34,734 nt of DNA from a virus (lineage: Duplodnaviria; Heunggongvirae; Uroviricota; Caudoviricetes). Position numbers and translations under genes: made by a program. This document shows, in pieces, positions 1-34,734 of this stretch. The notes below the pieces were generated by a model. It was not told the origin of the DNA. It saw nothing but the letters and a program-made list of their open reading frames with translations, and did no database searches. The stretch lies in the IMG/VR virus record IMGVR_UViG_2531839454_000020, one strand, 5' to 3'. Positions within the stretch are counted from its first letter, which is position 1, and every line of letters starts with the position of its first letter.

Positions 1-6683: not shown

Positions 6684-8591
6684 ATGAAACTAATTTCTAA
6701 TAAGGCCAAATTAAAAAAGATTCTCAGAAATGCAGCCAAATATATTACGCCACCGCCTAAACTCCTTCCATCGGAATGGTGCGAAGCTAATATGGTGCTG
6801 GTAGATGGTCCTCAAGCTGGGGATAAAGTTAAATTGCTGTCATTCCAGAAAGGTATGATTGATGCTCCTTTCCTTGAGAACAAGAAAAAGTATGTTCTGA
6901 TGACCAGTGCGCAGATCGGAAAGACTACCATCCTGAACGGCATCCTGTTTAACCAGATGGCTAACGATCCATGCAATATGATTATCGGACAATCAACCGC
7001 TAAAGAAATGTCTCAATATCTCGCTGGTAAGATCCGACCGTCTATCGAAGCATGTGATGCATTAAAAGACGTGGTTACAGACAAGAATGATCGCAATGCG
7101 GTTAACAACAATAACCAACTCCAGCTAAAAACGAATCACTTCCTGTACATGGTATCGCTTACCAGTCCATCAACCCTGCGCGGTAAGACTGCAAAGGTCG
7201 GACTACTAGACGAAATCGATGCTGCTACAGCCTCAGAAGAAGGTGATCCGGTGGCACTGGCTGCTAACCGTTTAACTACCTTTGGCGATGAAGGCCGATT
7301 AGTCGTATCCAGTACCCCGACCAGTAAGCTCGGAAGCATTAACCAGCAATGGTTATCAAGCGATATGCGTATGTTTTTTGTTCCGTGTCCTCATTGCGGG
7401 GAACACCAGGTGATCGAGTGGGAAAACGTTCAATTTGAATGGCGTAACATCGATGGTAAGAACTTACCCGATCCTGATACCGCTCGTTATATTTGCCCCC
7501 ACTGTAAGAACGCATGGACAGAAGGGGAACGAATCAGGGCAGTAGCGCAAGGCGAGTGGAGAGCAACCCGTGAAAGTGAAGTAGCAGGATTCTGGATTAG
7601 CCGTCTGTATTCACCTTTCAGCACGATCCGCGCTTGTGTGGTTGATTTTAGTCATGCGTGGCAATCCTTTGATTTACAATCATTTTATAACACCGTGTTA
7701 GGCAAGGTATACGATGATCAGGACACGGCAGTAGAAGCAAATGAACTGGAACAACTCAAAACAGATGTTTCTATCGAGAATATCCCTGATGACGTGATTT
7801 TCTTGTGCTCAGGAATTGACCAGCAATTGGATCGCGCAGAATCTACCATCTTAGGTGTAGCGAAAGATAAGGTTTACATTCTGGATCACCGTAGCTTTTA
7901 CGATCATAACTGTGAACGATACGAATCACCTGTATGGGATCGTCTGGTTAACTTCAAGAAAACCAAATTCTATAACGTTAATGGTGAACGTGTGCCAATG
8001 CTCGCCAGCTTCCTCGATACATCAAACGGTCGATTCACTCAAGCCGGATACCGTATTTGTGGTAAGTGGAAGAACCTACACGCTATTAAAGGTAGTTCAT
8101 CTGGTAATGCTCCAGTGATTCCGGTTAAACCTACCCGCACAGGTGGTCATGAATTGCTTATGCTGGGCGTTAACGTTGGTAAATCCGCTGTTCGTGAAAT
8201 GCTGGTTAGAAACCTGAAAGATAATCCTCATATTGGCTTAGAAATATCAGAAACCGTTCCTGATGATTATCTCGATCAGCTTTTGAGTGAATCCATCAAG
8301 CGTACTACTACTGGTGTTCGTTGGGTGAAAAATCCAGGTAGTACCCGAAACGAGGCTCTCGACTGTCTGGTTTATAGCTATGCTGCTTCTCGCTACGTCC
8401 TTTCAAAAATGTCATGGGATAAACTCATTGCAATGAAAGACAGCTTAAACAGCGTTAAAGAAGAACCCGTAAAAGCTCCTGAATCGCAATCTGACGAGCA
8501 AATCGAAGAAACTAAGCCAATCACACGACCGCAACGTCAAAACATCGCCAGACGCCCAAATAGAGGCCGTAGCTGGGTAACATCGTTCTAA
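6684..8591 (+). CDS. terminase large subunit (GpA-like), 635 aa
   Basis: First gene of the + structural block; Walker-A-like TSAQIGKTT; size and position typical of a large terminase; SD GAGGGT. Confidence 0.8.
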
Positions 8592-8597
8592 TAACTC

Positions 8598-8615
8598 GCC
8601 GTCCTTCGGGGCGGC
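8598..8615 (+). other. CUUCGG-type hairpin after the terminase gene (weak terminator)
   Basis: gccgtcc-ttcg-gggcggc; only a short T run follows. Confidence 0.35.
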
Positions 8616-8663
8616 TTACTCCTAAATATTGTTAATCCAATAACAATCAAATAAGGGGTAATT

Positions 8664-9161
8664 ATGAGTTTAGAACTAATTCCCTTAGTAATTCGTAAAG
8701 GCGAAAAAATCACGCTGGCGAATGAAGAGGGTGTAACAATTCAGGTAGGAAATAATAATAAAGGTATCATTTATCAGGTTGATGATACTCCGGCTAATCA
8801 CGAGATTAAAACCTTAGATTTTGCCGAAGGTAAATATACCATCGTAATAACTTTGGAAGAAGAACTGATATCAATGCAGGAATTAACTGTTTTACCAGTA
8901 TTCGCCAAACAATCCAAAAAAGAATATCTGCGGGAAACTATCGCCTTAATCGAGCAAGTTATTTTCGCCCGTTTATCTGGGGACGAAGCCGCATTATCAG
9001 CAATGACAGTGAAAGGGAATACTTTCGCCTATGAGTCATTGGCTGTTCTCCAGACTCTAAAAGTCGATTATGAACGTCAACTGTCTAAATTAATTCAAGC
9101 CGAACGACGTAAACAGGGAATTAGCCCGATTAAAAATATCAAATTACGTCTTACGCGATAA
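8664..9161 (+). CDS. hypothetical head protein (165 aa), possibly gpW-like head-tail joining
   Basis: Sits between terminase and portal, the slot of lambda gpW; SD AAGGGGT. Assignment by position only. Confidence 0.35.
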   Translation: MSLELIPLVIRKGEKITLANEEGVTIQVGNNNKGIIYQVDDTPANHEIKTLDFAEGKYTIVITLEEELISMQELTVLPVFAKQSKKEYLRETIALIEQVIFARLSGDEAALSAMTVKGNTFAYESLAVLQTLKVDYERQLSKLIQAERRKQGISPIKNIKLRLTR

Positions 9162-9171
9162 GGGGGAAATC

Positions 9172-10683
9172 ATGTTTAATCTTTTTCGACGCAAAAAGGC
9201 GGTAGAAACTCCAGTTAAAACTAATCACCGCCAGCAACAACCAAAAATTTTCATCGATAAGCAAGTAGAAAAATTCCAGAAATCTCTGGCGACTCGTAGT
9301 TTAGGACTGGTTGGTGATCGTATTGATGGATCACTTCAACAAGACACCATTACAGGAACCTTCAATAAGGCTCTCAAATCGAATGGTAAGCGCCTTTATG
9401 ATCAGGGTCGTACTCTGGCCTTAAACACTTCCGTAGGCAGTCGCTACACGCAATACATCACCGATATGGTGGTAGGTACTGGCCTAGATCCGAAGCCGTC
9501 AGTTGTTAAACCAAATGGAAAACTTGATAGCGCACTGAATAAGCAGATCGAGAATGCTTTCTGGAAGTGGGCGCAGAATGCTAAACGCTTCTCTCGCAAT
9601 GGTCGTTTTAACTTCCGTGAATTGCTGGTAATGGCTGAACGTGAGCGCGTTATGGGTGGTGAGTGTTTCATCGTTTTAACTAAAGAAAACAATGAGTTAA
9701 ATGTTTCTATCCTGTCTGCTGATAAATGCGACTGGTCGCTAAACCGTGAAATAAGCAAAGAGCGTGCGATATATCAAGGTGTGGAGTATGACGTAGAGAC
9801 GATGAAGCCCGTAGCATACTGGTTTCGTAAAATCAACCTACTGACTCAGACCTACACTGGTGATAACTATCGCGTCGATGCTTCGCAAGTATGCCATTAT
9901 TATCAACCACTTGCGGCTGAATCCCTGCGTGGTGTGACTGACTTCCTGCCAGTGATTAAGGATATCGCACATCAAGACGCATTCCGCGAAACTGCGATCG
10001 TCCAGAAACGTATTGCGGCTAGTTCTATGGGCTTTATCGAACGTCCGAAAGATTCTGGTGACGATTTTGATACTGGTGAAGAGGATGAACAATATCAAGC
10101 GCCGGAAGTAGTACAGGATTTTGCACCTGGTACTATTCAGGAATTACCGGAAGGGGCAACGATCAAGAGCATCCAGGCGACGCAAAGCGGTGATGATTTC
10201 AAATCCTTTAACGATGCGATGTATGGTAGCGTCGCGATGGGCTTAGGCGTGTTTAAACAGGGCTTGACTGGTGACACTAGCCAAATAAATTACAGCGCCA
10301 GTAGATTCGGTGATTTAATGCAACGACACCGCGTTAAAGCACTGCAAAACAAATTGATTGAAACAGTGGTATTGCCAATTTTCGAAGCATATCTACGCCA
10401 TTATTCCGCGCGTGGTATTGTTCCGATTCGTATTACTGCAATTCCGCATATTATCGATAACACTACTATTATTCGTCCTCGTTTTGAATCCGTCGATCCA
10501 TTTAAAGACGTAAGCGCCGAGATTGCTTTAATTGATAACGGACTTAAATCACGTACTGCCGTTATTCTTGAACGTGGTGATGATCCTGAAAAAGTATTCT
10601 CAGAGATTCAAGCCGAAAAGAGCGCACTAAATATTATCGTTAATGGCGAGGGTGAAGAAAAAAATTCCCCAGCCGATCCCTAA
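9172..10683 (+). CDS. portal protein (503 aa)
   Basis: Size and position directly upstream of the protease/capsid gene; SD AAGGGGGA. Confidence 0.75.
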   Translation: MFNLFRRKKAVETPVKTNHRQQQPKIFIDKQVEKFQKSLATRSLGLVGDRIDGSLQQDTITGTFNKALKSNGKRLYDQGRTLALNTSVGSRYTQYITDMVVGTGLDPKPSVVKPNGKLDSALNKQIENAFWKWAQNAKRFSRNGRFNFRELLVMAERERVMGGECFIVLTKENNELNVSILSADKCDWSLNREISKERAIYQGVEYDVETMKPVAYWFRKINLLTQTYTGDNYRVDASQVCHYYQPLAAESLRGVTDFLPVIKDIAHQDAFRETAIVQKRIAASSMGFIERPKDSGDDFDTGEEDEQYQAPEVVQDFAPGTIQELPEGATIKSIQATQSGDDFKSFNDAMYGSVAMGLGVFKQGLTGDTSQINYSASRFGDLMQRHRVKALQNKLIETVVLPIFEAYLRHYSARGIVPIRITAIPHIIDNTTIIRPRFESVDPFKDVSAEIALIDNGLKSRTAVILERGDDPEKVFSEIQAEKSALNIIVNGEGEEKNSPADP

Positions 10684-10728
10684 TAACCAACGGGGGCGCA
10701 ATGTCCCCAATTAATTAAAGGTGATTAA

Positions 10729-12729
10729 ATGCTTAAATTTCGCCGCGATCTTAACGGTTACGGTGGAGTTATTAACGAAGGGCATAACGATCAATACGAA
10801 TTTGAAATTGCTTTCTCCAGTGAACAGCCGTATCAGCGCCAATTCTGGGATGAGCAAAATCAAGAGATGGGGGTACTAGATGAAATTCTGGTACATACAC
10901 CGGAAGCGGTTGATCTGTCTCGTCTGAATAATAACGCTCCATTGCTGTTCAATCATAATTTCGATAATCATTTAGGTGTAGTCTGCGACGCTCGAATCGA
11001 TGCGGATAACGTAGGTCGTGCTCTGGTTAAATTCTCTAAGCATGGCACTTTGGCTAATGATATTCGCAATAAAGTCATTGAAGGTACGATGGAAAAAATT
11101 TCTGTCGGCTATGACATTAAAGAATATCACATCGATTACGCCAAAGGGCAATTGATTGTTACTAAGTGGGCGCCCTATGAACTCTCATTTGTCACCGTTC
11201 CTGCTGACGATACGGTCGGTTTAAATCGCTCTCTAAATACTATCACAGTTAATTTGGAGGCTAAACGCGATATGACTAAAGAACAAATTGAAGAAATCAA
11301 AGAAGAACAAGAATCCGCTCAGGTTGAAGAAACTCCGGTAGAAGAAATTAAAGAATCGGAAGTTGAAGAAACTCAAGAGCGCCAAGTTGAAGAGAATAAA
11401 GAAGATGAAAATCTCGAAGACGGAAAAGACGCTGAACATCCTGAAAGTGTTGATGATGATAGTTCAACTGTTCGGGAAGAAGAAATAAAAGAAGAACGTG
11501 AAGCTGCTCCGGTTGAAGAAGAAAAAATCGAAGAAGTGGCTGAACGTTCCGAAGAAGACGAATTAGAAATTCGCGAAATTGCACGCGAACTAAATATTGA
11601 TGACGAAGAATTGAAACGCGCATTGGCAATTAAAGACATGACGCCGGAAGCATTCCGCACTAAGGCACTAAATAATCTCGTCAATGCTCAACGTAATAAC
11701 GAACAAATTAAGGACTCTAAAATGGAAAAAACTTTTGACCTGAACAACGTAATTCGCTCTCTGGTAGATGGTGCTGCTCTGGGTGCTAACGAAGCTGAAT
11801 ATTCCTCTATGGCTGCTGGTGCTGCGATGCAGCGTGGTCGTGCTGCTCGTGGGGGCTCTGTATTCGTTCCGGCTGCTGCTCTGCGTGCTGCTGCTGATGG
11901 TAACACCAAAACTACTCTGACCGCTGTAACTGACGAAAAACTGATGACTGAATCCTACATCGAAATGCTGATGCCGGAATCTGTTCTGGGTCGTCTGGGT
12001 GTGACTGTTTACAGTGGCTTGAACTCCCCGACCGCTATTCCAAAAATGACCGCTTCCAGCGTTGACGCTTTCGGCTTCGTTGATGAAAACGGTGCTGCAC
12101 CGGAAAGCAAAGCTGAATTTGCGAACGTGAAACTGTCTCCGAAAACTTTTGCTGGTGGCAACCCGATCAGCCGTCAGTCGCTGAAAACCGTTCCGGGCAT
12201 CGCTACCCTGATCACTGATCACATTAACAAAGCTGTTCGTATCAAACTGGAACAACTGATTCTGTCTGATAAAGAAAATGCTCGTGGTCCGGCTGGTCTG
12301 GTTAAGCAACTGGTAGACGCTAGCCGCGTTACCAAGAAAGCTGCTTTCTCTTATAAAGACTTCCTGAAAGAAATTGCAGCACTGACCGACGCTGGCGTTC
12401 CTGCTCAGGCGATCAAGTTTGCAATGAGCGGTGCAACTGCTGCTGAACTGGAATCTACCCTGAAAGATAACGGCGTTTCCGGTTATATCATCGAAAACGG
12501 CAAACTGGCTGGTTACGAAGTAGTTACTTCTGGCGTTATCCCGGCAGACCACATCGTTCTGGGTGACTTCTCCGGTATTACTATCGGTGAGTGGGGAGGT
12601 CTGGAACTCGACATGGATCTAACTACATATAGGGATCGTGGTGCGGTAGTGCCTCGTATCTTTGTAGATTTGGACTACGTTGTAGCACAGCCGGAAGCCC
12701 TGAAAGTTCTTCACATCTCCGCTGAATGA
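10729..12729 (+). CDS. prohead protease - scaffold-like acidic linker - major capsid protein fusion (666 aa)
   Basis: N-terminal ~190 aa protease-like region, then an E/K-rich segment (EQIEEIKEEQESAQVEETPVEEIKESEVEE...), then a ~350-aa HK97-like capsid region. Antisense minus-strand ORFs here are artefacts. Confidence 0.7.
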   Translation: MLKFRRDLNGYGGVINEGHNDQYEFEIAFSSEQPYQRQFWDEQNQEMGVLDEILVHTPEAVDLSRLNNNAPLLFNHNFDNHLGVVCDARIDADNVGRALVKFSKHGTLANDIRNKVIEGTMEKISVGYDIKEYHIDYAKGQLIVTKWAPYELSFVTVPADDTVGLNRSLNTITVNLEAKRDMTKEQIEEIKEEQESAQVEETPVEEIKESEVEETQERQVEENKEDENLEDGKDAEHPESVDDDSSTVREEEIKEEREAAPVEEEKIEEVAERSEEDELEIREIARELNIDDEELKRALAIKDMTPEAFRTKALNNLVNAQRNNEQIKDSKMEKTFDLNNVIRSLVDGAALGANEAEYSSMAAGAAMQRGRAARGGSVFVPAAALRAAADGNTKTTLTAVTDEKLMTESYIEMLMPESVLGRLGVTVYSGLNSPTAIPKMTASSVDAFGFVDENGAAPESKAEFANVKLSPKTFAGGNPISRQSLKTVPGIATLITDHINKAVRIKLEQLILSDKENARGPAGLVKQLVDASRVTKKAAFSYKDFLKEIAALTDAGVPAQAIKFAMSGATAAELESTLKDNGVSGYIIENGKLAGYEVVTSGVIPADHIVLGDFSGITIGEWGGLELDMDLTTYRDRGAVVPRIFVDLDYVVAQPEALKVLHISAE

Positions 12730-12866
12730 ACTCCTGTAGAACCTTCTGAACCTTCCCCCGATTTGGGGGAAGAAAATCTGATTCCATCTCAGGAAGAAGA
12801 AGTTCAAGAGGTTACGGCGAAAGCCACAGTTAAAAAAGAACGTAAGACTAAAGCAAAATAATAATT

Positions 12867-12895
12867 AGCCCTGCCTTAATGGTGGGGCTTTTTTG
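12867..12895 (+). terminator. intrinsic terminator downstream of the capsid gene
   Basis: agccctgcc/ggtggggct stem followed by tttttt; lies after the 44-codon in-frame extension, not directly after the capsid stop. Confidence 0.6.
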
Positions 12896-12925
12896 TATGT
12901 AAATACTCCATAAAGGGGGGTAACT

Positions 12926-13216
12926 ATGTTCAAATTATCAGAATCACAATTATCAAGAATGTTCCGAAGTGCTCCTGTATTTTCGGTGGAAGGTGGTAAA
13001 TCAATTCGTGCTTATCATGAAATTACTACTACCGACGAACAAGGGGTAATGACAGAAACAGAATTTCTATTCTGTCGTGAGGGAGACTTAAAGCAGGGTG
13101 ATATTGTCATTGTAGAAAATCAGCGTTTCAAAGTTCAATATATTAAGCGCAATGGTGATAATACTTGTGATTGCTTTATCACTTTAGCAGGGGGTACACA
13201 TGCTCGCTACCGTTAA
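12926..13216 (+). CDS. head-tail joining/neck protein (96 aa), hypothetical
   Basis: SD AAGGGGGG; position between capsid and tail genes. Confidence 0.4.
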   Translation: MFKLSESQLSRMFRSAPVFSVEGGKSIRAYHEITTTDEQGVMTETEFLFCREGDLKQGDIVIVENQRFKVQYIKRNGDNTCDCFITLAGGTHARYR

Positions 13217-13622
13217 TAATATGCCGAGACTGAAAATCAAACGCGCCTTGCAAGATATTATCGAACAAGATTTAGGTCTGGCTTTAAACGTAGAACAAAC
13301 TCAGCAAGGTTTTAGTAATGACGTGGTTTGTTGGATTACTGGCATGAATGAGACTTACACTAGGGTCCGTGGCGGTAATGCAATGCAAGCTGAGTGTGTT
13401 ATCGAAATGCAATTATATTCCCAAATTCATGAAACCAAAATCCATGAGGGTATTTGCCAGATAATCCAGATTCAGCCGGATAACCCACGTTTTAAAGATA
13501 TGGGATTCTCTATTTCAGATATCACTCCAGTAGCCTCTAATACCGATTATGACGATGATTCTAGTGATGGGGGTATCGTTGGGACACTTAGCCTTAAATT
13601 TTCTTATCTAGCGCGTTTTTAA
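13200..13622 (+). CDS. head-tail joining or tail completion protein (140 aa), hypothetical
   Basis: Overlaps previous gene by 17 nt (coupled); SD GGGGGT. Confidence 0.4.
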   Translation: MLATVNNMPRLKIKRALQDIIEQDLGLALNVEQTQQGFSNDVVCWITGMNETYTRVRGGNAMQAECVIEMQLYSQIHETKIHEGICQIIQIQPDNPRFKDMGFSISDITPVASNTDYDDDSSDGGIVGTLSLKFSYLARF

Positions 13623-13631
13623 GGGGTAATA

Positions 13632-14465
13632 ATGAATATTACACAAGATAACTTAGACATTTTCACGGGGTCGCATGTTGAAGTCTCCGTGTCTACTATG
13701 GTGGATAACCAGCCGGACTTTTTCGATCCTGCATTTAGTCCTATCGAGAACATCGCAGCATTTCCGACGATAACCGAATCCACAGAGATCCAGACGTTAG
13801 AAGAATATGACCATGATGTTACTGGTAAGTTGGCTGGCTATCGTAAACTTGAATCAACAACACTCACAGTAAACCGTGTTCTGGATGATGAACATCAAGC
13901 AATGTTGATGAAAGCGGTAGAGGATAAAACCCCTTTACGCTTCCGTATGTTCTATGTTGTGAACTCTGGCTATAGTGCTGCTAACACAGGATACTACGTC
14001 ATTTTTGATGCATACGTCACATCACACAAAACCCGTGGTAGCGATAACAAAGTTACTACCATCGAATTTAAATTAGATCCTGATGGTGGGATTCTCGACC
14101 GTGGTATTGCCACCGAAGGCCGGATCTTACGTCAAGGTGATTTTGGTTTGGGTGCTGGTGTAAATCCATTCACGGGTCCGATTGATAGCGAAGCATTAGC
14201 CGGAAACCGTTTCGTAACCTATCAGGGATCGAGCGCATCTAACCCATTTAGTGCTGATACTTCACTAATTCACGTTCAACCTAATGAAGATGGAGGATGG
14301 CAATTAACTTGCACCGCTTCCGGCGCACCACGTTTACGAGTTCGCACAGTCCAGAAAGACGGTAATTCTGGATGGGTGAAAGTGTATTCCACAGAAGAAA
14401 AACCGACACCAGCCGAGATTGAAGCCGTTTCTATCCATGACCGGATCGATTTCGGGGAATACTGA
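13632..14465 (+). CDS. structural protein (277 aa) with C-terminal Ig-like region; tail tube- or decoration-like
   Basis: SD AAGGGGT; C-terminal LTCTASGAPRLRVRTVQKDGNSGWVKVYS suggests a Big_2/Ig-like fold as seen on some major tail or decoration proteins. Confidence 0.4.
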   Translation: MNITQDNLDIFTGSHVEVSVSTMVDNQPDFFDPAFSPIENIAAFPTITESTEIQTLEEYDHDVTGKLAGYRKLESTTLTVNRVLDDEHQAMLMKAVEDKTPLRFRMFYVVNSGYSAANTGYYVIFDAYVTSHKTRGSDNKVTTIEFKLDPDGGILDRGIATEGRILRQGDFGLGAGVNPFTGPIDSEALAGNRFVTYQGSSASNPFSADTSLIHVQPNEDGGWQLTCTASGAPRLRVRTVQKDGNSGWVKVYSTEEKPTPAEIEAVSIHDRIDFGEY

Positions 14466-14491
14466 TTGCTTCTCTAAATAAAACATGACGC

Positions 14492-14523
14492 GGGGAGGTT
14501 AACGCCTCCCTTATTCCTGTTTT
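14492..14523 (+). terminator. intrinsic terminator upstream of the fibre gene
   Basis: gggagg-ttaacg-cctccc followed by T-rich ttattcctgtttt. Confidence 0.5.
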
Positions 14524-14538
14524 ATATGAGGTGATTAG

Positions 14539-17500
14539 ATGCAATCAATCCAATTTAAACGAACTAATGTTTCTGGCAAAAAACCAACGCCGGAACAATT
14601 ACAGGTCGGTGAGGTAGCAATCAACCTTAAAGACCATGTTATTTTTACCAAAGACCGAGATCATGAAGTAGTTCAAATCTCTGTTTCTCCTGAAACTCAC
14701 GCGGCACTAGAATCTAAAGTTGATGCTAATAAAAAAGAACTGGATAGCACAATTGTAGTAAACGACCGCAATATTCACGCTAAAGTAGATGAAATTAAAC
14801 AAACTACTGATGCAACAATCGCAGCAAATCACGCAGAAATTAACAATAAAGTTGATGTAATTAAACGCGAAACCGACGCGACAATCGAGGCCAATAAAAA
14901 TAAAGCTGCTTCCGATCTTGCTGGTGTTAAAGCTGAATTGTCGGATACCATCAACGCTAATAAAAATGCGGCTGCTGTAGCAACTCAGGAACTGGACACC
15001 CGCATCAATAAAAAAGTTGATGATATTAAATCCCGTACCGATGCAACCATCGTAAGCAATCACAAAGCAATCAATGACAAAGTTGATTTGATTAAGGCAG
15101 AAACTGACCGCACTATCGCAGCAAATCACGCCTATGCGGAAAATCAGTTAACTGACACCTACAATAACCTTACTGGTGTGATTGCAGCCAATAAGCAAGA
15201 GGCAGCGGATAACGTCGCAGCATTAACCCGTGATGTTGAAGCCAAAAATACAGCAATTCATAGCAAAGTTGACAATAACAAGTCTTACACTGATTCTGAA
15301 TTGGCACGCTTAGAAAGCCGTATTGATGCAGCCGATGGATCAAGTGATGGTAAGTACATCAAAAAGCACGTAAACACTTGCACTGATGGCTATTTGCTGT
15401 CTAAGACCGCAAACCCTTTTGATGATCCGAGTGCTCTTAATCTTGATTACTTTGGTGCATTTCGCATGAATGACCTGGCGGGTCATATTGCAATGATCTT
15501 GCATGTTCCGCACCCATCCGGCGTTAATCATGCTCGTGGTTTTGAGTTCACTTATGGGTCTAATCCACATGCTACTGTAAGAACATACGGCTATGATGAA
15601 TTGGGACATTTGGCATATTCTCACCGCATGTATCATGAAGGTGATAAACCTACTCCGGCTGAAATTGGCGCATATTCGAAAGCAGAAATTGACCGACTGT
15701 TCCAGAAGACGCTTAATTTTGGTATCGAGGGTGGTTGGTTTAAACTAGGCACTTTGACAATGCCACAACAACACGGTCGCACGGCTAAGATCCGTTTGGT
15801 AGGTGGTAACGGTTATAACGTAGGACATAATGGAAAAGCCAATATTATCGAATTGGTGATTCGATGCGGCAACAATAGCCCGAAAGGTGTTGTATTCAAT
15901 GCGTATTATACTATTTGGCATTATGAACAACATTTTTGCGCTATTCCAACCGATGGCGACAATTACGATCTTTACGCTTACTACGGTGCACATACAGGAT
16001 TTGTTTTAGCAGAATATCAAGTTTCTTCCGGTGGTGTTTCTTTAAACCTGTTGGATACTCCTGAATATCTGGGTGGTGAAAAACCTGTTGCAGATGAAAT
16101 TTTTGATGCTCTTAACATTTCATCGTTCAATAACTTTAGCAACCGTGGGACGTTAAATTTTGCTGGCAATCATCAAGGCCAATATGATATTGAGCATTTA
16201 AACGAACAACCGACAAATGCTAAAAAGATGTTGCGTCGCTTCCGTAGTTGTGCACCAGCTACAATCTGGCATGAGACAGTTGATGATAACGCATATCGTC
16301 TTGCTACTGGATACGAAGATACAAATCAGGAATTATTGCTGACAGCAACATCCGGGTTACATGTCAAGAAATTAACATTGGATGGCGGTGTTACTGGAAA
16401 TTCTGGTATTGATATTCGTCGAGGACCAAACGAATCAAGTCATTTTAATTTCATGGATTATCGCACTGGACAAGATGTTCGTAATGGTTGGTTTGGTTTT
16501 GGTGATGGAACAACCAAAGATTTTATTTGGTGGAACGATAACGGTCAAAACTCTATAAACCTGATTGAAGATGGTGAATTGCATATTACTGGCGGTAAAG
16601 GCCAGAAAATTGTAATGAATAGCGAAGTTGCATTATCTGAAAATGCTCGTTTGGCTGTCAAAGGTGGTAACTATGGCTTAATTTTTAGAAATGATGGCGT
16701 TGGCTTCCATATTCTTACCACAGATCTCGGTGATTCATTTGGACCGTGGAATACTCGTAGACCATTCAGCTATAATTTTGCTGACGGTGGATTATATTTA
16801 GGTGGCACTGAAACTGCTCGTTGTTTGCATCTTGGAATTGATGGTAGTACCCGTCTTGAAGACAACCTTTTCTTTAAAGCTGGTTCTCGTCAATCTATGG
16901 ACTATATGGAACTCGTCCATTGGGGGGCAAGCAATACAGGTCGAAATAACGTTTTAAGTCTTCGTGACTCAAAAGGATTTTTCGCAGAATTTGAACGATT
17001 GGGTGATAATACCATTAAAAACACCTTCTTCGGGAAACTTAAAGTTAATCGTGGTTCTGACGCAATCGTCATGAATGCCGAAACGGGTGATTCGTCTATA
17101 TATTTGCTGGGTACTTGTGCTGATAATAACAACTGGTATATCGGTAAAGGTGGTGCTGATAATGGATTAGCGTTCTATAGCTATGCTACTAATGCTGCTA
17201 TCAATATTACAAACGCGGGTGATATCGCGCTAAGTCCAAAAGGTGTCGAAATGACTCATGTCAATAACGTTCGATTCTATGTTCATGGTGAACGTTGGAC
17301 TGCTAGCCAATCTGGAGGTTGGGGCGATCAATGGGGATTAGAAGCGCCGATATTTGTCGATCATGGTTATGTAGGACCAGATAGCTATTATCCAATTATT
17401 AAAGGAAGAAGTTTAATCACCAATCAAGGGTATACAACTGCCGTCGATTTTGGTATGCGTCGTGTTCCTCAAAATTGGGGGCAAGCAATTATTCGCGTTG

Positions 17501-17949
17501 GATCTGCGGAGGCATCGCCAGCGGCTGGTCATCCTCAAGCGGTGTTTGAATTTCATCATGATGGTACTTTCTATTCTCCTGGTAATGGTAACTTTAACGA
17601 TGTTTATATTCGTTCCGATGGTCGTCTGAAAATTAATGTTGAAGATTACGAAGAAAATGCGGTGGATAAGGTAAATAAACTCAAAGTTAAAACCTACGAT
17701 AAAGTTAAATCTCTTAATGACCGAGAAGTTATAGGTCATGAGATTGGTATTATCGCACAGGATTTACAAGAGGTATTACCGGAAGCTGTTAAAACCGCAA
17801 AAATTGGTGGTCTTGATAACCCAGAAGAAATTTTAACAATTTCAAACTCCGCAGTGAACGCGCTTTTAATTAAAGCGGTCCAAGAAATGAGCGAAGAAAA
17901 TAAACTTCTTCGTGAACGTCTTGCTGCAATTGAAGCTAAATTAGGGTAA
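14539..17949 (+). CDS. L-shaped-type tail fibre with C-terminal intramolecular chaperone (peptidase S74-like), 1136 aa
   Basis: N-terminal FKRTNVSGKKPTPEQLQVGEVAINLKD; four KVD-x-IK-xx-TD-x-TI-xx-NH repeats; C-terminal ~110 aa beginning S|DGRLKINVEDYE and ending in a coiled coil, as in auto-cleaving chaperone domains of T5-type fibres and endosialidases (recalled). Confidence 0.75.
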   Translation: MQSIQFKRTNVSGKKPTPEQLQVGEVAINLKDHVIFTKDRDHEVVQISVSPETHAALESKVDANKKELDSTIVVNDRNIHAKVDEIKQTTDATIAANHAEINNKVDVIKRETDATIEANKNKAASDLAGVKAELSDTINANKNAAAVATQELDTRINKKVDDIKSRTDATIVSNHKAINDKVDLIKAETDRTIAANHAYAENQLTDTYNNLTGVIAANKQEAADNVAALTRDVEAKNTAIHSKVDNNKSYTDSELARLESRIDAADGSSDGKYIKKHVNTCTDGYLLSKTANPFDDPSALNLDYFGAFRMNDLAGHIAMILHVPHPSGVNHARGFEFTYGSNPHATVRTYGYDELGHLAYSHRMYHEGDKPTPAEIGAYSKAEIDRLFQKTLNFGIEGGWFKLGTLTMPQQHGRTAKIRLVGGNGYNVGHNGKANIIELVIRCGNNSPKGVVFNAYYTIWHYEQHFCAIPTDGDNYDLYAYYGAHTGFVLAEYQVSSGGVSLNLLDTPEYLGGEKPVADEIFDALNISSFNNFSNRGTLNFAGNHQGQYDIEHLNEQPTNAKKMLRRFRSCAPATIWHETVDDNAYRLATGYEDTNQELLLTATSGLHVKKLTLDGGVTGNSGIDIRRGPNESSHFNFMDYRTGQDVRNGWFGFGDGTTKDFIWWNDNGQNSINLIEDGELHITGGKGQKIVMNSEVALSENARLAVKGGNYGLIFRNDGVGFHILTTDLGDSFGPWNTRRPFSYNFADGGLYLGGTETARCLHLGIDGSTRLEDNLFFKAGSRQSMDYMELVHWGASNTGRNNVLSLRDSKGFFAEFERLGDNTIKNTFFGKLKVNRGSDAIVMNAETGDSSIYLLGTCADNNNWYIGKGGADNGLAFYSYATNAAINITNAGDIALSPKGVEMTHVNNVRFYVHGERWTASQSGGWGDQWGLEAPIFVDHGYVGPDSYYPIIKGRSLITNQGYTTAVDFGMRRVPQNWGQAIIRVGSAEASPAAGHPQAVFEFHHDGTFYSPGNGNFNDVYIRSDGRLKINVEDYEENAVDKVNKLKVKTYDKVKSLNDREVIGHEIGIIAQDLQEVLPEAVKTAKIGGLDNPEEILTISNSAVNALLIKAVQEMSEENKLLRERLAAIEAKLG
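17617..17946 (+). other. predicted auto-cleaved intramolecular chaperone domain of the fibre
   Basis: Begins at the Asp of ...YIRS|DGRLK...; 110 aa to the stop. Confidence 0.55.
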
Positions 17950-17987
17950 TTGGAAAGCGGGGAGAAATCTCCGCTAAGGATTCTTAT

Positions 17988-18284
17988 ATGGGATATTGGG
18001 TAAGTAGTGAAATTAATACTAAAATCGATGCTTTAAAATGGCATGTATTTGATATTCCTAACGGCTATGGTACTGCTCGTGCTGGTGTCGCTGTAATGCG
18101 TCATAATGCTGGTGGTGGGTGGTCTGATGCACATATTAACGTAGATGGTTTGACCGTTGCTCGTCGTCGTGGTGGGACCAATTGGGGATCTACTATAAAT
18201 TCGTTTGTTCCTGCTGGCTGCACCGTCTCCTTTGGTTTAGGGGGTGAAGGTGGTGTTGAATATTTTAAATTCATGGAGTTTTAA
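17988..18284 (+). CDS. small Gly-rich protein, paralog 1 of 3 (98 aa), function unknown
   Basis: MGYWVSS...FDIPNGYG...CTVSFGLGGEGGVEYFKF; AAGGA SD. Confidence 0.6.
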   Translation: MGYWVSSEINTKIDALKWHVFDIPNGYGTARAGVAVMRHNAGGGWSDAHINVDGLTVARRRGGTNWGSTINSFVPAGCTVSFGLGGEGGVEYFKFMEF

Positions 18285-18286
18285 TT

Positions 18287-18592
18287 ATGGCTGGATGGAT
18301 AAATCAAAGAATGTCAAACGCTATTAGTATTTGGGCTAATGGTGGATATTTTGATATCCCCAACGGCTGGGTTACTGATTCATGCGGAATTGTTTTTGCT
18401 CATATGGAAGCCATTAACGGTGCTGGTGATCTTGATTCTGAATTGGCTGTAAATGGATTGATTGAATCAGGTCATCATGCTGGTGATGCTGGGAGTTGGG
18501 GCGCTAGTTCTTTAGTTGGCGCTGGTGCTACCGTTAGCTTTACATTGGGTAAAGGTAGTTTGCATTATTTTAAATTCAGGAGAATGCACTAA
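18287..18592 (+). CDS. small Gly-rich protein, paralog 2 of 3 (101 aa), function unknown
   Basis: MAGWINQ...FDIPNGWV...ATVSFTLGKGSLHYFKF; starts 3 nt after paralog 1; SD GGAG. Confidence 0.6.
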   Translation: MAGWINQRMSNAISIWANGGYFDIPNGWVTDSCGIVFAHMEAINGAGDLDSELAVNGLIESGHHAGDAGSWGASSLVGAGATVSFTLGKGSLHYFKFRRMH

Positions 18593-18894
18593 TGGCATTT
18601 TGGGTAGATGGCGCTTTGGGGAATAGGGCGGGTAAAGCAAATCAAGGATGGTTTGATATTCCTAACGGTTGGACAGCCGACGCTTTCGGGACTATTTCAT
18701 TCTGTGCTCATTCTTCCGGTGGTGGCGGTGGTGACTCTGAATTGCTTATTCATGGTTTGTGTGTTTCTGGAAGCCATAAGGGTCATGATTGGGGACAGAT
18801 TCATTCTTGTATTGCACCGCAAGGGGCGGTAATTACCGTTAGCACAAATAGGGGGATCGCTCATCTTCGTTATAGACGTTTGAGCAACCGCTAA
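18592..18894 (+). CDS. small Gly-rich protein, paralog 3 of 3 (100 aa), function unknown
   Basis: MAFWVDG...FDIPNGWT...AVITVSTNRGIAHLRY; start overlaps the stop of paralog 2 (TAATG). Confidence 0.6.
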   Translation: MAFWVDGALGNRAGKANQGWFDIPNGWTADAFGTISFCAHSSGGGGGDSELLIHGLCVSGSHKGHDWGQIHSCIAPQGAVITVSTNRGIAHLRYRRLSNR

Positions 18895-18948
18895 ATAAAT
18901 AGAATTACGGGTATGTGCCCTATTGTTTAAAATAGAAGGAAAAGAATA

Positions 18949-19419
18949 ATGACTACTAAATTTGATATTTTTTCTGGTGGCCTCGTTGGTCTGTTTCTGC
19001 ATGAAGAAGTAACTAACACCGATCTTGACAGTGAAAGCTATCTGGAAATTCCAGAATGTGCGGCTTTCCCGGAAACTGGTGTAGAACGTTCTACTGTCGA
19101 TGTTCCTAACTTCGGTGGTCCGTATAACCGTAAGCTGGTTGGTCGTATGTCTGTACCGGATATCGAACTTTCGATCAACTACATGCCGGGTAACGAAGTA
19201 CACGAAAAACTGATTAAAGCAACCGAAGACGGTAAGCGCGTACAGATTAAAATTGCTTACTACATCGACGCTACGAAAAAATCTGGTGTACATATCGCTT
19301 ATAACGGCTTCCTGTCTAAAACTACCATGACTGGTGGTGAGGATGCTGTAGTAGGCCGTACCTTCACCTTTGTAGTAGATGGTGCTCCGGTTAAACAAGC
19401 TGTTTTCCAGAAACTCTAA
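18949..19419 (+). CDS. major tail (tube) protein, putative (156 aa)
   Basis: Directly upstream of the G/T chaperone pair and tape measure; strong SD GAAGGAAAAG; followed by a strong terminator. Confidence 0.5.
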   Translation: MTTKFDIFSGGLVGLFLHEEVTNTDLDSESYLEIPECAAFPETGVERSTVDVPNFGGPYNRKLVGRMSVPDIELSINYMPGNEVHEKLIKATEDGKRVQIKIAYYIDATKKSGVHIAYNGFLSKTTMTGGEDAVVGRTFTFVVDGAPVKQAVFQKL

Positions 19420-19427
19420 TATTATCT

Positions 19428-19452
19428 AGCCATCCTTCGGGGTGGCTTTTTT
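19428..19452 (+). terminator. intrinsic terminator after the major tail gene
   Basis: agccatcc-ttcg-gggtggct followed by tttttt. Confidence 0.65.
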
Positions 19453-19501
19453 GTTTCCAATTCTAAATAAACATATCTAATTAACTTAAGAGGAAACAAG
19501 A

Positions 19502-19810
19502 ATGAATATTAATGAAATGCTGAAAGCTCTTTCTCCGAAACGCGAATCTCTGACCATCGGTGGATTCACTTTCTATGCTCGCCCTATGTCAGTAAAAGAA
19601 TTTAACGAACATGTTTTCAATACCGATAAAGATGACCGTGATGAACGTTCTATTCTTCGTTGTATTGAAGATGAAGACGGTAAACCAGTATTTGAATCTA
19701 TGGAACAAGTTAAGGCACTGTATACTAACGTCCGCAGTGAATTAATCGGTTTGGTTGCTCAAGCGTCATTGATGCAAGATCCGGCAGTAATTGAAAACGA
19801 GGTAAAGTAA
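19502..19810 (+). CDS. tail assembly chaperone (lambda G-like), 102 aa
   Basis: Position before the tape measure; SD AAGAGGAAA. Confidence 0.55.
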   Translation: MNINEMLKALSPKRESLTIGGFTFYARPMSVKEFNEHVFNTDKDDRDERSILRCIEDEDGKPVFESMEQVKALYTNVRSELIGLVAQASLMQDPAVIENEVK

Positions 19811-19839
19811 ACCCGCTTCTGAATTTCTATTTCCGGCAA

Positions 19840-20181
19840 ATGATGCGATCGGGGCTTAGTAAAGATGAAATGGATAATATGCCAATCACTCTATTTTGGA
19901 AATTATACATTTTCGACACCTACTTAGAACCACAAAGCCCCGCGTTTCATGATATGCAGAATGCGATGTTGCAATATTCCATGTATATGACGTCGCAAGG
20001 AATGACACGCGAAACTGCAAAGAAACTCAAGCCTAGCCAATTCCAATTAATTAGAGAAGAAAAACTCTTTAAAACTAAAGAAGAACTGGAAGAAATTGCA
20101 CGCAAGAAAGAAGAAGAACGTAAAGCGGCAATGCTGAACATGTTTGATCCATCTTTGCTTGAGAAACTCAGAAGCGGTTAA
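19840..20181 (+). CDS. tail assembly chaperone T-like ORF, probably expressed as a G-T fusion by -1 frameshift
   Basis: ORF is in the -1 frame relative to G and opens at 19795, before the G stop (19808); no SD before its first ATG; A-AAG shifty site directly before the G stop. Confidence 0.45.
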   Translation: MMRSGLSKDEMDNMPITLFWKLYIFDTYLEPQSPAFHDMQNAMLQYSMYMTSQGMTRETAKKLKPSQFQLIREEKLFKTKEELEEIARKKEEERKAAMLNMFDPSLLEKLRSG

Positions 20182-20192
20182 AGGGGTAATTT

Positions 20193-22622
20193 ATGACAAA
20201 ACATATAGTAACAATAGAAGGGGATAATAAAGGGCTAAAGAGAAGTACCAATGAAGCCGCCGACCTTCTCGATAGTTTGTCTGAAAAGGCAAGTAATATT
20301 GATTTTGGTGGTGGCTTATCTGGTCTGACTGGATCTCTTCGTGGGATCGCTGGCTCTGCTGGTTTGGCTGCTGGTGGTATTGGCTTAGTTGCGACCGCAG
20401 TGGTTGCAGCCGCTAAAGCTGGTGCGGAATACGTTAAACAGTATTCAGAAGTATCTAAGGCGACCGGACTCTCGATTGAATCCCTTCAAAGACTAGAAAA
20501 GGAATTTTCTGGCACTGGCTTAACAGTTGAAAAATTCGGTGATATCAACAAAGACACCTTAGATAAAATGGGTGATGCATGGGCTAACGGTGGCGGTATT
20601 GCCGATGACTTAGAATCGGTTGGCCTTAAGTTAGAAAACTATGCTCACTTCATGACTGATCCGCAAGGTGGTATGAAAGCGGCGATCCAAGTGTTCTATG
20701 ACATGAAGAAAGCCGGAAAATCAATGGCTGAAATCAAGTTCATGATGGAATCTTTAGCCAGTGATTCAAGCCATATGACCAGCCAGCTTGAGAAATATAA
20801 TACTGCTCAAGAGGCGATGATCGCTATTCAGAATCAATCTGTTAACGTCACCGAAGAAAACGCTAAAAAATATGATAAATTTTCTCAAAATATCAATAAG
20901 CTGGAAAATAACCTGAAAGGTGTCGGTATGACCATTTCTGGTCCGCTGGTTGATAGTTTAAACTGGTTATTTGACTGGTTTAATATTGATTGGGAAAAGA
21001 GTTCTCTATTCAGGGCATTAGATCGACTGAATAAAGAAGGCAAGACCGCAACTGGCGGTATTCTTAACGCCAACCATAAAGACGCTCAAAAAATTATTGA
21101 CAAGTACAATAAAGAAAAGCGTTGGAATAATCTGGCAGATTGGGAAAAGGCCGCGATCCGTGGTGCTGGTGTCGATCCTCGTACTGCTGGCTTTGATGTT
21201 GAAGGATTTAAGAAACGTTTTGGTGATTCTTATAAGAAAAATGGCTCTCTGATTGTTGTCGATAACGGGGAACATCTGACACGCAAGGCAGATCCTAACA
21301 CTGATTTGACTATACCAAATAAACCAGTAAGACCAGAATCATTGGGTAAATCTGGCAACGAGAAGAAAGCCGAAGAAGAAGCACGCAAGAAAGCGGAAGA
21401 GGCAGCTAAAAAGGCTAAGGAAGCCGCAGAAAAAGCACAGAAAGAACGCGAGGACGCAATCAAGCGACTGAATGCACTTGATGTTAAATTGCAAGGGCAG
21501 GTTGCCGCGTCTATTGCTTCTCAAAACAAGCAGTTAGAAGCCAGTTTGAAAGATTTGGATACTGCTTTAGCTCTGGGCTTAATCTCTCAGGAAGACGCAG
21601 CCGCGAAACGCCAGGCGCTAATCGATCAGAATACTGAAAACGTATACAAAATGGTCTTAGGTGCTGATCCGGTTGATGCTCTGAATGCTTTAACACAATT
21701 GCAACAAATCAGGGACAACGAGTTAGAAAGCCATAAACGGTTACTTGATGGTAAGGCTATCTCCTACGAAGAATATATGCGTCGTGTGAATGATACCGAA
21801 CAAAGTTATTCACAGATTGAAGATTCTTTGCATGGAATGGATGGTTTTAAAACCAATCAATTGACCAATAGCTTAGACTATCAGGACTCAAATAATCCGT
21901 TTGCTAAATTTAATGCAATCGATAAAGAGAAATCGGATGCTGAACAAGATTATAAGACCGATAAACTCAAGATTGATGGGATCACCGATCCGGCTAAACG
22001 GATGGAAGAATTAGAAAAACTCAATGAAAACCATCAAAAACGAATGGCTGCAATTGAGAAGAAATATGCTGATGCTCGCCAGTCAATAGCCGATGATATG
22101 TACGGCGGTTTTGCTGCTGCAATGACTCTCTTCGGGCAGGAAAACACTAAAGCTATGCAGATGGCTTTCAATGCTCATAAAGCATTCTCTATCGGACAAG
22201 CGACGGTGAACATGTGGACGGCTGCTACCGATGCATGGAACGATCCGACCAACGTCACCACAGGTCAAAAAATCGCGGCTGCTGCATTGGCTGTTTCTCA
22301 GAACATGGGGAACATCGCAAACATCAAGTCTACTAACGTTAGCGGTATGGCTCATGATGGTATTGATAACATCCCTCGTGAGGGTACATGGTTGCTTGAT
22401 AAGGGTGAACGAGTAGTTGATCAGCGTACTAACGGTGATTTGAAAGACTTCCTTGCTGCTCAAAAATCAGGTGGGGGTAACTCTCAGCCGATTGAAGTTA
22501 ATGCGCCTTTGAACATTAACGGCAACGTTAATAGCTCAGACAAGATGGTCATGGATGCTATCAAACGTCACGCTAAGTTTGTTGCTCAGGCGATAGAAGA
22601 CGTTCAGCGTCGTAAGATGTAA
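20193..22622 (+). CDS. tape measure protein (809 aa)
   Basis: Long protein after the chaperone pair; Gly/Ala-rich N-terminal segment and K/E/A coiled-coil stretches (EEEARKKAEEAAKKAKEAAEKAQKE). Confidence 0.75.
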   Translation: MTKHIVTIEGDNKGLKRSTNEAADLLDSLSEKASNIDFGGGLSGLTGSLRGIAGSAGLAAGGIGLVATAVVAAAKAGAEYVKQYSEVSKATGLSIESLQRLEKEFSGTGLTVEKFGDINKDTLDKMGDAWANGGGIADDLESVGLKLENYAHFMTDPQGGMKAAIQVFYDMKKAGKSMAEIKFMMESLASDSSHMTSQLEKYNTAQEAMIAIQNQSVNVTEENAKKYDKFSQNINKLENNLKGVGMTISGPLVDSLNWLFDWFNIDWEKSSLFRALDRLNKEGKTATGGILNANHKDAQKIIDKYNKEKRWNNLADWEKAAIRGAGVDPRTAGFDVEGFKKRFGDSYKKNGSLIVVDNGEHLTRKADPNTDLTIPNKPVRPESLGKSGNEKKAEEEARKKAEEAAKKAKEAAEKAQKEREDAIKRLNALDVKLQGQVAASIASQNKQLEASLKDLDTALALGLISQEDAAAKRQALIDQNTENVYKMVLGADPVDALNALTQLQQIRDNELESHKRLLDGKAISYEEYMRRVNDTEQSYSQIEDSLHGMDGFKTNQLTNSLDYQDSNNPFAKFNAIDKEKSDAEQDYKTDKLKIDGITDPAKRMEELEKLNENHQKRMAAIEKKYADARQSIADDMYGGFAAAMTLFGQENTKAMQMAFNAHKAFSIGQATVNMWTAATDAWNDPTNVTTGQKIAAAALAVSQNMGNIANIKSTNVSGMAHDGIDNIPREGTWLLDKGERVVDQRTNGDLKDFLAAQKSGGGNSQPIEVNAPLNINGNVNSSDKMVMDAIKRHAKFVAQAIEDVQRRKM

Positions 22623-22627
22623 TTAAA

Positions 22628-22671
22628 AGCCCCCATAGTGATAAATAATCATAAAACTATGGGGGCTTTTC
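22628..22671 (+). promoter_or_regulatory. long hairpin whose 3' arm contains the SD of the next gene
   Basis: agcccccatagt ... actatgggggct, 12-bp stem and 17-nt loop containing ATAAATA; the GGGGG of the 3' arm lies 9 nt upstream of the ATG at 22673. Confidence 0.5.
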
Positions 22672-22672
22672 T

Positions 22673-23233
22673 ATGTTCAAATCCAAGAATATTAAAATCA
22701 CAGATTTTACTCTTAAATCAAAACAGCCTTTCTTCAAGGCGCAATCTATTTCTGGTAAGTTCCAGCGTCGCTTTACTGGTATTCATTTTTATGAAGCAGA
22801 ATTTACAGCTAATTTCATGGCTCAGGATATTAACGAAGTAAAAGAATTTGTAGCACGTCACCTTTTTGGTCGTCCTTTTAGTGTGCCACTGTCTTACTTT
22901 TCAAAATATACAGGCGATGTACGCCAGATGGTAACGGCTGCTGCTGGTACTGCTCGCGGTGGGCGTAAGGTAAGACTCTCCAACTTCACCGGAACACTGA
23001 AAGCGGGAACTATCATCCAGTTTGAGAACCACAAGAAAATCTACACGATCACCGAAGATGTGAAATCAGGTGGTGAAATGAAACTCTTCCCTAACTTGCG
23101 TCAAAACGTCCTGGCTGGTGAGGTGATCAAGTATCAGAACGTAGAAGGTGAATTTGTTCTCAAAACTGAAAATATCGATTGGAAGATCGCCCAGATTGGC
23201 AAGATGAAATTCGAATTAGTGGAGAATGTATAA
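22673..23233 (+). CDS. minor tail protein (lambda M-like by position), 186 aa
   Basis: First ORF after the tape measure; stop overlaps next start (TAATG). Confidence 0.45.
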   Translation: MFKSKNIKITDFTLKSKQPFFKAQSISGKFQRRFTGIHFYEAEFTANFMAQDINEVKEFVARHLFGRPFSVPLSYFSKYTGDVRQMVTAAAGTARGGRKVRLSNFTGTLKAGTIIQFENHKKIYTITEDVKSGGEMKLFPNLRQNVLAGEVIKYQNVEGEFVLKTENIDWKIAQIGKMKFELVENV

Positions 23234-23886
23234 TGGCAACTATTCAGGAATCATTCAGCAAACTATGCACTAATCTGGACTTCATCGAGGTCTACAACGA
23301 CCAGACAGGTCAGAACGTGTCTAGATTGACGCTACCGCAGCTTTTTTCCACTGGATCGATGTTTCACATTATCGAAGTGATAACAGCGTCAGGGGACGTT
23401 CTACGGCTTACAGATGGGTATTTCGATTTGGACTATAACGGATTTACGTATCTCGCAACGGGTGATTTTCTTCAAATCTCATCGAATACCGAAGAGAAGG
23501 AGATCAACAACAACGGGATTAACGTAACCGTTTCTAACGTTCGCGAAGAATACATTACTCTCATTCGAAACAAGCAATTCGATAAATCCGATGTGAAAAT
23601 CGAGATGGTTTTCCTTAACCCCAACACGGGCAAGGTTGAAACCACTTACCCTGTTTTCCGTGGGGTAGTCGATTCCATCGGTATTAACATCGAACATGAA
23701 GATGATGAGTGTAAAAACGAATCAGAATTTCAGCTTAATAGTATCTGGGAAGTTCTAGATAAAAACGCTCGTAGTCATGCCTCCGATGGTATCCACCGTT
23801 CCTATGTTGGAAACGAGAACGATCTATTCTTCTCAAGGACCGGGCGCTGGCAATCGGAAAGCAAGTGGCATTCATCGAAGAAATAA
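23233..23886 (+). CDS. minor tail protein (lambda L-like by position), 217 aa
   Basis: Start at MATIQESF with GGAGAA SD; the longer track ORF (from 23179) overlaps the previous gene without an SD. Confidence 0.45.
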   Translation: MATIQESFSKLCTNLDFIEVYNDQTGQNVSRLTLPQLFSTGSMFHIIEVITASGDVLRLTDGYFDLDYNGFTYLATGDFLQISSNTEEKEINNNGINVTVSNVREEYITLIRNKQFDKSDVKIEMVFLNPNTGKVETTYPVFRGVVDSIGINIEHEDDECKNESEFQLNSIWEVLDKNARSHASDGIHRSYVGNENDLFFSRTGRWQSESKWHSSKK

Positions 23887-23932
23887 TCCCTTCTCCCTAA
23901 GCCTAGTAAATAACAGCATGGAGGTATTCAAC

Positions 23933-24352
23933 ATGCTAAAAACTAGGCTTATCACCGATTACATCAATTCTTTAATAGGTCAGGAGTTCGTTCAAGGCGA
24001 GAATGATTGCAATATAATTGCATGTAAGATCATCGATATTCTCGCTGGTACTGACCTATATAATTCTCTTTATAAAAAATATTCAACTAAAGAAGAAGGC
24101 TTGAAAATCTGCAAAGAATTAAGCGGATACACAAATATCCTTCAACCAATTAAGAAACATTTCAAATTAGTCACTGATGATTTACAGGACGGCGACTTAC
24201 TGGTCACAGCCCACAAATTAGGAAACCGCAAATATTATTCCGTAGTTCCTCATTATTCCGGTTATGGCCTCGTTGAAGAAGATGGTATCTGGATGACCAT
24301 TCCTGTTTCAGACATTGACTATGAACAAGTTTATAGATTCGGGGGGGAATAA
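23933..24352 (+). CDS. tail assembly protein (lambda K-like, NlpC/P60-type), 139 aa
   Basis: Start at MLKTRL with GGAGGT SD; ENDC motif suggests an NlpC/P60-type catalytic Cys; stop overlaps the next start. Confidence 0.45.
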   Translation: MLKTRLITDYINSLIGQEFVQGENDCNIIACKIIDILAGTDLYNSLYKKYSTKEEGLKICKELSGYTNILQPIKKHFKLVTDDLQDGDLLVTAHKLGNRKYYSVVPHYSGYGLVEEDGIWMTIPVSDIDYEQVYRFGGE

Positions 24353-27300
24353 TGGGATTTGAAATATTGGTAGGCGCGGTTATTGCTGGTGCGTCTGCTG
24401 GGATGGCTGCTGCTGCAACATTTTCTGTTATGACCGCAGTCGCTATCGGTATGGCTGCTGGTGCAATGACCTTGATCGCTTCCACTGTAGGCGCACCAAA
24501 AACACCGAAAGTACAAAGCCCAGATAATGCGGTGACACTAGGAACATCAAACGATCCTAAGACAGTATTCCCCGTTCTTTTCGGTACTACCCGCACGGGT
24601 GCAATCTGCGTTTACAAAGCAATTTCACAGCGTGAAAACAACAAACTGGTACAAATTTTTGCTATTTCCGAAGGTGAGATCGATCACTTTAAAGCACTGC
24701 ACATCGATAATAAAAACGTTCTCATTAGCCAGAATATGACAATTCGTGATGGCATTCTCGATAAAGGAAACATTAAAGACGAATACCGCAAAGTTTTAGA
24801 AGTCGAGTTTCGCACGGGTAAAAATCCTAACACTGCATTGGATTTAGCTAAACATCATTTGGGCGCTGATTGGGATGATCGGTATCAGGGTAACGGCATT
24901 GCGACCATGTGTATTGTTTTACGTCGTGATGACAAATCTTTGGCTGCTGGTGTTGATATTCTCCAGCCTAATAGCCAGGTAGCGGTCGATGTTATGGGCT
25001 TAAAGATTCGTAACCTTGAAACCAATGCTATTGAGGCTAGCACTAACGGCGTGGACCAGATTTTCCATTATCTGACAAATACAAAGTATGGTCTTAGTGT
25101 ACCGATTGAAAATATTAACGTTGATTCATTCCTGAAAGTGCGTAAACAAGTACGCCAGATGGATTTACATTCCAACGGTGCATGTGATCCGAACGCCAGC
25201 TTTAAAGAGAACTTAACTAGCCTTATGCAGACTTTCGGCGGGGTGATGTTCGAATCCTTTGGACGTATTACGCTGAAACTGGATGCTCCTGATATTGTTA
25301 AGCATACTTTCAATGAAGACAATATCATGATGGGTAAGGTATCACTGAAAACAGGTGGCACTAACGGTTATTTCAATACCATTAACGCGATGTATCAAGA
25401 ACCATCAATCGACTATTCAGAGCAAATGCTACGTTATCCGGCTGATGCTGAAAACGATGCTACTATTCGTCAAGATGGTCGAATTATCGCTAAAGATATC
25501 GAATATCGTTTTGTTAAGTCTAAAGCCCAGATTGATAAACTAGCAAGTATTGAACGAAATAAATCTCGTATCACTCAGGTTATCAGCTTTATGACTACTG
25601 ACGCGTTCACTGCCGAAGTGTGGGATGTTATTAGCGTTACCTATGATGAATTGAAACTGAATAATTCACTTTGGCGCATTACTGCAATTGATCGTTCTAT
25701 TGATTCTGGTATTGCTGGGATGATGACTATCACCGCTACAGAATATAATTCTCAGGTTTATACTGACCTGAACTATGCGGCGACTCCAGACAATAGACCT
25801 ACTGGTTTACCGGATTCAATGACAGTACAGAAACCGACTAATTTCAGAATTAAGGCAACTGGTGAGACAATCCACGGTAAAAACGTTACTTTGACATGGG
25901 ATGCACCGGAAGATTTTAACCGCTACGGTTTCCAGATTGATTATCGTGTGAGTGGATCACCTAACTGGATTAAGCTGGGACAGACTTCACAGCAAATTTT
26001 CAATATCAATGCACTGGCAAAAGATCGTTCCTACGATTACCGCGTTTGTGCTTTCGGTATTATTGCTCGTTCCGAATGGGTGGAACTGGTTAACCAGAAT
26101 CCAGAAGTTACCTATGAACTGCCTACGCCAGTGATCCGCATCAAAAATCAGGGTGGCACACCAGGAACTTTTGAAGGCAATGATCTGATTATCGAATGGG
26201 ATAACCAGCAACAATTAGATGTGATGATCAACGGTGAAGCTAACAAGTTTAGTGACCTGTTTGAAGCATACATTATCAAGGTAACTAACAAGGCTGGTAA
26301 GTCTATTCAGTACCGTACCCGCGATCCTGAATCATGGACGTATACGCTTGATATGAACCAGTTTAACGGCCTTTCGCGTCAACTGACGGTAGAAGTATCA
26401 GCTAAGGGCTATAACAACTCAGAGAGCGCCCCAGCGCGTTTAGTGGCTATCAACCCACAACATAAGCCGATGAAAGGTTTTAGTGCGCGTGGTGGCTTTA
26501 ATACTGCGTTTGTTAGCTGGGCGGATGACGTAGAACATGACTATGCAGGGTCAATCATCCAGTATGCAACCGATAATACTTTCTCCGATGCAAGGGCAGT
26601 GACTACCAATAGCGTTAGTCATACTTCCTTTGATTTGGCTGACGGGGATTATTATATCCGTGGTGCTCACTATGATATTTTCGGTATGGATGATGCTGTT
26701 TGGTCTGAACCGTATTTCATGCAAATGAAATCTACCATTAGCTGGGACGATCAGGACAAAGAAGCACTGGAAGACCTGATTGGTTTACAAGATCGCTTAG
26801 ATGAAACCATCGCGGATGCTATTGCTCAAGCTGGCGCTAATGCCGATGCTAAGATTGATGCAATGCATAAACAGATTACTACCGAAACCGGAAAGACGGT
26901 CCAAGCCTCAGCCGATACCCTTAAGAATCTGATTGCTACCAGTGAGCAAGCCAGCGCAACTAAGATTGATCAGGTTAAAGCTGAACTGAAAGGCGATATC
27001 ACCAAAGAAGTTAGCGCATCCGCTACTACCCTGAAACAAGCAATTGCTACCAGTGAGGCAGCAAGCGCAAGTAAGATTGATCAAGTTCGGGTAGAAATGG
27101 ATGGCAAGATTGCTGGTGTGAATCAGGAAGCAGATGTAAAAATCGATGCTTTGAAGGGAACCATTAACAGCAAATATAATCTGGCAGTTAATGCAGATGG
27201 TCGCGTGGCTGGTATTCATATGAGCGCAACCAATGATCCGGCAGAACCGACAAGAATCATCTTTACGGCTGATAAAATCGCGGTAGCTCCACAAGACGGA

Positions 27301-28098
27301 TCAGAAGTTTGTCCGTTTGGCATCGAAGATAACAAAGTTTATCTTGATAATGCGATGATTCGTAATGCTGCAATTGGCACAGCCCAGATTAGTGATGCTA
27401 GTATCACCACGGCTAAGATCGGCACAGCCCAGATTAACGGCGCTCACATCCAACACGCACAGATCGGAACAGGTCATATCATTGATGGCTCTATCGATAA
27501 TGCTAAAATTGGTAACTATATCCAGTCTTATAACTGGAATGGTAACGATGGATGGTATATCGGCAAAGATGGCACTTGTCATTTTAGACACGCTAATATT
27601 CGTGGTCATTTGGTGGCTGATTCCGGCGAAATGAACAACGTAACGATTAATTCAAGTTGCCGCATTTTGGGTATGCTTGATGCTAATCAGGTGCGTGGTG
27701 ACTTCGTGAAAGTGGTTGGTAGGAGTTTCCCGCATCGCCAACCAAACTGGCCTGATGGTACAATCACTGTAAGGGTCGAAGATGATCATCCATTCGATCG
27801 CCAAATAGTGATTCCAGCGATTCATCATAACGGGTCTGTTCGTAGTGGCGAAAGTAGCGATCATTGGGATACTTGCCGACTAATCGTTAAGAAAAATGGT
27901 GGTGTTCTATATGATCGCACTGCAACTTCTGGCTGTATGTACAGTGGAGTTATTGACATGCCAGCCGGACACGGGGCAGTAACAATGACTTTTGAAGTTT
28001 ACTGTAAGGGCGTTAACAACTATAACCCAAGTGCATATATCAGCGATCTAACGGTAATGGTAACTAAGAAAGCCGCTACTGGTATTTCTGTTTCTTAA
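24352..28098 (+). CDS. central tail fibre / host specificity protein (lambda J-like) with gpI-like hydrophobic N-terminus, 1248 aa
   Basis: Gly/Ala-rich hydrophobic N-terminus; long central region; C-terminal DDHPFDRQIV...VIDMPAGHGAV...VMVTKKAATGISVS resembles the receptor-recognition end of lambda-type J proteins (recalled, not aligned). Confidence 0.7.
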   Translation: MGFEILVGAVIAGASAGMAAAATFSVMTAVAIGMAAGAMTLIASTVGAPKTPKVQSPDNAVTLGTSNDPKTVFPVLFGTTRTGAICVYKAISQRENNKLVQIFAISEGEIDHFKALHIDNKNVLISQNMTIRDGILDKGNIKDEYRKVLEVEFRTGKNPNTALDLAKHHLGADWDDRYQGNGIATMCIVLRRDDKSLAAGVDILQPNSQVAVDVMGLKIRNLETNAIEASTNGVDQIFHYLTNTKYGLSVPIENINVDSFLKVRKQVRQMDLHSNGACDPNASFKENLTSLMQTFGGVMFESFGRITLKLDAPDIVKHTFNEDNIMMGKVSLKTGGTNGYFNTINAMYQEPSIDYSEQMLRYPADAENDATIRQDGRIIAKDIEYRFVKSKAQIDKLASIERNKSRITQVISFMTTDAFTAEVWDVISVTYDELKLNNSLWRITAIDRSIDSGIAGMMTITATEYNSQVYTDLNYAATPDNRPTGLPDSMTVQKPTNFRIKATGETIHGKNVTLTWDAPEDFNRYGFQIDYRVSGSPNWIKLGQTSQQIFNINALAKDRSYDYRVCAFGIIARSEWVELVNQNPEVTYELPTPVIRIKNQGGTPGTFEGNDLIIEWDNQQQLDVMINGEANKFSDLFEAYIIKVTNKAGKSIQYRTRDPESWTYTLDMNQFNGLSRQLTVEVSAKGYNNSESAPARLVAINPQHKPMKGFSARGGFNTAFVSWADDVEHDYAGSIIQYATDNTFSDARAVTTNSVSHTSFDLADGDYYIRGAHYDIFGMDDAVWSEPYFMQMKSTISWDDQDKEALEDLIGLQDRLDETIADAIAQAGANADAKIDAMHKQITTETGKTVQASADTLKNLIATSEQASATKIDQVKAELKGDITKEVSASATTLKQAIATSEAASASKIDQVRVEMDGKIAGVNQEADVKIDALKGTINSKYNLAVNADGRVAGIHMSATNDPAEPTRIIFTADKIAVAPQDGSEVCPFGIEDNKVYLDNAMIRNAAIGTAQISDASITTAKIGTAQINGAHIQHAQIGTGHIIDGSIDNAKIGNYIQSYNWNGNDGWYIGKDGTCHFRHANIRGHLVADSGEMNNVTINSSCRILGMLDANQVRGDFVKVVGRSFPHRQPNWPDGTITVRVEDDHPFDRQIVIPAIHHNGSVRSGESSDHWDTCRLIVKKNGGVLYDRTATSGCMYSGVIDMPAGHGAVTMTFEVYCKGVNNYNPSAYISDLTVMVTKKAATGISVS

Positions 28099-28116
28099 AA
28101 TTTAATTCTAATAATT

Positions 28117-28157
28117 AATCCCGCTTAATTCTTTTGAGTTAGGCGGGATTATTTTTA
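28117..28157 (+). terminator. terminator-like hairpin after the J-like gene
   Basis: aatcccgc/gcgggatt 8-bp stem with large loop, then atttttat. Confidence 0.45.
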
Positions 28158-28203
28158 TCTAAATAATTCTGCCATTAAATTATATAAAAATATCGGGGGC
28201 GTA

Positions 28204-28482
28204 ATGACTGAAATTATATATGGCGGTATCGGTGTTATCGCCTTAATTTGTGGTGGGCTTTGGAGACTTCACCGAAATCAATTAGCCACAGAAAATAGAT
28301 TGTCGAAATTGGAATCCAGCGACGCATTGTTAAACCAGAAGTTTGAGACGATGCAGAATAACCATACTCAGATTGCTGAACGTGTTTACCAAATGGAACA
28401 AACACTACACGGTATAGAGAAGAAAGTGGTTGCGATGGACGCCAAATTTGACCAAGTTCTCGACATACTCAAACAAAAATAA
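28204..28482 (+). CDS. membrane protein with one N-terminal TM helix and coiled coil (92 aa); holin- or i-spanin-like candidate
   Basis: IYGGIGVIALICGGLW hydrophobic segment then helical C-terminus; SD GGGGGCG. Confidence 0.4.
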   Translation: MTEIIYGGIGVIALICGGLWRLHRNQLATENRLSKLESSDALLNQKFETMQNNHTQIAERVYQMEQTLHGIEKKVVAMDAKFDQVLDILKQK

Positions 28483-28500
28483 TAATAAAGGGGTGAATAT

Positions 28501-28671
28501 ATGAAGAATAAACTTAAGAAATATTTTGGTTATCTCTTGATTGTCGCCCTCACTTATAACGTAGCTATTAGACCTCTGCTAACGTCCTTTGGGCTTGAAC
28601 TCCCGGCTATGACCGTGGATGAACAATTGCTAAGGACACTGGCGGGGGTCTTTTCGTTATTAGGGGGCTAA
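28501..28671 (+). CDS. small membrane protein (56 aa); holin-like candidate
   Basis: MKNKLKKYFGYLLIVALTYNVAIRPLL... with one TM; SD AGGGGTG; stop 1 nt before the next start. Below the track cut-off. Confidence 0.4.
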   Translation: MKNKLKKYFGYLLIVALTYNVAIRPLLTSFGLELPAMTVDEQLLRTLAGVFSLLGG

Positions 28672-28672
28672 C

Positions 28673-29356
28673 ATGGCAACCAGTACCAATAAACGAAACG
28701 CTCTAAGGACAAAGAAAGCGTTACGCCAATGGACTGATAAAGCAACCGATACATTCGAAAGGGCGATAGGGGAAGGGGCGATCTTTGCTGCTCGTGCACT
28801 CCAGAAGAAGATTAACAAGAATGTTGATAGACCTACTCGATGGACTCAGCAAGCTGTAGGTAATACCAACTACAAGAACCGATCAGGGACGAGACACCAA
28901 ATCTTCATCAAGGGCGCAAGGGATAAGGACAAGAAGATCGGCAGTCAGGATGACTATCTGAAACACTATTTCGATGGTGGCAAAATCAATAAGCTAGTTC
29001 CAATCGCTAACGGCAAGGTCTTAGACGCCCACGGGAACATTAAGGCCATCAAAGGCGGTAAGATGATGCGTAACCTCGAAAACGGCAACTTCATCAAGGT
29101 AGAGAACAAGGAAGGGACTTTTATCATGAAGAAGTACAAGCCTAAGAAATCCCGAACCAAACGCGCTAGGAATGGATCGGCGGTGGCAAAACGTCGCTTA
29201 GAGAAACGCATACAGAAACAGAGCAAGCGAATTGTTGCCGTTAAATCGGATAAAATTTCTACTCGTTATTCGACGCTAGGATTGTGGGAAAGCAACGAAG
29301 CAATGATGCTTGAAAACATCAATAAGCACATTAAATCGCGCATGAAATACGTTTAA
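28673..29356 (+). CDS. highly basic hypothetical protein (227 aa)
   Basis: Lys/Arg-rich throughout (KKYKPKKSRTKRARNGSAVAKRRLEKRIQKQSKR); SD GGGGGC. Confidence 0.55.
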   Translation: MATSTNKRNALRTKKALRQWTDKATDTFERAIGEGAIFAARALQKKINKNVDRPTRWTQQAVGNTNYKNRSGTRHQIFIKGARDKDKKIGSQDDYLKHYFDGGKINKLVPIANGKVLDAHGNIKAIKGGKMMRNLENGNFIKVENKEGTFIMKKYKPKKSRTKRARNGSAVAKRRLEKRIQKQSKRIVAVKSDKISTRYSTLGLWESNEAMMLENINKHIKSRMKYV

Positions 29357-29366
29357 TCCATAAATA

Positions 29367-29388
29367 CCCTCATAGAAACTTATGGGGG
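29367..29388 (+). promoter_or_regulatory. hairpin whose 3' arm contains the SD of 29395
   Basis: ccctcata-gaaact-tatggggg; ATAAATA immediately upstream (29360..29366). Confidence 0.45.
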
Positions 29389-29394
29389 TATAAC

Positions 29395-29742
29395 ATGGCT
29401 AAAAATATTTTCACTGAATTTCCTACTTATCCGGTCGACCAGCTTTCCGGTATTTTTATCAATGGCATTAGCCCAGAATCAATGACCTATGATTTTGAGG
29501 CGAAGAGAGTCCAACATAAACAATTCAAGCAGATGATCCGCGATGATGGTAACGGGCTAGTGTTTTGTGTTGCGACACTCGCTAAACGTCCTAAGTATCG
29601 CTTTCGTGTAGGGCAGGAGATTGATGTAGTTAATCCTTACAACTTCAATTGTATTGGCGATACACGCGCGGTGTGTGTAGGGACAACTAACTATTATATC
29701 AAGGGACTTAGATTTACCGGCTATCTTATGCAATATATCTAA
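29395..29742 (+). CDS. hypothetical protein (115 aa)
   Basis: ORF with GGGGGT SD. Confidence 0.5.
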   Translation: MAKNIFTEFPTYPVDQLSGIFINGISPESMTYDFEAKRVQHKQFKQMIRDDGNGLVFCVATLAKRPKYRFRVGQEIDVVNPYNFNCIGDTRAVCVGTTNYYIKGLRFTGYLMQYI

Positions 29743-29751
29743 GGGGGTAAT

Positions 29752-30105
29752 ATGTTAAGTAAGCATTTTTCTCGCAAGGAATTTAAATGTAAATGCGGAA
29801 AATGTGATTATGATACAATCGACGCTGAATTACTGGTGATTCTTGAGGATGTACGAGAGCACTTCGGTAAACCAGTGATTATTAACAGTGGCAACCGTTG
29901 CCCGACTCATAACAAGAATGTAGGCGGGGCAGCCAATAGCTATCACGTTCGAGGCCGCGCGGCTGACATATCGGTGAAAGGAATTTCTCCTGATATTGTT
30001 CATGCTTATCTTGATGGGAAATATCCTACTCAATACGGCTTAGGAAAATATAAAACCTTTACGCATATTGATTCCAGATCAAAAAAATCACGGTGGAATG
30101 GATAA
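29752..30105 (+). CDS. endolysin, peptidase M15 family (zinc peptidoglycan peptidase), 117 aa
   Basis: SYHVRGRAAD (H-x6-D) and FTHID zinc-ligand pattern; SD AAGGGGGT. Confidence 0.7.
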   Translation: MLSKHFSRKEFKCKCGKCDYDTIDAELLVILEDVREHFGKPVIINSGNRCPTHNKNVGGAANSYHVRGRAADISVKGISPDIVHAYLDGKYPTQYGLGKYKTFTHIDSRSKKSRWNG

Positions 30106-30469
30106 AACAAAAGCGCCCACCAGAGGCGCTTTTTTGTTAGAATATGCTGGCGACGTTAGCTATATTTCTGACCATTTTTTCATTATAGACAAATATACCG
30201 CAGATGATAAAGTGGTATTCGACGAAGTTGATCCGTCTCTGGTTGAAGCAATGAAAGAACCTGAGATCGTCATTGAAGAAACAAAAGAAGAATCTCCAGC
30301 AGTTGAACCAGTGGTCGAAGAAGTTAAGTCAGATGTTGAAGAAGCACCGGAAGTTAAAGTGAAATCTCCGGTAGCCAACATTTTCTCTGACGAAGCAGAA
30401 CATCGTTCCCCAGCGCATGACACTGATTCATTTTGCGATCTTACTGGTTTCCAAAACTACAATAATTAA
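30098..30469 (+). CDS. acidic hypothetical protein; start uncertain
   Basis: Open frame with an E/V/P-rich acidic region; its 5' end overlaps the endolysin stop and the terminator, so the true start may be internal (e.g. ATG at 30251). Confidence 0.3.
   Translation: MDKTKAPTRGAFLLEYAGDVSYISDHFFIIDKYTADDKVVFDEVDPSLVEAMKEPEIVIEETKEESPAVEPVVEEVKSDVEEAPEVKVKSPVANIFSDEAEHRSPAHDTDSFCDLTGFQNYNN
30111..30136 (+). terminator. intrinsic terminator after the endolysin gene
   Basis: aagcgcc-caccaga-ggcgctt followed by tttttt. Confidence 0.6.
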
Positions 30470-30515
30470 TTCTTATAAATAGTAGTGAATATTATTTTAT
30501 TGAGGATTCACTACT
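30451..30515 (+). promoter_or_regulatory. conserved promoter-like element CCAAAA-N17-TATAAATA-GTAGTGAA plus 10-bp inverted repeat enclosing the SD (copy 2 of 2)
   Basis: CCAAAA 30451..30456, TATAAATA 30474..30481, AGTAGTGAAT 30481..30490 pairing with ATTCACTACT 30506..30515; SD TGAGGA in the loop; ATG at 30516. Confidence 0.45.
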
Positions 30516-30806
30516 ATGAATACTACTTTAGCAAAGGATATCGAATTTACCGCAAAAAGCAAACGTGCGACCCCTCCGGTCGAATATGAAATCAGAATCA
30601 TTAAAGTTTGTCAAGCGCATGGATGGTTATACAGTGGTTTTGTGCTTCCTGTAAAGAAACCATTCCAGAACACCAAAGTTTGCATAGAAGTTAACGGAAA
30701 GGTTAAAACGCCATGTATTAGTCATGTTCTAACTGGTCAGTTTACTGGCAAAGATAGAGTATCACCGCCTAAGAAGAAGTTTAGATTTACCGAAGAAGAA
30801 CACTAA
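30516..30806 (+). CDS. hypothetical protein (96 aa)
   Basis: ORF directly after the conserved element. Confidence 0.5.
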   Translation: MNTTLAKDIEFTAKSKRATPPVEYEIRIIKVCQAHGWLYSGFVLPVKKPFQNTKVCIEVNGKVKTPCISHVLTGQFTGKDRVSPPKKKFRFTEEEH

Positions 30807-30845
30807 GAAAACGCTCGCAAGTTCTAAAAGCCGATAGGGTGGGAT

Positions 30846-31514
30846 GTGTTAGGTCTGGCTGAACCTTATCAGGGTGTTGACACTAAACTAATTCTTCGTT
30901 GTAAGTGCCACGGAAAGATTCACAAGAAAGGTGATTTACACAATAACCGCAGACAAGGCGGGTTAACATGCCCTTTGGTTAGGGGTGTACTTAAATCAAT
31001 TCAGAATGGTAGAAAACAGGTTATCAGAAACAAGTTTGCACAGCGCTCTATGCACTTTTATCTAATTCGTGTTGGCGAGAAGTTTTTCAAATATGGAATT
31101 ACCACTCGCAAAGATCCGATGCAACGGGTAAGAGAACACCAGAAGCACACCAGCGAGAAAATCACCTTTGAATGCTCACATTTGTTTAACATTGGATGGA
31201 AAGCTGGTGATTTAGAAATGGGGATTAAAAAGAATATTCAGGGCAAGAAAATCCCACGTAAGGTAATGAATAGCGGATTCACAGAAACGCTACCGATTAG
31301 CAAGCTGAAAGATGTTAAATCATTCATCAATGAATACATCCACACCAACCCATCTAAGCCAATGTATTTTGATGATACCAACGCAATCAATCTGAACAAC
31401 TACATTAGTGATGAAGACATAGAACGAGATTTATCGCAGTGGATGAATGCACCGTTAGCTGATTTAATACCGGAAGACTTAGAACTCGATTTAAGCCCTT
31501 TAGAGGCTCTTTAA
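30846..31514 (+). CDS. GIY-YIG-type homing endonuclease-like protein with N-terminal Cys/His-rich extension (222 aa, GTG start)
   Basis: FYLIRVGEKFFKYGITTRKDPMQRVREH ... TFECSHLFNI ... E..IKK resembles the GIY-YIG catalytic core (recalled); preceded by CKCHGKIHKKGDLHNNRRQGGLTCPL. Confidence 0.45.
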   Translation: MLGLAEPYQGVDTKLILRCKCHGKIHKKGDLHNNRRQGGLTCPLVRGVLKSIQNGRKQVIRNKFAQRSMHFYLIRVGEKFFKYGITTRKDPMQRVREHQKHTSEKITFECSHLFNIGWKAGDLEMGIKKNIQGKKIPRKVMNSGFTETLPISKLKDVKSFINEYIHTNPSKPMYFDDTNAINLNNYISDEDIERDLSQWMNAPLADLIPEDLELDLSPLEAL

Positions 31515-31530
31515 TACAATTAAATTAAAA

Positions 31531-31550
31531 AGGGGTACAGATGTACCCCT
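31531..31550. terminator. hairpin between convergent genes (bidirectional terminator candidate)
   Basis: aggggtac-agat-gtacccct, A/T-rich on both sides, between the + stop at 31514 and the minus stop at 31588. Confidence 0.5.
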
Positions 31551-31587
31551 TAAAGTGTTTAGCTCGTTATACGTCGATTTAGGCCGC

Positions 31588-33267
31588 TTAAATTCCAAAT
31601 TCCTGTAATGGACCTGGTATTTCCTCTTCTGGTTTCCAGTTCTTATCTGTCAGCATGTCTAAACATGGATGCAGAACAAGCCCGTTGCTCTCCAGAATCT
31701 GCCTATCATTGATAGTTTTCAAATCAATGAATATCCGGCCTTTCCTCGTTCCTCTTGAATTTTCTATTACAACTCTCTGGGTCTTTCCATCGATGTATTC
31801 CAGTACAAACAAGTTTTTGTTTCTGTCAATCCTGCTACACCCGATCCGCTTTAGAGCTTGCTTAATCTTAAACCGGACCTTTAGTCGTTCCTCGTTATAA
31901 ACATCTTCTAAATCAAATTCTGCGAGCTTCTCCCAGCCTTGAGAGTCCACAGAATACATTTCCTCTTCTGCCATCTTGATCTGATTGTAGAGTGTTTCAC
32001 GCTCGCTATTGAGGGTAGTAATCTGATCGGCTAGCTCCTTCGTTGCTCCTGTCATAGCAGAAAGGGCAATCAGGTTATCAATCTTGCGTGATATTTCATC
32101 AACCTGTACTTTCAAAGCCGGAACCGGATTAGCCTTGTCCTCAGCAATCCAGATTTTATCAGCCAGCAATTGCAATACAGCTTTCTCTAATTGATCACCT
32201 CGAAAACTCCAGTTTGGATGCTCGCAATCAAGTCTACGTGAACGGGTCGCATCACATGTATAACGATACTGGTCAGAACGTTTGTTTGTTCCCTTCACTT
32301 TAACCATAGCGCAGCCGCAATGATCACATTTCAATAGGCCAATACCACTAAGCAGGGGGATCGGTTTAACTTCTTCCTTCTCTCCAAAGTTCCATGCTCT
32401 AGCACCAATATTTTTCTTAAGGTGATAGAACGTAGCATCATCAATAACACGAGGGTAATAATCCTTTAACTCATAGTTAACGCCATCTACAGAGACTTCC
32501 TTGATACCAATCAAAGCGCGGGTATGGAACAACCTTTCAACCATTGCCCGTGACCATTTTGAATGCTTCTTGTTGCTTACTGCTGGTGGTGGTGCATATG
32601 TCTCGTTAAGGTGATCCAGTATTTCGGCGGTTGAACGTCCATTCTTCCGTAATTCCACAATCTCCTGAACAACAGGGAAGTACACCGGATGAGGCAGCAC
32701 ATAACCGGAAGTGGTATCAGTCCACCACATATTCTTTCCAACTTCCTCGATTGCCACTGCCGGATTCTGGGGATTTTCTTGATGAGCTTTAATCTTAATC
32801 AGTGCGCTTGAGTTAGTACGATTGCGCTTAGTCTGACTTTCCTCATTACCACGGATGAATAAAAGGATGGAGAACATCAGGTCCATCGGATTAGCGGTAA
32901 CAGTATCCAGCGAGTAGATCTTGTTATCCATGCCAGTAACAATGGTTATTCCCCTACGGATGATTGAAAGGAATAACTCCTGCGCACTGACAATATCGGC
33001 ACGGGATAAGCGGTCCAAGTTTTCAATGAATAGCCAGCTACCAACAGGAACGGATCTACCAATTGCATCAAGGAAACGAGATAACGCCCCTGTTTTAGAG
33101 TTAGCACCCTTAAACGCAGATACACCCAGATCCTGATAATCATTTACCAGTTCAAGGTCATACTTTGCCGCAACCTCTCTCGCCATCCTGATTTGTCGTT
33201 CATAACTCGAACCATCATTCTGACGCATAGACGAGAAGCGAATATACGAATACAGTTTAGTTTTCAT
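31588..33267 (-). CDS. large serine recombinase (integrase/resolvase family), ~559 aa
   Basis: N-terminal MKTKLYSYIRFSSMRQ...YERQ resolvase catalytic motif, Cys-rich CDHCGC...C zinc ribbon, C-terminal coiled coil; the track start at 33282 adds 5 residues. Confidence 0.8.
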   Translation of the reverse strand: MKTKLYSYIRFSSMRQNDGSSYERQIRMAREVAAKYDLELVNDYQDLGVSAFKGANSKTGALSRFLDAIGRSVPVGSWLFIENLDRLSRADIVSAQELFLSIIRRGITIVTGMDNKIYSLDTVTANPMDLMFSILLFIRGNEESQTKRNRTNSSALIKIKAHQENPQNPAVAIEEVGKNMWWTDTTSGYVLPHPVYFPVVQEIVELRKNGRSTAEILDHLNETYAPPPAVSNKKHSKWSRAMVERLFHTRALIGIKEVSVDGVNYELKDYYPRVIDDATFYHLKKNIGARAWNFGEKEEVKPIPLLSGIGLLKCDHCGCAMVKVKGTNKRSDQYRYTCDATRSRRLDCEHPNWSFRGDQLEKAVLQLLADKIWIAEDKANPVPALKVQVDEISRKIDNLIALSAMTGATKELADQITTLNSERETLYNQIKMAEEEMYSVDSQGWEKLAEFDLEDVYNEERLKVRFKIKQALKRIGCSRIDRNKNLFVLEYIDGKTQRVVIENSRGTRKGRIFIDLKTINDRQILESNGLVLHPCLDMLTDKNWKPEEEIPGPLQEFGI

Positions 33268-33330
33268 ACCATTTCCAAACAAAAACGCCCCTACCGCGTA
33301 TTATAACGATAGGGGCTAGGTGATTAAAGA

Positions 33331-33750
33331 TTAAAGAATTTCACGGCAGCTAATCAGGGGATAAGATGTATCACCTTTTTTAACATCAAATATAGGAGCG
33401 CCATCTACAGAATGCAGATATTTGATGTAAGACTTACCATCTTCGGAACCATAATATTCTTCTTTCTCGTTCTTATCTTCTTTCAGTTTCGGGCTTTTGA
33501 TTGTTTTATCAAATACCGGATCGTTGAAAGCAAATTGACTATTATCATCATTCACTCGAACCTTTACACCGATAAAACCACGGTATTTGCCAGACGGCGC
33601 ATGATAATAACGGTCGCCATCACTCAGGTAGCGTGTATCATCTCCTTTATATTCGAAGTAGGAATTGCACACATAATAGGTATAGGTATTAGCATTCGCA
33701 GCACCAACCAAACCCAGAGCAAGAACAACACCCGCGATAATCTTTTTCAT
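33331..33750 (-). CDS. secreted/periplasmic hypothetical protein (139 aa) with signal peptide
   Basis: MKKIIAGVVLALGLVGAANA signal-like N-terminus (no lipobox Cys); two Cys near the ends of the mature part. Confidence 0.55.
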   Translation of the reverse strand: MKKIIAGVVLALGLVGAANANTYTYYVCNSYFEYKGDDTRYLSDGDRYYHAPSGKYRGFIGVKVRVNDDNSQFAFNDPVFDKTIKSPKLKEDKNEKEEYYGSEDGKSYIKYLHSVDGAPIFDVKKGDTSYPLISCREIL

Positions 33751-33795
33751 AGTAGAATTTCCTCTTGTTATTTGAATTACGATATATTTATATCG

Positions 33796-34734: not shown

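Follow-up and report, generated by a model that had tools for sequence, protein, structure and literature searches.

The locus under study lies in a window of 34,734 nucleotides (the whole stretch of DNA that was analysed; IMG/VR virus record IMGVR_UViG_2531839454_000020, Caudoviricetes), in which a single gene appears to hold a prohead protease, a linker and a major capsid protein. An earlier note, made from the sequence alone, considered this arrangement unusual and took it to imply a self-processing polyprotein, and this raises the question of what the gene encodes and how many proteins are made from it. The evidence presented below points to a protease-scaffold-capsid gene in an E. coli prophage that is an HK97-like siphovirus, a gene which most likely has two in-frame starts.

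The ORF begins with an ATG and is uninterrupted (Table 1). The Shine-Dalgarno (SD)-like AGGTGAT in front of the annotated start ends 3 nt before the ATG, with 7 nt between its GG core and the ATG; it is the same in four E. coli variants, and deviates in the mosaic variant L128. PHROG 617, whose profile of 626 positions is labelled "major head protein" and includes the protease, matched the ORF end to end (residues 21-661 against profile positions 24-621; E=2.4e-94, PHROGs having no curated cutoffs). NF045541 (scaf_prot_MCP2, prohead protease/major capsid protein fusion protein) scored 132 bits, below its cutoff of 525, and its match was confined to residues 22-349 (positions 5-287 of the 634 in the model); what this family has in common with the ORF is the protease and scaffold halves, the capsid half being from another lineage. 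As the earlier note had claimed, protease, linker and capsid lie in a single 666-aa ORF: this is supported by the ORF coordinates and by the domain-wise profile searches which that note had proposed, in which Peptidase_S78 and Phage_capsid both exceeded their cutoffs. Its claim that there is no separate scaffold or protease gene was also borne out within the window, as no further family of either kind was detected when the neighbouring ORFs and the rest of those in the window were scanned with Pfam and PHROG. With its three parts in one ORF and neither a protease nor a scaffold gene detected elsewhere in the window, the locus is a protease-scaffold-capsid fusion gene of the kind described in PMC7302621.

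Table 1. Features of the fusion gene and its surroundings (window coordinates).
Feature	Position	Strand	Basis or remark
Shine-Dalgarno-like AGGTGAT before annotated start	10719..10725	+	read from sequence
Whole ORF (long form), 666 aa + stop codon, 73.3 kDa	10729..12729	+	phrog_617; exact NCBI match
Prohead protease domain, residues 21-167	10789..11229	+	Peptidase_S78, assemblin fold
His76 codon, putative catalytic histidine	10954..10956	+	147/147 representatives; HK97 gp4 His65 in profile alignment
Ser125 codon, putative catalytic nucleophile	11101..11103	+	147/147 representatives; HK97 gp4 Ser114
E-x-S-x-V-x-x-P-A-D motif, Glu151 to Asp160, end of protease domain	11179..11208	+	(nearly) invariant
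Acidic disordered spacer, residues 168-274	11230..11550	+	AF2 pLDDT about 35; composition
Internal GGAGG, 11 nt 5' of Met182 ATG	11256..11260	+	one of 6 GAG codons vs 72 GAA in ORF
Met182 ATG, proposed internal start (protease-free short form, residues 182-666, 485 aa)	11272..11274	+	
Conserved helical domain, residues 275-390, scaffold-like/delta-domain-like	11551..11898	+	AF2, R4C alignment, NF045541
Flexible hinge, residues 391-406, predicted maturation-cleavage region	11899..11946	+	AF2 pLDDT <50 at 392-406; R4C chain start
HK97-fold major capsid domain, residues 407-666	11947..12726	+	Pfam PF05065, phmmer, Foldseek
Terminator-like hairpin with T-run, 3' of gene	12867..12899	+	9-bp stem, 6 GC pairs, then TTTTTT

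The N-terminal part matched Peptidase_S78 (PF04586) over residues 40-162 (E=1.3e-10; 42.1 bits, gathering cutoff 21), and no ClpP or S49 matches were obtained in profile searches of the ORF. A fold search with the full-length model returned capsid matches only; when the protease domain was modelled by itself, a confident match to the herpesvirus assemblin/phage prohead protease fold was found. In the profile alignment, FFNH of HK97 gp4 fell on LFNH76 and MSVGF of gp4 on IS125VGY; these motifs hold the gp4 catalytic residues, His65 and Ser114, and the positions of both in the motifs were confirmed on the HK97 sequence. Glu151 and Asp160 are conserved in 100% and 99%, respectively, of 147 family representatives. 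The NCBIfam equivalog for the stand-alone HK97 protease, TIGR01543 (proheadase_HK97), gave 35.1 bits, below its cutoff of 59, and on such profile evidence the domain is kin of the stand-alone enzyme, not its equivalog. The same low score could be taken to indicate that the protease is dead, being kept as an assembly or targeting module while a host protease or some other enzyme matures the capsid. We regard this as very improbable, as His76, Ser125 and Glu151 are invariant in 147 divergent members, the assemblin-like fold is confident, and the window encodes no other protease. The suggestion of a protease-like N-terminal domain was thus well founded, and the protease fold and catalytic residues on which the earlier note had made it depend are both present.

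The linker is indeed extremely acidic, Asp and Glu making up 44% of residues 181-290 (net charge -35, pI 4.05). Across the family this spacer is hypervariable in both length and sequence, and that of the window ranks about ninth of 147 in length and acidity. The scaffold role that had been suggested for it was not supported: AlphaFold2 (AF2) predicts disorder in the acidic stretch, which is the weaker scaffold candidate, and the better one is the conserved helical domain at residues 275-390, in which AF2 placed helices at 275-287, 292-300, 306-335, 338-347, 353-368 and 382-390. This domain can be aligned with its counterpart in roseophage vB_DshS-R4C (R4C), whose gene 006 (PDB 8gta) has the same architecture and aligns end to end with the ORF at 27% identity; the same domain opens the capsid gene of the split relatives described below.

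The C-terminal part matched Pfam Phage_capsid (PF05065) over residues 407-662 (E=2e-26; 93.4 bits, cutoff 24.2) and the R4C capsid chain 8gta_A in phmmer (3.2e-24). The latter was also the best structural match in Foldseek (E=4.9e-19), and HK97 capsid structures 1ohg_A and 2ft1_G were matched with TM scores of 0.67-0.74 normalised to target (0.67 for 1ohg_A). The earlier assignment of an HK97 capsid to residues ~300 to 666 is correct as to identity, but the domain begins near residue 407 and not at 300. The R4C homologue also bears on processing: its gene product has 629 aa, and the capsid chain deposited from the virion comprises the C-terminal 268 aa, a length that gives the modelled extent and not a measured N-terminus. 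Such a chain fits proteolytic loss of everything upstream. Its first residue (R4C Gly362) aligns with approximately residues 397-402, within the low-confidence hinge of the AF2 model; the paper on the R4C structure does not mention a protease or cleavage.

The exact protein is already present in NCBI, from an E. coli prophage that occurs in 49 of 5426 complete genomes. The full-length ORF was found in 44 complete E. coli genomes and in >120 protein clusters at >=94% identity, and in one E. coli genome the gene is split by IS1. At least 496 clusters at 50% identity are related; members of the wider family are 25-45% identical, with a linker that cannot be aligned. Among the best 150 representatives at 50% identity, 149 are fusions, of 565-893 aa, as are 93 of the 120 viral contigs in which the protease motif was present, and the ORFs of the E. 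coli variants are full-length and intact. A faulty assembly, a sequencing error or a prophage in decay that had lost a stop codon could in principle mimic a fusion; no support for this was found beyond the single IS1-split gene, and it is refuted by the conservation of the ORF across the 44 genomes, the >120 clusters, the representatives and contigs and the intact E. coli variants. Curated families of such fusions exist (phrog_617, phrog_4523, NF045541), annotators routinely use the label "Capsid and protease fusion", and "protease-scaffold-capsid fusion" genes have been explicitly described (PMC7302621, PMC8601537). The fusion is therefore not unusual, contrary to the earlier view; the architecture is common and previously described, and what the present analysis adds is evidence for a conserved internal start.

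At the protease/spacer junction of this gene no X-XXY-YYZ slippery heptamer was seen by eye, and an in-frame SD and ATG are present directly after the protease. Met182 is located 22 codons past the Asp of the PAD motif, within the family-wide peak of in-frame ATG and SD described below, and no structure is predicted in the RNA around it; the SD-to-ATG spacing of 11 nt is suboptimal, at the upper limit of that seen in the family. In the E. coli variants and in DCP80 the internal signal is either retained or substituted by an SD-like sequence (GGAGA with GTG in L128, AAGGA with ATG in DCP80). Judged by these signals, the gene resembles a nested gene with a second start immediately downstream of the protease, and it probably yields two nested products. 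A stronger SD than that of Met182 (GGGGAGG) precedes Met629, yet this codon lies inside the capsid fold and in a stable hairpin, and was rejected as a chance occurrence. Since such a pair can arise by chance, a lone SD and ATG is no proof of a start, and the family was examined as a whole.

Among the 147 representatives, Met was in excess 10 to 24 residues past the position of Arg167 (89 Mets at these 15 positions), and 99 of the 147 sequences had a Met within the first 25 linker residues, compared to about 41% expected. At the DNA level, fusion loci were located by a degenerate DNA scan for W-x-P-x-E-x-S-x-V-x-x-P-A-D, which gave 82 non-redundant fusions from viral contigs, a set independent of the 147 proteins, and SD pairing was scored against the longer 16S tail. 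An in-frame ATG was found 15 to 44 codons past the PAD Asp in 76 of the 82 fusions and was absent in six. The mean SD duplex energy at these junction ATGs was -6.45 kcal/mol. Non-ATG codons of that stretch averaged -3.35 (p=3e-19), and ATGs in other parts of the ORF averaged -3.66 (p=7e-18); these p-values overstate independence, as the sequences of the family share descent. Out-of-frame ATGs within the junction stretch averaged -3.17, and the signal is hence frame-specific. The SD core was positioned 5-11 nt from the ATG with a peak at 7-8 nt, where it reached up to 0.47 per ATG versus ~0.01 at control ATGs. An ATG with an SD of -6 or stronger was present at the junction in 46 of the 82 fusions, compared to 4-11 of 82 in 14 of 15 control windows; a strong SD was absent in about 40% of the fusions. 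The remaining control window, at +180 to +209 codons, gave 20 of 82; this excess was discarded as a candidate start, as it corresponds to structurally conserved Mets in the N-terminal motif of the capsid (SFIDMLRN...), with SDs that are mostly weak.

A further indication came from five split loci, in which the protease ORF ends 39-44 codons past the PAD Asp and is followed by a scaffold+capsid ORF of 495-531 aa (one of the five leaves the contig end at 340 aa). The ATG of this second ORF overlaps or abuts the protease stop (-1 or +2 nt) and has a strong SD before it, and the gene starts at a place equivalent to the internal ATG of the fusions. A PHROG scan of one such ORF showed it to correspond to the post-protease part (phrog_4523 219-643, phrog_133 169-667); the split relatives that were scanned carry Phage_capsid_4/Mu gpT-like capsids. 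Such loci, in which a real gene starts at the equivalent place, could also be taken to mean that the internal SD and ATG are a relic of two genes, one for the protease and one for scaffold and capsid, that became joined by loss of the stop codon; the old signal would then have persisted as such, or would act as a mere translational pause. We judge this improbable: an unselected SD of 4-6 nt and an ATG would not outlast a divergence to 25-45% identity in 46-76 of 82 lineages, and a pause site requires neither an ATG nor the correct frame.

For the two-start reading of this gene, we infer the use of both starts, the ratio of the forms and the exact cleavage site from sequence features, and the order of events from HK97, lambda C/Nu3 and UL26/UL26.5. 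Translation from the ATG at 10729 would give a long form of 666 aa, composed of the S78 protease, the acidic tether, the helical scaffold-like domain and the capsid domain; translation from Met182 would give a short form of 485 aa (~53 kDa), which is the long form minus the protease. Both would co-assemble in the procapsid by way of the scaffold and capsid parts, which are identical in the two forms, and in this way a set fraction of the subunits would bring the protease into the shell. After assembly, the protease would remove everything upstream of about residue 390-402, leaving a mature shell protein of ~265-275 aa (~29 kDa) able to expand and to take up DNA.

The main alternative to this scheme is a single self-processing polyprotein, in which the 666-aa protein is the only product, every subunit carries a protease and the SD and ATG at Met182 are unused. 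The uninterrupted ORF, the good SD at the annotated start, the intact catalytic residues and the suboptimal internal spacing of 11 nt are all compatible with it, and publications treat such genes as simple fusions; it would leave unexplained, however, the upkeep of an in-frame ATG and a well-spaced SD in a hypervariable, unalignable linker, as well as the rare GAG codon that forms the GGAGG. It would also place 415 copies of a ~43-kDa removable part in a T=7 procapsid, which by a rough estimate amounts to about half of its interior. We therefore consider it unlikely, though a good deal less so than the other alternatives. Of the self-processing polyprotein proposed earlier, the self-processing is consistent with the catalytic His and Ser and with the length of the R4C chain; the idea of a single product is probably incomplete in view of the family-conserved internal SD and ATG.

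We also lean towards extending the two-start reading to fusion genes in general, which would then be nested genes with a conserved internal ribosome-binding site that yields a protease-free scaffold-capsid subunit, the initiation ratio setting the number of proteases per procapsid. In the literature searched, mostly outside subscription journals, no paper was found that states a two-start reading of these fusions or is otherwise relevant to an internal start in them.

Experimental precedent for such a start exists in HFTV1 gp17/gp17.5, where an internal in-frame start just past the protease gives an abundant protease-free assembly protein next to a rarer long form; lambda C/Nu3 and herpes simplex UL26/UL26.5 are the nested precedents cited with it. 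All three yield a free scaffold as their nested product and encode the capsid protein in a gene of its own, whereas the present ORF continues through the capsid domain to 12729 and its nested product would combine scaffold and capsid. By NCBI annotation of phage HK97, the protease of lambda C belongs to a family other than S78. HK97 gp4 and gp5, by comparison, have the same protease family, catalytic residues and capsid fold as the present gene, but the HK97 protease is encoded by a separate gene of 225 aa, and here it is covalently joined by a ~100-aa acidic tether. The C-terminal tail of the HK97 protease binds the capsid protein non-covalently. In HK97 the N-terminal part of the capsid protein provides the scaffold function and is cut off by the protease (PMC10275583), and the proposed short form would be the counterpart of gp5 with its delta domain, residues 275-390 being likened to the latter by role.

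The fusion itself is of little importance, being a known and widespread packing of head-assembly functions into one gene. An internal start would carry more weight. One protease for every capsid protein (1:1) would be a marked departure from HK97, and a pair of starts would account for how such phages set the ratio. If true, the reading extends the logic of lambda C/Nu3 and UL26/UL26.5 to genes that include the capsid protein. Hundreds of phage and prophage genomes are annotated at this gene only as "major capsid protein", which misses the protease and a probable second product. The family also offers a concrete case of split, overlapping and fused head genes that interconvert with the start signal kept, and as the prophage is native to E. 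coli, testing in that host would be cheap.

Fusions described elsewhere show how the present gene relates to known phages. In actinophages (Microbacterium cluster EE, with BurtonThePup gene 5; Arthrobacter AN/AX/FE; Gordonia CW/DM; Rhodococcus RRH1) and in Rhodobacter cluster RcC ("fused major capsid and protease"), one gene likewise unites a maturation protease with a scaffolding region and a capsid subunit of the HK97-like type (PMC7302621, PMC8601537); these belong to other hosts and lineages and are likened to this gene by description. Both papers tie the fusion to very small genomes and do not mention an internal start; the phage studied here, unlike those, is an ordinary-sized temperate siphovirus. 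Nothing on fusion genes was found in the Stx2-phage paper, and Bas13, in a preprint on CBASS, has a protease-scaffold protein with no capsid fusion. A protease, a central, possibly scaffolding domain and a capsid in one gene were reportedly described for Gifsy-2, an enterobacterial lambdoid prophage, by Effantin in 2010; the Gifsy-2 protease is said to be ClpP-like and its capsid to carry a lambda gpD-like decoration protein. The present gene differs from that description in its S78 protease and is not of the Gifsy-2 type; profile scans detected no decoration-protein family among the neighbouring genes in the window. With R4C, the phage shares the gene order terminase, head-tail joining-like gene, lambda-type portal and fusion gene; the R4C linker is shorter and not acidic, unlike the spacer here. 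The same architecture is found in R4C relatives, namely the RcCronus group, VP882, phiHAP-1, the Xanthomonas FoX phages and Pseudomonas PPpW-3, at 27-33% identity; among phage records, Escherichia phage DCP80 comes closest, at 43%.

The 666-aa, ATG-started ORF at 10729..12729 (+) does join a protease, a linker and a capsid protein in a single frame, as an earlier note on this DNA had proposed. In Pfam searches residues 40-162 matched Peptidase_S78 (E=1.3e-10, above threshold) and residues 407-662 matched Phage_capsid (E=2e-26); residues 181-290 are 44% Asp+Glu, with a net charge of -35 and a pI of 4.05. The claimed lack of a separate protease or scaffold gene also held, as Pfam and PHROG scans of the other window ORFs revealed neither a second protease nor a scaffold. 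A strong terminator-like hairpin (12867-12899; 9-bp stem with 6 GC pairs, then TTTTTT) lies in the 196-nt gap 3' of the capsid gene; the HK97 record has a putative terminator annotated in the equivalent place, after gp5.

An AlphaFold2 model of the protein was built with a 33-sequence family alignment. Residues 407-666 are, as modelled, a canonical HK97 fold; the top Foldseek match of this domain was 8gta_A, the virion capsid chain of roseophage vB_DshS-R4C (E=4.9e-19), and HK97 itself gave a TM of 0.67-0.74. When the protein was aligned with 146 representatives at 50% identity, His76, Ser125 and Glu151 were invariant and Asp160 was present in 99%, while a profile alignment matched FFNH(65) and MS(114)VGF of HK97 gp4 to LFNH76 and IS125VGY. 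Because both the fold and the catalytic residues are present, the N-terminal domain can be regarded as a protease.

Features of the window and of the protein encoded by the fusion gene
Feature	Position	Basis or remark
Large terminase	6684-8591	5' of fusion gene
Head-tail-joining-like ORF, 165 aa		5' of fusion gene
Lambda-type portal	9172-10683	5' of fusion gene
Small head-tail genes and major-tail-like protein		3' of fusion gene
Major-tail-like ORF, 277 aa	13632-14465	phrog_158
Tail-fibre-like ORF, 1136 aa	14539-17949	phrog_1699 'long tail fiber distal subunit', 2e-128
Lambda-type tail-tube-like ORF	18949-19419	weak Pfam Phage_TTP_12 match
Presumed tape-measure gene	20193-22622	
Integrase, large serine recombinase	31588-33282	minus strand
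Beta-rich domain, confident	residues 21-165	AlphaFold2
Disordered stretch, pLDDT about 35	residues 168-271	AlphaFold2
Helical region, confident, with 30-residue helix 306-335	residues 275-390	AlphaFold2
Floppy hinge	residues 392-406	AlphaFold2
C-terminal domain, confident	residues 407-666	AlphaFold2

The fusion had been thought unusual, a view that database searches did not sustain. By tblastn, 94 phage records share the architecture, including VP882, phiHAP-1, the RcCronus group and FoX1-5; in PPpW-3 the gene is labelled 'major capsid protein and peptidase U35' and in Murka 'major capsid protein and protease'. When 1.84 billion representatives were searched exhaustively, at least 496 clusters matched at E 1e-30 or better, and 149 of the best 150 were fusions (565-893 aa). 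Whole PHROG families have this architecture, among them phrog_617 (end-to-end match, 2.4e-94) and phrog_4523, named 'major head and protease protein'; an NCBIfam model, 'prohead protease/major capsid protein fusion protein', exists, and the window protein scores below its cutoff. Annotators routinely use the label 'Capsid and protease fusion'. NCBI lists the exact window protein under the name 'phage major capsid family protein [Escherichia coli]'; clusters at ≥94% identity number more than 120 and come from E. coli, Shigella and Salmonella. Of 5426 complete E. coli genomes searched by megablast, 49 contain the gene, always on the chromosome (in strain 14EC007 the prophage adjoins a truncated ycdX). 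The window gene belongs to a known, published kind, and the fusion as such is of low interest. A paper on a Gifsy-2 'tripartite capsid gene' is reportedly a further precedent. In E. coli FXCREC043 (NZ_CP195866.1 2067802-2070563) an IS1A insertion splits the gene, and RefSeq names the halves 'HK97 family phage prohead protease' and 'phage major capsid protein'; where the gene is intact, its name is simply 'phage major capsid (family) protein', so that the protease goes unmentioned.

The acidic linker of about 110 aa had been described as scaffold-like. Its strong acidity was confirmed, but the acidic part is disordered in the model and hypervariable across the family (median length 57 aa, interquartile range 47-74; median Asp+Glu 0.23; median net charge -5). 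The window version (110 aa, Asp+Glu 0.41, net charge -32) ranks 9th in length, 8th in acidic fraction and 10th in negative charge among 147, and is extreme, not unique. Residues 275-390, on the other hand, are conserved; the R4C protein aligns there, the NCBIfam 'scaf_prot_MCP2' model covers residues 22-349, and in split-gene relatives this region stands at the head of the capsid gene. On the strength of this variability, conservation and placement, we take residues 168-274 to be a flexible tether, and the scaffold-like (delta-domain-like) part to be residues 275-390.

A scan of in-frame start codons showed that the first residue of the acidic stretch, Met182 (ATG 11272-11274), has an upstream GGAGG. 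Met629 has a better SD by chance, about 0.65 such sites being expected among 26 in-frame starts. Taken alone, the SD and ATG at Met182 mean little, and as a single occurrence is uninformative, conservation of the internal start was tested. Among 147 family proteins, Met is concentrated at +10 to +24 from the conserved Arg167 (these 15 positions hold 89 Mets, compared to about 12-15 per 5-residue bin elsewhere), and 99 have a Met within the first 25 linker residues, against about 41% expected. Independently of this protein set, viral contigs were searched for the protease motif with a degenerate scan, which yielded 120 loci, 93 of them fusions (82 non-redundant). Of the 82, 76 have an in-frame ATG that follows the Asp of the PAD motif (E-x-S-x-V-x-x-P-A-D, ending at Asp160 in the window) at a distance of 15 to 44 codons. 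Mean SD duplex energy at these junction ATGs was -6.45 kcal/mol, compared to -3.35 for non-ATG codons of the same stretch (p=3e-19), -3.66 for ATGs elsewhere in the ORF (p=7e-18) and -3.17 for out-of-frame ATGs in the stretch, so that the signal is frame-specific. SD cores lay 5-11 nt from the ATG with a peak at 7-8 nt, reaching 0.47 per ATG versus about 0.01 for control ATGs. In 46/82 fusions a junction ATG had an SD energy of -6 or lower, compared to 4-11 for control stretches slid along the ORF, with one exception. This control stretch (20/82) was rejected as a further start, since it reflects conserved capsid Mets with mostly weak SDs.

Met182 lies 22 codons from the PAD Asp, and its GGAGG is 11 nt 5' of the ATG, at the edge of the family spacing range. 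The motif is built by one of only six GAG codons in the ORF, versus 72 GAA, and almost no structure is predicted for the 70 nt around it (-3.5 kcal/mol, compared to -14.8 around Met629). TTG GAG GCT ... ATG is kept in four E. coli variants, one has GAG changed to GGG, and Escherichia phage DCP80 (43% identity) has AAGGAAAAACGA-ATG. A mosaic variant in E. coli CFSAN061761 has GGAGAAAAAAAC-GTG in place of SD and ATG. Its similarity to the window gene begins only at nt 562, which places a recombination breakpoint within a few codons of the proposed internal start (nt 544-546); its protease-domain sequence differs (N-terminus MSESKFRR...). Judged from this breakpoint, the protease and scaffold-capsid parts behave as if they were exchangeable modules.

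In five viral contigs the protease ORF ends 39-44 codons after the PAD Asp, and the ATG of the next ORF overlaps or abuts its stop. The offset is -1 nt in four contigs and +2 nt in the other, and a strong SD precedes the ATG (-10.7 to -12.8 kcal/mol). The second ORF is complete in four cases (495-531 aa), the fifth leaving the contig end at 340 aa, and all five have the conserved helical region. Both of the two scanned against Pfam contain a capsid domain (Phage_capsid_4 / Mu gpT-like); the one scanned against PHROGs matched positions 219-643 of phrog_4523 and 169-667 of phrog_133, the post-protease part of the fusion profiles. As these ORFs start at the same junction, the internal start of the fusions is, by sequence comparison, homologous to a genuine gene start.

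As for processing, the window protein and the product of R4C gene 006 (629 aa) align end to end, and alignment offsets (chain residue 11 = R4C residue 372) identify the 268 residues of 8gta_A as the C-terminal 268 of the R4C product. The first of these lies opposite window residues of about 397-402, within the modelled hinge. This boundary may be an indirect sign of proteolytic processing, a deposited chain being different from a measured N-terminus; the R4C structure paper nowhere mentions a protease or cleavage. The predicted mature window protein, of about 265-275 aa, would match mature HK97 gp5 in size.

In the scheme we propose, a long form (73 kDa) and a short form (residues 182-666, 485 aa) would co-assemble through common scaffold and capsid parts, the long form holding the tethered protease inside the procapsid; once assembly is complete, the His76/Ser125 protease would cut away all that lies upstream of about residue 390-402. 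Domain identities and start-signal conservation are computed results; that both starts are used, in what ratio, where cleavage falls and in which order the events occur is inferred. Lambda C/Nu3, HSV-1 UL26/UL26.5 and HFTV1 gp17/gp17.5, the last recently profiled as a nested protease/scaffold case, have the same two-start logic, which would here be combined with the scaffold-on-capsid design of HK97 (PMC10275583). No paper found in the literature searched, which was thin in subscription journals, proposes an internal start for protease-scaffold-capsid genes; this nested-gene reading is of moderate interest and simple to test in E. coli.

The tail region (13632-19419) has a fibre gene between two tube-like genes, before the presumed tape measure, an order unusual for a siphovirus; the equivalent region of the 14EC007 relative encodes a 'Gp38 receptor recognizing protein'. 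The tail tip (22673-28098) is of the RcGTA/phiJL001 type (Phage_phiJL001_Gp84_N, DUF6950) and includes a 1248-aa protein whose C-terminal part has GpJ-like receptor-binding domains. The closest phage-database relative of the siphovirus-type head module (terminase, portal and fusion gene) is that of DCP80 (PQ671644.1 1858-11786), which opens a 140,978-bp record assigned to Straboviridae/Tevenvirinae. Every gene there is annotated as hypothetical, and either the classification or the assembly of the record looks doubtful. The G+C fraction averages near 0.42 and ranges from about 0.36 to 0.47 along the window. The E. coli chromosome has a considerably higher average, and the difference suggests that this phage lineage came from hosts of lower GC or is shared with them.

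Follow-up and report, generated by a model that had tools for sequence, protein, structure and literature searches.

Two capsid species produced from one gene by recoding are already known, T7 10B and the Qbeta A1 protein being described examples. In Qbeta the leaky stop of the plentiful coat protein is a UGA, past which a few percent of the chains are extended and built into the shell; Qbeta itself is a 4.2-kb ssRNA levivirus, and its folded extension of ~196 aa is annotated as a minor virion protein. To our knowledge very few examples of selected stop-codon read-through exist in bacteria, with Qbeta as the textbook case. Capsid frameshifting has been reported for T7/T3 (10A/10B), Lactobacillus A2, Listeria A118/A500 (-1) and PSA (+1), tailed dsDNA phages in which two capsid species are obtained per gene, the capsid fold being common to both and the C-terminal extension being kept at a fixed low ratio (PMC5009743). 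Many of the T7-type extensions are Ig-like domains. A further recoding cassette is that of dnaX, where A AAA AAG is combined with a 3' stem-loop and the shift shortens the protein.

The DNA considered here, hereafter the window, is the whole 34,734-nt stretch of a tailed-phage record of the class Caudoviricetes (IMGVR_UViG_2531839454_000020). A sequence-only reading of it had noticed that the frame of the capsid gene stays open behind its TGA, and had left low-level UGA read-through and coincidence side by side. Like Qbeta, the window has an E. coli host and a capsid stop followed by ACU (UGA ACU, as in the annotated leaky coat stop of Qbeta, UAC UGA ACU), but it differs from Qbeta in that it comes from a tailed prophage of dsDNA whose capsid has the HK97 fold, unrelated to the Qbeta coat fold, and whose putative tail is a low-complexity segment of 27-45 aa. 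Unlike extensions of the T7 10B type, that of the window follows a stop codon with no change of frame and would form a short charged tail. The comparative evidence presented below makes it probable that read-through of the UGA by Trp-tRNA is under selection and gives rise to a minor capsid species with a C-terminal extension.

Results

The capsid gene of the window encodes a prohead protease (Peptidase_S78; PF04586, residues 40-162), an acidic linker and a major capsid protein (Phage_capsid; PF05065, residues 407-662), the latter recognized as an HK97-fold major capsid protein by a Pfam profile match that scores 93.4 bits, well over the curated threshold of 24.2 (Table 1). Terminase, portal and protease genes surround the capsid and define a head-gene context, and the NCBI record AQCY01000078.1 has an identical gene call for the fusion. 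The capsid domain possesses its own internal ATG with AAGGA just 5' of it, and its codon usage is distinct from that of the upstream part, with CTG accounting for 25 of 30 leucine codons vs. 5 of 23 upstream, and GCT for 35 of 47 alanine codons vs. 13 of 22. The nearest solved structure is 8gta, the capsid protein of roseophage R4C (E=1e-24), whose T=7 capsid contains 415 copies (PMC10276861). An AlphaFold model of the capsid domain, built on a shallow alignment, reached a pLDDT of 35 and was set aside, while blastn and tblastn searches of the capsid region against a phage collection returned distant capsid matches only. Genes of the window end with TAA in 32 of 34 cases and with TGA in the remaining two; the capsid is the most codon-optimised gene of the window, yet it ends with TGA-ACT.

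Table 1. Coordinates of the capsid gene, its in-frame extension and the neighboring elements in the window.
Feature	Position	Strand	Basis
Protease-capsid fusion ORF, 666 aa, ended by TGA	10729..12729	+	ORF list; Pfam; AQCY01000078.1
HK97-fold capsid domain, strongly codon-optimised	11722..12726	+	Codon counts; PDB match
Proposed recoding site GAA TGA ACT	12724..12732	+	Acidic last codon, UGA, A at +4
In-frame extension, 43 sense codons	12730..12858	+	Sequence; open in 57 relatives
Acidic, proline-rich spacer TPVEPSEPSPDLGEENLIPSQEEEVQE, of variable length among relatives	12730..12810	+	Alignment
Hairpin CTTCCCCC-GATTT-GGGGGAAG inside the extension	12752..12772	+	Fold, z = -1.6 for 86-nt context
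Basic tip VTAKATVKKERKTKAK, best-conserved part of the extension	12811..12858	+	Alignment
Tandem strong stops TAA TAA closing the extension	12859..12864	+	Sequence
Intrinsic terminator-like hairpin and T-run	12867..12895	+	Hairpin 12867-12889; kept in all relatives

Behind the capsid stop the frame reads TPVEPSEPSPDLGEENLIPSQEEEVQEVTAKATVKKERKTKAK. The sequence-only reading had counted 44 sense codons, a figure obtained only when the TGA is included, the sense codons being 43. The remaining anatomy was described correctly: the stop is a TGA at 12727..12729 (GAA TGA ACT, 12724-12732), the same frame is open through 12730-12858 up to the TAA at 12859..12861, and the terminator follows this second stop, now seen to be a tandem TAA TAA, with its stem beginning 2 nt past the extension region. 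The absence of an in-frame ATG and of a Shine-Dalgarno sequence also held, the sole start-like codon of the frame being TTG 12763, which has no Shine-Dalgarno. In the window clade the shifted frames +1 and -1 run into stops no more than 4 and 7 codons, respectively, from the TGA, so that frameshifting cannot yield this extension. No match was found for the extension in Pfam or, by tblastn, in the phage collection, and the region is left blank in the RefSeq annotation. The GC3 of the extension is 0.26, and this lack of codon optimisation would fit with few ribosomes crossing it.

Conservation of the frame in relatives, proposed earlier as a check, was examined in 57 prophage copies of E. coli and Shigella that comprise 32 distinct extension nucleotide sequences and 28 distinct peptides. 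Homologues were hosted by E. coli, Shigella and E. albertii, and the element was found in 54 of 5426 complete E. coli genomes, about 1%. All 57 relatives have a TGA with A as the next base, and none shows a break in frame 0, which is open for 27, 28, 42, 43, 44 or 45 codons. After the TGA comes ACT in 38 relatives and AAT in the other 19; the capsid codon before it is GAA in 42, GAG in nine and GAC in six, and the closing stops are TAATAA in 56 and TGATAA in one. A single G-to-A change would turn the capsid TGA into TAA, and it was never seen in the relatives; that every member of the clade has TGA is, taken alone, not significant. The TGA and the extension are also kept in L087 and L088 behind a divergent capsid C-end (...SALTVVQKKVD). 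In the short forms NNEELPEEIPV takes the place of the spacer, making them 16 codons shorter, and V-T-A-K-A-T-x-K-K is common to long and short forms, with variable tail ends (KKERKTKAK, KKQRKTKE, KKVGRPPKAK, KKAGRPPKAKE, KRGRKPKE). Composition and basic tip are conserved, and most of the other sequence is not. The pN/pS ratio is 0.72 in the extension vs. 0.26 in the capsid domain. Within the extension the variable sites are distributed 11/17/17 over the three codon positions, with no excess at third positions, which indicates that the amino-acid sequence of the extension is only weakly constrained.

The significance of the open frame comes from the relatives, since the window sequence alone is open over this length in about 6-7% of column shuffles, which is not significant. 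When the window sequence is taken as open, 15% of column shuffles leave every one of the 27 long variants open as well, so that an ORF is not proven by the substitutions alone (P=0.15). The six length classes call for five or more independent indels or replacements, every one of them a multiple of three, and the chance that five length changes all keep the frame is (1/3)^5 = 0.004; the combined estimate, decomposed in this way, is about 6e-4 (0.15 x 0.004). A column shuffle with gaps gave 1.5e-4, a value that exaggerates the significance since shuffling splits gap runs. Stop sites in the alignment number four in frame +1 and eight in frame -1, mostly polymorphic, and none in frame 0. Coincidence is therefore unlikely (combined conditional P roughly 1e-3), because frame, TGA and multiple-of-three indels are kept across 57 relatives, and of the two readings left side by side earlier it is read-through that this pattern supports.

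The same data weigh on the possibility of a neutral relic, i.e., that an ancestral gene ran to the TAATAA, a nonsense TGA arose, and the 3' region has simply not decayed. Relatives with tails fused directly to the capsid make a longer ancestral gene plausible, and a pN/pS of 0.72, the substitution-only test and the 6-7% of shuffles in which the window alone is open could all be accommodated. Nonetheless, a relic or coincidence would not be expected to undergo at least five length changes, all multiples of three, across 32 distinct sequences, nor to acquire extra stops at four sites in frame -1 and at none in frame 0. The TGA is retained in a window where TAA is the stop of 32 of 34 genes, the same arrangement occurs behind a divergent capsid C-end, and an equivalent tail is kept by a sister clade in another frame. 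We consider this explanation unlikely.

A conserved RNA element would be an alternative in which the ORF is a by-product, with hairpins stabilizing the abundant capsid mRNA or tuning the terminator. The 35-nt stretch around the hairpin at 12752-12772 is nearly invariant, third codon positions included, with one variable site among 22 long variants (L088 differs from the hairpin at a loop base only), and the region stops 2 nt short of the terminator stem. The short variants do not have this hairpin and carry instead a different strong one with a GAAA loop (AAUUGCCGGAA-GAAA-UUCCGGUAGUU, z = -2.3). The two hairpins are, however, unlike in sequence and in distance from the UGA (10 or 22-25 nt, differing between variants), neither shows covariation, and their outer stems are not conserved. 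No stimulatory element shared by long and short variants was found, and an Rfam search up to E=10 returned chance matches only, with no SECIS. An RNA function would also leave unexplained the multiple-of-three indels, the single stop-free frame and the conserved K-rich coding end, and we regard it as distinctly improbable.

Even less probable is a separate small protein, translated from an internal start at TTG 12763 (32 aa) or by reinitiation after the TGA. An ORF TTG 12763..12861 is indeed listed and the TTG is kept in most long variants, but the sequence upstream of it, TGAACCTTCCCCCGAT, holds no Shine-Dalgarno, and no in-frame start is conserved among the 57 relatives. The codon is TCG in L088, and in L010 the TTG of the short form is TTA, where only a GTG, seven codons from the end, remains. 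Codons 5' of the TTG are likewise kept in frame, and an ATG overlapping the stop (gaATGa) belongs to a different frame, which ends seven codons later. Dedicated decoding of the UGA, through selenocysteine, a phage suppressor tRNA, a reassigned code or a peptidyl-tRNA hop over the stop, is hardly credible: E. coli possesses selenocysteine machinery, a hairpin lies 3' of the UGA and GAA codons occur 3-4 codons past the stop, but that hairpin, 22-25 nt from the UGA, is missing in the short variants and has no SECIS match in Rfam, no tRNA gene occurs in the window, the genetic code of the host is the standard one, termination is normal in the other gene with a TGA (window ORFs being intact under table 11), the variants ending with GAC have no matching landing codon, and a hop from GAA to a downstream GAA was dropped because the distance is not conserved.

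Two further candidates were discarded. An antisense ORF (12619..12807) is broken in L010 and L020, and if the extension were a 'safe landing' that catches accidental read-through, a back-up stop should come early, the opposite of what was observed.

A sister clade, whose capsid protein is 40-43% identical, appears to reach a similar basic tail via -1 frameshifting, as judged from its candidate slippery sites (A AAA AAG, GAA AAG (A_AAG) or A-runs), with a hairpin just 3'. Its six distinct tails are conserved at the amino-acid level. In L048, L075 and L074 the A AAA AAG is in the correct phase, and a stable hairpin lies within a few nt of it (z -3.0 and -4.0). This arrangement resembles the dnaX cassette, which is absent from the window, although the dnaX shift shortens the protein and that of the sister clade would lengthen the capsid protein. 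A frameshifted extension in L081 was dismissed, as several homopolymer errors mar that assembly. In other relatives a short, K/A-rich tail is present as a direct fusion; a protein search with the sister-clade frameshift product retrieved one such case, a relative from Salmonella, and did not recover the sister clade. The tail of the window clade was absent as a plain sense fusion from the best 120 of 180 homologue clusters (E<=1e-5), in all of which query coverage was <=88%. Homology between the window-clade tail and those of the sister clade is not demonstrable, the sequences being of low complexity.

Discussion

According to the read-through proposal, most ribosomes would end at 12727-12729 and release the normal capsid protein, while a small fraction would decode the UGA by Trp-tRNA(Trp) in competition with RF2, add 43 codons and halt at the TAA TAA just 5' of the terminator. 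The predicted junction peptide, with Trp at the UGA, is VLHISAE-W-TPVEPSEPSPDLGEENLIPSQEEEVQEVTAK, and the tail of the minor species would consist of a disordered acidic, proline-rich spacer followed by a lysine/arginine-rich tip.

In E. coli K-12 basal UGA read-through amounts to some 2% at 37°C, with 4% at 25°C, and depends on Trp-tRNA(Trp), which competes with RF2 (PMC10570021). The binding of RF2 to UGAA is relatively weak (PMC5373646). Natural E. coli have the efficient RF2 allele; in its presence a native UGA (nudL) gave no detectable read-through, and UGAA appears to terminate rapidly, as the authors inferred from the low ribosome occupancy at the stop codon (PMC5373646). Read-through in wild hosts may be well below 2%. 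If a T=7 shell of ~415 subunits is assumed, a read-through of 0.2-2% would correspond to roughly 1-8 tailed subunits per head, so that each particle probably has a few capsid subunits with a flexible tail whose tip is positively charged.

In proteins of the HK97 fold the C-terminus is located on the outer face, near the centre of the capsomer, and the tail is thus probably displayed outside. The leaky stop would hold the tail dose low at a place where six tails would crowd one another. The function of the tail is the weakest step of the proposal, weak electrostatic adhesion or an accessory contact being the most likely.

Considering the window clade together with its relatives, the arrangement of tails slightly favors the view that one capsid family sets the dose of a basic surface tail by three interchangeable modes, i.e., direct fusion, -1 frameshifting and UGA read-through. 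If true, this would constitute a natural swap of read-through and frameshifting for one product, in a host open to genetic work. A full-text literature search of incomplete coverage brought up no earlier account of read-through in the capsid gene of a tailed phage. Within the literature searched, the window would hold, if the proposal is true, the first case among tailed dsDNA phages of a structural gene with programmed stop-codon read-through. A tailed-phage capsid with a UGA-ACU signal would widen the catalogue of recoding, and the finding touches annotation as well, since about 1% of complete E. coli genomes have the element and its extension is at present left blank. Both the read-through and the frameshifting cassettes are testable in E. 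coli, and they bear on how stop context, RF2 allele and growth set the stoichiometry of the minor capsid protein.

Capsid gene and the open frame behind its stop codon

The capsid region of the window is set in a lambda-like prophage head module (see the table), and the 666-aa protein that it encodes is carried exactly by NCBI contig AQCY01000078.1, while source records assign its homologues to E. coli, Shigella and E. albertii. Among solved structures the nearest relative is 8gta (E=1e-24), the capsid protein of R4C, which has a canonical HK97 fold. No other stretch comes near the capsid domain in codon optimisation, leucine being CTG in 25/30 codons vs. 5/23 just upstream, and codon bias shifts abruptly at an internal ATG (11722, with AAGGA 8 nt upstream) that marks the start of this domain within the ORF (10729-12726). 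Some gene callers report a 335-aa capsid-domain protein (P0069), and the domain is probably also translated alone, at a far higher rate than the protease-linker-capsid fusion.

The ORF ends with GAA TGA (12724-12729), and the sequence-only reading that the same frame stays open behind this TGA was confirmed in all but its length, 43 codons rather than 44. Because a frame as long is open in 6-7% of shuffles of the window sequence, the window alone proves nothing. TAA ends 32 of the 34 genes in the window; TGA ends only the capsid gene and the gene at 13632-14465, the latter reaching TAA three codons on. In E. coli, strongly codon-optimised genes are expected to have strong stops. The extension itself has a GC3 of 0.26 and is not codon-optimised, as would fit low ribosome traffic.

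Features of the window and candidate slippery sites of sister-clade loci
Feature	Position or locus	Description
Large terminase	6684-8591	gpA-type
Portal	9172-10683	lambda-family
666-aa ORF	10729-12729	Peptidase_S78 prohead protease, acidic linker and Phage_capsid (HK97-fold) domain
Frame-0 extension	12730-12858	43 sense codons, reads TPVEPSEPSPDLGEENLIPSQEEEVQEVTAKATVKKERKTKAK
Hairpin inside extension	12752-12772	CTTCCCCC-GATTT-GGGGGAAG
Tandem stop	12859-12864	TAA TAA, closing the extension
Terminator-like hairpin and T-run	12867-12895	3' of the tandem stop
Slippery site A AAA AAG	L048 (region 2478-2560), L075, L074	in phase
Slippery site GAA AAG	L084, DCP80 (L083)	
Slippery site A AAA AAA	L038	
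A-runs as slippery site	L035, L036	

The second TGA-ending gene encodes 277 aa, for which no Pfam match was found, and ends in ...EEKPTPAEIEAVSIHDRIDFGEY, resembling KPTPAEIGAYSKAEIDRLF within the 1136-aa tail-fibre gene (14539-17949), which lies in an unusual order directly after the head-completion genes. Upstream of the 809-aa tape-measure gene (20193-22622) are two small ORFs (19502-20181), the first of which ends GTA AAG TAA, with a -1 frame that enters the second; this layout, in which A_AAG adjoins the stop, is that of a typical G/GT-type tail-chaperone frameshift, which is predicted here.

Conservation of the extension among relatives

The capsid clade was sampled in 57 copies (32 from IMG/VR, 11 from metagenomes, 13 from complete E. 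coli genomes, and the window); the element occurs in 54/5426 complete E. coli genomes, and the stretch behind the capsid gene carries no annotation in RefSeq. All 57 copies have TGA as capsid stop, preceded by an acidic codon (GAA, GAG or GAC) and followed by A, the next codon being ACT in 38 and AAT in 19. Conservation of the frame in relatives had been proposed as a check, and frame 0 is indeed open in 57/57 up to a tandem stop (TAATAA in 56, TGATAA in one), in sequences that number 32 at the nucleotide and 28 at the peptide level and fall into six length classes (27, 28, 42, 43, 44 and 45 codons). Stop sites, mostly polymorphic, number four in frame +1 and eight in frame -1; compared with the window, four additional stops have arisen among the relatives in frame -1, against none in frame 0.

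The extensions are put together like mosaics, with several versions each of the start (TP, TN, TS, NN), the middle and the end (KKERKTKAK, KKQRKTKE, KKVGRPPKAK, KKAGRPPKAKE, KRGRKPKE). Two loci, L087 and L088 (E. coli PE15 and 39EVA), have a divergent capsid C-end, ...SALTVVQKKVD (...DLDWAVMDHSALTVVQKKVD), and keep TGA, extension and terminator, an arrangement that suggests recombination at or close to the stop codon; in L088 the last residues of the tail are ...AKRGRKPKE, followed by TGATAA. In L081 and L082 (GCA_019583375.1, GCA_019583425.1) the capsid gene is fragmented and several homopolymer-length differences occur in and around the locus, with a frameshift within the extension in L081; these were treated as sequencing errors and not as counter-examples.

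A column-shuffle test for all frames being open gave P = 1.5e-4, a value that overstates the case because the shuffling scatters gap columns. With 27 long variants and ungapped columns, and given an open window, all were open in 15% of shuffles, so that substitutions alone are not decisive. The weight falls on changes in length, for which five or more independent events (indels or replacements) are needed, every one a multiple of three ((1/3)^5 = 0.004), with a combined conditional probability of substitutions and length changes of ~6e-4. This comparative evidence supports the UGA read-through that had been proposed from the window, and the extension is probably a read-through product of the capsid gene. 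Frame, charge pattern and end point are conserved rather than exact sequence: pN/pS is 0.72 vs. 0.26 in the capsid domain, third codon positions hold no excess of variable sites, and an acidic, proline-rich spacer is followed by a basic tip (VTAKATxKK...), a pattern as would be expected for a disordered tail.

The main rival to read-through, that the open frame is a neutral relic, is considered unlikely. No sense codon in place of the capsid stop was seen among the homologues examined, and none of the 120 homologue clusters listed (180 pass E<=1e-5) reaches into the tail, each covering at most 88% of the query. A TAA stop, or a second stop soon after the first, would be expected if read-through were accidental and simply harmful; the reverse is observed. 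The 35-nt stretch around the hairpin inside the extension has one variable site among the long variants, and the short variants lack this hairpin, carrying instead AAUUGCCGGAA-GAAA-UUCCGGUAGUU, 10 nt after the UGA; that the conserved feature is an RNA-level element seems improbable. The reported lack of ATG or Shine-Dalgarno sequence in this frame is borne out, and a separate small ORF is hardly credible: no in-frame ATG was found in the extension, and TTG 12763, without a Shine-Dalgarno sequence, is TCG in L088, its short-form counterpart being TTA in L010.

Other routes were rejected. An antisense ORF is disrupted in L010 and L020, and the extension is out of reach of frameshifting because a ribosome in either shifted frame would meet a stop no more than 4 or 7 codons from the TGA. 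Dedicated UGA decoding was set aside, with no tRNA gene found in the window, no SECIS or other Rfam match, and a standard genetic code in the host.

Context of the proposed read-through and known recoding systems

For read-through of a coat gene at UGA, Qbeta is the model case. The UGA ACU context is common to the window capsid stop and the leaky Qbeta coat stop, for which the Qbeta record annotates ~5% read-through. RF2 binding at UGAA is relatively weak (PMC5373646), and in a K-12 reporter UGA read-through, which sets Trp-tRNA(Trp) against RF2, is ~2% at 37°C and 4% at 25°C (PMC10570021). With the wild-type RF2 allele carried by natural isolates, however, read-through of a native UGA escaped detection, and termination at UGAA appears to be fast, a conclusion that the authors drew from the occupancy of stop codons by ribosomes (PMC5373646); natural hosts may therefore read through at well below 2%.

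Capsid extension by -1 frameshifting is known from T3, T7, Lactobacillus A2 and Listeria A118/A500, and by +1 from PSA; a review of these phages remarks on their apparent indifference to the recoding mode (PMC5009743). The proposed extension would work like Qbeta A1 and T7 10B; its type of leaky stop is that of Qbeta, whereas its gene is the capsid gene of a tailed dsDNA phage, and the case would thus join two known kinds. A literature search of incomplete coverage found no published read-through in a tailed-phage capsid gene. At the sequence level the extension qualifies as putative programmed read-through.

Tails in the wider capsid family

A sister clade, which shares the gene order and is 40-43% identical in the capsid domain, is present in 7/5426 complete E. 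coli genomes and also in IMG/VR and metagenome contigs. Its zero frame ends in TAA, and several members have a slippery site 2-4 codons upstream; the candidate loci also include L085, grouped with L036, and L086, grouped with L035 and L038. The -1 frame runs for 17-34 codons without a stop and closes shortly before the terminator, its basic peptides show amino-acid conservation (DGSLTDTGAQAAPVRKPRALKVTK, DGSVIDSGLKKTRVNKLRSRKVTK, DGSLIDTGVQKTPIKKARAQKSVK, NGSLINTGEQASPAKVKKPRALKVK), and a hairpin of member-specific sequence lies 3' of the slip site (z = -3.0 and -4.0 in two). Each such locus is a candidate for programmed -1 frameshifting within a capsid gene, which annotation does not show. 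L083 (PQ671644.1, Escherichia phage DCP80) is a 141-kb record classed as Straboviridae/Tevenvirinae with a lambda-like protease-capsid head module, every gene of which is labelled 'hypothetical'; the record may have been misclassified or chimerically assembled.

In other family members and in a Salmonella relative, the tail is short, rich in K and A, and joined directly to the capsid protein (e.g., ...GTPAEAKAAKQ, ...KAPAGRSK). A spacer followed by a basic tip is common to the family tails; homology between sister-clade and window tails, sought by comparison, cannot be demonstrated.

Display on T7 10B and on encapsulins indicates an outward C-terminus. Likewise, the HK97-fold coat protein of P22 has its C-terminus on the outer side, close to the five- and six-fold centres, where large fusions to it clash (PMC9962691). 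For these reasons we expect the tail to be exterior and flexible. In R4C, 415 copies of the capsid protein make up a T=7 shell (PMC10276861), and in a T=7 shell read-through of 0.2-2% would give ~1-8 tailed subunits per head. The basic tip might, as a guess, bind weakly to polyanions on cells or mucus, or make an accessory contact on the particle; one tail variant, KKVGRPPKAK, resembles an AT-hook core, and the others do not. The capsid family thus looks as if it adds a basic C-terminal tail in three ways, by direct fusion, -1 frameshifting and a leaky UGA: short tails would go to all subunits and longer ones, through frameshifting or the leaky UGA, to a minority, for which crowding at the capsomer centre would be the rationale.

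Follow-up and report, generated by a model that had tools for sequence, protein, structure and literature searches.

T4-type late promoters, satellites and the element

The late promoters of phage T4 consist of the octamer TATAAATA at positions -13 to -6, without a -35 element (PMC1524935; PMC2988020). Of 50 T4 sites, 32 are perfect and nine have A at -13; position -13 is loose in other T4-like phages, and position -12 is A in T4 and RB49 and C in Aeh1, which reads CTAAATA from -12 (PMC1524935; PMC2988020). A T4-late-like motif, TggTAaAAtA, precedes the late genes of rV5, which has no gp55, gp33 or gp45 homologues (PMC3606486). In full-text searches of the literature we found no report of T4-type late promoters in prophages or outside genomes that encode gp55, nor of satellites or hyperparasites of T4-like phages (T-even, Krischvirus), nor on the phage DCP80 discussed below.

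The promoters of satellite P4 carry the late-promoter signal of its helper P2, and a helper factor activates them in trans. The PLE of Vibrio cholerae (helper ICP1) and the PICMIs are integrated and silent until a lytic phage infects the cell, then excise and compete with it. The Streptomyces satellites MulchRoom and MiniFlayer encode their own encapsidation machinery and lack key replication genes (deCarvalho et al. 2023, PMC10690885).

The DNA analysed here (the window, the whole stretch of 34,734 nucleotides) is 34.7 kb of a prophage-like element with a GC content of 41–42%, and represents nearly the whole element, which measures about 35–37 kb and carries a serine integrase. Relatives with 93–96% nucleotide identity were found in 62 of 5426 complete E. 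coli genomes, or about 1%. The insertion site differs by strain, either hicB or ycdX being split. In a complete copy of about 35 kb (L004), the DNA to the left of the window adds only the gene for the small terminase and one or two further small ones. A metagenome contig of 35.3 kb was considered as a free circular genome and rejected: it begins in hicB and has no terminal repeat, and is therefore an integrated copy. Genes in the window were assigned with PHROGs and Pfam as follows.

4738-5580, + strand, Rha-family protein
6684-8591, + strand, gpA-type large terminase (TerL)
8664-9161, + strand, head-tail protein
9172-10683, portal
10729-12729, + strand, S78-protease/HK97-capsid fusion
14539-17949, + strand, long tail fibre
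18949-19419, + strand, tail tube
19502-19810, + strand, tail assembly chaperone
20193-22622, tape measure
from 22673, + strand, distal tail gene
23933-24352, + strand, DUF6950 gene (start as annotated in RefSeq relatives)
24352-28098, distal tail and tip proteins
from 29395, + strand, lysis cluster, with the endolysin at 29752-30105
31588-33282, - strand, serine integrase

The virion and lysis genes (terminase, portal, protease-capsid, connector, tube, tape measure, tip, fibre and endolysin) form a full siphovirus-type set. No replication, repressor or sigma-like gene was recognisable with PHROGs and Pfam in the window and the complete copy; about 12 small ORFs have no assignment, and a novel promoter-recognition or replication protein could be hidden among them. 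The window gave no Rfam match to a known RNA family.

The element differs from T4-like myoviruses in being a 35-kb, integrating, siphovirus-type entity whose terminase is of gpA type and whose protease-capsid fusion is of HK97 type. Integrated and mobile, it brings its own integrase and att sites and, unlike the classical satellites (P4, PICI, cf-PICI, PLE), which have no complete virion set, encodes one. As in P4, its promoters would carry the late-promoter recognition sequence of a helper, here proposed to be a virulent T4-like phage; however, P4 relies on an upstream Ogr/Delta activator site with sigma70 rather than on a sigma-type -10, and steals the P2 virion. Likewise, the PLE and PICMIs are 7–20 kb long and use helper virion parts, whereas the element has complete head, tail, fibre and lysis modules within 35–37 kb. 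MulchRoom and MiniFlayer resemble the element in a composition adapted to the helper (codon usage there, GC and tetranucleotides here), but they have other hosts and unrelated genes, no promoter wiring was described, and their dependence is experimental and not, as here, deduced. rV5 differs in being a large autonomous virulent myovirus with a longer and different motif.

Position and conservation of the TAAATA motif

The original prediction was that TAAATA recurs upstream of twelve + strand genes. All twelve pairs exist, none of the stated coordinates being off by more than 2 nt, and the hexamers start at 3696, 4662, 6607, 8623, 12900, 14475, 18892/18896, 19464, 22642, 28160, 29361 and 30476. 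Most of these sites are conserved in relatives; the exceptions are 6607, which is specific to the window, and 18892, the conserved sites being 6649 and 18896. We added + strand sites at 10628 and 23907, - strand sites at 2550, 2750, 5992, 6623 and 33785, and + strand orphans at 646, 2193 and 3010. Distances from motif to gene were measured to the starts annotated in RefSeq for relatives, which places the 'coding' copies 10628 and 23907 at promoter positions. The sites, given with the two bases that precede the hexamer, are the following.

644-651, + strand, ACTAAATA, conserved orphan with no gene downstream
2191-2198, + strand, orphan TATAAATA, followed by a terminator at 2235-2264
2550-2557, - strand, TATAAATA, 49 nt before gene 2306-2500 (64-aa HTH protein)
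2750-2757, - strand, second conserved - strand copy
3008-3015, + strand, GTTAAATA, conserved orphan with no gene downstream
3694-3701, + strand, TATAAATA, 44 nt before gene 3746-4195 (149 aa); unchanged in all 20 distinct relatives, whose flanking sequences vary on either side
4660-4667, + strand, CATAAATA, 70 nt before the Rha-family gene; TATAAATA in 11 of 18 relatives
5992-5999, - strand, TCTAAATA, 29 nt before gene 5729-5962 (77-aa HTH protein); kept in 28 of 28 relatives
6623-6630, - strand, GATAAATA, 26 nt before gene 5991-6596 (201-aa tandem HTH protein); hexamer invariant in 29 relatives
6647-6654, + strand, AATAAATA, 29 nt before the TerL gene; kept in 21 of 21 relatives
8621-8628, + strand, CCTAAATA, directly 3' of the hairpin CGCCGTCCTTCGGGGCGGC and 35 nt before the head-tail gene
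10626-10633, + strand, ACTAAATA, inside the portal gene at its 3' end, 95 nt upstream of the protease-capsid fusion; 25 relatives read ACTAAATA and one reads TATAAATA
12898-12905, + strand, TGTAAATA, directly after a terminator (12867-12889) and its T-run, 20 nt before gene 12926-13216; kept in 21 of 21 relatives
14473-14480, + strand, TCTAAATA, the site under study, at -13 to -6 in T4 numbering, 58 nt before the ATG of the fibre gene
18894-18901, + strand, AATAAATA, 47 nt before the tail tube gene; in the overlapping pair 18892/18896, only 18896 is kept, 18892 being missing in some relatives
19462-19469, + strand, TCTAAATA, after a terminator (19428-19447) and its T-run, 32 nt before gene 19502-19810
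22640-22647, + strand, GATAAATA, in the loop of the hairpin AAAGCCCCCATAGT...ACTATGGGGGCTTTT, 25 nt before the distal tail gene
23905-23912, + strand, AGTAAATA, 20 nt before the DUF6950 gene; kept in 5 of 5 relatives
28158-28165, + strand, TCTAAATA, after the hairpin CCCGCTTAA...TTAGGCGGG and its T-run, 38 nt before gene 28204
29359-29366, + strand, CATAAATA, 28 nt before gene 29395, the first of the lysis cluster
30474-30481, + strand, TATAAATA, 34 nt before gene 30516
33785-33792, - strand, TATAAATA, 34 nt before gene 33331-33750, which is followed by the serine integrase gene; kept in 5 of 5 relatives

Over the whole window, TAAATA is not more frequent than expected by chance (30 copies against 36.1 +/- 5.7). 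In the + strand spacers from 3600 to 31587 (1660 nt), it is the most frequent of all hexamers, with 14 copies in 12 of 27 spacers; dinucleotide-preserving shuffles of the spacers contained 4.2 copies on average and reached 14 in one of 5000, and in 1000 shuffles any one hexamer was common to at most 12 spacers (mean 7.4). Its reverse complement occurs once in these spacers, a strand bias of about 13–14:1. The comparison of spacers with coding DNA, proposed as a check of the motif, showed unequal frequencies, the density being about 28 times higher in spacers. About 17 of 24 transcription-unit starts, on both strands and including the integrase operon, carry the motif 20–95 nt upstream, and five of the six - strand copies lie 26–49 nt before - strand genes or in the control region. 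The motif is not confined to + strand late genes: - strand units, regulatory genes and the integrase operon are headed by it as well.

A control pipeline counted 15 sense and four antisense upstream copies in the window, compared with no sense and zero to one antisense copy in three other enterobacterial gpA-terminase prophages, and three of each in an AT-rich Wolbachia prophage. For these unrelated controls, a profile scan of species-representative genomes gave only gpA terminases about 28–30% identical; a scan of the same type of genomes with a terminase pattern instead of a profile gave no match.

Each site was aligned with up to 27 relatives. The hexamer was invariant across relatives at 14 of 16 + strand sites while the flanks varied (variable columns: 5 of 96 in the motif versus 354 of 1344 in the flanks; Fisher p = 3e-7). 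At 14475, CTAAATA was invariant in 17 distinct relatives and the 30 nt upstream diverged; here and at 4662, the upstream sequences of different relatives are unrelated and converge a few nucleotides before the motif, three such sequences being found at 4662. The - strand upstream copies were also invariant, and an antisense copy within the fibre gene was not kept. The copy at 6607 was rejected as the terminase promoter and treated as chance, since it is window-specific and reads TAAATC in 18 of 24 relatives.

Within the terminase family, identity to the window is 68–80% in Salmonella, 50–59% in other E. coli lineages, and 40–50% in Citrobacter, Enterobacter, Serratia, Pantoea and Edwardsiella. 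Gene order, and the motif at orthologous genes on both strands, were kept in four contexts with 79%, 59%, 56% and 51% TerL identity (Salmonella, E. coli). The motif precedes TerL in the relatives L115, L116 and L117, in which CCTAAATA is also found at the gene orthologous to 8664-9161, and TATAAATA or CTAAATA lies 50–97 nt before the capsid gene in L115–L118 and in the DCP80 segment described below.

The consensus is N[A/C]TAAATA, 8 bp long, with no other upstream position conserved; counts at positions -12 to -1 before the hexamer revealed neither a -35 element nor any other conserved upstream sequence. At 22 conserved sites, the base at -12 is A in 12, C in 7, G in 2 and T in 1, and the base at -13 varies within sites. 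The five bases after the motif are 71% A+T compared with 65% in spacers overall, a small difference. The motif often directly follows an intrinsic terminator (12867-12889, 19428-19447, and the hairpins before 8623 and 28160). For the site 14475, transcription is predicted to start near 14485-14487, giving a leader with a hairpin at 14492-14511 and the SD sequence GAGGTG at 14528-14533. Hairpins downstream of several motifs were rejected as a signal, as they were no more stable than shuffles given the predicted start.

Links to Krischvirus and search for a reader

In the RB49-like phages G37-3 and KFS-EC, TATAAATA precedes gp36, gp9, gp18, gp22, gp23 and gp24, AATAAATA precedes gp20, and a terminator followed by CTAAATA lies about 40 nt before gp37 and the holin gene t. 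The Krischvirus cassette consisting of a terminator, [A/C]TAAATA, about 40 nt and ATG (gp9, gp24, gp36, gp37, t) is the same as that seen in the element. Straboviridae late promoters, which use gp55, gp33 and the gp45 clamp, and the element motif are alike in their 8-bp motif centred at -10, their loose -13, the A or C at -12 and the lack of a -35 element, and in lying 20–95 nt before structural or lysis genes, often after a terminator and on both strands. They differ in that the element lacks gp55, gp33 and gp45, in that its motif also heads regulatory-region genes and the integrase operon, and in the share of C at -12, which is higher (7 of 22 to about half of the sites) than among the structural Krischvirus sites sampled (2 of 15, with gp37 and t in addition). 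The proposal that TAAATA matches the core of T4-type late promoters is thus supported at the level of sequence by the 8-bp motif, its spacing of 20–95 nt, the loose -13, the missing -35, the Krischvirus cassettes and a depletion of sigma70-like sites (see below), promoter activity being deduced from these features.

Two tracts are shared with Krischvirus; the list was made from parts of Krischvirus genomes and may be incomplete.

15625-18910, + strand, 3.3 kb, 86–97% identical at the nucleotide level to G37-3 and KFS-EC, covering the distal half of the fibre and three small genes
30195-30452, + strand, 258 nt, 97–98% identical to the central part of Krischvirus inh, in frame within ORF 30098-30469

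The first tract ends about 10 nt beyond TAAATAAATA, which is identical in G37-3. Exchange of tail fibres between T-even and temperate phages is generally known. The second tract matches Phi1, GEC-3S and about 50 other records; inh encodes the inhibitor of the prohead protease gp21. Because the inh codon phase is kept, ORF 30098-30469 is a chimera with 86 Inh residues. The element also resembles Krischvirus in composition, with 41.7% GC against 41%, and its tetranucleotide signature, computed with the fibre block masked, correlated best with Krischvirus (r = 0.87), compared with 0.69–0.76 for the E. coli flanks, 0.70–0.71 for T-even DNA and 0.65–0.69 for distant relatives of the element. In a cell infected by T4 proper, cytosine DNA is degraded and its transcription blocked, an obstacle that a helper with cytosine DNA would not present. 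hmC synthases are missing from Krischvirus genomes, and canonical cytosine is described for at least one of their number (PMC13390438).

The original prediction recommended looking for a late sigma factor elsewhere in the genome. The window is nearly the whole element, and tblastn with gp55, gp33, gp45, RpbA and MotA queries (from the T-even part of DCP80) found no match in the window, in the complete copy or in the DCP80 segment. A 201-aa HTH candidate gave a structure model that was not sigma-like. To our knowledge, the motif matches none of the consensus sequences of host alternative sigma factors. When the window was compared by tblastn with the DCP80 segment and with the left arm of L118, the relative at 51% TerL identity, only structural proteins were shared, and the five conserved non-structural genes of the close family all lie behind the motif. 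Rha was rejected as an activator, since neither L118 nor the DCP80 segment has it and both have the motif.

Among 50,697 phage records, 'Escherichia phage DCP80' was the only relative with more than 32% terminase identity (43%). This record is a scrambled T-even (Gaprivervirus) assembly, with three rIIA copies and duplicated primase, exonuclease and ndd genes, in which T-even homology starts only at about 30.7 kb; the first 30.7 kb had no other match in the phage collection. This segment is syntenic with the structural module of the element, has small terminase, endonuclease VII and HNH genes, and shows, upstream of its genes, perfect TATAAATA that directly follows a terminator; neither an integrase nor replication genes were found in it. 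The association could reflect a contaminating prophage in the lysate and not co-propagation. IMG/VR contained only close relatives of the element and none of the DCP80-type terminase.

Sigma70-type promoters were found at two places.

4231-4259, + strand, near-consensus TTGACA-17-TATGAT, before gene 4316-4648, which has no TAAATA motif
2828-2856, - strand, near-consensus TTGACA-17-TATACT, pointing into the leftward operon

The element so appears to have two promoter classes, one of the TAAATA type and one of the sigma70 type. The structural block has fewer sigma70-like sites than expected (24 against 45 +/- 6), and the sigma70 scan found none before late genes. The two strong sigma70 promoters belong to a 1.2-kb control region that also has iterons (3051-3172), which suggest an origin, a hix-like palindrome (3033-3047) and tandem LexA-like boxes (2672-2708) with conserved CTGT/ACAG ends and variable centres; together, these features resemble what an autonomous temperate phage that responds to SOS would have as its early circuit and origin. 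A custom HMM defined a small, conserved family of Hin-like HTH proteins, comprising the proteins of 64 and 77 aa and two repeats within the protein of 201 aa, with one member in the DCP80 segment. We infer that the hix-like palindrome is a more likely target of these proteins than the TAAATA motif.

Possible readers of the motif

We propose that the recurring motifs are late promoters of T4 type and that a superinfecting T4-like phage reads them in trans, a view to which we give about an even chance. Since the element has no gp55, gp33 or gp45, its promoters would most likely be read by the apparatus of such a phage, and Krischvirus (the RB49 group) is the most plausible helper source. Indirect pointers to a helper are the promoters of helper type, the recent exchange of DNA with Krischvirus, the likeness in composition and the relative embedded in a T-even assembly. 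From sequence comparisons we infer promoter activity, gp55 recognition, activation in trans and helper-driven replication. The integrated element would be mostly silent save for the two sigma70-driven units. Late in helper infection, the gp55 sigma factor bound to host core RNA polymerase would, with gp33 and the gp45 clamp, fire the motif promoters, and these would drive the integrase operon, the small and large terminase, the head and tail genes, the fibre tip shared with the helper, the Inh-derived protein and the lysis genes, after which the element would assemble and fill its own siphovirus-type particles. The element may thus be a virus-building parasite awakened by an infecting T4-like phage. 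More tentatively, and with a probability that we place somewhat below even, it would represent a family of satellite viruses of T4-like phages that encode their own virions and are widespread in enterobacteria (here with a Krischvirus helper), with nearly the whole genome wired to helper gp55, gp33 and gp45 and probably replicated by the helper; it would excise, build its own particles with a fibre tip copied from the helper and perhaps sabotage helper head maturation through an Inh-derived decoy, acting both as a hyperparasite and as a defence of the bacterial population. Activation that depends on gp45 needs loading of the clamp on nicked or replicating DNA, which argues against reading in trans, as the integrated element would need to acquire DNA in such a state. 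The unassigned ORFs, the conserved HTH family, the make-up of the control region and the high share of C at -12 also count against it, as do the general occurrence of fibre exchange and the possible contamination behind the DCP80 record.

The main competitor is an autonomous temperate phage that, once induced by SOS or otherwise, redirects host RNA polymerase by means of an unrecognised late factor of its own, the likeness to T4 being convergent or ancestral; we hold this to be rather unlikely. The control region, with its LexA-like boxes, iterons, palindrome and strong promoters, is what such a phage might have, and candidate factors are present, either among the products of the leftward sigma70-driven operon (the 64-aa HTH protein, a 331-aa coiled-coil protein and an 80-aa protein) or among the HTH paralogues, whose family is conserved as far as the DCP80 segment. 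The rV5 motif, which occurs without gp55, gp33 and gp45, makes a reader other than gp55 conceivable. However, PHROGs, Pfam, tblastn and the structure model revealed nothing sigma-like, and apart from the short HTH family tblastn showed no non-structural protein that the window has in common with the DCP80 segment or with the left arm of L118, the motif being present in all three. That all five conserved non-structural genes themselves lie behind the motif also counts against an own factor, as does the lack of the conserved upstream site that a classical activator should leave, and the family, common in genomes, is absent as an isolated temperate phage among the 50,697 records. If the element did encode its own reader, this would be a promoter-recognition protein of a new kind that had arrived at the T4 late motif by convergence. 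In a mixed case, the element would be SOS-inducible and additionally switched on by T4-like infection.

The other explanations dispense with a phage-type reader. Ordinary host sigma70 promoters with weak -10-like elements, perhaps aided by a host factor or supercoiling, would fit the AT-rich spacers and the five sites that read TAAATAAT, which contains AATAAT, an acceptable -10 hexamer. We consider them improbable, because the hexamer ends in A where sigma70 most needs T (TAAATA had been called a poor -10), a shifted -10 or a -35 match is missing at most sites, the structural block is poor in sigma70-like sites and none precede the late genes, and constitutive expression of lysis and terminase genes would kill the lysogen. 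A role other than promotion, as a signal for RNA processing or stability, as part of a terminator cassette, or as a packaging, replication or nucleoid-protein site, is brought to mind by the copies directly after terminators or in a hairpin loop (22642) and by conserved copies inside the capsid gene. It has little probability in view of the strict orientation of the motif towards a gene 20–95 nt downstream on both strands, of the many sites without an adjacent hairpin and of leaders that fold no better than shuffles; moreover, the same cassette precedes Krischvirus late genes, and the motif matches the T4 late consensus, for which transcription is documented. It had also been suggested that the recurrence is due to chance in AT-rich spacers, which would agree with the overall count in the window and with the copy at 6607. 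This is hardly credible and was excluded because of the spacer enrichment, the strand bias, the position of the copies and their invariance amid variable flanks; the motif is moreover retained down to 43–51% protein identity and is absent from the control prophages.

Few virulent phages have been studied as well or are used as widely as the T4-like phages. If the motif is read in trans, about 1% of complete E. coli genomes, together with many Salmonella and other Enterobacterales, would harbour a dormant virus that is woken only by T4-like infection. It would also mean that a mobile element can sense a phage by way of the phage's sigma factor, which would be novel, and would entail a new interference with therapy cocktails of T4-like phages and a route for the exchange of receptor-binding modules between virulent phages and integrated elements.

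Finally, the orphan copy at 2191-2198 and the terminator that follows it predict an RNA of about 70 nt, antisense to the leftward operon.

Control region and leftward operon

A 1.2-kb non-coding control region carries five phased iterons, which adjoin a perfect palindrome similar to the hix half-sites of Hin; tandem LexA-box-like sites were also found. The features of this part of the window, with the three paralogous HTH genes, are as follows:

2191-2275, + strand: conserved TATAAATA, then a strong terminator (2235-2264) about 40 nt downstream
2672-2708: tandem LexA-box-like sites, CACTGT-N8-CCAGTG and CTGT-N8-ACAG
2884-2898: degenerate copy of the palindrome ATCAAAATTTTTGAT
3033-3047: perfect palindrome ATCAAAATTTTTGAT, adjoining the iterons
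3051-3172: five iterons, AAACCTACACTA, spaced by 22 nt
2306-2500, 5729-5962 and 5991-6596, all - strand: three paralogous HTH genes

Across 13 relatives, the CTGT/ACAG ends of the LexA-like boxes were constant while the central 8 nt varied, and this pattern suggests that the leftward operon is under SOS control. The iterons and the adjoining palindrome may constitute an origin and/or an operator array. All three HTH paralogues encode a Hin-like signature (GRPxKF...GIsxsxFYkxxKK), present twice in the 201-aa paralogue. The HMM of this family also matched a 54-aa ORF (L008 28091-28252, - strand) in the segment of the Escherichia phage DCP80 record that is distantly related to the element.

From the arrangement at 2191-2275, a transcript of about 70 nt is expected, which would be antisense to the leftward operon. 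Its putative template lies between the 64-aa and the 331-aa genes, and the fold z-score of the predicted RNA was -2.8.

CTAAATA-type motifs in the capsid gene and an Inh-like ORF

Further motif copies, and a chimeric ORF, were found within the late genes:

11234, 11591 and 11669, + strand: within the protease-capsid fusion gene, copies of the [A/C]CTAAATA type
30098-30469: chimeric ORF of 123 aa, directly downstream of the endolysin gene

The three copies are largely kept among relatives; they could be internal promoters of the capsid part, or merely conserved codons.

Inh is the inhibitor of the prohead protease gp21. In the chimeric ORF, a 33-aa N-terminus unique to it precedes 86 Inh-like residues, which match the middle part of Krischvirus Inh at about 97% identity. 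The Inh-like tract shares 98% nucleotide identity with Phi1, GEC-3S and about 50 further records, and is read in the same codon phase as Krischvirus inh. The product could act as a decoy or inhibitor against head maturation of the proposed helper.

Insertion sites, relatives and passenger genes

Closely related element copies occupy two chromosomal sites: hicB is split in some strains, ycdX in others (L001/L002, L005, L006 and L116 versus L003 and L004). The public DCP80 record (PQ671644.1, L008-L010) is a scrambled, chimeric assembly, with three copies of rIIA, duplicated primase, exonuclease and ndd, terminase fragments, and a non-T-even segment of about 30.7 kb joined to its start. Passenger, nuclease and rearranged sequences were located as follows:

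window 58-276: MITE or IS285-like passenger sequence
L005 25047-25817, L001 26622-27686 and window 30846-31514: variable free-standing nuclease genes
L118 3-919, - strand: inverted homologues of the window's distal tail genes (22673-23886), adjoining the relative with 51% TerL identity

These inverted homologues suggest a second, adjacent or rearranged element copy at L118. Stx-converting and other lambdoid phages carry copies of the passenger sequence at 99% identity, and this sequence explains why the left window end matches thousands of E. coli records. The nucleases (NUMOD3, GIY-YIG and PHROG 'endonuclease') are of kinds typical of T4-like phages, and in the various element copies their genes sit as insertions between conserved genes.

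Follow-up and report, generated by a model that had tools for sequence, protein, structure and literature searches.

A T-even gp37-type fiber homolog with a C-terminal Peptidase_S74 domain in a fixed slot next to a tail-tube paralog of a siphovirus-type Escherichia coli prophage

The DNA analyzed here, referred to below as the window, is a viral stretch of 34,734 nucleotides (IMG/VR record IMGVR_UViG_2531839454_000020). Its tail genes are of the lambda-like noncontractile type (tube, tape measure, and J), and upstream of the major tail gene it carries a long fiber gene with a tail-tube paralog on one side and three small paralogs on the other. The genes and features of this locus are as follows.

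13632..14465, plus strand: p277, a 277-aa tail-tube paralog (PHROG 158) and proposed anchor of the fiber
14379..14462, plus strand: last 28 aa of p277 (KVYSTEEKPTPAEIEAVSIHDRIDFGEY-COOH), a gp36-like joint motif matching Krischvirus gp36
14492..14523, plus strand: terminator-like hairpin between p277 and the fiber gene, GC rich with a T-rich tail
14539..17949, plus strand: fiber gene (1,136 aa), a gp37 homolog with an inserted rod and an S74 chaperone
14539..14691, plus strand: N-terminal joint domain of the fiber, aa 1-51 (IQFKRT...GEVAINLKDHVIFTKD), homologous to the gp37 N terminus
14716..15330, plus strand: rod of 22-aa repeats, aa 60-264, predicted to be alpha-helical
15340..15681, plus strand: first shaft domain, aa 268-381, ending in KPTPAEIGA and homologous to the C-domain of p277
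16468..16773, plus strand: Gp34_trimer-type domain, aa 644-745 (Pfam PF21446, E = 1.6e-12)
17614..17949, plus strand: Peptidase_S74 intramolecular chaperone, aa 1026-1136 plus stop, with a Ser1026/Lys1031 dyad
17956..17975, plus strand: intercistronic hairpin just before the s1 ribosome-binding site, part of the mobile cassette
17988..18284, plus strand: s1, a 98-aa paralog modeled as a C1q/TNF/CBM-like jelly roll
18287..18592, plus strand: s2, a 101-aa paralog
18592..18894, plus strand: s3, a 100-aa paralog
18949..19419, plus strand: major tail tube protein, 156 aa (PHROG 158, E = 3.7e-20), end of the fiber slot
19428..19447, plus strand: strong intrinsic terminator after the tube gene

The fiber open reading frame is preceded by a GAGGTGA ribosome-binding site, and its product matches PHROG 1699, "long tail fiber distal subunit" (E = 2e-128). 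Over the 857 residues from 280 to 1136, the fiber is 87% identical to aa 66-920 of gp37 from Krischvirus KFS-EC, and positions 16135-18255 of the window (~2.1 kb) are 97.3% identical to the DNA of that phage. This homology begins at the first shaft domain and includes the Gp34_trimer-type domain, whose matches in the PDB are the Mu fiber protein S and T4 gp34. The N terminus, which is kept in all relatives, is also gp37-like, with 39% identity to T4 gp37 over 64 aa (E = 2e-15) and 41% identity to aa 4-54 of Krischvirus gp37. The order of domains is a gp37-like N-terminal joint, a repeat rod of ~228 aa, the gp37 shaft and tip, and a 111-aa Peptidase_S74 domain. With both a homologous joint domain and a homologous shaft, the fiber is, by sequence comparison, a full-length T-even gp37-type (T4-family) distal long-tail-fiber homolog. 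The joint domain, shaft, Gp34_trimer-type domain, tip, and chaperone all have homologous counterparts in Krischvirus gp37, and a downstream hairpin and small open reading frames are also common to both. The setting of the fiber is different. A gp37 normally belongs to a gp34-gp35-gp36-gp37 fiber on the baseplate of a contractile tail, whereas the window contains no gp34, gp35, or gp36; its tail is noncontractile, and the proposed partner of the fiber is a tail-tube paralog instead of gp36.

The rod is absent from Krischvirus gp37 and sits between the two gp37-matching parts of the fiber, directly after the joint domain. The four N-terminal repeats that had been noticed in the original prediction were recovered as four clear copies of 22 aa (66 nt) starting at aa 82, 104, 159, and 181 (DNA 14782-15126), with two further degenerate copies starting at aa 60 and 243. 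Tandem Repeats Finder found nothing in the repeat region because the repeats are too diverged at the DNA level, and they are visible only with a gapless repeat finder and in the protein sequence. Residues 52-265 contain no proline and two glycines in 214 aa and show hydrophobic periods at 22/n, 3.65 among them; the rod also gave a weak Pfam apolipoprotein match, under the cutoff for that profile.

The original prediction had placed a chaperone domain of ~110 aa at the C terminus of the fiber and had suggested a comparison with peptidase S74, and in this comparison aa 1026-1085, at the extreme C terminus, matched Pfam PF13884 (Peptidase_S74) with 52.8 bits (curated cutoff, 22) and an E value of 5e-14. 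Ser1026, encoded by the TCC codon at 17614-17616, lies in an SDxRxK motif with Lys1031 five residues further downstream, and 111 aa extend from this serine to the end of the protein. The closest solved structure to the domain is that of S16 gp37, and a self-cleaving domain of the S74 kind is present in most T-even gp37 proteins (PMC9569957). In T5 pb1, the equivalent dyad (Ser1264/Lys1269) has the same spacing and the protein is cleaved at Thr1263|Ser1264. By analogy, the scissile bond of the fiber is probably Arg1025|Ser1026, that is, before the serine and not after it as had been proposed. The chaperone would drive trimer folding of the distal shaft, and the dyad would then remove it to leave a mature fiber of 1,025 aa with its tip exposed.

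The slot that holds the fiber ends at the tube gene (18949..19419), whose product also matches the Pfam lambda tail-tube profiles, under their cutoffs. The two hairpins said to bracket the fiber gene are both present, each with a stem of 8 bp, although their z-scores are only −1.9 (14492-14511, −13.6 kcal/mol) and −2.5 (17956-17975, −13.3 kcal/mol); the second is kept in Krischvirus and Salmonella relatives. Scans of the window against Rfam and for tRNAs were empty. Among 37 relatives fetched from IMG/VR, 33 extend into the slot, and every one of the 33 has a fiber-type gene between p277 and the tube gene. The slot is also filled in the E. coli prophages of RefSeq, as well as in relatives from Salmonella, Edwardsiella, Proteus, and metagenomic data with identities as low as 40%. 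These genome comparisons show that the fiber slot is fixed in the E. coli prophage lineage and is not a recent insertion; the synteny does not bear out the suggestion that the gene had been inserted into a lambda-like gene order. The notion of an acquired module fits the distal cassette instead: the last three quarters of the fiber and the paralogs are common to virulent Krischvirus phages at 89 to 97% DNA identity. The same comparisons show that distal shaft, chaperone, and downstream accessory genes have been swapped as cassettes with virulent Krischvirus and among prophages. The GC content stays between 39 and 45% throughout the fiber slot and the tail genes and does not set the cassette apart, and it thus gives no indication of the direction of transfer.

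The three paralogs after the fiber, described as such from the start, are 24 to 36% identical to each other and have W4 and the motif FDIPNGW in common. Pfam and PHROG searches with them and with a 140-aa open reading frame gave no match, and literature searches found no description of small paralogs of this type. Structure models suggest C1q/TNF-like jelly rolls. Homology to gp38 was considered and rejected (hhalign probability, 1.7%); in the Pfam searches, s1 to s3 matched neither the Gp38_N three-Trp attachment domain nor the glycine-rich binding domain of gp38. When 1.84 billion representative proteins were searched with an HMM, the matches were about 15 clusters of stand-alone ~100-aa proteins of this type, and the only long ones were generic surface proteins of repeated beta-sandwiches. 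In S16/T2-type phages (6F45), gp38, the product of the next gene downstream, caps the tip of gp37 once the chaperone has been removed. Sister prophages (ETEC4085 and Edwardsiella) carry gp38 beside the same fiber type, whereas the window has the three ~100-aa paralogs. We tentatively suggest that s1 to s3 may be fiber-tip accessory or adhesin proteins. It is a serious possibility, if a somewhat improbable one, that they are instead cargo (e.g., for antidefense or exclusion) unrelated to the fiber and hitchhiking beside a recombination hot spot. Consistent with cargo are the lack of profile matches, the absence of any fusion to a fiber protein in the HMM search, the many relatives that have the fiber with nothing further in the slot, and the inheritance of s1 to s3 with the chaperone subtype instead of the mature tip type. 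However, they occupy the exact gp38 slot in prophages and Krischvirus alike, and in ETEC4085 gp38 stands in for s1, s2, and half of s3. E. coli, Salmonella, and Krischvirus have also kept the three ortholog groups together, the genes lie in a late structural operon behind a conserved hairpin and ribosome-binding site, the proteins have no signal peptides, and the C1q/TNF/CBM-type jelly roll modeled for s1 is typical of binding heads.

The gene upstream of the fiber had been read as a head-tail joining gene. The fiber does lie upstream of the major tail gene, as stated, but its upstream neighbor is a tail-tube paralog, p277, with an N-domain (aa ~10-160) of tail-tube fold and a fiber-like C-domain (aa ~170-267). 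This protein matches PHROG 158, "major tail protein" (E = 4e-9), is 27 to 30% identical to the tube proteins of relatives, and in a Foldseek search with the AF2 model of its N-domain matched lambda gpV (E = 1e-7; TM, 0.62), so that both profile and fold are those of a tail tube. The model is confident for the tube domain and unreliable for the C-domain (pLDDT of <50 at aa 163-221), which is 30% identical to aa 285-380 of the fiber (E = 2e-4). The 28 C-terminal residues of p277 and those of Krischvirus gp36 are 46% identical (E = 3e-5), with ...KPTPAEIEAVSIHDRIDFGEY at the C terminus of p277 resembling ...KPTPAEVGAVPLNAVIDFGTF in gp36, and the ending ...IDFGEY resembles ...QDFGYY of T4 gp36. 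A BLAST comparison of T4 gp36 with the p277 C terminus found nothing, and only DFG-x-Y in the last five residues is common by eye; a profile of gp36 C termini was not feasible, since BLAST reaches Krischvirus gp36 only. KPTPAEIGA-type motifs recur within many fiber proteins, and the terminus-specific part is limited to the last ~10 residues. Within the p277 family, D273 and G275 are invariant and F274 is nearly so. Of 901 open reading frames, 10 end in D[FL]G.[YF], all of them p277 homologs, gp36 proteins, or a linker piece from a Proteus relative. Two proteins fill the slot of that relative. The first, of 198 aa, has a joint N terminus, a repeat rod, and a ...MDFGTF end; the second, of 675 aa, has a gp37-like N terminus. 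The joint thus occurs two times in succession there, and phage DCP80 has the same layout.

Short terminal motifs and the constant adjacency of the two genes in relatives suggest that p277 is probably the anchor of the fiber, by a joint of the T4 gp36-gp37 type. The N-terminal joint of the fiber would dock on the ...IDFGEY C terminus of p277, which would itself form a ring within the tail, and the docking would copy the junction between the gp36 C terminus and the gp37 N terminus in T-even long tail fibers. As in the T4 family, the partner gene comes first and the gene with the gp37-like N terminus second; the differences are that p277 joins its gp36-like end to a tail-tube domain and that the likeness is one of sequence. 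A hexameric tube ring is not an obvious match for trimeric fibers. Literature searches found no description of a fiber anchor of the p277 type.

A conventional side fiber on the tail tip, attached like lambda Stf to the J-like or distal tail protein, with p277 as a minor tube or terminator protein whose C terminus is mere decoration, appears unlikely. In its favor, the J protein is of the lambda type and has an Ig_GpJ_C domain, KPTPAEIGA is a generic fiber motif, and decorative C-domains are frequent on tube proteins, lambda gpV among them. The locus also resembles lambda Stf/Tfa in that an accessory side fiber belongs to a lambda-like tail and has in the past undergone exchange with T-even gp37. 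Unlike the Stf/Tfa pair, however, the fiber is encoded upstream of the tube gene, and the open reading frames after J contain no fiber or Tfa domains; it has a predicted self-cleaving chaperone in place of Tfa and a different proposed anchor. Decoration would also leave aside that the terminal ...DFG-x-[YF] is specifically common to gp36, the natural partner of the gp37 N terminus, that the Proteus two-piece fiber repeats the same pair of termini, and that p277 and the fiber gene are always adjacent.

A very unlikely explanation, already largely refuted, is that a module for an L-shaped fiber like T5 pb1 was recently inserted into an otherwise lambda-like head-tail and tail gene order. The fiber shares with pb1 its S74 chaperone, its Ser/Lys spacing, and presumably its role as a siphovirus side fiber; its gene is flanked by hairpins, and its distal part has clearly been exchanged horizontally. 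But the best BLASTP match to pb1 had an E value of 0.36, with no similarity past the SDxRLK motif, PDB searches returned no match to 4UW7 or 4UW8, and neither search found a pb1-type shaft or receptor-binding domain. Both ends of the fiber are gp37-like, the label "L-shaped type" had to be given up, and the slot is occupied in every relative examined from four genera and a metagenome. The tail gene cluster of T5, too, includes a tube paralog, p140, annotated as "base plate tail tube protein." It lies at the distal end of the tube, beside the p132 collar that bears the L-shaped fibers. In T5, however, ltf comes after the tip genes, and for attachment the record annotates a collar protein of its own (T5.136). 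Least credible of all is a nonfunctional relic of a defective prophage: some genomes have IS insertions in the region and s2 is frameshifted in one relative (L017), but every open reading frame in the window is intact, the region occurs in 56 of 5,426 complete E. coli genomes (24 of which match at least 80% of the 9-kb query), and a full set of head, tail, lysis, and recombinase genes is present.

We consider it probable that the locus is the side-fiber module of a siphovirus-type E. coli prophage, built around a gp37-type fiber that docks on p277 and whose distal part is exchanged as a cassette. The J-like central fiber (24352-28098) would remain the primary receptor binder, and the side fiber would speed or broaden adsorption. 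A more specific proposal, in which a portable DFG-x-[YF] plug-and-socket joint is combined with a C1q-like tip head of s1, s2, and s3 that replaces gp38, is rather doubtful as a whole. The pair of ...DFG-x-[YF]-COOH and IQFKR...GE-AIN-D...TKD would mount a T-even distal half-fiber on the duplicated tail-tube ring of a siphovirus and could be chained, as in the Proteus two-piece fiber, and s1, s2, and s3, possibly as a heterotrimeric C1q-like head, would cap the fiber tip once the S74 chaperone leaves.

Phage engineering is aimed mainly at receptor-binding fibers, which set the host range of phages. If the proposal is correct, a short portable joint for T4-type distal fibers on a siphovirus tube would be a ready-made adaptor for fiber swaps between tail types. 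Temperate prophages carry a cassette nearly identical to that of virulent RB49-like phages, whose cytosine is unmodified (PMC6563267), and this points to a current flow of host-range determinants between phages of the two lifestyles. The three-paralog family shows that T-even fiber tips without gp38 are incompletely known, and a head of s1 to s3, if real, would form a class of phage tip adhesin not described before, found in both temperate prophages and virulent Krischviruses.

The 1,136-aa fiber open reading frame noted in the original prediction is present, follows a GAGGTGA ribosome-binding site, and ends in an S74 chaperone domain (Pfam Peptidase_S74, aa 1026 to 1085, E = 5e-14, 52.8 bits; the Pfam cutoff is 22 bits). 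The flanking hairpins are real, and the N-terminal repeats, each 22 aa (66 nt) long, begin at aa 82, 104, 159, and 181, with degenerate copies beginning at aa 60 and 243. Features of the region are as follows.

13632-14465, plus strand: gene for p277, a 277-aa protein
14492-14511: hairpin 5' of the fiber gene, -13.6 kcal/mol, T-rich tail, flagged as terminator-like
14539..17949, plus strand: fiber gene
Fiber aa 644-745: Gp34_trimer domain (Pfam)
17614-17616: codon for fiber Ser1026, with Lys1031 five residues further on
17956-17975: hairpin 3' of the fiber gene, -13.3 kcal/mol, without a T-run

A T5-type (L-shaped) fiber had been proposed, but homology to T5 pb1 was rejected: BLASTP gave nothing below E = 0.36, and pb1 was absent from the PDB search matches. 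The fiber instead matches PHROG 1699, "long tail fiber distal subunit" (2e-128). Fiber aa 280 to 1136 are 87% identical to aa 66 to 920 of gp37 from Krischvirus KFS-EC, a T4-like myovirus, whose DNA is 97.3% identical to window positions 16135 to 18255. The N terminus (aa 1 to 51, IQFKRT...GEVAINLKDHVIFTKD) is likewise gp37-like, with 39% identity to T4 gp37 over 64 aa (E = 2e-15) and 41% identity to aa 4 to 54 of Krischvirus gp37. Given this body and this N terminus, the fiber is a full-length gp37 homolog with ~228 additional residues (aa 52 to 279) after the N-terminal joint domain. Over 214 aa, the insert contains no Pro and 2 Gly; it shows 22-residue repeats and a hydrophobic harmonic at 3.65 residues and gives a weak, subthreshold Pfam match to a 22-mer apolipoprotein profile. 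We infer that it forms an alpha-helical rod about 30 nm long. Rod and gp37 body are fused in frame in the window and are two separate proteins in a Proteus relative.

The fiber with its chaperone is of an already known kind. The S74 domain of T5 pb1 folds the trimer, and Ser1264, activated by Lys1269, cuts between Thr1263 and Ser1264 and departs with the chaperone, unmasking receptor binding (PMC4690869); most T-even gp37 proteins have the same kind of domain (PMC9569957). Cleavage had been expected after Ser1026, but because T5 pb1 is cut at Thr1263-Ser1264, the cut predicted by analogy falls one residue earlier, between Arg1025 and Ser1026.

The gene directly 5' of the fiber encodes p277, a paralog of the tail-tube protein. 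This protein matches PHROG 158, is 27 to 30% identical to the tube proteins of relatives, and has an N-terminal domain whose AF2 model matches lambda gpV (E = 1e-7). Its C-terminal domain is homologous to fiber aa 285 to 380, and the final 28 residues of p277 share 46% identity with the final 28 of Krischvirus gp36 (E = 3e-5). In T-even fibers, the gp36 C terminus, which in T4 reads ...QDFGYY, abuts the gp37 N terminus. Residues D273 and G275 do not vary within the p277 family, and F274 is nearly invariant. The ending D[FL]G.[YF]-COOH was found in 10 of 901 open reading frames (ten loci), namely, six p277 homologs, three gp36 proteins, and one 198-aa Proteus protein. In T-even fibers, the gp36 trimer lies just proximal to gp37 (PMC5537660). 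The fiber may dock onto p277 through a gp36/gp37-type joint. The Proteus protein is decisive for this model: it has the joint N terminus, the same repeat rod, and a ...MDFGTF end, and the 675-aa protein that follows it again has a gp37-like N terminus, so that the joint is used twice in series there. As an analogy for a position of p277 at the tip end of the tail, T5 p140, a tube paralog that sits distally on the tube, lies in one tail gene cluster with a collar protein annotated in the T5 record as serving fiber attachment.

The window, an E. coli prophage, encodes a terminase and portal of the lambda type, a protease-capsid fusion, tube, tape measure, J-like tip, and serine recombinase. A 9-kb query around the fiber (window 12000 to 21000) matched 56 of 5,426 complete E. 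coli genomes, 24 of them over at least 80% of its length. Under this match, the annotations of several strains (H86, H88, H89, H94, and H95) include elements of the IS4 or IS3 family or a gene for a GIY-YIG nuclease. Of 37 IMG/VR relatives fetched, 33 extend into the slot between the p277 and tube genes, and all 33 have a fiber-type gene directly 3' of the 277-aa gene; an S74-bearing fiber precedes the tube gene in all 28 that reach it. The slot also holds a long, fiber-type gene in Salmonella, Edwardsiella, Proteus, and metagenome relatives whose 277-aa protein is just 40 to 65% identical to p277; S74 was found in the Salmonella and Edwardsiella fibers, and the Proteus and metagenome proteins had no Pfam match. 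Phage DCP80, the sole INPHARED record with the module, has the same layout. This record (L047, PQ671644.1; 141 kb), classified as Gaprivervirus (T4-like), carries at 1 to 23000 a complete siphovirus-type head-tail module akin to the window prophage, with a 43% identical capsid protein, and may be a chimeric assembly or mislabeled.

Given its occupation across these relatives, the slot is a lineage trait, and insertion into the gene order, as originally proposed, is contradicted by synteny. The idea of an acquired module thus fails for the slot, which is kept throughout the relatives compared, but holds for the distal cassette, which on sequence comparison is the exchanged part. Homology to KFS-EC extends over window 15402 to 18255, and that to Krischvirus G37-3 over 17595 to 18910 (95%). 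Per-segment identities show that the shaft, the final ~225 mature-tip residues, the chaperone, and the genes 3' of the fiber reassort freely, with breakpoints concentrated near the invariant motif GNG(N/S)FNDV(Y/H)IR|SD.

The three open reading frames 3' of the fiber, s1 to s3 (98, 101, and 100 aa), are indeed paralogs, as predicted. Their family is small (39 clusters when grouped at 90% identity), has no named function, and includes named members from Escherichia, Shigella, and Salmonella only; among representatives at 50% identity, a full HMM scan gave ~15 stand-alone proteins of ~100 aa and a few long repetitive matches. E. coli prophages keep the three ortholog groups as an ordered triple, as does Krischvirus G37-3, and a Salmonella prophage has three open reading frames (99, 132, and 99 aa) at the corresponding position. 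In KFS-EC (L004, 7855 to 8281), a single chimeric frame replaces the triple, with the N-terminal part of s1 fused to an s3-like segment and an s3 tail next in another frame, which looks like a deletion through recombination between paralogs.

The position of s1 to s3 is that of gp38 in sister prophages. In E. coli ETEC4085 (L002, 8965 to 10021), a mature tip 96 to 100% identical to that of the window is followed by a different S74 subtype, a complete gp38 adhesin, and an s3 relic of 51 aa; gp38 has apparently taken the place of s1, s2, and half of s3. In S16 and RB49, gp38 caps gp37 once the chaperone is released, via three Trp-tipped helices, and each of s1, s2, and s3 has a near-invariant Trp4 at a helix start. 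That they are tip-accessory proteins is our leading guess, not a finding, and a tentative one: against tip docking, their inheritance follows the chaperone subtype, not the tip type, about twenty relatives have no accessory gene, and s1 to s3 have no homology to gp38.

Elsewhere in the window, ~100 bp (177 to 276) are 99% identical to sequence in many Stx2-converting phages, annotated in phage Nil2 as "putative passively mobilized insertion similar to IS285." Positions 2500 to 3746 (~1.2 kb), between divergent small genes and upstream of a Rha-like regulator and the terminase, hold no open reading frame of at least 60 aa on either strand and have no Rfam or tRNA match; this stretch may represent a regulatory or cos region. 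At 10729 to 12729, the 666-aa major capsid protein matches a PHROG "major head and protease" family, its relatives have Peptidase_S78 and Phage_capsid domains, and a strong terminator-like hairpin (12867 to 12889) lies 3' of its gene. A large serine recombinase at the right prophage end (31588 to 33282, minus strand; Resolvase, Recombinase, and Zn_ribbon_recom domains) is presumably the integrase.

In the literature searched, we found no description of mounting on a tube paralog, in-frame rod insertion, or triple paralogs in the gp38 slot, and p277 mounting via a gp36/gp37-type joint, the rod insertion, and the triple paralogs appear to be undescribed. The J-like tip protein (24352 to 28098) has a lambda-type Ig_GpJ_C receptor-binding domain, and the phage therefore has a central receptor binder besides its gp37-type fiber.

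What the first reader, a model, noticed from the sequence alone, without database searches (positions are those of the whole stretch)
17988..18894. Three tandem, translationally coupled paralogous ~100-aa Gly-rich genes directly after the tail fibre gene
Three consecutive ORFs (98, 101, 100 aa) share a clear scaffold: Trp near residue 4, an invariant FDIPNG(W/Y) motif, a Gly-rich centre, a D-x-EL...GL segment and a C-terminal V(S/T)F-x-LG...YFKF, while the regions between are strongly diverged. They are packed with 3-nt and overlapping (TAATG) junctions between the fibre gene and the major tail gene. None has a signal peptide, TM segment or a motif I can assign to a known family. A diversified tandem array beside the receptor-binding fibre suggests fibre-tip accessory or adhesin modules, alternative host-range determinants, or a structural decoration.
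Basis: seen in the sequence. Interest (0 to 1): 0.75.

Follow-up and report, generated by a model that had tools for sequence, protein, structure and literature searches.

The report
Three-gene tail-fibre tip replacing gp38
Three small related genes always found together after a self-cleaving phage tail-fibre gene probably encode a three-part cap for the fibre tip, taking the place of the known single-protein adhesin gp38, and so would define a new host-range cassette shared by E. coli prophages and T4-like phages.

Summary
Three coupled paralogous genes, A 17988-18284, B 18287-18592 and C 18592-18894, follow a 1136-aa fibre that ends in a Peptidase_S74 self-cleaving chaperone domain. Pfam, PHROGs, NCBIfam, PADLOC and PDB sequences give no hit. 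An exhaustive scan of 1.84 billion proteins finds only 19 representatives.

The array is not variable. All 14 intact loci examined carry exactly A-B-C in that order after an S74 fibre. A fifteenth, truncated contig shows A, B and the start of C.

AlphaFold models of A and B (pLDDT about 86) show an N-terminal helix plus a compact jelly-roll whose best matches are C1q/TNF globular domains.

The fibre's mature tip is 95% identical to tips of T4-like phages that bind the gp38 adhesin. Three Krischviruses carry the trio in the exact slot where sister phages carry gp38. G37-3 has no gp38 anywhere in its genome. KFS-EC, whose trio is broken, has gp38.

Best reading (about 0.55): after the chaperone domain is released, A, B and C cap the trimeric tip. 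Each would supply one Trp-tipped helix, as gp38's three helices do, and together they would form a C1q-like heterotrimeric receptor-binding knob.

Virion presence, stoichiometry and receptor binding are inferred, not shown. I class it as a new variant of a known kind, interest 0.7.

The parts
14539..17949 (+). Tail fibre gene (1136 aa), T-even gp37-like distal half with a C-terminal self-cleaving intramolecular chaperone
   Evidence: Pfam Gp34_trimer E 1.6e-12, Peptidase_S74 E 5e-14, gp37_trimer weak. PHROG 1699 'long tail fiber distal subunit' E 2e-128.
17164..17613 (+). Last 150 residues of the predicted mature fibre tip, ending ...GNGNFNDVYIR (residue 1025); proposed docking site for the trio
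   Evidence: 95% aa identical to the Krischvirus MIZ4 gp37 tip and 86% to the Tequatrovirus DalCa gp37 tip. Both of those are followed by a gp38 adhesin.
17614..17946 (+). Intramolecular chaperone domain (residues 1026-1136); predicted autocleavage before S1026 (NDVYIR|SDGRLK)
   Evidence: Peptidase_S74 match at residues 1026-1085. Aligns to S16 gp37 (PDB 6F45_A) at its ...RDLNVS SDRRIKKD region. The cleavage position is inferred by homology.
17956..17975 (+). Intergenic hairpin (8-bp stem, GNRA-like 4-nt loop) between the fibre stop and the Shine-Dalgarno of gene A
   Evidence: RNA MFE -13.3 kcal/mol, z -2.9 against shuffles. No U-run, so not called as a terminator. The homologous spot in G2248 is annotated as a putative terminator. 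Function not established.
17988..18284 (+). Gene A (98 aa): W4, predicted N-terminal helix 5-12, 7-strand jelly-roll, C-terminus ...EYFKFMEF
   Evidence: AF2 pLDDT 85.9. A-type orthologs form one clade across all loci.
18287..18592 (+). Gene B (101 aa): W4, predicted N-terminal helix 2-13, jelly-roll, C-terminus ...HYFKFRRMH
18592..18894 (+). Gene C (100 aa): W4, Gly5 loop, C-terminus ...HLRYRRLSNR; start overlaps the stop of B (TAATG)
   Evidence: BLASTP to B E 9e-15.
18949..19419 (+). Tail tube protein (context; marks the downstream edge of the fibre+trio module)
   Evidence: PHROG 158 major tail protein E 3.7e-20; Pfam Phage_TTP_12. Terminator-like site at 19428-19447.

Best explanation
A, B and C are the three subunits of a detachable cap, the receptor-binding tip, of the upstream fibre. 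They are a functional replacement for the monomeric gp38 adhesin of T2/S16-type fibres.

Proposed steps:
1. The fibre trimerises with the help of its C-terminal S74 chaperone domain. That domain then cuts itself off after ...NDVYIR1025. This is inferred from homology to T2/S16 gp37.
2. Cleavage exposes the same tip surface that binds gp38 in sister phages.
3. One copy each of A, B and C docks there. Each contributes one N-terminal helix with an exposed Trp (W4). This mimics the three Trp-tipped helices of gp38, which plug into three symmetry-equivalent pockets of gp37.
4. The three jelly-roll domains pack around the fibre axis into a pseudo-threefold knob, like the A/B/C head of complement C1q.
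5. The variable Gly-rich loops, at the end of the sandwich opposite both termini, contact the host receptor.

Translational coupling would give the 1:1:1 stoichiometry. The comparative genomics and the fold are shown. Docking, heterotrimer formation, virion presence and receptor binding are inferred.
For: (a) Slot. In Krischviruses G37-3, G2248 and UPWr_E1 the trio lies between gp37 and a 79-aa ORF plus holin t. In sister Krischvirus MIZ4 that same slot holds gp38.

(b) Same tips. The window's mature tip is 95% identical to MIZ4's and 86% to DalCa's, both followed by gp38. The G37-3 and L004 tips, which carry the trio, are 93-95% identical to RB32's tip, which is followed by gp38.

(c) Mutual exclusion. 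RB49-type Krischviruses keep gp38 at a distant locus (Phi1 44989-45765). That locus is empty in G37-3, G2248 and UPWr_E1. tblastn with four gp38s finds nothing in 167.4 of the 167.8 kb of G37-3, and the positive control works. KFS-EC's trio is destroyed by an A/C deletion-fusion plus frameshift, and KFS-EC retains gp38 (H100).

(d) Fixed set. All 14 intact loci have exactly A-B-C after an S74 fibre, including the divergent metagenomic set L018; the 2550-nt contig L016 shows A, B and the start of C before it ends. The orthogroups are ancient.

(e) Structure. Models of A and B show an N-terminal helix plus a jelly-roll, pLDDT about 86. The best matches are obligately trimeric C1q/TNF domains and viral C1q-like or tail-fibre proteins.

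(f) Known docking mode. S16 gp38 binds gp37 through three helices, each tipped by a Trp inserted every 120 degrees (PMC6851490). W4 is invariant in A, B and C of every enterobacterial locus examined.

(g) Distribution of variation. The window and L004 versions of A have identical residues 1-27 and identical last 8 residues. Their differences lie at residues 28-90 (sequences).
Against: There is no direct evidence that the proteins are in virions or bind the fibre.

Sequence similarity to gp38 is not significant. hhalign gives probability 0.3%. The Trp-helix similarity test gives p about 0.05 against a small background.

W4 is not conserved in the A and C proteins of the divergent metagenomic sets, where the residue is L, Y or Q.

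The trio occurs behind three different pre-cleavage tip types, 20-31% identical over the last 150 aa. Any docking must therefore rely on a small conserved surface, such as ...ND(V/I)YIR.
Confidence: 0.55

Rival explanations
1. There are three alternative tips. Each paralog forms its own homotrimeric C1q-like knob (A3, B3 or C3) on a fibre, so one virion carries fibres with different specificities and has a broader host range.
For: C1q/TNF-like domains commonly form homotrimers (fold matches). The paralogs differ most in their loops. Every gene has its own Shine-Dalgarno sequence.
Against: Copy number and order are invariant: 14 of 14 intact loci are A-B-C, with no locus carrying 1, 2 or 4 copies and no lineage-specific duplication. 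The three orthogroups predate all the observed divergence. Interchangeable alternatives would be expected to be gained and lost independently.
Confidence: 0.15
2. The three proteins are non-structural assembly factors. They would help fold the fibre, release or recycle the cleaved S74 chaperone domain, or protect the tip. The bare processed tip would be the adhesin.
For: The trio co-transfers with the chaperone domain: window and G37-3 share 95-97% nt identity from about 17595 to 18910 while their tips differ. T4 gp38 is a precedent for a chaperone encoded at this position (PMC6851490).
Against: The fold resembles terminal knobs of fibres and C1q heads, not known fibre chaperones, and there is no Pfam or PHROG chaperone hit. 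Identical tips need gp38 as the adhesin in MIZ4, DalCa and RB32, so a bare tip in G37-3 would leave gp38-docking pockets exposed. Decay of the trio exactly where gp38 is present (KFS-EC) argues for functional equivalence with an adhesin.
Confidence: 0.12
3. The trio is a non-virion cargo linked to the fibre gene, such as superinfection exclusion or receptor masking, or another moron function.
For: Exclusion genes are often encoded next to receptor-binding genes; this is general knowledge (for example T5 llp, and cor of T1/phi80), not tested here. The trio is present in prophages.
Against: There is no signal peptide, lipobox or TM segment and no PADLOC hit. The genes are translationally coupled within the late tail operon and have no promoter of their own. 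They are retained in strictly lytic Krischviruses that lack gp38.
Confidence: 0.05

Closest known systems
gp38 tip adhesin of T2/T6/S16-type T-even phages (PDB 6F45; Dunne et al. 2018, summarised in PMC6851490)
   Same: Encoded directly after a gp37-type fibre that sheds a C-terminal chaperone domain. Occupies the same genomic slot. Paired with nearly identical fibre tips. Mutually exclusive with the trio in Krischvirus genomes. Conserved N-terminal part, variable Gly-rich distal part. Three Trp-tipped helices in total.
   Different: gp38 is one chain of about 260 aa with a three-helix bundle, a beta-helix and a polyglycine-II sandwich. Here there are three chains of about 100 aa, each with one helix and a jelly-roll. 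There is no detectable sequence homology. The symmetry mismatch of a monomer on a trimer would be replaced by a pseudo-threefold heterotrimer.
Globular head of complement C1q (heterotrimer of the A, B and C chains) and other gC1q/TNF-family trimers
   Same: Best structural matches for the predicted domain. Three paralogous chains at the end of a trimeric stalk. In that superfamily both termini lie at the stalk-proximal base and the ligand-binding loops at the apex. The strand order of the model implies the same polarity here.
   Different: The domain is about 80 residues against about 130, so it is a reduced jelly-roll. There is no Pfam C1q or TNF sequence match. The knob chains are not covalently continuous with the stalk. 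Trimerisation is untested.
C-terminal knob or head domains of phage and viral fibres (C1q-like and collagen-repeat tail-fibre proteins in BFVD)
   Same: Same fold class at the distal end of fibres (viral hits named Complement C1q-like protein, tail fiber protein, collagen triple helix repeat).
   Different: Those domains are homotrimeric and part of the fibre polypeptide. Here they are separate genes, in three paralogous versions, combined with a self-cleaving chaperone fibre.

Membership tests
gp38 adhesin (T2/S16 type) | Sequence homology to gp38 (attachment domain, GRM/HVS polyglycine sandwich) | tested here: not met
   hhalign of the family profile against DalCa gp38 gives probability 0.3%, E 0.21. 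tblastn with four gp38s against the window and the G37-3 genome finds nothing.
gp38 adhesin (T2/S16 type) | Encoded downstream of a gp37-type fibre with a self-cleaving S74 chaperone domain whose tip binds the adhesin | tested here: met
   same slot as gp38 in MIZ4, and tips 86-95% identical to gp38-partnered tips.
gp38 adhesin (T2/S16 type) | Three N-terminal helices, each tipped by an exposed Trp, that dock into three equivalent gp37 pockets | tested here: inconclusive
   Each of A, B and C has W4; a low-confidence N-terminal helix was predicted for the two chains modelled, A and B. That makes three Trp and, if C has the same helix, three helices in total, but on three chains. Sequence similarity to the gp38 helices has p about 0.05. 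Docking was not modelled.
gp38 adhesin (T2/S16 type) | Present at the fibre tip in virions and determines the receptor | not testable with these tools
   Needs virion MS, cryo-EM or genetics.
C1q/TNF superfamily | Jelly-roll beta-sandwich fold of gC1q/TNF type | tested here: met
C1q/TNF superfamily | Sequence-profile membership (Pfam C1q PF00386 or TNF PF00229) | tested here: not met
   No Pfam hit at E<=1 except an irrelevant PF25455 match at 0.051. No PDB sequence hit.
C1q/TNF superfamily | Trimeric assembly around a threefold axis | not testable with these tools
Trimerisation is inferred only from the fixed three-gene set.
Tail fibre assembly chaperones (Tfa / T4 gp38 / gp57A types) | Profile match to known chaperone families | tested here: not met
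   No Pfam, PHROG or NCBIfam match.
Superinfection-exclusion lipoproteins next to RBP genes (Llp/Cor type) | Signal peptide/lipobox or membrane segment | tested here: not met
   The N-termini are MGYW, MAGW and MAFW. The maximum 19-aa hydropathy is 0.9. No PADLOC hit.

The most novel reading that the evidence does not exclude
The trio is the first separately encoded, heterotrimeric receptor-binding knob of a phage fibre. Three ancient paralogs, each giving one Trp-tipped docking helix and one C1q/TNF-like jelly-roll, would assemble 1:1:1 on the chaperone-processed tip of a gp37-type fibre. This would be a second, structurally unrelated solution to the job done by monomeric gp38. It would be convergent with the A/B/C head of complement C1q. 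It moves as a cassette between temperate siphovirus prophages and lytic T4-like myoviruses.
Probability: 0.45. Interest if true: 0.85.

Novelty: new variant of a known kind. Interest (0 to 1): 0.7.

Why it matters
gp38 is the best-understood programmable host-range determinant of T-even phages, and receptor prediction and phage engineering are built on it. A second, unrelated tip module that fits the same fibre tips would explain how gp38-less Krischviruses such as G37-3, G2248 and UPWr_E1 recognise hosts. It would add a missing class to receptor-prediction models; the 2026 preprint read reports its likely erroneous predictions mostly in genomes lacking gp38. It would also give engineers a new swappable cassette with three independently variable chains.

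The near-identical DNA (95-99%) in E. coli prophage siphoviruses and in lytic myoviruses shows recent exchange of host-range modules across very different phage lifestyles and tail types. A heterotrimeric cap on a homotrimeric fibre would be an unusual structural solution and worth a cryo-EM study.

Tried and rejected
- Heterotrimer modelling. I concatenated A, B and C with linkers and built a paired alignment of 9 loci (A3).
- Homology to gp38. hhalign was not significant. A Trp-anchored segment score test against gp38's three helices gave p about 0.05 with only 74 background segments. I treat this as suggestive only.
- Net charge and pI complementarity between A, B and C across loci showed no consistent pattern.
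- Large proteins among the exhaustive-search hits (for example P0054, 1118 aa, 5 stretches) are repeat proteins, not fibre fusions, and were discarded.
- The weak PHROG hits of A to 'tail protein' families (E 0.008-0.05) and the PDB sequence hit to a cyanophage tailspike (E 0.74) are below significance.
- Per-column entropy by orthogroup was noisy because my automatic assignment of database sequences to B and C was imperfect. I used only the direct window-versus-L004 comparison.
- Literature searches for the phage names and for C1q-like or heterotrimeric fibre tips found no description of these genes.
- Rejected: the idea of a variable-copy diversified array.

Full report
**1. What is in the sequence**

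Three ORFs lie head to tail on the + strand: A at 17988-18284 (98 aa), B at 18287-18592 (101 aa) and C at 18592-18894 (100 aa). A and B are separated by 2 nt (TAA TT ATG). B and C overlap by one base (TAATG). Each gene has its own Shine-Dalgarno-like GGAG/AGGA.

They are true paralogs, with pairwise BLASTP E-values of 2e-12 (A/B), 9e-15 (B/C) and 6e-9 (A/C). They share W4, the F-D-I-P-N-G-(W/Y) motif, several glycines and a W-G pair.

None has a hydrophobic segment.

The upstream gene (14539-17949) is a 1136-aa fibre with Gp34_trimer and gp37_trimer matches and a C-terminal Peptidase_S74 intramolecular chaperone. The downstream gene (18949-19419) is a lambda-type tail tube protein.

An 8-bp hairpin at 17956-17975 (-13.3 kcal/mol, z -2.9) lies between the fibre stop and gene A.

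**2. The family is small, unannotated and always a trio**

Pfam, PHROGs, NCBIfam, PADLOC and PDB sequences give no significant match.

A word-indexed search of 5.8 billion proteins found 35 clusters, all 'hypothetical', from E. coli, Shigella and Salmonella. A filter-free HMM scan of 1.84 billion representatives found only 19 at E<=0.001.

The trio occurs in 24 of 5,426 complete E. coli genomes, always on the chromosome, and in 4 phages out of 50,697 phage records.

Every intact locus I could read carries exactly one A-type, one B-type and one C-type gene, in that order, directly after a fibre that ends in an S74 domain. These are the window, seven E. coli or unassigned contigs, four Salmonella prophages, three Krischviruses and the divergent metagenomic contigs. 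Two loci that looked like pairs simply had the third gene uncalled. The truncated contig L016 shows A, B and the start of C before it ends.

A-type proteins form one clade across all loci. Mean identity is 50% for the same position in different loci and 28% between positions within a locus. The triplication is therefore old and the set is kept intact. This is not a variable, diversifying array.

**3. Structure**

AlphaFold2 with the family alignment gave confident models for B (pLDDT 85.8) and A (85.9). Both show a lower-confidence N-terminal helix (B residues 2-13, A residues 5-12) that starts at W4, followed by a compact 7-strand sandwich.

Foldseek against the PDB independently puts gC1q domains in its top 28 places, with a best E of 7e-4 and TM 0.4-0.5.

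Foldseek against viral models returns 'Complement C1q-like protein', tail-fibre proteins and collagen-repeat proteins.

The resemblance is moderate. CBM and GOLD sandwiches also appear, and there is no sequence-profile match to C1q or TNF. I therefore call it C1q/TNF-like in fold, not a family member.

From the strand order, both termini sit at one end of the sandwich. The Gly-rich loops, at about residues 42-48, 66-69 and 90 of B, sit at the other end.

**4. The link to gp38**

Megablast showed that the fibre's C-terminal part and the trio are 95-97% identical in nucleotides to Krischvirus vB_EcoM_G37-3, about 80% to G2248 and about 78% to UPWr_E1. The fibre C-terminus plus gene A are 98.9% identical to KFS-EC. 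All four are T4-like myoviruses. The rest of the window has no phage match.

In these phages the trio lies between gp37 and a 79-aa ORF plus holin t. In sister Krischvirus MIZ4 that exact slot holds a 260-aa gp38 adhesin.

Established knowledge, taken from PMC9569957 and PMC6851490:
- Most T-even gp37 proteins carry a self-cleaving chaperone domain.
- After its removal one gp38 monomer caps the trimeric tip.
- gp38 docks by a bundle of three N-terminal helices.
- Each helix carries an exposed Trp at its apex, inserted every 120 degrees into equivalent hydrophobic pockets of gp37.

The tips are shared between the two systems. The last 150 residues of the window's mature fibre, ending NDVYIR|SD, are 95% identical to MIZ4 gp37 and 86% to DalCa gp37. 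Both of those are followed by gp38. The G37-3 and L004 tips, which carry the trio, are 93-95% identical to the RB32 gp37 tip, which is followed by gp38.

**5. A natural complementation pattern**

RB49-type Krischviruses keep gp38 at a distant locus, at Phi1 44989-45765, and have nothing between gp37 and the 79-aa ORF.

A 1-kb probe across that distant locus shows it is empty in 13 of 59 Krischvirus records, including G37-3, G2248 and UPWr_E1. It also shows that KFS-EC has gp38 there.

I fetched 167.4 of the 167.8 kb of G37-3 and found no gp38 homologue with four diverse gp38 queries. The Phi1 control scored E 3e-163.

KFS-EC is the one phage whose trio is broken. Gene A is fused to the middle of C by a deletion across the shared Gly run, followed by a frameshift, and B is gone.

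The pattern is: intact trio with no gp38, and broken trio with gp38, on tips that can take either partner. This is the strongest argument that the trio does gp38's job.

**6. Proposed mechanism**

Shown:
- the gene arrangement and the fixed A-B-C set;
- the fold class;
- tip identity with gp38-binding fibres;
- slot identity with gp38, and mutual exclusion with it.

Inferred:
- The S74 domain cuts after R1025.
- A, B and C each bind the exposed tip through the W4 helix, giving three Trp-tipped helices in total, as in gp38.
- The three jelly-rolls form a pseudo-threefold knob, like the C1q A/B/C head.
- The distal variable loops bind the receptor.

Two further observations are consistent with this. 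Between the two common E. coli variants of A, residues 1-27 and the last 8 residues are identical and the changes fall in residues 28-90. Tight coupling of the genes fits a 1:1:1 product.

Caveats:
- The similarity of the N-termini to gp38 helices is not statistically convincing.
- W4 is replaced by L, Y or Q in the A and C proteins of the divergent metagenomic sets. Phi1 gp38 also has Tyr at its third apex position.
- No multimer model could be made.

**7. Rivals**

Three alternative homotrimeric tips (0.15) is disfavoured by the invariant copy number and the ancient orthogroups.

Non-virion assembly factors (0.12) is favoured only by the co-transfer of the trio with the chaperone domain. It is disfavoured by the knob-like fold and by the gp38 exclusion pattern.

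Exclusion or moron cargo (0.05) is disfavoured by the lack of export signals, by the coupling within the late tail operon, and by retention in lytic gp38-less phages.

**8. Novelty**

I found no paper describing these genes. The kind is known: a separately encoded tip adhesin for chaperone-processed gp37-type fibres. The protein family, the fold and the three-subunit architecture are new. I therefore rate it a new variant of a known kind, with interest 0.7.

Noticed in passing
window 17000-18910 vs MK327941 (G37-3), MH560358 (KFS-EC): The fibre C-terminus and trio of this E. coli prophage-type siphovirus are 95-99% nt identical to lytic T4-like Krischviruses, while 8.5 kb of the head region tested (window 6000-14500) has no megablast match to any phage record. 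This indicates recent exchange of a host-range cassette between a temperate siphovirus and virulent myoviruses. Breakpoints: the tip and the chaperone-plus-trio segment recombine independently.
   Followed up: partly
L002 (KFS-EC) 4989-5480: The KFS-EC trio is degraded. A(1-88) is fused to the middle of C across the shared GGxGGDSEL region and then frameshifted, and B is deleted. The phage is viable and carries gp38 at the RB49-type locus.
   Followed up: yes
window 13632-14465 and 18949-19419: Two tail-tube-like genes flank the fibre+trio module. The first (277 aa) has a TTP-like N-terminal half (PHROG 158, E 4e-9) plus an extra C-terminal half containing a 'KPTPAEIEA' motif that is also present in the fibre (KPTPAEIGA). 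This is an unusual place for a side-fibre gene and may mark how the fibre is anchored on the tail.
   Followed up: no
window 17956-17975: A stable 8-bp hairpin lies between the fibre stop codon and gene A (-13.3 kcal/mol, z -2.9), without a U-run. The equivalent site in G2248 is annotated as a terminator. It might lower trio expression relative to the fibre, since a 1:3 ratio would be needed, but this is speculation.
   Followed up: partly
L027 (E. coli 14EC017) 4806-5918: In one E. coli chromosome an IS421 transposase is inserted between the fibre gene and an otherwise 100% identical trio.
   Followed up: no
L008, L013, L014 and P0027/P0028/P0036 (Salmonella B-type proteins): Salmonella B proteins carry an N-terminal extension of 10-30 residues ending ...ARIP(A/V)xG(H)W. 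Their docking Trp is therefore internal, and the motif resembles gp38's VGVPGW. The true start codons were not verified.
   Followed up: no
59 Krischvirus records: Krischviruses fall into at least three long-tail-fibre tip configurations: gp38 at a distant locus (RB49, Phi1, JSE...), gp38 directly after gp37 (MIZ4, and by report FL15/FL20), and the trio after gp37 (G37-3, G2248, UPWr_E1). 13 of 59 records have the distant locus empty.
   Followed up: partly
window 14700-15300 (fibre residues ~60-250): The N-terminal part of the fibre contains repeated ~30-aa segments (…NKKVD.IK..TDATI.AN…) that give spurious Apolipoprotein/Sds3 Pfam hits. It is probably a coiled or repeat shaft region.
   Followed up: no
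window 19502-20181: Two small ORFs (102 and 113 aa) lie between the tail tube gene and the 809-aa tape-measure gene, in the position of tail assembly chaperones G/GT. A frameshift site was not looked for.
   Followed up: no

Follow-up and report, generated by a model that had tools for sequence, protein, structure and literature searches.

Probable programmed -1 frameshifting at G_GUA_AAG between the tail assembly chaperone frames G and T of an Escherichia coli siphovirus-type prophage

The plus strand of the window, i.e., the whole stretch of 34,734 nucleotides that was analysed in this study, carries a siphovirus-type tail module in which the genes for a tail fibre, a tube protein, and a small protein G are followed by a reading frame T and the gene for a tape measure protein. 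[quoted passage not shown] How ribosomes come to translate the T frame is the question that this locus raises. We propose that they enter it from G by a programmed -1 frameshift of a lambda/HK97-type tail chaperone pair in a siphovirus-type prophage of E. coli, and we put the probability of this reading at roughly 87%.

The features of the locus are listed in Table 1. G ends in GAA AAC GAG GTA AAG TAA, in which AAG occupies positions 19805-19807 and TAA positions 19808-19810. The -1 frame is closed upstream by a TGA at 19792-19794, is open from 19795 to a stop at 20179-20181, and reads AAA CGA GGT AAA GTA AAC CCG CTT CTG from its opening. The overlap of the two frames is 16 nt long if the stop codon is counted and 13 nt if it is taken to end with the last base of AAG. 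The initial annotation, which had described a T-like ORF in the -1 frame opening at 19795 inside the end of G, was correct in all of its coordinates. Upstream of G, the relatives of the tube gene in RefSeq carry the label "phage tail tube protein". In the hairpin region between the tube gene and G, a 39-nt query stretch is 95% identical to the T4-like phage vB_EcoM_G2494 by megablast, and a "terminator" is annotated beneath the match.

Table 1. Features of the tail module and of the G/T junction in the window
Feature	Position	Strand	Remarks
Tail fibre gene	14539..17949	+	Part of the tail module
Three small paralogous ORFs	Between tail fibre and tube genes	+	
Major tail (tube) protein gene	18949..19419	+	phrog_158, E = 3.7e-20; weak match to Pfam Phage_TTP_12
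Intrinsic-terminator-like hairpin and T run in the gap between tube gene and G	19428..19457	+	8-bp stem, loop of 4, then TTTTTGTTTC
Shine-Dalgarno sequence of G (GAGGA)	19490..19494	+	7 nt 5' of the ATG; duplex energy -6.0 kcal/mol
G-like tail assembly chaperone, zero-frame product, 102 aa	19502..19810	+	phrog_344, E = 3.3e-7
Stretch shared by the G frame and the open -1 (T) frame	19795..19810	+	Sole place where a shift can join the frames
Candidate slippery heptamer G_GTA_AAG	19801..19807	+	P site GUA, A site AAG; would re-pair to GGU AAA
TAA stop codon of G	19808..19810	+	Follows the slip codon directly; supplies U as the base of the 3' context
Linker VNPLLNFYFRQ, 11 codons, T frame	19807..19839	+	5' of the first ATG, without any start codon
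T-like -1-frame segment, 124 codons plus stop	19807..20181	+	C-terminal half of the predicted 226-aa GT fusion; from ORF structure
Tail length tape measure protein gene	20193..22622	+	Directly downstream; phrog_13674, E = 5e-67

Both profile and predicted fold identify G as a tail assembly chaperone. Its sequence gives a match below the cut-off to the Pfam family Phage_TAC_13 (E = 3e-4), which is also matched in 10 of 14 lineages, and its AlphaFold2 model, built with 22 homologues, has a pLDDT of 80. The best PDB match of this model in Foldseek is the tail assembly chaperone of HK97 (PDB accession number 2OB9; probability = 1.00, TM = 0.54-0.61). The T half is weakly tied to lambda T: it matches the Pfam family Phage_tail_T with E = 2.7e-4 and 21.8 bits, as against a cut-off of 25.9, and weak matches to the same family are found in 6 of 14 lineages. 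The AlphaFold2 model of this half (pLDDT of 58) was too poor for a fold search. An hhalign comparison of the GT profile with lambda GT gave a probability of 0.2, i.e., no detectable sequence similarity, and a sequence search of the PDB with the GT profile gave no match.

The locus was compared with those of about 50 related prophages and phages from E. coli, Salmonella, Proteus, and Edwardsiella, at 24 to 100% protein identity, and the stop codon of G, the opening of the -1 frame, and every in-frame A_AAG were located in each lineage. The overlap contains exactly one in-frame A_AAG per lineage, always at the same homologous Lys codon. For comparison, 38 of the 9780 codons in the long ORFs of the window (0.39%) are in-frame A_AAG, and the chance of finding at least one in a 5-codon overlap is about 0.019. 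When fusions are built at A_AAG, they align gap-free through the junction in 14 lineages, with 24 to 78% identity to the window fusion. The slip codon named in the initial annotation, AAG at 19805-19807 re-pairing to AAA at 19804-19806, is this conserved Lys codon. In three distant lineages, the alignment puts the slip Lys one or two columns upstream. The A_AAC at 19795-19798 (in GAA AAC) within the overlap was also considered as a slip site and rejected; it is not conserved (GAA GAA TCG, etc., in L023, L078, L086, and L087), and A_AAC is absent from the tetramers that shifted in E. coli (PMC4066793).

The surroundings of the Lys codon vary in a restricted manner. GGTAAAG is invariant in 40 of the tabulated loci, and further relatives differ in the preceding codon or in the following triplet. 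The window and most of its relatives read GAG GTA AAG TAA, L023 and L078 read TCG GTA AAG TAA, and L087 reads GCG GTA AAG TAA. In distant lineages, G_GTA_AAG is replaced at the same Lys by G_GCA_AAG (GAG GCA AAG TAA in L081), G_GAA_AAG (CTG GAA AAG TAA in L035, listed at 55% identity), A_AAA_AAG (GAA AAA AAG TAA in L070, at 25% identity, and GAA AAA AAG TCC in L082, where the stop codon follows 6 codons later), or T_TTA_AAG (AGT TTA AAG CCG in DCP80, i.e., L034, with the stop codon 10 codons later). L069 and L084 read GAG GTA AAG AAA and have the stop codon 4 codons later. In L006, a duplication of GTA yields AAG TAG TAA, which lengthens the fusion by one Val and leaves a stop codon still adjacent. 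The stop codon is thus directly adjacent in 11 of the 15 representative lineages, including the deep lineages L035 and L070, and is not adjacent in L069, L084, L082, and DCP80. The string A_AAG-UAA is kept across lineages at about 25 to 55% protein identity with changed first three bases of the heptamer.

The slip Lys codon is AAG in 15 of 15 lineages, as against 30% of the Lys codons elsewhere in the same genes, and the first base of the heptamer is identical to the first base of the P-site codon, again in 15 of 15 lineages; these do not represent 15 independent events because the lineages are related, but they comprise seven or more different codon contexts. This first base is G before GTA, GCA, and GAA, A before AAA, and T before TTA. 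The G is kept though the codon to which it belongs varies (GAG, TCG, GCG, and CTG for Glu, Ser, Ala, and Leu, respectively); elsewhere in the same genes, GAG accounts for 15% of the Glu codons and G for 21% of the third positions. The match of base 1 to the P-site codon favours slippage of two tRNAs, as in lambda, over a slip of the tRNA-Lys alone. Measured against the canonical pattern X_XXY_YYZ, G_GTA_AAG fits in its second triplet (YYY = AAA) and departs from it in the first (XXX = GGT), and re-pairing from GUA to GGU leaves a G-A mismatch at the middle position for tRNA-Val. The sites A_AAA_AAG of L070 and L082 and T_TTA_AAG of DCP80 satisfy the pattern. In the literature, a search for frameshifting at GGTAAAG or G_GUA_AAG returned nothing relevant.

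In the mechanism that we propose, most ribosomes would translate the 102 codons of G and terminate at the TAA, and a small fraction would slip back one base on G_GUA_AAG. The tRNA-Lys would move from AAG to AAA and the tRNA-Val from GUA to GGU with its first-position pair kept; the tRNA-Lys of E. coli pairs weakly with AAG, and GUA is read by a tRNA-Val carrying cmo5U34, which has a broad wobble. The shifted ribosomes would then read GUA AAC CCG in the T frame up to 20181 and produce a GT fusion with a predicted length of 102 + 124 = 226 amino acids and the sequence ...ENEVK-VNPLLNFYFRQMM... at its junction. The junction ...ENEVK|VNPLL... of the computed fusion agrees with that given in the initial annotation, and the predicted Glu-C peptide across it is VKVNPLLNFYFRQMMRSGLSKDE. 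The U of the adjacent UAA would serve as a pyrimidine context base on the 3' side; this base is U in 12 of the 15 representative lineages, and DCP80 has a C there. Shifting on A_AAA_AAG is affected by the nucleotides that directly follow it, and Bertrand et al. are said to have found in 2002 that pyrimidines there favour it. The adjacent stop codon may in addition give ribosomes that have not shifted a second chance to slip, by one tRNA, during the wait for the release factor. By analogy with lambda, G would coat the tape measure protein, and the rare GT would recruit the tube protein through its T half.

A search for stimulatory elements around the site was negative. The predicted fold of the 93 nt after the stop codon is no better than that of shuffled sequences (z = +1.1), as is that of the 191-nt context (z = -0.3), the consensus fold of seven lineages (-2.6 kcal/mol) has no covarying pair, and a search of Rfam gave no match at the site. 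The GAGG at 19799-19802 was considered as a Shine-Dalgarno-like stimulator and rejected; it abuts the heptamer, where stimulation of -1 shifting by such an element needs a spacing of about 10 to 14 nt, and it is TCGG, GCGG, or CTGG in relatives. We know of no stimulator described for lambda G/GT either, so the absence of one here is not unusual. As for the level of shifting, A_AAG is the most shift-prone tetramer in E. coli, A_AAG-type motifs without stimulators gave approximately 0.1 to 0.3% shifting in reporters, and the three best V_VV.A_AA.G heptamers gave approximately 0.3% unstimulated and approximately 3.7% with the best 3' context (PMC4066793). By comparison with these data, an efficiency of about 0.1 to 4% would be expected at the window site, and, given the values for unstimulated motifs, it could be low.

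The initial annotation had placed the slip with the TAA in the A site, i.e., it had the lambda-type mechanism operating at a shifty-stop site. In this version, peptidyl-tRNA-Lys re-pairs from AAG to AAA in the P site with UAA in the A site, and the Val codon has no role. The one-tRNA route and the heptamer route yield an identical protein product. A single tRNA in the P site is known to slip while the A site is vacant, with no need for mRNA structure (PMC6771820), and the window site has none that we could find; the adjacent stop codon in 11 of the 15 representative lineages also speaks for such a route, as does the Val codon read after the slip, which is GTA wherever the adjacent stop is present, as against 35% of the Val codons elsewhere, so that T-A-A is preserved. 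On the other hand, G_GTA_AAG is present in L069 and L084 although AAA stands in the place of TAA there, and the stop codon lies 5 to 10 codons downstream in L082, DCP80, lambda, and HK97. The match between base 1 and the P-site codon is left without explanation if only the tRNA-Lys slips, and the stop contexts (UAA-A, UAA-U, and UAA-G) are not consistently weak. We therefore regard the one-tRNA slip as a rather unlikely main route and consider that slippage would occur mainly by the two-tRNA route on the heptamer. The adjacent TAA may help the shift; it is probably not required, since four lineages as well as lambda and HK97 have no adjacent stop. Thus, the lambda-type part of the initial interpretation stands, and the shifty stop is retained as a possible aid rather than as the required site. 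A two-tRNA slip, a one-tRNA slip, and a slip of tRNA-Val before decoding of the Lys codon would all give ...VK-VN..., and protein sequencing consequently cannot separate them.

A stronger form of the same idea is that a "-1 shifty stop" has been selected, in which a second slip, by peptidyl-tRNA-Lys alone during the wait for the release factor, makes up for a weak G_GNA_AAG. We hold this form to be unlikely. If it were true, the GT:G ratio would depend on how slippage competes with termination and would change with the release-factor activity of the host, and nature would here be using a -1 counterpart of the +1 shifty stops of prfB and antizyme.

Very unlikely, in our estimation, is a locus without any frameshift, in which T is produced by reinitiation or weak initiation at the ATG codons at 19840 and 19843, 30 nt past the stop codon of G. 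Two ATGs do lie shortly 3' of that stop, reinitiation after a nearby stop codon is possible without a Shine-Dalgarno sequence, and the gene callers and PGAP annotate T as an ORF of its own. The T frame, however, is translated upstream of these codons, judging by its evolutionary signature. Between 19795 and 19840 it contains no ATG, GTG, or TTG, and the first 11 of its codons after the slip site (19807-19839) were compared in 8 distinct haplotypes. Of the 15 variable sites, 9 fall at third positions of the T frame, and the ratio of synonymous to non-synonymous codon changes is 19:8 in the T frame; the other two frames have ratios of 1:21 and 1:20. This skew towards synonymous changes indicates that the peptide VNPLLxFYFRQ is under protein-level selection. 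The two ATGs have essentially no Shine-Dalgarno sequence, with anti-SD duplex energies of -1.1 and -1.7 kcal/mol, respectively, where most ORF starts in a crude set of long ORFs from the window have -4 to -12 kcal/mol; the initial annotation was right that T lacks such a sequence. The first Met of T is not conserved (it is ATT in L078, and there is no Met at this place in DCP80), and the annotated starts are scattered among records, in which the T ORF is 62 to 123 aa long with widely varying start choices. Separate initiation would also leave unexplained the strict conservation of AAG and of the heptamer in the G frame. Neither a fused nor an independently started version of G-T was found among 31 G clusters and 68 T clusters. 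As the linker is coding and has no start codon, and as no fused ORF exists among the clusters, translation must enter the T frame from G.

A +5 hop of peptidyl-tRNA-Val from GUA at 19802-19804 to GUA at 19807-19809, which would yield ...ENEV-NPLL... and thus lack K and V, is highly improbable. Synthetic constructs in E. coli have shown hops of +5 and +6 (Weiss et al. 1987, as reported in PMC5009743), but the matched pair of codons is missing in L081 (GCA...GTA), L035 (GAA...GTA), L069 and L084 (GTA...GAA), L082, L070, and DCP80, and take-off would occur next to an ordinary codon for Lys rather than a stop or a rare codon. Finally, although a single-base frame break between the halves of one unit resembles an indel error, the chance is negligible that the arrangement stems from faulty sequencing, from decay into a pseudogene, or from slippage during transcription of the A run. 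At least 45 distinct contigs, from several genera, and 51 complete E. coli genomes share the -1 arrangement, no fused version is present in the G and T clusters, and an A run of 3 nt is too short for RNA polymerase to slip.

The prophage family that carries this site is widespread. Of 5426 complete E. coli chromosomes, 44 contain the G-T region at 95 to 99% identity (51 overall). The region is also found in 35 IMG/VR contigs, the exact G protein occurs in 638 blocks of an assembly index, and homologues of G and T are recorded in Shigella, Salmonella, Proteus, Providencia, and Edwardsiella. These counts identify the carrier as a common enterobacterial prophage and E. coli as the translating host. 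Among cultured phages there is no close DNA relative, the only megablast match being the 39-nt stretch with the terminator, and tblastn found a single distant phage, DCP80. A scan of genome contigs added only one locus, L035, on a contig that is binned as Sphingobacterium and is probably a mis-binned phage. A protein search with the fused GT sequence gave no match; G alone and T alone gave matches.

In RefSeq, G is labelled "hypothetical protein" or "cytochrome", of which the latter is wrong, and T is recorded as a separate hypothetical protein. No annotation of ribosomal slippage was found in RefSeq or in other public records of this prophage group. The initial observation is confirmed as real, its interpretation is supported in part, and its main claims are upheld: the joining of G and T by a -1 frameshift is borne out by the coding signature of the linker, by the missing start of T, and by an A_AAG that is conserved down to 24% identity. 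The window site is very probably a genuine and unannotated programmed -1 frameshift that gives rise to the 226-aa GT fusion.

The mechanism is already well known, and the general picture of tail chaperone frameshifting is unchanged by this site; what is added is a frameshift that public records of this phage family leave unannotated, in a family found in approximately 1% of complete E. coli genomes as well as in Salmonella, Shigella, Proteus, Providencia, and Edwardsiella. A GT fusion whose junction is defined can now be added to the annotation. In addition, the members of the family form a natural allelic series at one homologous site, with G_GUA, G_GCA, G_GAA, A_AAA, and U_UUA before A_AAG and with or without the adjacent stop, which could be used to gauge the contributions of P-site re-pairing and of the 3' stop to unstimulated -1 frameshifting in E. 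coli.

Among known recoding sites, the shifty stops resemble the window site in that a stop codon stands directly 3' of the shift codon. Those of prfB (CUU_UGA) and antizyme are +1 and stop dependent, whereas the window site is -1, and its stop is dispensable in relatives; the +1 site CCC_UGA of the Listeria phage PSA is another shifty stop. The E. coli dnaX site, A_AAA_AAG, shares the A-site codon and the slip of tRNA-Lys with the window site, and L070 and L082 carry A_AAA_AAG at the homologous position. dnaX, however, has an upstream Shine-Dalgarno-like stimulator and a downstream stem-loop and reaches approximately 50% shifting, and neither element is present at the window site.

Sites of the type NNA_AAG form another group. 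E. coli has a single tRNA-Lys, which decodes both AAA and AAG, and NNA_AAG sites are established -1 sites in this host, with low levels of shifting that are set by the tRNA of the upstream codon (PMC5009743). G_CGA_AAG of IS1222 and A_CGA_AAG of the Bacillus subtilis gene cdd belong to this type (Licznar et al. 2003, as reported in PMC5009743). An in-frame AAG preceded by A in a phage of E. coli fits the A_AAG/NNA_AAG class of sites for bacteria with a single tRNA-Lys(UUU). As in the IS1222 and cdd sites, the AAG follows a codon that ends in A, and tRNA-Lys would re-pair from this AAG to AAA. In the window family, unlike in these sites, base 1 is conserved as well, which suggests a role for the P-site tRNA, and IS1222 uses a downstream structure, of which none was found at the window site.

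The closest resemblance is to the tail chaperone genes of HK97 and lambda. The HK97 record has CGG GAA AAG TCT, i.e., G_GAA_AAG-U, 5 codons before the stop codon and states that the extended product is "translated due to a -1 frameshift"; the chaperone of known structure (2OB9) is the product of 7472-7858, to which the -1 frameshift adds its extension. The HK97 heptamer is identical to that of L035 and, like that of the window, non-canonical at its third base, and both loci have a putative terminator between the tube gene and G. They differ in the place of the stop codon, which in HK97 is not adjacent to the slip site, and in the aligned fold they are only 20 to 24% identical.

The programmed -1 frameshift of lambda G/GT is described by Levin, Hendrix & Casjens 1993 and Xu, Hendrix & Duda 2004, 2013, and 2014, as summarized in PMC5009743. 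Lambda and the window share the E. coli host and the gene order of tube protein, G, -1-frame T, and tape measure protein. The lambda record reads GCG GGA AAG TGT, i.e., G_GGA_AAG-U, with the stop codon of G 5 codons later and the junction ...SAGK-VFDG; both heptamers end in A_AAG and are followed by U, and the first codon after the shift encodes Val in both. Re-pairing in the P site would be imperfect on the G_GUA_AAG of the window, unlike on the G_GGA_AAG of lambda, and the overlap is 16 nt with an adjacent stop in the window as against 64 nt in lambda. The initial annotation had called the window site non-canonical, which was overstated: it is one base away from the sites of lambda and HK97, and NNA_AAG is established in E. 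coli. The site is best described as a lambda/HK97-type G_GNA_AAG-U heptamer in which N = U, with an adjacent stop that is a minor and possibly helpful feature rather than a distinct mechanism. By sequence, G_GUA_AAG-U of the window and G_GCA_AAG-U of L081 complete the G_GNA_AAG-U series of candidate slip sites in tail chaperone genes of E. coli phages.

In loci L006 and L041 of related prophages or phages (IMGVR_UViG_2778260996_000020), the junction of the G and T chaperone reading frames has undergone a natural duplication of 3 nt, located at the slip site (GTA AAG TAG TAA ACC), by which the stop codon of G becomes TAG and the predicted fusion gains one Val. This natural variant shows that such a duplication is tolerated by the slip site.

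The G-T pair encoded by L035, a 10-kb contig (JBEBQJ010000175.1) binned in a Sphingobacterium yanglingense MAG, is listed at 55% identity to the enterobacterial pair of the window and has G_GAA_AAG-TAA at its slip site. The binning is probably wrong, and L035 is more likely a phage contig. Escherichia phage DCP80 (L034; PQ671644.1, positions 9777-18342 of a 141-kb record) has a siphovirus-type module, homologous to that of the window, that comprises tube protein, G, T, and tape measure protein, and its slip site is the canonical T_TTA_AAG, which is not annotated in the record. PQ671644.1 is filed under Straboviridae/Gaprivervirus (T4-like) and may be chimeric or misclassified. In the NCBI database, the homologues (P0001-P0027) of G (19502..19810) in E. 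coli, Salmonella, Proteus, and Edwardsiella are named "cytochrome"; this name is evidently a propagated annotation error because the G protein is predicted by modeling to have the HK97 tail chaperone fold.

The tail fibre gene precedes the tube and chaperone genes instead of following the tip genes, and the window has a second large ORF for host specificity (J-like); such a mosaic gene order is unusual. Three small tandem paralogous ORFs (17988..18894; 98-101 aa each, 25-39% identity to one another) separate the tail fibre gene from the tube protein gene; they share the motif W..FDIPNGW...G.G..D...GL...G..WG, and none of them matched Pfam. These ORFs may encode receptor-binding or fibre-accessory proteins. 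In related prophages, a 168-aa Gp38_N adhesin-like gene, located between the tube gene and G, takes the place of the trio.

Features around the tube and chaperone genes of the window
Feature	Position	Strand	Remarks
Tail fibre gene	14539..17949	+	Gp34_trimer domain; C-terminal Peptidase_S74 intramolecular chaperone
Small ORF 1 of trio	17988..18284	+	No Pfam match
Small ORF 2 of trio	18287..18592	+	No Pfam match
Small ORF 3 of trio	18592..18894	+	No Pfam match
Terminator	19428..19457	+	Strong hairpin and T-run; separates G from the tube protein gene
Second large host-specificity (J-like) ORF	24352..28098		

The terminator probably lowers the expression of the chaperone relative to that of the tube protein. 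A 39-nt stretch spanning it has 95% identity to T4-like coliphages, in which an annotated terminator lies beneath the match, and a putative terminator occupies this position in HK97 as well.

Follow-up and report, generated by a model that had tools for sequence, protein, structure and literature searches.

The prophage element and its genes

The window, by which we mean the whole stretch of 34,734 nucleotides that was analysed, represents a prophage element of ∼38 kb (41.6% GC) from E. coli. Among 5426 complete E. coli genomes, 56 had the locus, a 99% identical copy being that of strain ETEC1703 (NZ_CP122923.1). The element is inserted in ycdX or beside hicB/ydcR, and the exact proteins of the window are found as E. 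coli and Salmonella entries in NCBI. Megablast revealed no close relative of the region among sequenced phages. At the protein level the sole relative among them was the record of Escherichia phage DCP80 (PQ671644.1; L128, L129, L166), with the first 23 kb of which, a siphovirus-like module, the structural module is collinear; literature searches on DCP80 or on the ycdX prophage returned nothing relevant. The neighbouring genes encode tape-measure, distal tail and tail-tip proteins, an endolysin, a lambda gpA-like large terminase, a portal protein, a protease-capsid fusion and a serine recombinase, and the gene that starts at 22673 is that of the distal tail protein. The 115-aa downstream protein was considered as a candidate holin and rejected since it has no hydrophobic segment. 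Other copies of the element carry a GIY-YIG nuclease and a DEAD/DEAH helicase as cargo between endolysin and recombinase, and in ETEC1703 (L070 14643-15413) a NUMOD3-domain (homing-endonuclease-like) gene is inserted in a gap that in the window (23887-23932) holds a TAAATA box. Free-standing endonuclease genes are typical of T4-like phages.

Across the whole element (the window plus L070 2346-40276) we could recognise neither replication genes nor a repressor of the CI/Cro type nor a small terminase, and the sole regulator identified was a Rha/Ant-like protein (4738-5580). A 201-aa protein encoded on the minus strand (5991-6596), divergent from the terminase gene, shows 50-91% identity across E. 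coli, Salmonella and Proteus. Its AlphaFold model (pLDDT 72) consists of two helix-helix-helix-plus-beta-hairpin repeats and returned no significant PDB match and nothing sigma-like. The protein may be a DNA-binding protein or an analogue of the small terminase. We also noted a region of 1.5 kb (2200-3746, corresponding to L070 35746-37133) that has no long ORF and no RefSeq annotation. Within it lie strong promoters resembling those of sigma-70 (TTGACA-17-TATACT at 2856-2828 of the minus strand), TATAAATA boxes in either orientation (at 2191, 2557, 2757 and 3694) and, at 2235-2264, a terminator which together with a TAAATACTCC box at 2193 could yield an RNA of ∼70 nt. This region may be a regulatory or immunity region, or a source of small RNA.

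Predicted hairpins around two Shine-Dalgarno sequences

The tape-measure gene ends with a TAA at 22620-22622, and a stem (site 1) begins 3 nt later and ends 2 nt before the ATG of the distal tail gene at 22673. In the minimum free energy structure the 5' arm AAAAGCCCCCATAGT (22625-22639, plus strand) pairs with the 3' arm ACTATGGGGGCTTTT (22656-22670). The former contains the anti-Shine-Dalgarno (anti-SD) segment CCCCC (22630-22634), the latter the Shine-Dalgarno sequence (SD) GGGGG (22661-22665) and a U tract, and the 16-nt loop between them (22640-22655) holds ATAAATA (22641-22647). The stem comprises 15 bp with a stability of -24.7 kcal/mol (z -6.3), which none of 200 dinucleotide shuffles reached, and includes a GC-rich core of 10 bp (-19.9 kcal/mol).

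A second hairpin on the plus strand (site 2) precedes the ATG at 29395. Here the arms ATACCCTCATAG (29364-29375) and TTATGGGGGTAT (29380-29391) enclose a loop of AAAC, and the SD (29384-29388) again lies in the 3' arm. Its 12-bp stem (-14.3 kcal/mol, z -4.2) was likewise matched by none of 200 dinucleotide shuffles. The stop codon of the upstream gene lies 8 nt before the stem, and the ATAAATA box (29360-29366) is directly 5' of it, the last three bases of the box forming the stem base. A first-pass annotation of this DNA had described both hairpins with the SD in the 3' arm. Both are indeed present and, on folding, far more stable than shuffled sequence; the coordinates given then were a few bases too narrow at either site, but the description was otherwise correct save that ATAAATA, said to lie in or just before the loop, does so at site 1 and is placed 5' of the stem, not in the loop, at site 2.

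Reading these 3' arms as SD is justified, because GGGGG or AAGGGGGTAA is the usual SD of the late genes of this phage and sites of the AAGGGGGTAA type stand before most of them. The exact 8-mer TATGGGGG occurs on the plus strand only at the two SDs of sites 1 and 2. What sets these two apart is the cost of opening the SD in a long RNA, which was 22.3 kcal/mol at 22673 and 18.6 kcal/mol at 29395, as against at most 10.6 kcal/mol at the other 25 late genes. Rfam gave no match in the whole window on either strand at gathering thresholds. We considered an RNA thermometer and rejected it, since melting near 37-42 °C is not to be expected of stems as stable as these (-14 to -25 kcal/mol).

A third copy and weaker locks

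We identified a third homologous copy, missed by the earlier annotation, in the leader of the large terminase gene (6649-6683). This leader, AATAAATACCTTCATATTTCGTAATGAGGGTAATTAC-ATG (6647-6686, plus strand), contains TAAATA (6649-6654) followed by a stem of TACCTTCAT with ATGAGGGTA (6653-6661 with 6670-6678; z -3.4) that encloses the SD GAGGG (6672-6676) ahead of the ATG at 6684. This cassette and that of site 2 are homologous, the cores aligning without gaps and forming the same stem, here with a U.G wobble, and opening the SD of the terminase leader in a long RNA costs 8.2 kcal/mol. Upstream of it an early rightward unit ends at a terminator-like site (5589-5609). Both leaders also contain a mini-ORF that has no SD of its own: ATG GGG GTA TAA in the 3' arm of site 2 (29382-29393), which ends 1 nt before the ATG at 29395, and ATG AGG GTA ATT ACA TGA (6670-6687), which overlaps the terminase ATG. 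These are probably incidental to the CATA/TATG palindrome.

Weaker locks were found at three further gene starts on the plus strand. Before the ATG at 19502, TTGTTTCC pairs with GGAAACAA (19451-19458 with 19492-19499; z -2.4) in the topology of site 1, with TAAATA (19464-19469) in the loop. A TATAAATA box with the hairpin GTAGTGAAT / ATTCACTAC immediately behind it (30476-30515) abuts the ATG at 30516, and a mini-hairpin of the form TAAATA-CTCC-ATAAA-GGGGGGTA (12900-12925), just after a terminator at 12867-12889, precedes the ATG at 12926. The cost of opening the SD fell in a short RNA from 8.3 to 2.1, from 10.6 to 5.5 and from 6.6 to 2.3 kcal/mol, respectively. At many other gene starts TAAATA is immediately followed by a hairpin that does not include the SD (8592-8663, 3696-3745, 5963-5997 on the minus strand, 4662-4737), as in TAAATA-TTGTTAATCCAATAACAA and TAAATA-(A/G)(T/A)AGTGAA...TTCACT. 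One extension, TAAATANNAGTGAA, is common to the boxes at 646, 3696, 30476 and, on the minus strand, 5997.

Conservation of the hairpins

For site 1 we collected 14 distinct versions from IMG/VR, metagenomes and E. coli genomes. A search for further variants by the exact loop pattern returned the same 33 IMG/VR contigs, and a scan of GTDB genomes returned one contig. In the alignment of the 14 variants 98% of the cells were paired and the 10-bp core was never broken; losses were occasional and limited to the basal A-U pairs and the outer G-C pair. The ATAAATA box was invariant, with variation in the adjacent loop bases. One pair changes from C-G to U.G, and in L066 and L114 a double change from C-G to U-A turns the SD into the canonical GGAGG (CCTCC/GGAGG). 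Covariation at site 1 is nevertheless thin, consisting of this one double change, and 35 of 500 shuffles reached the observed score.

Site 2 hardly varies, even in copies whose flanking genes show 82% identity or have been replaced outright, and its ATAAATA is invariant in the relatives. One variant (L009/L051) carries GGAGG here; we rejected it as a compensatory change, because in register it gives a C.A mismatch, and the stability falls from -15.3 to -11.2 kcal/mol. The terminase leader is near-invariant even where the N-terminus of the terminase is just 54% identical. In one variant (L133) two bases of its 5' arm are changed (CCTTC to CTCTC), which moves the wobble and keeps every pair.

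More distant sequences were informative as well. Five leaders of distal-tail-protein homologues with 42-51% identity, which are unrelated in sequence and make up five sequence families, hold GAGG in the 3' arm of a long stem (z -2.8 to -11.1) and have TAAATA within the 5' arm, downstream of the anti-SD. In one of them, AACGCCTCGCTAAATAAG / CTTATTTAGCGAGGCGTT, the predicted stability was -29.7 kcal/mol (z -11.1). No SD lock was seen in homologues at ∼40% identity or in the DCP80 module. The distant homologues are stronger evidence of conservation than covariation within the E. coli population.

In a set of distant relatives (L034-L038, L065, L115-L123; ∼7950-8000 in L038) the distal-tail gene is divergent from the lysozyme gene, 48 nt away, and one palindrome supplies a locked SD and a TAAATA box for both genes. 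These loci resemble rearranged prophages beside a serine recombinase, and an inversion between two SD-locking hairpins could be the origin of the divergent arrangement. Mosaic junctions between prophage variants (14475, 30476, 8623 and 12900 as compared with L066-L070) start exactly at TAAATA or just upstream of it, which suggests that units of box, leader and gene are exchanged as cassettes.

A perfect 18-bp palindrome between divergent genes, as seen in distant relatives, and mosaic junctions that adjoin the cassettes, are what one might expect of elements that act at the level of DNA, either as operators for a dimeric regulator or as hot spots of recombination or inversion. We regard this as highly improbable nonetheless. 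Copies within a single genome differ in the spacing of their arms (4 to 18 nt); all wobbles are U.G when read as mRNA, the only sense in which such wobbles are tolerated; and what the compensatory change at site 1 keeps is the pairing and not the fixed sequence of a half-site.

There is thus good support for an mRNA hairpin, stable and conserved, that sequesters the SD, so that some form of translational control of the downstream genes is the natural reading. The interpretation given in the first-pass annotation is partly supported as a whole; in its general form, translational control by occlusion of the SD, it is supported by folding energies, by wobble and compensatory changes of the RNA type and by the same architecture in homologues of unrelated sequence.

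Terminator-like features

Site 1 had also been likened to a terminator after the tape-measure gene, and to this extent the comparison is plausible: a GC-rich stem follows the stop codon and is itself followed by UUUU(U)C. This run of U is short, however, and the loop of 16-18 nt is long, which is why the terminator scan left site 1 unlisted; moreover, the distant homologues keep the SD lock with no U tract at all. Site 1 may also terminate the tape-measure transcript or stabilise its 3' end.

A broader form of this idea would make all of the hairpins chiefly elements of transcript ends, with site 1 as a terminator or 3' stabiliser and with site 2 and the terminase copy as hairpins that lend stability at a 5' or 3' end. 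That they overlap the SD would then be a by-product of tight spacing and of a G-run serving as GC-rich arm. The 10-bp GC-rich core of site 1 is flanked by an A tract and by a UUUU/UUUUU tract that all E. coli variants keep, several classical terminators stand after highly expressed late genes at 12867, 19428 and 28116, and at the very junction of site 1 the DCP80 record has a GGGGC-UUCG-GCCCC hairpin with the SD outside it, all of which would agree with such a role. The U tract is missing at site 2 and in the terminase leader, however, and the pairing of anti-SD with SD is itself conserved, including the compensatory CCTCC/GGAGG. Site 1 is the sole copy that would suit a role purely as terminator or stabiliser, and even there the loop is long; we consider this explanation improbable.

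The TAAATA box

TAAATA was the most over-represented hexamer in the late intergenic gaps (12 observed as against 2.7 expected, a count reached in none of 1000 dinucleotide shuffles), where its reverse complement occurred once, and it was present in 11 of the 14 late gaps of at least 38 nt. The overall counts of ATAAATA and TAAATA in the window were not above chance, the enrichment being confined to intergenic, co-oriented placement. Half of the TAAATA copies precede a gene of the same orientation by 15-80 nt, the top share among the permutations of A4T2, and this placement was seen in distant loci too. TAAATA is thus a strand-specific motif upstream of genes throughout the genome, which the first-pass annotation had not noticed. 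The box is invariant at 13 sites in five divergent copies, among them mosaic junctions that start exactly at the box.

Several observations bear on how such a box might be read. TAAATA follows four terminator-like hairpins, which leave no room there for a -35 element. In the divergent terminase region (6597-6683) the box occurs in both orientations, and no promoter of the sigma-70 type was detected there. From its sequence, TAAATA is not usable as a sigma-70 -10 element; it does not have the T at -7 that E. coli sigma-70 requires. The full TATAAATA is present in only 6 of 30 boxes. At three sites C-rich sequence follows the box, a position at which T4 late promoters are AT-rich (PMC2988020). 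Leaders with a box were locked harder than those without (median 8.2 as against 5.0 kcal/mol; Mann-Whitney p 0.023). The ATAAATA that the first-pass annotation had noted as a shared feature appears to be the key to the arrangement, since the box is so placed that a transcript started just downstream of it would not carry the anti-SD arm. TAAATA is a putative promoter, and the position of its start site is a predicted one.

Search for a late transcription factor

The DCP80 module has perfect TATAAATA boxes, mostly after terminators, at orthologous junctions, namely on either side of the tail-tube gene, behind the capsid gene and ahead of the DUF6950 gene. The record is filed as a 141-kb member of the Tevenvirinae. 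With its three genes for rIIA, two for primase and pieces of gp23, gp18 and gp37 it is probably a chimeric or scrambled assembly. We dropped the notion that the module is part of a T4-like genome on account of this annotation. Since the record is scrambled, it is no proof that T4 machinery runs the module and shows only that a relative carries such boxes. The co-assembly of a TATAAATA-bearing module with T4-like DNA is compatible with T4-dependence but proves nothing. No relative of the DCP80 homologue was found in IMG/VR, and searches of the element with PHROGs, Pfam, PDB sequences and phmmer (using gp55 and gp33 of DCP80) revealed no gp55-, gp33- or sigma-like protein.

The boxes might be true T4-type late promoters, through which the virion and lysis genes would be switched on by a new promoter-specificity factor that we did not recognise or by the late-transcription machinery of an infecting T4-like phage. 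We regard this as distinctly improbable. On this reading the SD locks would hold the genes silent against any host-driven read-through in the lysogen and, were a T4-like phage to supply the machinery, the element would be a helper-dependent satellite or parasite of T4-like phages.

Favoured mechanism and its alternatives

The explanation that we favour, tentatively and as a serious possibility rather than a probable one, is that the hairpins are transcript-selective translational locks tied to a local start at TAAATA. In the mRNA leader a C-rich anti-SD segment would pair with the G-rich SD of the next gene. An RNA reading through from upstream would carry the whole hairpin and would permit no initiation at the locked gene, whereas an RNA started ∼6 nt after TAAATA would be free of the anti-SD, its SD would be accessible and it would be translated. 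Site 1 would be a compacted version of this design, with the box in the loop of the hairpin that follows the tape-measure stop and the U tract on the 3' side. We infer that the locked RNAs would not be translated.

The position of the anti-SD is as this reading would have it. At site 1, before 19502 and in all distant homologues it lies upstream of the box, and elsewhere it fills the exact gap to the expected start (TAAATA-CCCTC-A, TAAATA-CCTTC-A, TAAATA-CTCC-A). In silico, an RNA beginning 6 nt after TAAATA had SD opening costs of 1.8, 5.4 and 3.5 kcal/mol at site 1, site 2 and the terminase leader, respectively; in an RNA beginning at TAAATA itself the SD was still locked at site 2 and in the terminase leader (15.1 and 9.7 kcal/mol).

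The latter values also bear on the proposal that the cassettes are RNA processing sites, cut by RNase III on the long stem or by RNase E in the AU-rich UAAAUA, so that the cistrons would be split apart and the mRNA of the downstream gene activated or stabilised. A cut within UAAAUA would leave the SD locked at those same two sites, and in the distant homologues UAAAUA lies inside the stem and is not single-stranded. The recurrence of UAAAUA directly before a hairpin at many gene starts would suit this proposal, and the stems of site 1 and of the L038 type (18 bp) approach the length of an RNase III substrate, but those of site 2 (12 bp) and the terminase leader (9 bp) are too short for RNase III. 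Processing by RNase is in our view very unlikely and, like a DNA operator, fits the data less well.

A more substantial alternative, though still an unlikely one, dispenses with the local promoter altogether and invokes constitutive translational attenuation or coupling, with TAAATA as an AU-rich ribosome/S1 standby element or as unrelated. Its attraction is that it needs no unknown transcription factor. In the attenuation version the hairpins would set a low initiation rate for low-copy products, and terminase and distal tail protein, which the locked genes encode, are of this kind; but a lock of -20 kcal/mol, if unrelieved, would nearly abolish a tail protein that is presumably essential. 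In the coupling version a ribosome finishing the upstream gene would melt the 5' arm, as in E. coli atpHA or the MS2 coat-replicase junction. The leading edge of a terminating ribosome lies ∼15 nt beyond the P-site codon. At site 1, where the tape-measure stop ends 2 nt before the stem base, such a ribosome would open ∼8 of the 15 pairs, and the 6-7 pairs left over, closing a long loop, would be marginal. At site 2, by contrast, with the stop 8 nt before the stem, it would reach just 2-3 A-U pairs, and the anti-SD would be out of its reach. The terminase leader has no co-directional upstream ORF, and the locked gene of the distant homologues, divergent from its neighbour 48 nt away, has no upstream ORF either. 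The idea of a standby site meets the further difficulty that TAAATA is base-paired, not single-stranded, in the distant homologues and in one variant (L139).

Returning to the transcript-selective lock, what it might be for is a separate matter. Co-directional upstream genes exist for sites 1 and 2, where the read-through and the local transcript would both be late, so that the temporal logic of T4 is not directly transferable. Locks occur in the integrated lineage and are absent from the DCP80 module. It is a speculation of ours that they keep the terminase, distal tail and endolysin-adjacent genes silent against read-through in the lysogen. Hairpins that sequester an SD are by themselves ordinary textbook elements. 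Of more interest is that a regular cassette of box, hairpin and SD organises a whole uncharacterised family of prophages found in E. coli, Salmonella and Proteus. Were the box a promoter, this prophage would use the trick of T4, by which only locally initiated RNA is translated, with a box of a type that neither sigma-70 nor any known factor should read, which would imply either a new late-transcription factor or dependence on T4-like phages.

Comparison with known systems

Short units of a promoter and a hairpin are known from the PeSL (promoter-early plus stem-loop) cassettes of T4-type phages. Like the cassettes described here they stand before individual genes and coincide with mosaic junctions, but the promoters of PeSLs are early ones read by sigma-70, and locking of the SD is not known from these cassettes. 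Rho-independent terminators share with site 1 a GC-rich stem that follows a stop codon and is itself followed by a U tract, and the genome has terminator-then-TAAATA cassettes after the capsid, tail-tube and tail-tip genes; site 1 differs from them in its loop of 16-18 nt and in having only 4-5 U, and site 2 and the terminase copy differ in having no U tract, while the pairing of the SD is conserved. The coupling hairpins of atpHA and MS2 resemble ours in that the downstream SD is base-paired, and the 5' arm of site 1 begins 3 nt past the upstream stop codon; the terminase copy and the distant homologues, however, have no upstream cistron, and the anti-SD of site 2 lies beyond the reach of the ribosome.

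The closest parallel is with T4 itself. In e, soc, 49, I-TevI/II/III and segB of T4, and in mobE of Aeh1, a late promoter lies in or near the 5' strand of a hairpin, its transcripts, which are without that strand, can be translated, and the read-through RNA is predicted to be silent (PMC3014915, PMC2988022). A T4 late promoter has no -35 element and is simply a TATA box of 8 bp, set about one turn of the helix before the start (PMC2988020). In both systems the SD or AUG is held in the 3' strand of a stable helix and a TATA-type box lies in or beside the DNA for the 5' strand, the box being TAAATA here and TATAAATA in T4. The differences are that the host of the cassettes here is an integrated siphovirus-like prophage of ∼38 kb and not a lytic phage of the T4 type, that gp55 and gp33 were not found by PHROGs, Pfam or phmmer and the box is a relaxed 6- or 7-mer, and that at site 1 the putative box lies in a hairpin loop, the hairpin being terminator-like. 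Late transcription might here be supplied by a helper phage or by a factor that has diverged beyond detection. Seen against these systems, the kind of control is familiar, and it is the setting, an uncharacterised family of prophages, that is new.

Follow-up and report, generated by a model that had tools for sequence, protein, structure and literature searches.

A lambda gpI-like plug module continuous with a J-type central tail fibre protein in an Escherichia coli prophage

In phage lambda, gpI (the tail tip assembly/insertion/plug protein; 8IYK chain I) is a separate polypeptide encoded between K and J. The locus described here raises the question of whether the gpI half that resides in the virion and a J-type fibre can form a single chain, and, if so, how such a protein would act and which receptor it would recognise. 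The window, that is, the whole stretch of viral DNA analysed (IMGVR_UViG_2531839454_000020; 34,734 nucleotides), carries one continuous ORF on its plus strand at 24352..28098 (1248 aa, ATG to TAA), whose product is read as a central tail fibre / tip attachment protein (J-type, baseplate-hub). The ORF is genuine: its start codon shares bases with the stop of the upstream gene (TAATG), GGGGGGGA stands 5' of it, and the start taken here is the PGAP start in E. coli ES2. All motifs quoted in the initial annotation were located in the translation, namely APKTPK at aa 48–53, PVLFGTTR at aa 74–81, DDHPFDRQIV at aa 1144–1153, VIDMPAGHGAV at aa 1200–1210 and VMVTKKAATGISVS at aa 1235–1248, the end of the protein. 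Homologues in E. coli genomes carry the label "phage tail tip protein", and the product is an ordinary further example of an already known protein type, not a new kind of system.

The window corresponds to an E. coli prophage sitting in ycdX, found in 55 of 5426 complete genomes, which confirms the enterobacterial host that had been proposed. The genes preceding the J-like ORF, all on the plus strand, encode a tape measure protein (20193..22622; phrog_13674, E 5e-67), a distal tail protein (22673..23233; phrog_1302, E 2.6e-16), a hub protein of the DUF2163 / phiJL001 Gp84_N type (23233..23886) and a small DUF6950 protein (23819..24352; Pfam DUF6950, E 1.3e-11; PGAP start), and the J-like ORF, following the genes for tape measure, distal tail protein and hub, stands where a siphophage hub/J gene is expected. 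The Pfam assignment of the hub protein (PF09931) is borderline, at 26.2 bits for a cut-off of 26, and PGAP also calls it DUF2163; it is the functional counterpart of gpL and RcGTA g13, although no similarity to lambda L was found by pairwise BLASTP. The DUF6950 gene, in the position of lambda K / RcGTA g14, is translationally coupled to the J-like gene; its product showed no likeness to lambda K in pairwise BLASTP and no match in a sequence search of the PDB. A separate upstream DUF2163 / Gp84_N hub protein is likewise part of the GTA-type tail tip. In RcGTA the hub is a protein of its own (g13), a member of the DUF2163 type, and a gene for a small protein lies between it and the megatron.

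The central part of the protein, aa ~76–700, has the siphophage baseplate-hub/J fold. In a search of the family profile against all 177,635 distinct PDB sequences, T5 pb3 was matched at E 1.6e-64 (aa 76–696 to pb3 263–944) and lambda gpJ at E 2.1e-35, with the best stretch at aa 231–437 (gpJ 267–486). An AlphaFold alignment of 10 close homologues alone gave a pLDDT of 34 and became usable after 29 distant representatives had been added, the hub body then being modelled at pLDDT 81.5. With this model, Foldseek returned T5 pb3 (7zhj_b) at E 3e-36 and lambda gpJ at E 7e-25, while the open-cone pb3 chain 7zqp_b was matched at E 8.6e-23 with an rmsd of 4.2 Å across 473 aligned columns. The best 14 Foldseek matches are all phage tail-tip hub proteins, with the tail tips of T5, DT57C, JBD30, T1, lambda and Chi leading, and RcGTA chains are absent among the 60 PDB profile matches and 50 Foldseek matches listed. 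Pfam Phage-tail_3 (PF13550) reaches 20.0 bits in the J-like ORF for a cut-off of 23, and is on record for close homologues at 78–85% identity.

Along the chain, hub domains resembling HDII–HDIV of the siphophage baseplate hub / J protein lie at aa ~106–480 (24667..25791), followed by fibronectin-III-like beta-sandwich domains at aa ~490–790 (25819..26721), which were recognised from profile and model. Two FN3-like domains are seen in the model, with beta-sandwich strands at aa 496–582 and 595–699, and a third may be present, judging from the sequence pattern alone; Pfam fn3 remains below threshold, and profile matches to titin and other FN3 domains fall at aa 495–620. An alpha-helical coiled-coil shaft then occupies aa ~795–945 (26734..27186) and contains an internal duplication (aa ~850–883 and ~887–920), visible in the protein only, as Tandem Repeats Finder detected no DNA-level repeat in the J-like gene. 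In two shaft alleles (P0003 and P0062), a clean deletion of 37 aa was found.

The distal part of the fibre begins with a central straight fibre beta-prism at aa 931–1092 (27142..27627; Pfam Phage_Tail_Tip, PF09327, 68.2 bits, cut-off 22), a region that matches T1, F2-pyocin and J-like fibres in the PDB. It precedes an Ig-like domain at the extreme C-terminus, aa 1132–1248 (27745..28095; Ig_GpJ_C, PF12421, 122.2 bits, cut-off 26.2), and NCBIfam lambda_TipJ gives a partial match across aa 1069–1248. The C-terminus can thus be assigned as a lambda-J-type receptor-binding domain, and the three C-terminal motifs had been matched correctly to the receptor-binding end of lambda J, where the 10-mer DDHPFDRQIV recurs identically at residue 1026. 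The alignment to lambda J is significant (aa 1068–1248 against lambda J 947–1131; BLASTP, 42% identity over 180 aa, E 3e-35), so that the J-type nature of the end stands while the extent originally given, the last ~250 aa, shrinks to ~180 aa of clear similarity to lambda J; likeness to other lambdoid J proteins reaches back to aa ~845–900. Recent acquisition of the domain from lambdoid phages was considered and rejected, the best match having only 55.6% amino-acid identity.

At the other end of the chain, two adjoining segments have counterparts in gpI: a Gly/Ala-rich hydrophobic leader at aa 1–46 (24352..24489), corresponding to gpI helices H1/H2 (gpI ~101–153; PMC11101478), and a plug/linker (APKTPK...) with a beta-strand segment (PVLFGTTRTGAICVYKAIS) at aa 47–105 (24490..24666), corresponding to gpI ~156–221. 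Only in the leader does Kyte-Doolittle hydropathy, averaged over 19 residues, reach 1.6 or more, and AlphaFold monomer confidence is low for aa 1–56. The likeness to gpI is modest, at 27–34% identity, and lies partly within the compositionally biased hydrophobic stretch. The junction at aa 93–135 bears a suggestive resemblance to lambda J 15–64 (z = 3.2; 25 of 2000 shuffles reach the score). A gpI-family HMM matched only one of the 321 six-frame ORFs of the window, the J-like one, and there only over HMM positions 108–219, and a separate gpI gene elsewhere in the window was thereby rejected. The ubiquitin-like N-domain that lambda gpI possesses (Pfam PF06805, Lambda_tail_I) was found neither in the J-like ORF nor in any other ORF of the window.

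Such an N-terminus could resemble gpI purely by composition, as an unspecific membrane anchor or a signal-like stretch with no relation to the lambda plug. In keeping with this, aa 1–46 are of low complexity and rich in Gly and Ala, Pfam and NCBIfam give no match on the N-terminal 130 aa, and in a tblastn search of phage genomes with the N-terminal 113 aa the sole match was DCP80. However, the Pfam silence is uninformative, because the Pfam gpI model spans only gpI 14–97, and the best match to gpI falls outside the hydrophobic stretch, between aa 48–100 and gpI 156–215 (BLASTP, E 3e-6). The hydrophobic leader itself is aligned to gpI 102–153, and when both N-terminal segments were shuffled separately none of 2000 shuffles (43 ± 7) came as high as the observed local alignment score of 87. 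Similarly, hhalign gives a probability of 96.6% (E 6e-10), and the family profile matches gpI 105–214 at E 1e-5 in the PDB search, co-linear with the gpJ and pb3 matches. Profile positions 72–120 are also matched by pb3 263–311. A compositional coincidence is therefore very improbable, and aa ~2–105 are homologous to the virion-retained part of gpI (~101–221: hydrophobic helices, plug and beta strands), which upholds the proposal that the first ~90 aa resemble the C-terminal half of gpI, fused in frame to a J-like body. A further reading, in which a frameshift or sequencing error has merged an I-like with a J-like gene and the fusion is spurious or a pseudogene, found no support and is made hardly credible by conservation. 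At 96–98% DNA identity, an unbroken copy of the ORF is present in independent complete genomes of E. coli; about 120 protein clusters (90% identity), drawn from E. coli, Providencia and Salmonella, likewise keep the gene in one intact frame, and distant homologues, down to ~20–30% identity, have the leader at residue 1. The hydrophobic leader is present in 35 of the 39 distant long homologues, and the fused gpI-like leader is widespread and the arrangement common. Megablast of the J-like gene against phage genomes found no match. Short homologues were also considered as stand-alone gpI-like proteins and rejected, since none of the 10 tested carries the gpI ubiquitin-like domain; by our own reading, those inspected look like truncated J fragments, because their sequence continues into the start of the J body. 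From the continuous ORF, conserved as such, it follows that the J-like protein contains a gpI-type module and is not a gpI protein.

As to the receptor, the initial annotation had pointed to a LamB-like porin, of which the porin part holds as a reasonable family-level guess while a LamB-specific receptor is not supported. Characterised Ig_GpJ_C members bind trimeric outer-membrane porins (LamB, OmpC or OmpF), and sequence by itself cannot tell which porin would be used here. Binding to LamB (maltoporin), as in lambda, would agree with the shared domain family (41–43% identity to lambda J, with the framework motif DDHPFDRQIV identical) and with LamB being the native receptor of lambda and Phi21. 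However, the allele alignment shows that the quoted C-terminal motifs belong to a conserved beta-framework common to all alleles, whereas the four stretches separating the framework strands diverge from lambda as well as from A8, and from lambda in both sequence and length; should these stretches correspond, as we infer, to the receptor-contacting loops L1–L4 (PMC11101478), conservation would not extend to the contact surface. Among receptor-binding domains with a solved structure and a characterised function, the nearest is that of the A8 gpJ chimera (PDB 9WCA), an engineered lambda-J fused to a natural E. coli gpJ C-terminus, which is nearer than lambda in identity (47%), in bits (157 vs 121–124) and in the PDB search (E 5e-45 vs E 3e-35), and which uses OmpC and still functions when the host's lamB is deleted (Brodel et al. 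2024, PMC11338833). Its receptor is not transferable to the J-like protein, because identity is 47% and the variable segments differ. It has been reported that four to six mutations, mostly in J, enable lambda and Phi21 to employ OmpF or OmpC besides LamB; in this family, a handful of changes switches porin use. In addition, the prophage family has at least seven divergent, exchangeable alleles of the domain (the present one and the P0004, P0066, P0068, P0075, P0096 and P0097 types), for which a polymorphic target such as OmpC would fit better than the conserved LamB. LamB is thus an unlikely receptor, and a trimeric porin in the broader sense remains the preferred reading. Identity of body and tail is decoupled in this family, as in allele P0004 (99% body, 72% tail), and the C-terminal domain is unrelated in the Salmonella and phage DCP80 homologues.

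Compared with lambda gpJ (PDB 8IYK, 8XCJ), the J-like protein has the same domain order of hub, FN3, helical shaft, prism and receptor-binding domain; the last ~180 aa (neck and Ig-like receptor-binding domain) are held in common at 42% identity, the beta-prism fibre is of the same family, and homology of the hub domains shows in both profile and fold comparisons. Its first ~1000 aa, however, have no pairwise-detectable similarity to gpJ, the gpI-like N-terminal module is a feature that gpJ does not have, and the adjacent genes for the hub and the small protein show no relationship to lambda L and K. With gpI, co-linear over aa 2–105 and gpI 102–221, it shares the hydrophobic helices, the APK..TP..Q plug segment and the PVL(F/Y)G..R.G strands. 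T5 pb3 (7ZHJ, 7ZQP), the best profile and fold match to aa ~76–700, has its plug within the same chain, placed internally (~263 onwards) because the pb3 N-terminus also holds a gpL-like HDI part; pb3 lacks a fibre or receptor-binding domain of the lambda type, T5 employing pb5 instead. In the RcGTA megatron g15 (PMC7296036) and in the Avs-1 hub protein gp23 (PMC13612043), an N-terminal lumen-closing or tripod-forming segment is likewise fused to the hub, and in RcGTA membrane penetration by this segment is also predicted; both are likened to the J-like protein by their descriptions, and RcGTA lacks a C-terminal fibre or receptor-binding domain of the lambda type. The fused leader has structural precedents in RcGTA, T5 and Avs-1.

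It is proposed, with a probability of roughly 85%, that the product of the ORF is a single modular chain which, as a trimer, forms the central tail fibre / baseplate hub of a temperate siphovirus of E. coli and acts as follows. The chain would run from gpI-like helices, plug and strands through hub, FN3-like domains, alpha-helical shaft and beta-prism fibre to the Ig-like receptor-binding domain. On the pattern of lambda, T5 and RcGTA, three N-terminal segments would lie in the tip lumen, closing the tube and holding the C-terminus of the tape measure protein. When the C-terminal domain binds a protein of the outer membrane, with a trimeric porin as the likeliest partner, the signal would travel along fibre and shaft; rotation of the hub domains would follow, then opening of the plug, with the hydrophobic helices entering the outer membrane before the tape measure protein and the DNA do. 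The receptor-binding domain would serve as an exchangeable cassette that determines host range within the prophage family.

The locus is a natural and widespread case of the lambda gpI plug module covalently joined to a J protein, and its practical value is modest. The at least seven natural lambda-type receptor-binding domain alleles, carried on an unrelated hub body, may be usable for retargeting lambda-based delivery particles, as has been done with A8 and 1A2 gpJ. From this arrangement, the gpI N-domain and gpK can be read as accessories particular to lambda. It is an evenly balanced proposal that the virion-resident half of gpI is a detached N-terminus of the J/hub protein, the fused state, represented by this prophage family and the many fused homologues, being common and possibly ancestral. 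If so, the lambda split site would lie between the PVLYGxxRVG strand at the end of gpI and the AISEGPIEG strand at the start of J, and the matching strands adjoin in the J-like protein (aa 74–110). In that case the gpI ubiquitin-like N-domain, with its associated gpK, would be a means, specific to the lambda lineage, of delivering a plug that has become separate, and this prophage family would be a natural test of a plug working without the ubiquitin-like domain.

The coordinates 24352–28098 correspond to exactly one open reading frame, which runs from an ATG at 24352 to a TAA at 28096–28098 and encodes a J-like central tail fibre of 1248 aa. The stop codon of the upstream gene overlaps this ATG (TAATG), a ribosome-binding-like run, GGGGGGGA, precedes it, and the same start was chosen by the NCBI pipeline in E. 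coli ES2, whose copy of the gene is 98.3% identical. All five motifs quoted in the initial annotation were found (aa 48–53, 74–81, 1144–1153, 1200–1210 and 1235–1248), the exact 10-mer DDHPFDRQIV being common to the query (aa 1144–1153) and lambda J 1026, and residues 1–46 form the only strongly hydrophobic window, so that the observation of the ORF and its motifs is confirmed. The window is a prophage. Of 5426 complete E. coli genomes, 55 carry the gene chromosomally at 80–98% DNA identity, and the enterobacterial host proposed earlier is borne out, the window being an E. coli prophage. At 31588–33282 on the minus strand, a large serine recombinase with Resolvase, Recombinase and Zn_ribbon_recom domains acts as the prophage integrase; the copy of the element in E. 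coli ES2 terminates in a serine recombinase that adjoins a truncated ycdX, which indicates that ycdX is the attachment site. The structural module comprises lambda-type terminase and portal, a protease–capsid fusion, tail tube, tape measure protein and distal tail protein, followed by a DUF2163/Gp84_N hub, a DUF6950 protein and then the fibre gene. [quoted passage not shown]

The N-terminal ~90 aa had been likened to the C-terminal half of lambda gpI, a separate plug protein in lambda. Pfam cannot test this claim, because its gpI model spans only gpI residues 14–97, the ubiquitin-like domain. It was found by BLASTP that query residues 48–107 match gpI 156–223 (34% identity, E 3e-6), and the Smith–Waterman score of residues 2–105 against gpI 102–221 was 87, compared with 43 ± 7 for shuffles in which the hydrophobic and non-hydrophobic parts of the N-terminus were randomised separately, none of the 2000 reaching the observed score. 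Similarly, the N-terminal family aligned with 61 distinct gpI C-halves at an hhalign probability of 96.6% (E 6e-10), and in the whole PDB lambda gpI was matched by a 7-sequence family profile at E 1.2e-3 and by a 34-sequence profile at E 1e-5 (profile 11–102 = gpI 105–214). The query was the sole match to a gpI-family HMM among the window's 321 six-frame ORFs, at HMM positions 108–219 only, and begins almost exactly at the start of ordered gpI, MGFEILVGAVIAGAS versus gpI 100-GGVFQIVLGAAAIAGS; the ubiquitin-like N-domain has no counterpart in the whole window by Pfam or by the gpI-family HMM on six-frame ORFs. These searches uphold the homology to the gpI C-half. In lambda, gpI residues from ~101 or ~134 to 223 persist in the virion, forming a trimer inside the tip lumen, where the plug (159–175) shuts the tube, two hydrophobic helices are thought to enter the outer membrane, and strands run through the gpJ hub domains via beta-augmentation and support the tape-measure C-terminus (PMC11101478, PMC10721106, PMC12617516).

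A body profile built from the query and 33 homologues, of which a library clustered at 50% supplied 29, matched in the PDB the T5 baseplate hub protein pb3 (E 1.6e-64, profile 76–696 = pb3 263–944), lambda gpJ (E 2.1e-35, best stretch 231–437 = gpJ 267–486), the tail-tip proteins of T1, F2-pyocin and phage Chi, and another J-like protein. The AlphaFold2 model of residues 1–700 (34-sequence alignment) reached a pLDDT of 81.5, with only 1–56 and 481–485 unconfident; its 14 top Foldseek matches were all siphophage tail-tip hub proteins (T5, DT57C, JBD30, T1, lambda and Chi; T5 7zhj_b, E 3e-36; lambda, E 7e-25), and the tightest superposition was with the T5 open-cone chain 7zqp_b (4.2 Å, 473 aligned columns, E 8.6e-23). 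At the junction, query 93–135 weakly resembles lambda J 15–64 (AISEGEIDH vs AISEGPIEG, z = 3.2). From the gpI-like N-terminus and the J/hub body matches, therefore, the ORF really is a single-chain "I(C-half)-J". The hub is followed by FN3-like sandwiches, a coiled-coil shaft and a beta-prism. In the shaft (window 26899–27111, aa ~850–920), a ~35-aa unit is duplicated; two homologous alleles of the prophage family, P0003 and P0062, are without exactly 37 aa, one copy of the unit, and other alleles carry a different version 33 aa shorter, giving a fibre-length polymorphism inside one prophage family.

The lambda-J-like C-terminus was likewise recovered, over the last ~180 aa rather than the ~250 aa claimed. 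Query 1073–1247 corresponds to lambda J 952–1131 (BLASTP, 42% identity, E 3e-35), with no further significant segment in that comparison, and Pfam assigned Phage_Tail_Tip to aa 931–1092 (68 bits, cut-off 22) and Ig_GpJ_C to aa 1132–1248 (122 bits, cut-off 26). A lack of significant alignment to J C-termini would have refuted the claim, which survives because such alignments exist. Among all PDB sequences, the best matches were "A8 gpJ 713" (9wca, E 5e-45), an engineered lambda-J fusion, and lambda gpJ (8xcj and 8iyk, ~1e-34). Among phage genomes, the closest domain belongs to long-tailed Stx and other lambdoid phages such as VT1-Sakai (55.6% identity), to whose J the likeness reaches back to ~residue 845–900.

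The proposal of a LamB-like receptor was over-specific. The motifs on which it rested are the conserved domain framework common to all alleles, and the four segments between the framework strands, which by position probably correspond to the receptor-contacting loops L1–L4 (PMC11101478), diverge from their lambda counterparts in length as well as sequence. The identity of the domain is 47% to A8 and 41–43% to lambda, A8 and lambda themselves sharing only 43–54%. It has been reported that A8, lambda gpJ to residue 964 joined to a natural E. coli gpJ C-terminus, was selected for function without LamB and uses OmpC (PMC11338833). Lambda and Phi21 gain the use of OmpF or OmpC, besides LamB, through four to six mutations that fall mostly in J. 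At the level of the family, the best guess is a trimeric porin, with OmpC at least as likely as LamB and both being candidates only. At least seven alleles of the domain, 43–81% identical to one another, occur in the prophage family, the query allele being a minority type (8 of 119 clusters). Allele type is decoupled from body identity (P0004, body 99%, tail 72%), and Salmonella homologues and Escherichia phage DCP80 have an unrelated C-terminal domain. It can be concluded that the receptor-binding domain is an exchangeable host-range cassette.

DCP80 (PQ671644, 14463–22437), a 141-kb phage assigned to Straboviridae/Gaprivervirus that has motA and endonuclease VII, holds the only phage-database homologue of the query body (38.8% identity, residues 29–1119); it adjoins an ORF of tape-measure size, odd in a T4-like myovirus, and may reflect a chimeric assembly, misclassification or an unusual lineage. 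A side tail fibre ORF of 1136 aa (14539–17949), ending in a Peptidase_S74 intramolecular chaperone domain, lies between tail-tube-like genes at 13632–14465 and 18949–19419. Over its distal ~600 codons and the small ORF that follows (16135–18255), the DNA is 97.3% identical to gp37, for the distal subunit of the long tail fibre, and the gene beside it in Krischvirus KFS-EC, a virulent T-even-like phage; a temperate siphovirus and a lytic myovirus thus seem to have exchanged a fibre tip very recently. Directly 3' of the central fibre gene, 28204–29356 encodes proteins of 92 aa (with a transmembrane segment and a coiled coil), 56 aa (a membrane protein) and 227 aa (very basic, weakly matching phrog_1924 "minor tail protein"). 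These genes may serve in lysis or superinfection exclusion; after them come an ORF of 115 aa and the gene for the M15 endolysin. In the variable region between endolysin and serine recombinase, a 258-bp patch (30195–30452, inside ORF 30068–30469) matches, at 97.7% identity, an internal portion of inh, the inhibitor of prohead protease gp21, of Krischvirus Phi1 and GEC-3S; in E. coli ES2 this position is occupied by a DEAD/DEAH helicase gene, and the patch could be an anti-T-even "moron" or recombination debris.

By homology, an ejection mechanism may be proposed in which trimeric J would use its own N-terminal plug to shut the tail and would hold the tape measure protein. Receptor binding at the Ig-like domain would twist the prism and flip the helical shaft, the FN3 strings and hub domains would open, the plug would part, and six hydrophobic helices would pass into the outer membrane before the tape measure protein and DNA. 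A search with residues 1–200 across 1.84 billion representatives (E <= 1e-3) returned 55 proteins, with nearly all matches starting within the target's first ~30 residues, and 35 of 39 targets of at least 600 aa have the hydrophobic leader. None of ten short matches tested carries the gpI ubiquitin-like domain, and those inspected look like truncated J fragments because they continue directly into the start of the J body. Since gpI has already been equated with the plug of T5 pb3 in the structural literature, and gpL, gpI and the gpJ N-terminal part together have been suggested to correspond to pb3 (PMC10721106), the fused form is one of the known ways in which hub modules are divided between polypeptides, and the query is an additional protein of known families whose module arrangement is common outside lambda.

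Follow-up and report, generated by a model that had tools for sequence, protein, structure and literature searches.

Candidate holins set apart from an M15 endolysin by two conserved genes in an Escherichia coli prophage lineage with no recognizable spanin

The window analysed here, that is, the whole stretch of 34,734 nucleotides, is a prophage of Escherichia coli that is integrated in ycdX and from which about 1.3 kb of the left end is missing. It contains, next to the tail-tip gene, a unit of five genes with the following features:

28116..28161, plus strand: terminator-like hairpin with a 16-bp stem and a T-run (stem at 28116-28151, then TTTTTATCTA), between the tail-tip gene and the cassette
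28204..28482, plus strand: p92 (92 aa), small bitopic membrane protein with an N-terminal transmembrane domain (TMD) and a coiled coil
28501..28671, plus strand: p56 (56 aa), small membrane protein with a single TMD
28673..29356, plus strand: p227 (227 aa), highly basic protein of a family that overlaps PHROG 1924
29395..29742, plus strand: p115 (115 aa), conserved protein without a match in Pfam, PHROG or NCBIfam
29752..30105, plus strand: endolysin (117 aa), Peptidase_M15_3 zinc peptidase
30109..30133, both directions: terminator-like hairpin (GCGCC...GGCGC) with a T-run on either strand, directly after the endolysin stop codon

The layout that the first-pass annotation had reported for the five open reading frames was confirmed. 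The genes are co-oriented, tightly spaced and flanked by the two terminator-like hairpins; p227 starts 1 nt past the stop codon of p56, and a GGGG(G) Shine-Dalgarno motif is located 6-9 nt upstream of each of the five genes. Their order is kept in prophages of E. coli, Salmonella and Providencia, and dN/dS values of 0.04-0.21 across the five genes (0.20 for p92, 0.11-0.21 for p56) indicate purifying selection. Because the order is conserved across genera, dN/dS is low and each frame has its own Shine-Dalgarno motif, the five open reading frames can be regarded as real genes. The flanking structures are likewise found in a Providencia relative (L030), which has a hairpin and T-run at the position equivalent to 28116..28161 and an equivalent hairpin 3' of the endolysin gene.

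About 1% of the complete E. coli genomes carry this prophage lineage, which is found in Salmonella and Providencia as well. Searches of 50,697 phage records with the DNA and the proteins of the cassette gave no match for p92, p56 or p227, and the lineage is without an isolated relative. Scans with the single proteins P0075, P0076 and P0078 revealed no further loci.

The identification of the M15 protein as the endolysin, made earlier from the sequence, proved to be well founded. The protein matches Peptidase_M15_3 with an E-value of 3.5e-28 (PF08291, 98.3 bits versus a cut-off of 23.2) and the 'endolysin' PHROG 894 with 1.4e-45, it is 62-64% identical over its full 117 aa to annotated endolysins of SP6-like podophages, and the zinc/catalytic residues H65-x6-D72 and H105-x-D107 are conserved in four orthologues. 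It contains the sole muralytic domain found in the prophage. Neither a signal nor a SAR sequence is present, and the peptidase is predicted to be cytoplasmic. In a distant relative (L034), a T4-type lysozyme of family GH24 occupies the endolysin slot, and its start overlaps the stop of the p115-like gene. It is unlikely that the M15 protein acts as an entry lysin associated with the tail, because the protein is small and single-domain, is encoded outside the tail genes and is replaced by a T4-type lysozyme in this relative. The early and integrase-proximal regions of the prophage yielded no matches to muralytic or holin families and no alternative lysis cassette. The open reading frame at 479-652 is hydrophobic, but it lacks an annotation in the complete prophage copy of strain PEC41 and shows no sign of being a gene.

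The o-spanin of a two-component system is a small lipoprotein of the outer membrane that has a lipobox ([LVI][ASTVI][GAS]C) at its N-terminus, and its gene is embedded in, overlaps or is near to the i-spanin gene. A lipobox scan of all starts in all six frames, with strict and relaxed rules, covered both the window and the full PEC41 prophage. No lipoprotein open reading frame was found in any frame or from any start of the window or the complete PEC41 copy, the only matches being spurious and out of frame, and no embedded or overlapping plus-strand frame of at least 30 aa exists within p92 or p56. Thus, the earlier statement that no lipobox-containing or overlapping spanin pair is visible holds well beyond the cassette, and the objection that the spanin might be encoded elsewhere in the genome fails. 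As there is no lipoprotein frame in the window or in PEC41, the whole phage is, as judged from its sequence, without a spanin. An o-spanin is lacking in that there is no lipobox frame and p56 is free of cysteine in three genera; p56 itself was rejected for this role, having neither a cysteine nor a lipobox. A unimolecular spanin like T1 gp11, with an N-terminal lipoprotein signal and a C-terminal TMD, is likewise incompatible with the lack of a lipobox frame anywhere. This is a known state, in that about 13% of the phages of Gram-negative hosts have no known spanin (PMC6139136).

The small membrane protein p92 has a single N-terminal hydrophobic segment (residues 4-20), after which about 70 aa form a continuous heptad pattern with 75% hydrophobic residues at the a/d positions; this charged C-terminal coiled coil ends in ...DILKQK. 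The charges flanking the TMD (MTE before it, RLHRN after it) predict an N-out/C-in orientation. The p92 family (about 50 clusters in a homology search) is confined to prophages of E. coli, Salmonella and Providencia. Against Pfam, p92 gave only coiled-coil noise and no match to XhlA, and no NCBIfam holin family was matched. Its homologue in L034, which is 28% identical, matches the 'holin' PHROG 1296 at 2e-7, a similarity that could be a compositional one between proteins combining a TMD with a coiled coil. Distant homologues match the Rz-like spanin PHROGs 7686 (5e-6) and 739 (1.3e-4), and a homologue matches the 'hemolysin' PHROG 937 at 2e-4, which we take, from the name of the PHROG only, to be XhlA-like.

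The second membrane protein, p56, consists of a lysine-rich N-terminus (MKNKLKK), one TMD (about residues 8-27/31), a loop and, at the C-terminus, a short hydrophobic helix with GG as its last residues; its net charge is +3, and its mature part is hydrophobic and acidic and not proline-rich. It is free of cysteine in E. coli, Salmonella and Providencia, while the single cysteine of the L034 homologue is not conserved. No holin family of Pfam or NCBIfam is matched; the similarity to PHROG 2024 is weak for p56 (5e-3), and the L034 counterpart matches it at 1e-6. Homologues were also detected with tblastn in loci L035-L037. That p56 is a cleaved, secreted peptide is unlikely, since the TMD of 20-23 aa is retained in all lineages and an internal arginine is not conserved.

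Holins are expected to have about 60-150 aa, one or more TMDs and a C-terminus that is both hydrophilic and charged. All three features are found in p92, which is the best candidate for a holin or holin partner, and p56 has the size and the TMD but not the charged C-terminus typical of holins, making it a candidate for a second holin, an antiholin or an accessory protein. Both share a terminator-bounded unit with the signal-less M15 peptidase, which is the linkage expected of holin genes; this linkage is broken in a further lineage, lineage C, described below. The two proteins are the only credible holin candidates of the phage, because neither the window nor the full PEC41 prophage contains another conserved small membrane protein. 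The first-pass annotation had assigned them to a lysis region, and that view stands insofar as they are the only plausible holins; their candidate role is, however, deduced by exclusion and from the weak PHROG similarity of distant homologues, not from a family assignment.

The arrangement resembles that of Bacillus PBSX, where XhlA and XhlB are accessory membrane proteins of the lysis cassette of a Gram-positive prophage. A protein with a TMD and a coiled coil is accompanied by a second small membrane protein, and both are encoded between tail genes and the lysin, but the TMD is N-terminal in p92 and C-terminal in XhlA. The same likeness extends to Lcc6 of the Shewanella prophage LambdaSo, a TM protein of about 65 aa, which shows that the holin step can depend on such a protein (bioRxiv 10.1101/2024.01.23.576932). 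LambdaSo differs in having nested Rz/Rz1 genes, whereas the prophage described here has no spanin.

The third protein, p227, is strongly basic, with a pI of 10.7 and 56 K+R versus 19 D+E residues, and all orthologues have pI values of 10.6-11.2. It contains a K/R-rich insert, KKYKPKKSRTKRARNG...KRRLEKRIQKQSKR, the most cationic insert not being conserved in distant members, and a conserved, globular-looking core with the motifs IDRPTxFT, QxxYLxxxFxG and YGNIxGL. The family is tiny (6 clusters in the homology search, 12 representative clusters with E<=1e-3 in an exhaustive profile search of 1.84 billion proteins). Of 13 family members, nine have a match to PHROG 1924 ('minor tail protein') that covers most of the protein, the best being P0084 with 2.4e-33; the match of p227 itself is weak (E-value 5.8e-4, residues 28-196, profile positions 25-204 of 237). 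Gp44 of Rhodobacter phage RcCronus matches the same PHROG with 2.8e-57 and has the motifs (I/L)DRPTxFT, Q/AxxYL...GG and (Y/F)GN(I/L) in common with the p227 family. It should be noted that the Rhodobacter phage paper yielded neither a proteomic or experimental basis for the label 'minor tail protein' nor virion evidence for any member. The tail completion protein gpZ of lambda (PHROG 27) matches PHROG 1924 weakly (1.9e-4), and P0084 matches PHROG 27 with 5.5e-3; a direct comparison of the p227 family with lambda gpZ alone by hhalign was negative, as was a search of PDB sequences with the p227 profile. The AF2 model (pLDDT 46) is too poor for a fold comparison. Because the family overlaps PHROG 1924, which gpZ matches weakly, p227 probably belongs to the virion or resembles tail-completion proteins, and a role in lysis is less likely for it. 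This would explain the dispersed layout of the cassette. The position of p227 had been called unusual for a basic protein. It is not an orphan, being a member of a small family that overlaps PHROG 1924 and resembling RcCronus gp44 in its motifs and gpZ in its strong basicity (gpZ looks K/R-rich by eye), but its gene does adjoin lysis genes, unlike gpZ, which is encoded between head-closure and tail-tube genes.

The gene for p115 is always directly 3' of a p227-family gene. The protein is lineage-restricted (17 clusters in the homology search), and neither Pfam, PHROG and NCBIfam nor a profile search of PDB sequences gave a match; hhalign comparisons with lambda gpU and RcCronus gp20 were negative. 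Its AF2 model (pLDDT 54) is too poor for a fold comparison, and Foldseek returned nothing at E<0.05 and no TM-score >0.41, the non-significant matches being mostly tail beta-barrels.

The account that we favour, and to which we give about an even chance of being correct, is that of a spanin-less holin-endolysin system into which two genes without a lysis role, probably virion-related ones, are interposed; the whole would be the last transcription unit in the late operon of a temperate siphophage of E. coli. The N-out/C-in p92 with its cytoplasmic coiled coil, alone or together with p56, would act as the holin that frees the cytoplasmic peptidase at a set time, and p56 would be a co-holin, an antiholin or a partner like Lcc6 or XhlB. 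The basic p227 would be a gpZ-like, DNA-facing tail-completion or virion protein with p115 as its possible partner, and the location of both genes between holin and endolysin would stem from the modular evolution of the tail-tip block and not from a role in lysis. The outer membrane would be breached without a spanin, either passively or by an unrecognized factor.

One challenge to this account comes from the gene neighbourhood. The p92-p56-p227-p115 block always follows a tail-tip gene, and in lineage C it is located inside the tail module, between the tail-tip gene and the genes for the tail chaperone and the tape measure, with the lysozyme gene at the other end of the prophage on the opposite strand. 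Therefore, the four-gene block is not strictly tied to the endolysin. Together with the label of PHROG 1924 and the prevalence of tail beta-barrels among the non-significant fold matches of p115, this would fit an alternative in which all four proteins are tail-tip, virion or infection-related proteins (assembly factors, ejection or membrane-insertion proteins, or proteins for superinfection exclusion), the M15 peptidase is the sole lysis protein and the true holin is unrecognized or absent. However, a signal-less endolysin needs a holin and the phage offers no other conserved small membrane protein, homologues of p92 match PHROGs of the lysis category, in L034 a different endolysin has taken the place directly after the p115-like gene, and a strong hairpin terminator sets the cassette off from the tail-tip gene in two genera. 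We regard this alternative as unlikely. The neighbourhood also bears on the virion role that p227 and p115 would have in the favoured account. The p227-like and p115-like genes of lineage C lie directly before the genes for the tail chaperones and the tape measure, and there are two small genes only between capsid and tail tube, so that neck functions are still to be assigned there. In contrast, three additional genes of about 100 aa precede the tail tube gene in the window's own lineage, and neck functions could already be provided by these, which counts against a virion role of p227 and p115.

A spanin-less phage raises the question of whether p227 and/or p115, possibly with p56, could be a new type of outer-membrane disruptor that replaces the spanin and is released through the holin lesion. 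By analogy, a polycationic protein would bind LPS and destabilize the outer membrane like the 'disruptin' gp28 of phiKT, an amphipathic peptide of 56 aa that is hydrophilic, strongly cationic and free of a TMD (Holt et al., bioRxiv 10.1101/515445). Like the window, phiKT is an E. coli phage with a clustered holin and endolysin, no lipoprotein frame and additional small or basic products in between, gene 28 being located between endolysin and holin just as p227 and p115 are between holin candidates and endolysin (bioRxiv 10.1101/515445). The extreme charge of all p227 orthologues, the K/R-rich insert and the retention of the gene order despite the swapped endolysin would also fit, as would RcCronus, in which the PHROG 1924 member is encoded a few genes from the endolysin and a crude scan found no credible lipobox frame. 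Nevertheless, the cassette proteins have no sequence similarity to gp28, and disruptins are defined as proteins of <80 aa encoded in a lysis cassette that are hydrophilic, have a charge of at least +4 and form an amphipathic helix without a TMD (bioRxiv 10.1101/515445). The 56-aa p56 is hydrophobic with a net charge of +3 and was rejected as a gp28-like disruptin on both counts, while p227 is too large, being four times the size of gp28, has a globular-looking conserved core and has a cationic insert that distant members do not share. The weak homology of p227 to a tail-protein PHROG and to gpZ, and the embedding of the lineage C genes in the tail module, point the same way, and a disruptor role is quite improbable.

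Very improbable is a divergent two-component spanin of 'separated' architecture, with p92 as i-spanin, p56 as a non-lipoprotein partner and another protein as the holin: p92 has the look of an i-spanin (N-terminal TMD and coiled coil), its distant homologues match the Rz-like PHROGs named above, a small signal-anchor-like protein is encoded directly downstream, and non-canonical anchors are conceivable according to Kongari et al. (PMC6139136), but p56 lacks both cysteine and lipobox and its mature part has the wrong composition (hydrophobic, acidic and not rich in proline), the soluble domain of p92 is about 70 aa long and free of cysteine, whereas about 96% of two-component spanins carry a periplasmic cysteine (PMC6139136), and the phage would be left without any holin candidate. 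The topology prediction that had been proposed as a check also argues against a spanin pair, because the flanking charges of p92 predict a cytoplasmic C-terminal domain and i-spanins are type II (N-in/C-out) inner-membrane proteins with a periplasmic coiled coil; one TMD each was predicted for p92 and p56.

This lineage bears on the question of how phages without spanins breach the Gram-negative outer membrane. To our knowledge, phiKT gp28 is the only substitute for a spanin that has been characterized. If p227/p115 or p56 were indeed a disruptor, the lineage would provide an E. coli-based model, separate from the phiKT disruptin, of lysis that needs no spanin. With E. coli as the host, lambda S-am and Rz/Rz1-am complementation, both of them standard assays, are applicable to the cassette. 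If the four genes are ordinary ones, encoding a holin, an accessory protein and two tail proteins, the benefit would be an annotation for a recurrent enterobacterial prophage as well as for PHROGs 1924 and 2024.

Comparison with known cassettes shows both similarities and deviations. As in the S-R-Rz/Rz1 cassette of lambda, small membrane-protein genes are clustered and co-transcribed late with the gene for a signal-less cytoplasmic muralytic enzyme, and the endolysin is exchangeable between relatives, M15 and GH24 enzymes occupying one slot. Unlike the lambda-type cassette, the prophage has neither an i-spanin/o-spanin pair nor a u-spanin anywhere in its genome, membrane proteins and endolysin are kept apart by two conserved genes for non-membrane proteins, the unit follows the tail-tip gene instead of preceding the terminase, and curated holin families gave no match for either holin candidate. 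The SP6-like Autographiviridae, represented by Proteus phage PM93 (gp43), have the single-domain M15 endolysin of the same size to which the identity of 62-64% applies, and small membrane-protein genes adjoin it there as well; however, these genes follow and overlap the endolysin gene in the podophages, whereas in the prophage they precede it by two genes.

The region at 28204-30105 is a genuine, conserved late cassette comprising a putative holin-type membrane pair and an endolysin, and it has no spanin. All five of its open reading frames were found as described in the first-pass annotation, and they are real genes, since divergent prophages of E. coli, Salmonella and Providencia keep all five in identical order and their dN/dS values are 0.04-0.21. 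Each is preceded by a GGGG(G) Shine-Dalgarno motif, and the p227 start lies one base later than the p56 stop. A hairpin with a 16-bp stem and a T-run is located upstream of the cassette and a bidirectional hairpin downstream; the Providencia copy is bounded by equivalent hairpins. The cassette and two genes outside it are:

ends at 28098: tail-tip protein, 1,248 aa, the last late gene before the cassette
28204-28482, plus strand: p92
28501-28671, plus strand: p56
28673-29356, plus strand: p227
29395-29742, plus strand: p115
29752-30105, plus strand: M15 peptidase
31588-33282, minus strand: large serine recombinase (Resolvase, Recombinase and Zn_ribbon_recom domains), the integrating enzyme

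The 34.7-kb window represents a temperate siphophage whose integration site is ycdX of E. coli, and 55 of 5,426 complete E. coli genomes carry a prophage that is 93-98% identical across the cassette region. In strain PEC41, which has a complete copy, the element is flanked by two ycdX halves. The right end of the window falls just short of attR, and its left 284 bp (1-284) are a fragment of the IS1414 (IS256-like) transposase gene, so that about 1.3 kb of the left prophage end is absent, which may reflect a defective copy or a contig break within IS1414. The PEC41 counterpart of this segment encodes proteins of 183 aa (similar by eye to lambda Nu1, the small terminase subunit) and 101 aa, both devoid of a transmembrane domain (TMD) and a lipobox. 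The late genes follow the order gpA-type terminase (6684), lambda-family portal, protease-capsid fusion, fibre, tail tube, chaperones, tape measure, distal tail protein (Dit), hub, DUF6950 and tail-tip.

The M15 gene product matches Peptidase_M15_3 (E 3.5e-28) and the endolysin family PHROG 894 (1.4e-45), shares 62-64% identity with annotated endolysins from SP6-like podophages and has conserved H-x6-D / H-x-D residues. Its N-terminus is hydrophilic, with no signal or SAR sequence. Lysis cassettes typically show non-orthologous replacement at a fixed position, and in the distantly related locus L034 a T4-type GH24 lysozyme (PF00959, 3.9e-14) occupies the same slot directly after the p115 homologue, the stop of which its start overlaps. 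The earlier assignment as endolysin is thus supported by the family matches, by this replacement and by the fact that the M15 domain is the sole muralytic domain detected among the sizeable ORFs of the phage.

A signal-less endolysin requires a holin, and as no other conserved small membrane protein is present, exclusion leaves p92 and/or p56 as the holin candidates; p56 could alternatively act as an antiholin or as an accessory protein of the Lcc6 type. In p92, a single TMD at the N-terminus precedes about 70 residues in one continuous heptad register; p56, which lacks cysteine, has one TMD between a Lys-rich N-terminus and a short hydrophobic helix at the C-terminus. Both families are restricted to this prophage group, without a similar protein in isolated phages. 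The p92 homologue of L034 (105 aa, 28% identical) matches PHROG 1296 'holin' (2e-7), PHROG 739 'Rz-like spanin' (1.3e-4) and PHROG 937 'hemolysin' (2e-4), and a 91-aa relative in locus L036 (hhalign E 1e-4; shared W...ENR(L/I)SxxE motif) matches PHROG 7686 'Rz-like spanin' (5e-6). These matches, which may stem partly from the common TMD-plus-coiled-coil composition, still place p92 among lysis-type architectures. The proposed lysis role of the two membrane proteins is based on exclusion and on weak matches of distant homologues; p92 itself yielded only coiled-coil noise in a Pfam search.

The cassette block was found in three lineages with the following gene orders:

Lineage A (window, Salmonella, Providencia): tip-p92-p56-p227-p115-M15
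Lineage B (L034): tip-two ORFs-p92-p56-p227-p115-GH24 lysozyme-integrase
Lineage C (L035-L038, L048): tail tube-DUF6950-tip-p92-(endonuclease VII insert)-p56-p227-p115-chaperones-tape measure-prophage end

Thus, p92-p56-p227-p115 travel as a unit with the tail-tip gene, whereas the endolysin can be exchanged and is not linked to them in lineage C. There, with proteins 30-50% identical, a minus-strand GH24 (T4-type) lysozyme lies with Dit and hub at the opposite prophage end. The linkage to the tail-tip gene would fit the view that all four genes serve the tail or infection, which we nevertheless regard as unlikely. The p227-like and p115-like genes of lineage C directly precede the chaperones and tape measure, recalling lambda Z-U-(V)-G-T-H, and just two small genes in that lineage separate capsid from tail tube, leaving no genes assigned there to neck functions. 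This layout favours p227, and perhaps p115, as structural proteins. The tail module of lineage C (L036/L038/L048, record IMGVR_UViG_2654587654_000004; L035, L037) is permuted, with the tip block before chaperones-tape measure, and in L048 (8035-8848) a NUMOD3 homing-endonuclease-like gene is succeeded by a 68-aa lipoprotein (lipobox SLTAC).

p227 is highly basic (pI 10.7; 56 K+R), its most cationic stretch in E. coli being a lineage-specific insert. The family is small (six 90%-identity clusters among 5.8 billion proteins; 12 representative clusters at E<=1e-3 among 1.84 billion) and shares the core motifs (I/L)DxPTxFT, QxxYLxxxFxG, KFxP, YGNIxGL and KRxVAI. PHROG 1924 'minor tail protein', a name for which no experimental basis was found, is matched by 9 of 13 members, weakly by p227 of the window (5.8e-4) and strongly by the family member P0084 (2.4e-33) and Rhodobacter phage RcCronus gp44 (2.8e-57). 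Lambda gpZ, a tail-completion protein that is K/R-rich like p227 (as judged by eye), matches PHROG 27 (3e-69) and PHROG 1924 (1.9e-4), and P0084 matches PHROG 27 (5.5e-3); direct comparison of the p227 profile with gpZ alone was negative, and the AF2 model of p227 was unusable. p115 had no match in Pfam, PHROGs or NCBIfam, no similarity to lambda gpU or RcCronus gp20, and its predicted model no significant fold match. A virion or tail-completion role is the best-supported reading of p227, though not a secure one; that p227 and/or p115 form a new outer-membrane disruptor is distinctly improbable.

The first-pass annotation had called the lysis region dispersed and without a recognisable spanin. 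The cassette and the missing spanin stand; as to the dispersal, we give an even chance to its being best explained by two probably virion-related genes, so that the membrane pair and the M15 endolysin would form the lysis part and p227 and p115 would be interposed. Examination of every ORF from each ATG, GTG and TTG in six frames, with strict and relaxed lipobox rules, revealed no credible lipoprotein in the window or the complete PEC41 prophage, and hence no spanin elsewhere in the genome of the kind that would have counted against the first-pass annotation. o-spanins and u-spanins both require a lipoprotein and are thereby ruled out. That p92 and p56 form an aberrant spanin pair is a very improbable reading; it could draw on the 'Rz-like spanin' matches of p92 relatives, but is disfavoured because the TMD flanks (MTE before, RLHRN after) predict a cytoplasmic C-domain (the topology prediction that had been proposed as a check), the soluble part is short and lacks Cys, the adjoining p56 cannot be lipidated, and no holin would remain in the phage. 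[quoted passage not shown] The four readings are separable in E. coli by lambda complementation, virion proteomics and topology fusions.

An ORF at 30098-30469 overlaps the endolysin stop, and 258 bp within it (30195-30452) are 97-98% identical to the middle of 'inh' (prohead-protease inhibitor) of T4-like Krischvirus (Phi1, GEC-3S and others). In the same slot, the related loci L027 (9643-11448) and L029 (9533-11883) contain UvsY, UvsW helicase and a Phage-tail_1 fragment, which together with inh mirror the Krischvirus order 25-uvsY-uvsW-inh; other lineages have T4-type lysozymes and homing-endonuclease-like genes, and for the Salmonella copy no phage record is a close match in DNA sequence. 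T-even phage DNA seems to collect between endolysin and integrase. A nuclease-like gene at 30516-31514 (PHROG 681 endonuclease, weak T5orf172/MUG113 match) is intact in PEC41 (333 aa; 99% nt identity, no gaps) and is a pseudogene in the window, where a premature in-frame stop after ...TEEEH splits it. Adjoining the integrase, a 139-aa protein without a family match (33331-33750, minus strand) carries a classical Sec signal peptide (MKKIIAGVVLALGLVGAANA) and is probably a lysogenic-conversion moron; the equivalent position in Providencia (L030, 16321-17550) holds an OmpW/Opacity-like outer-membrane protein and a 106-aa lipoprotein.

The early region (1-6600) spans just about 6.6 kb, with a Rha-family regulator, several small HTH-looking proteins and no replication, repressor or antiterminator genes recognised by Pfam. 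The head-tail junction layout is unusual: two major-tail-protein-like genes, both PHROG 158 (13632-14465, 277 aa; 18949-19419, 156 aa), enclose three unassigned genes of about 100 aa and a 1,136-aa fibre protein (14539-17949) that combines a trimerisation domain of the T4 gp34 type with an S74 intramolecular chaperone. The N-terminus of the tail-tip protein (24352-24500) consists of two strongly hydrophobic Ala/Gly-rich segments (residues 5-46), which are kept in the distant relative L036 and recall membrane-inserting segments.
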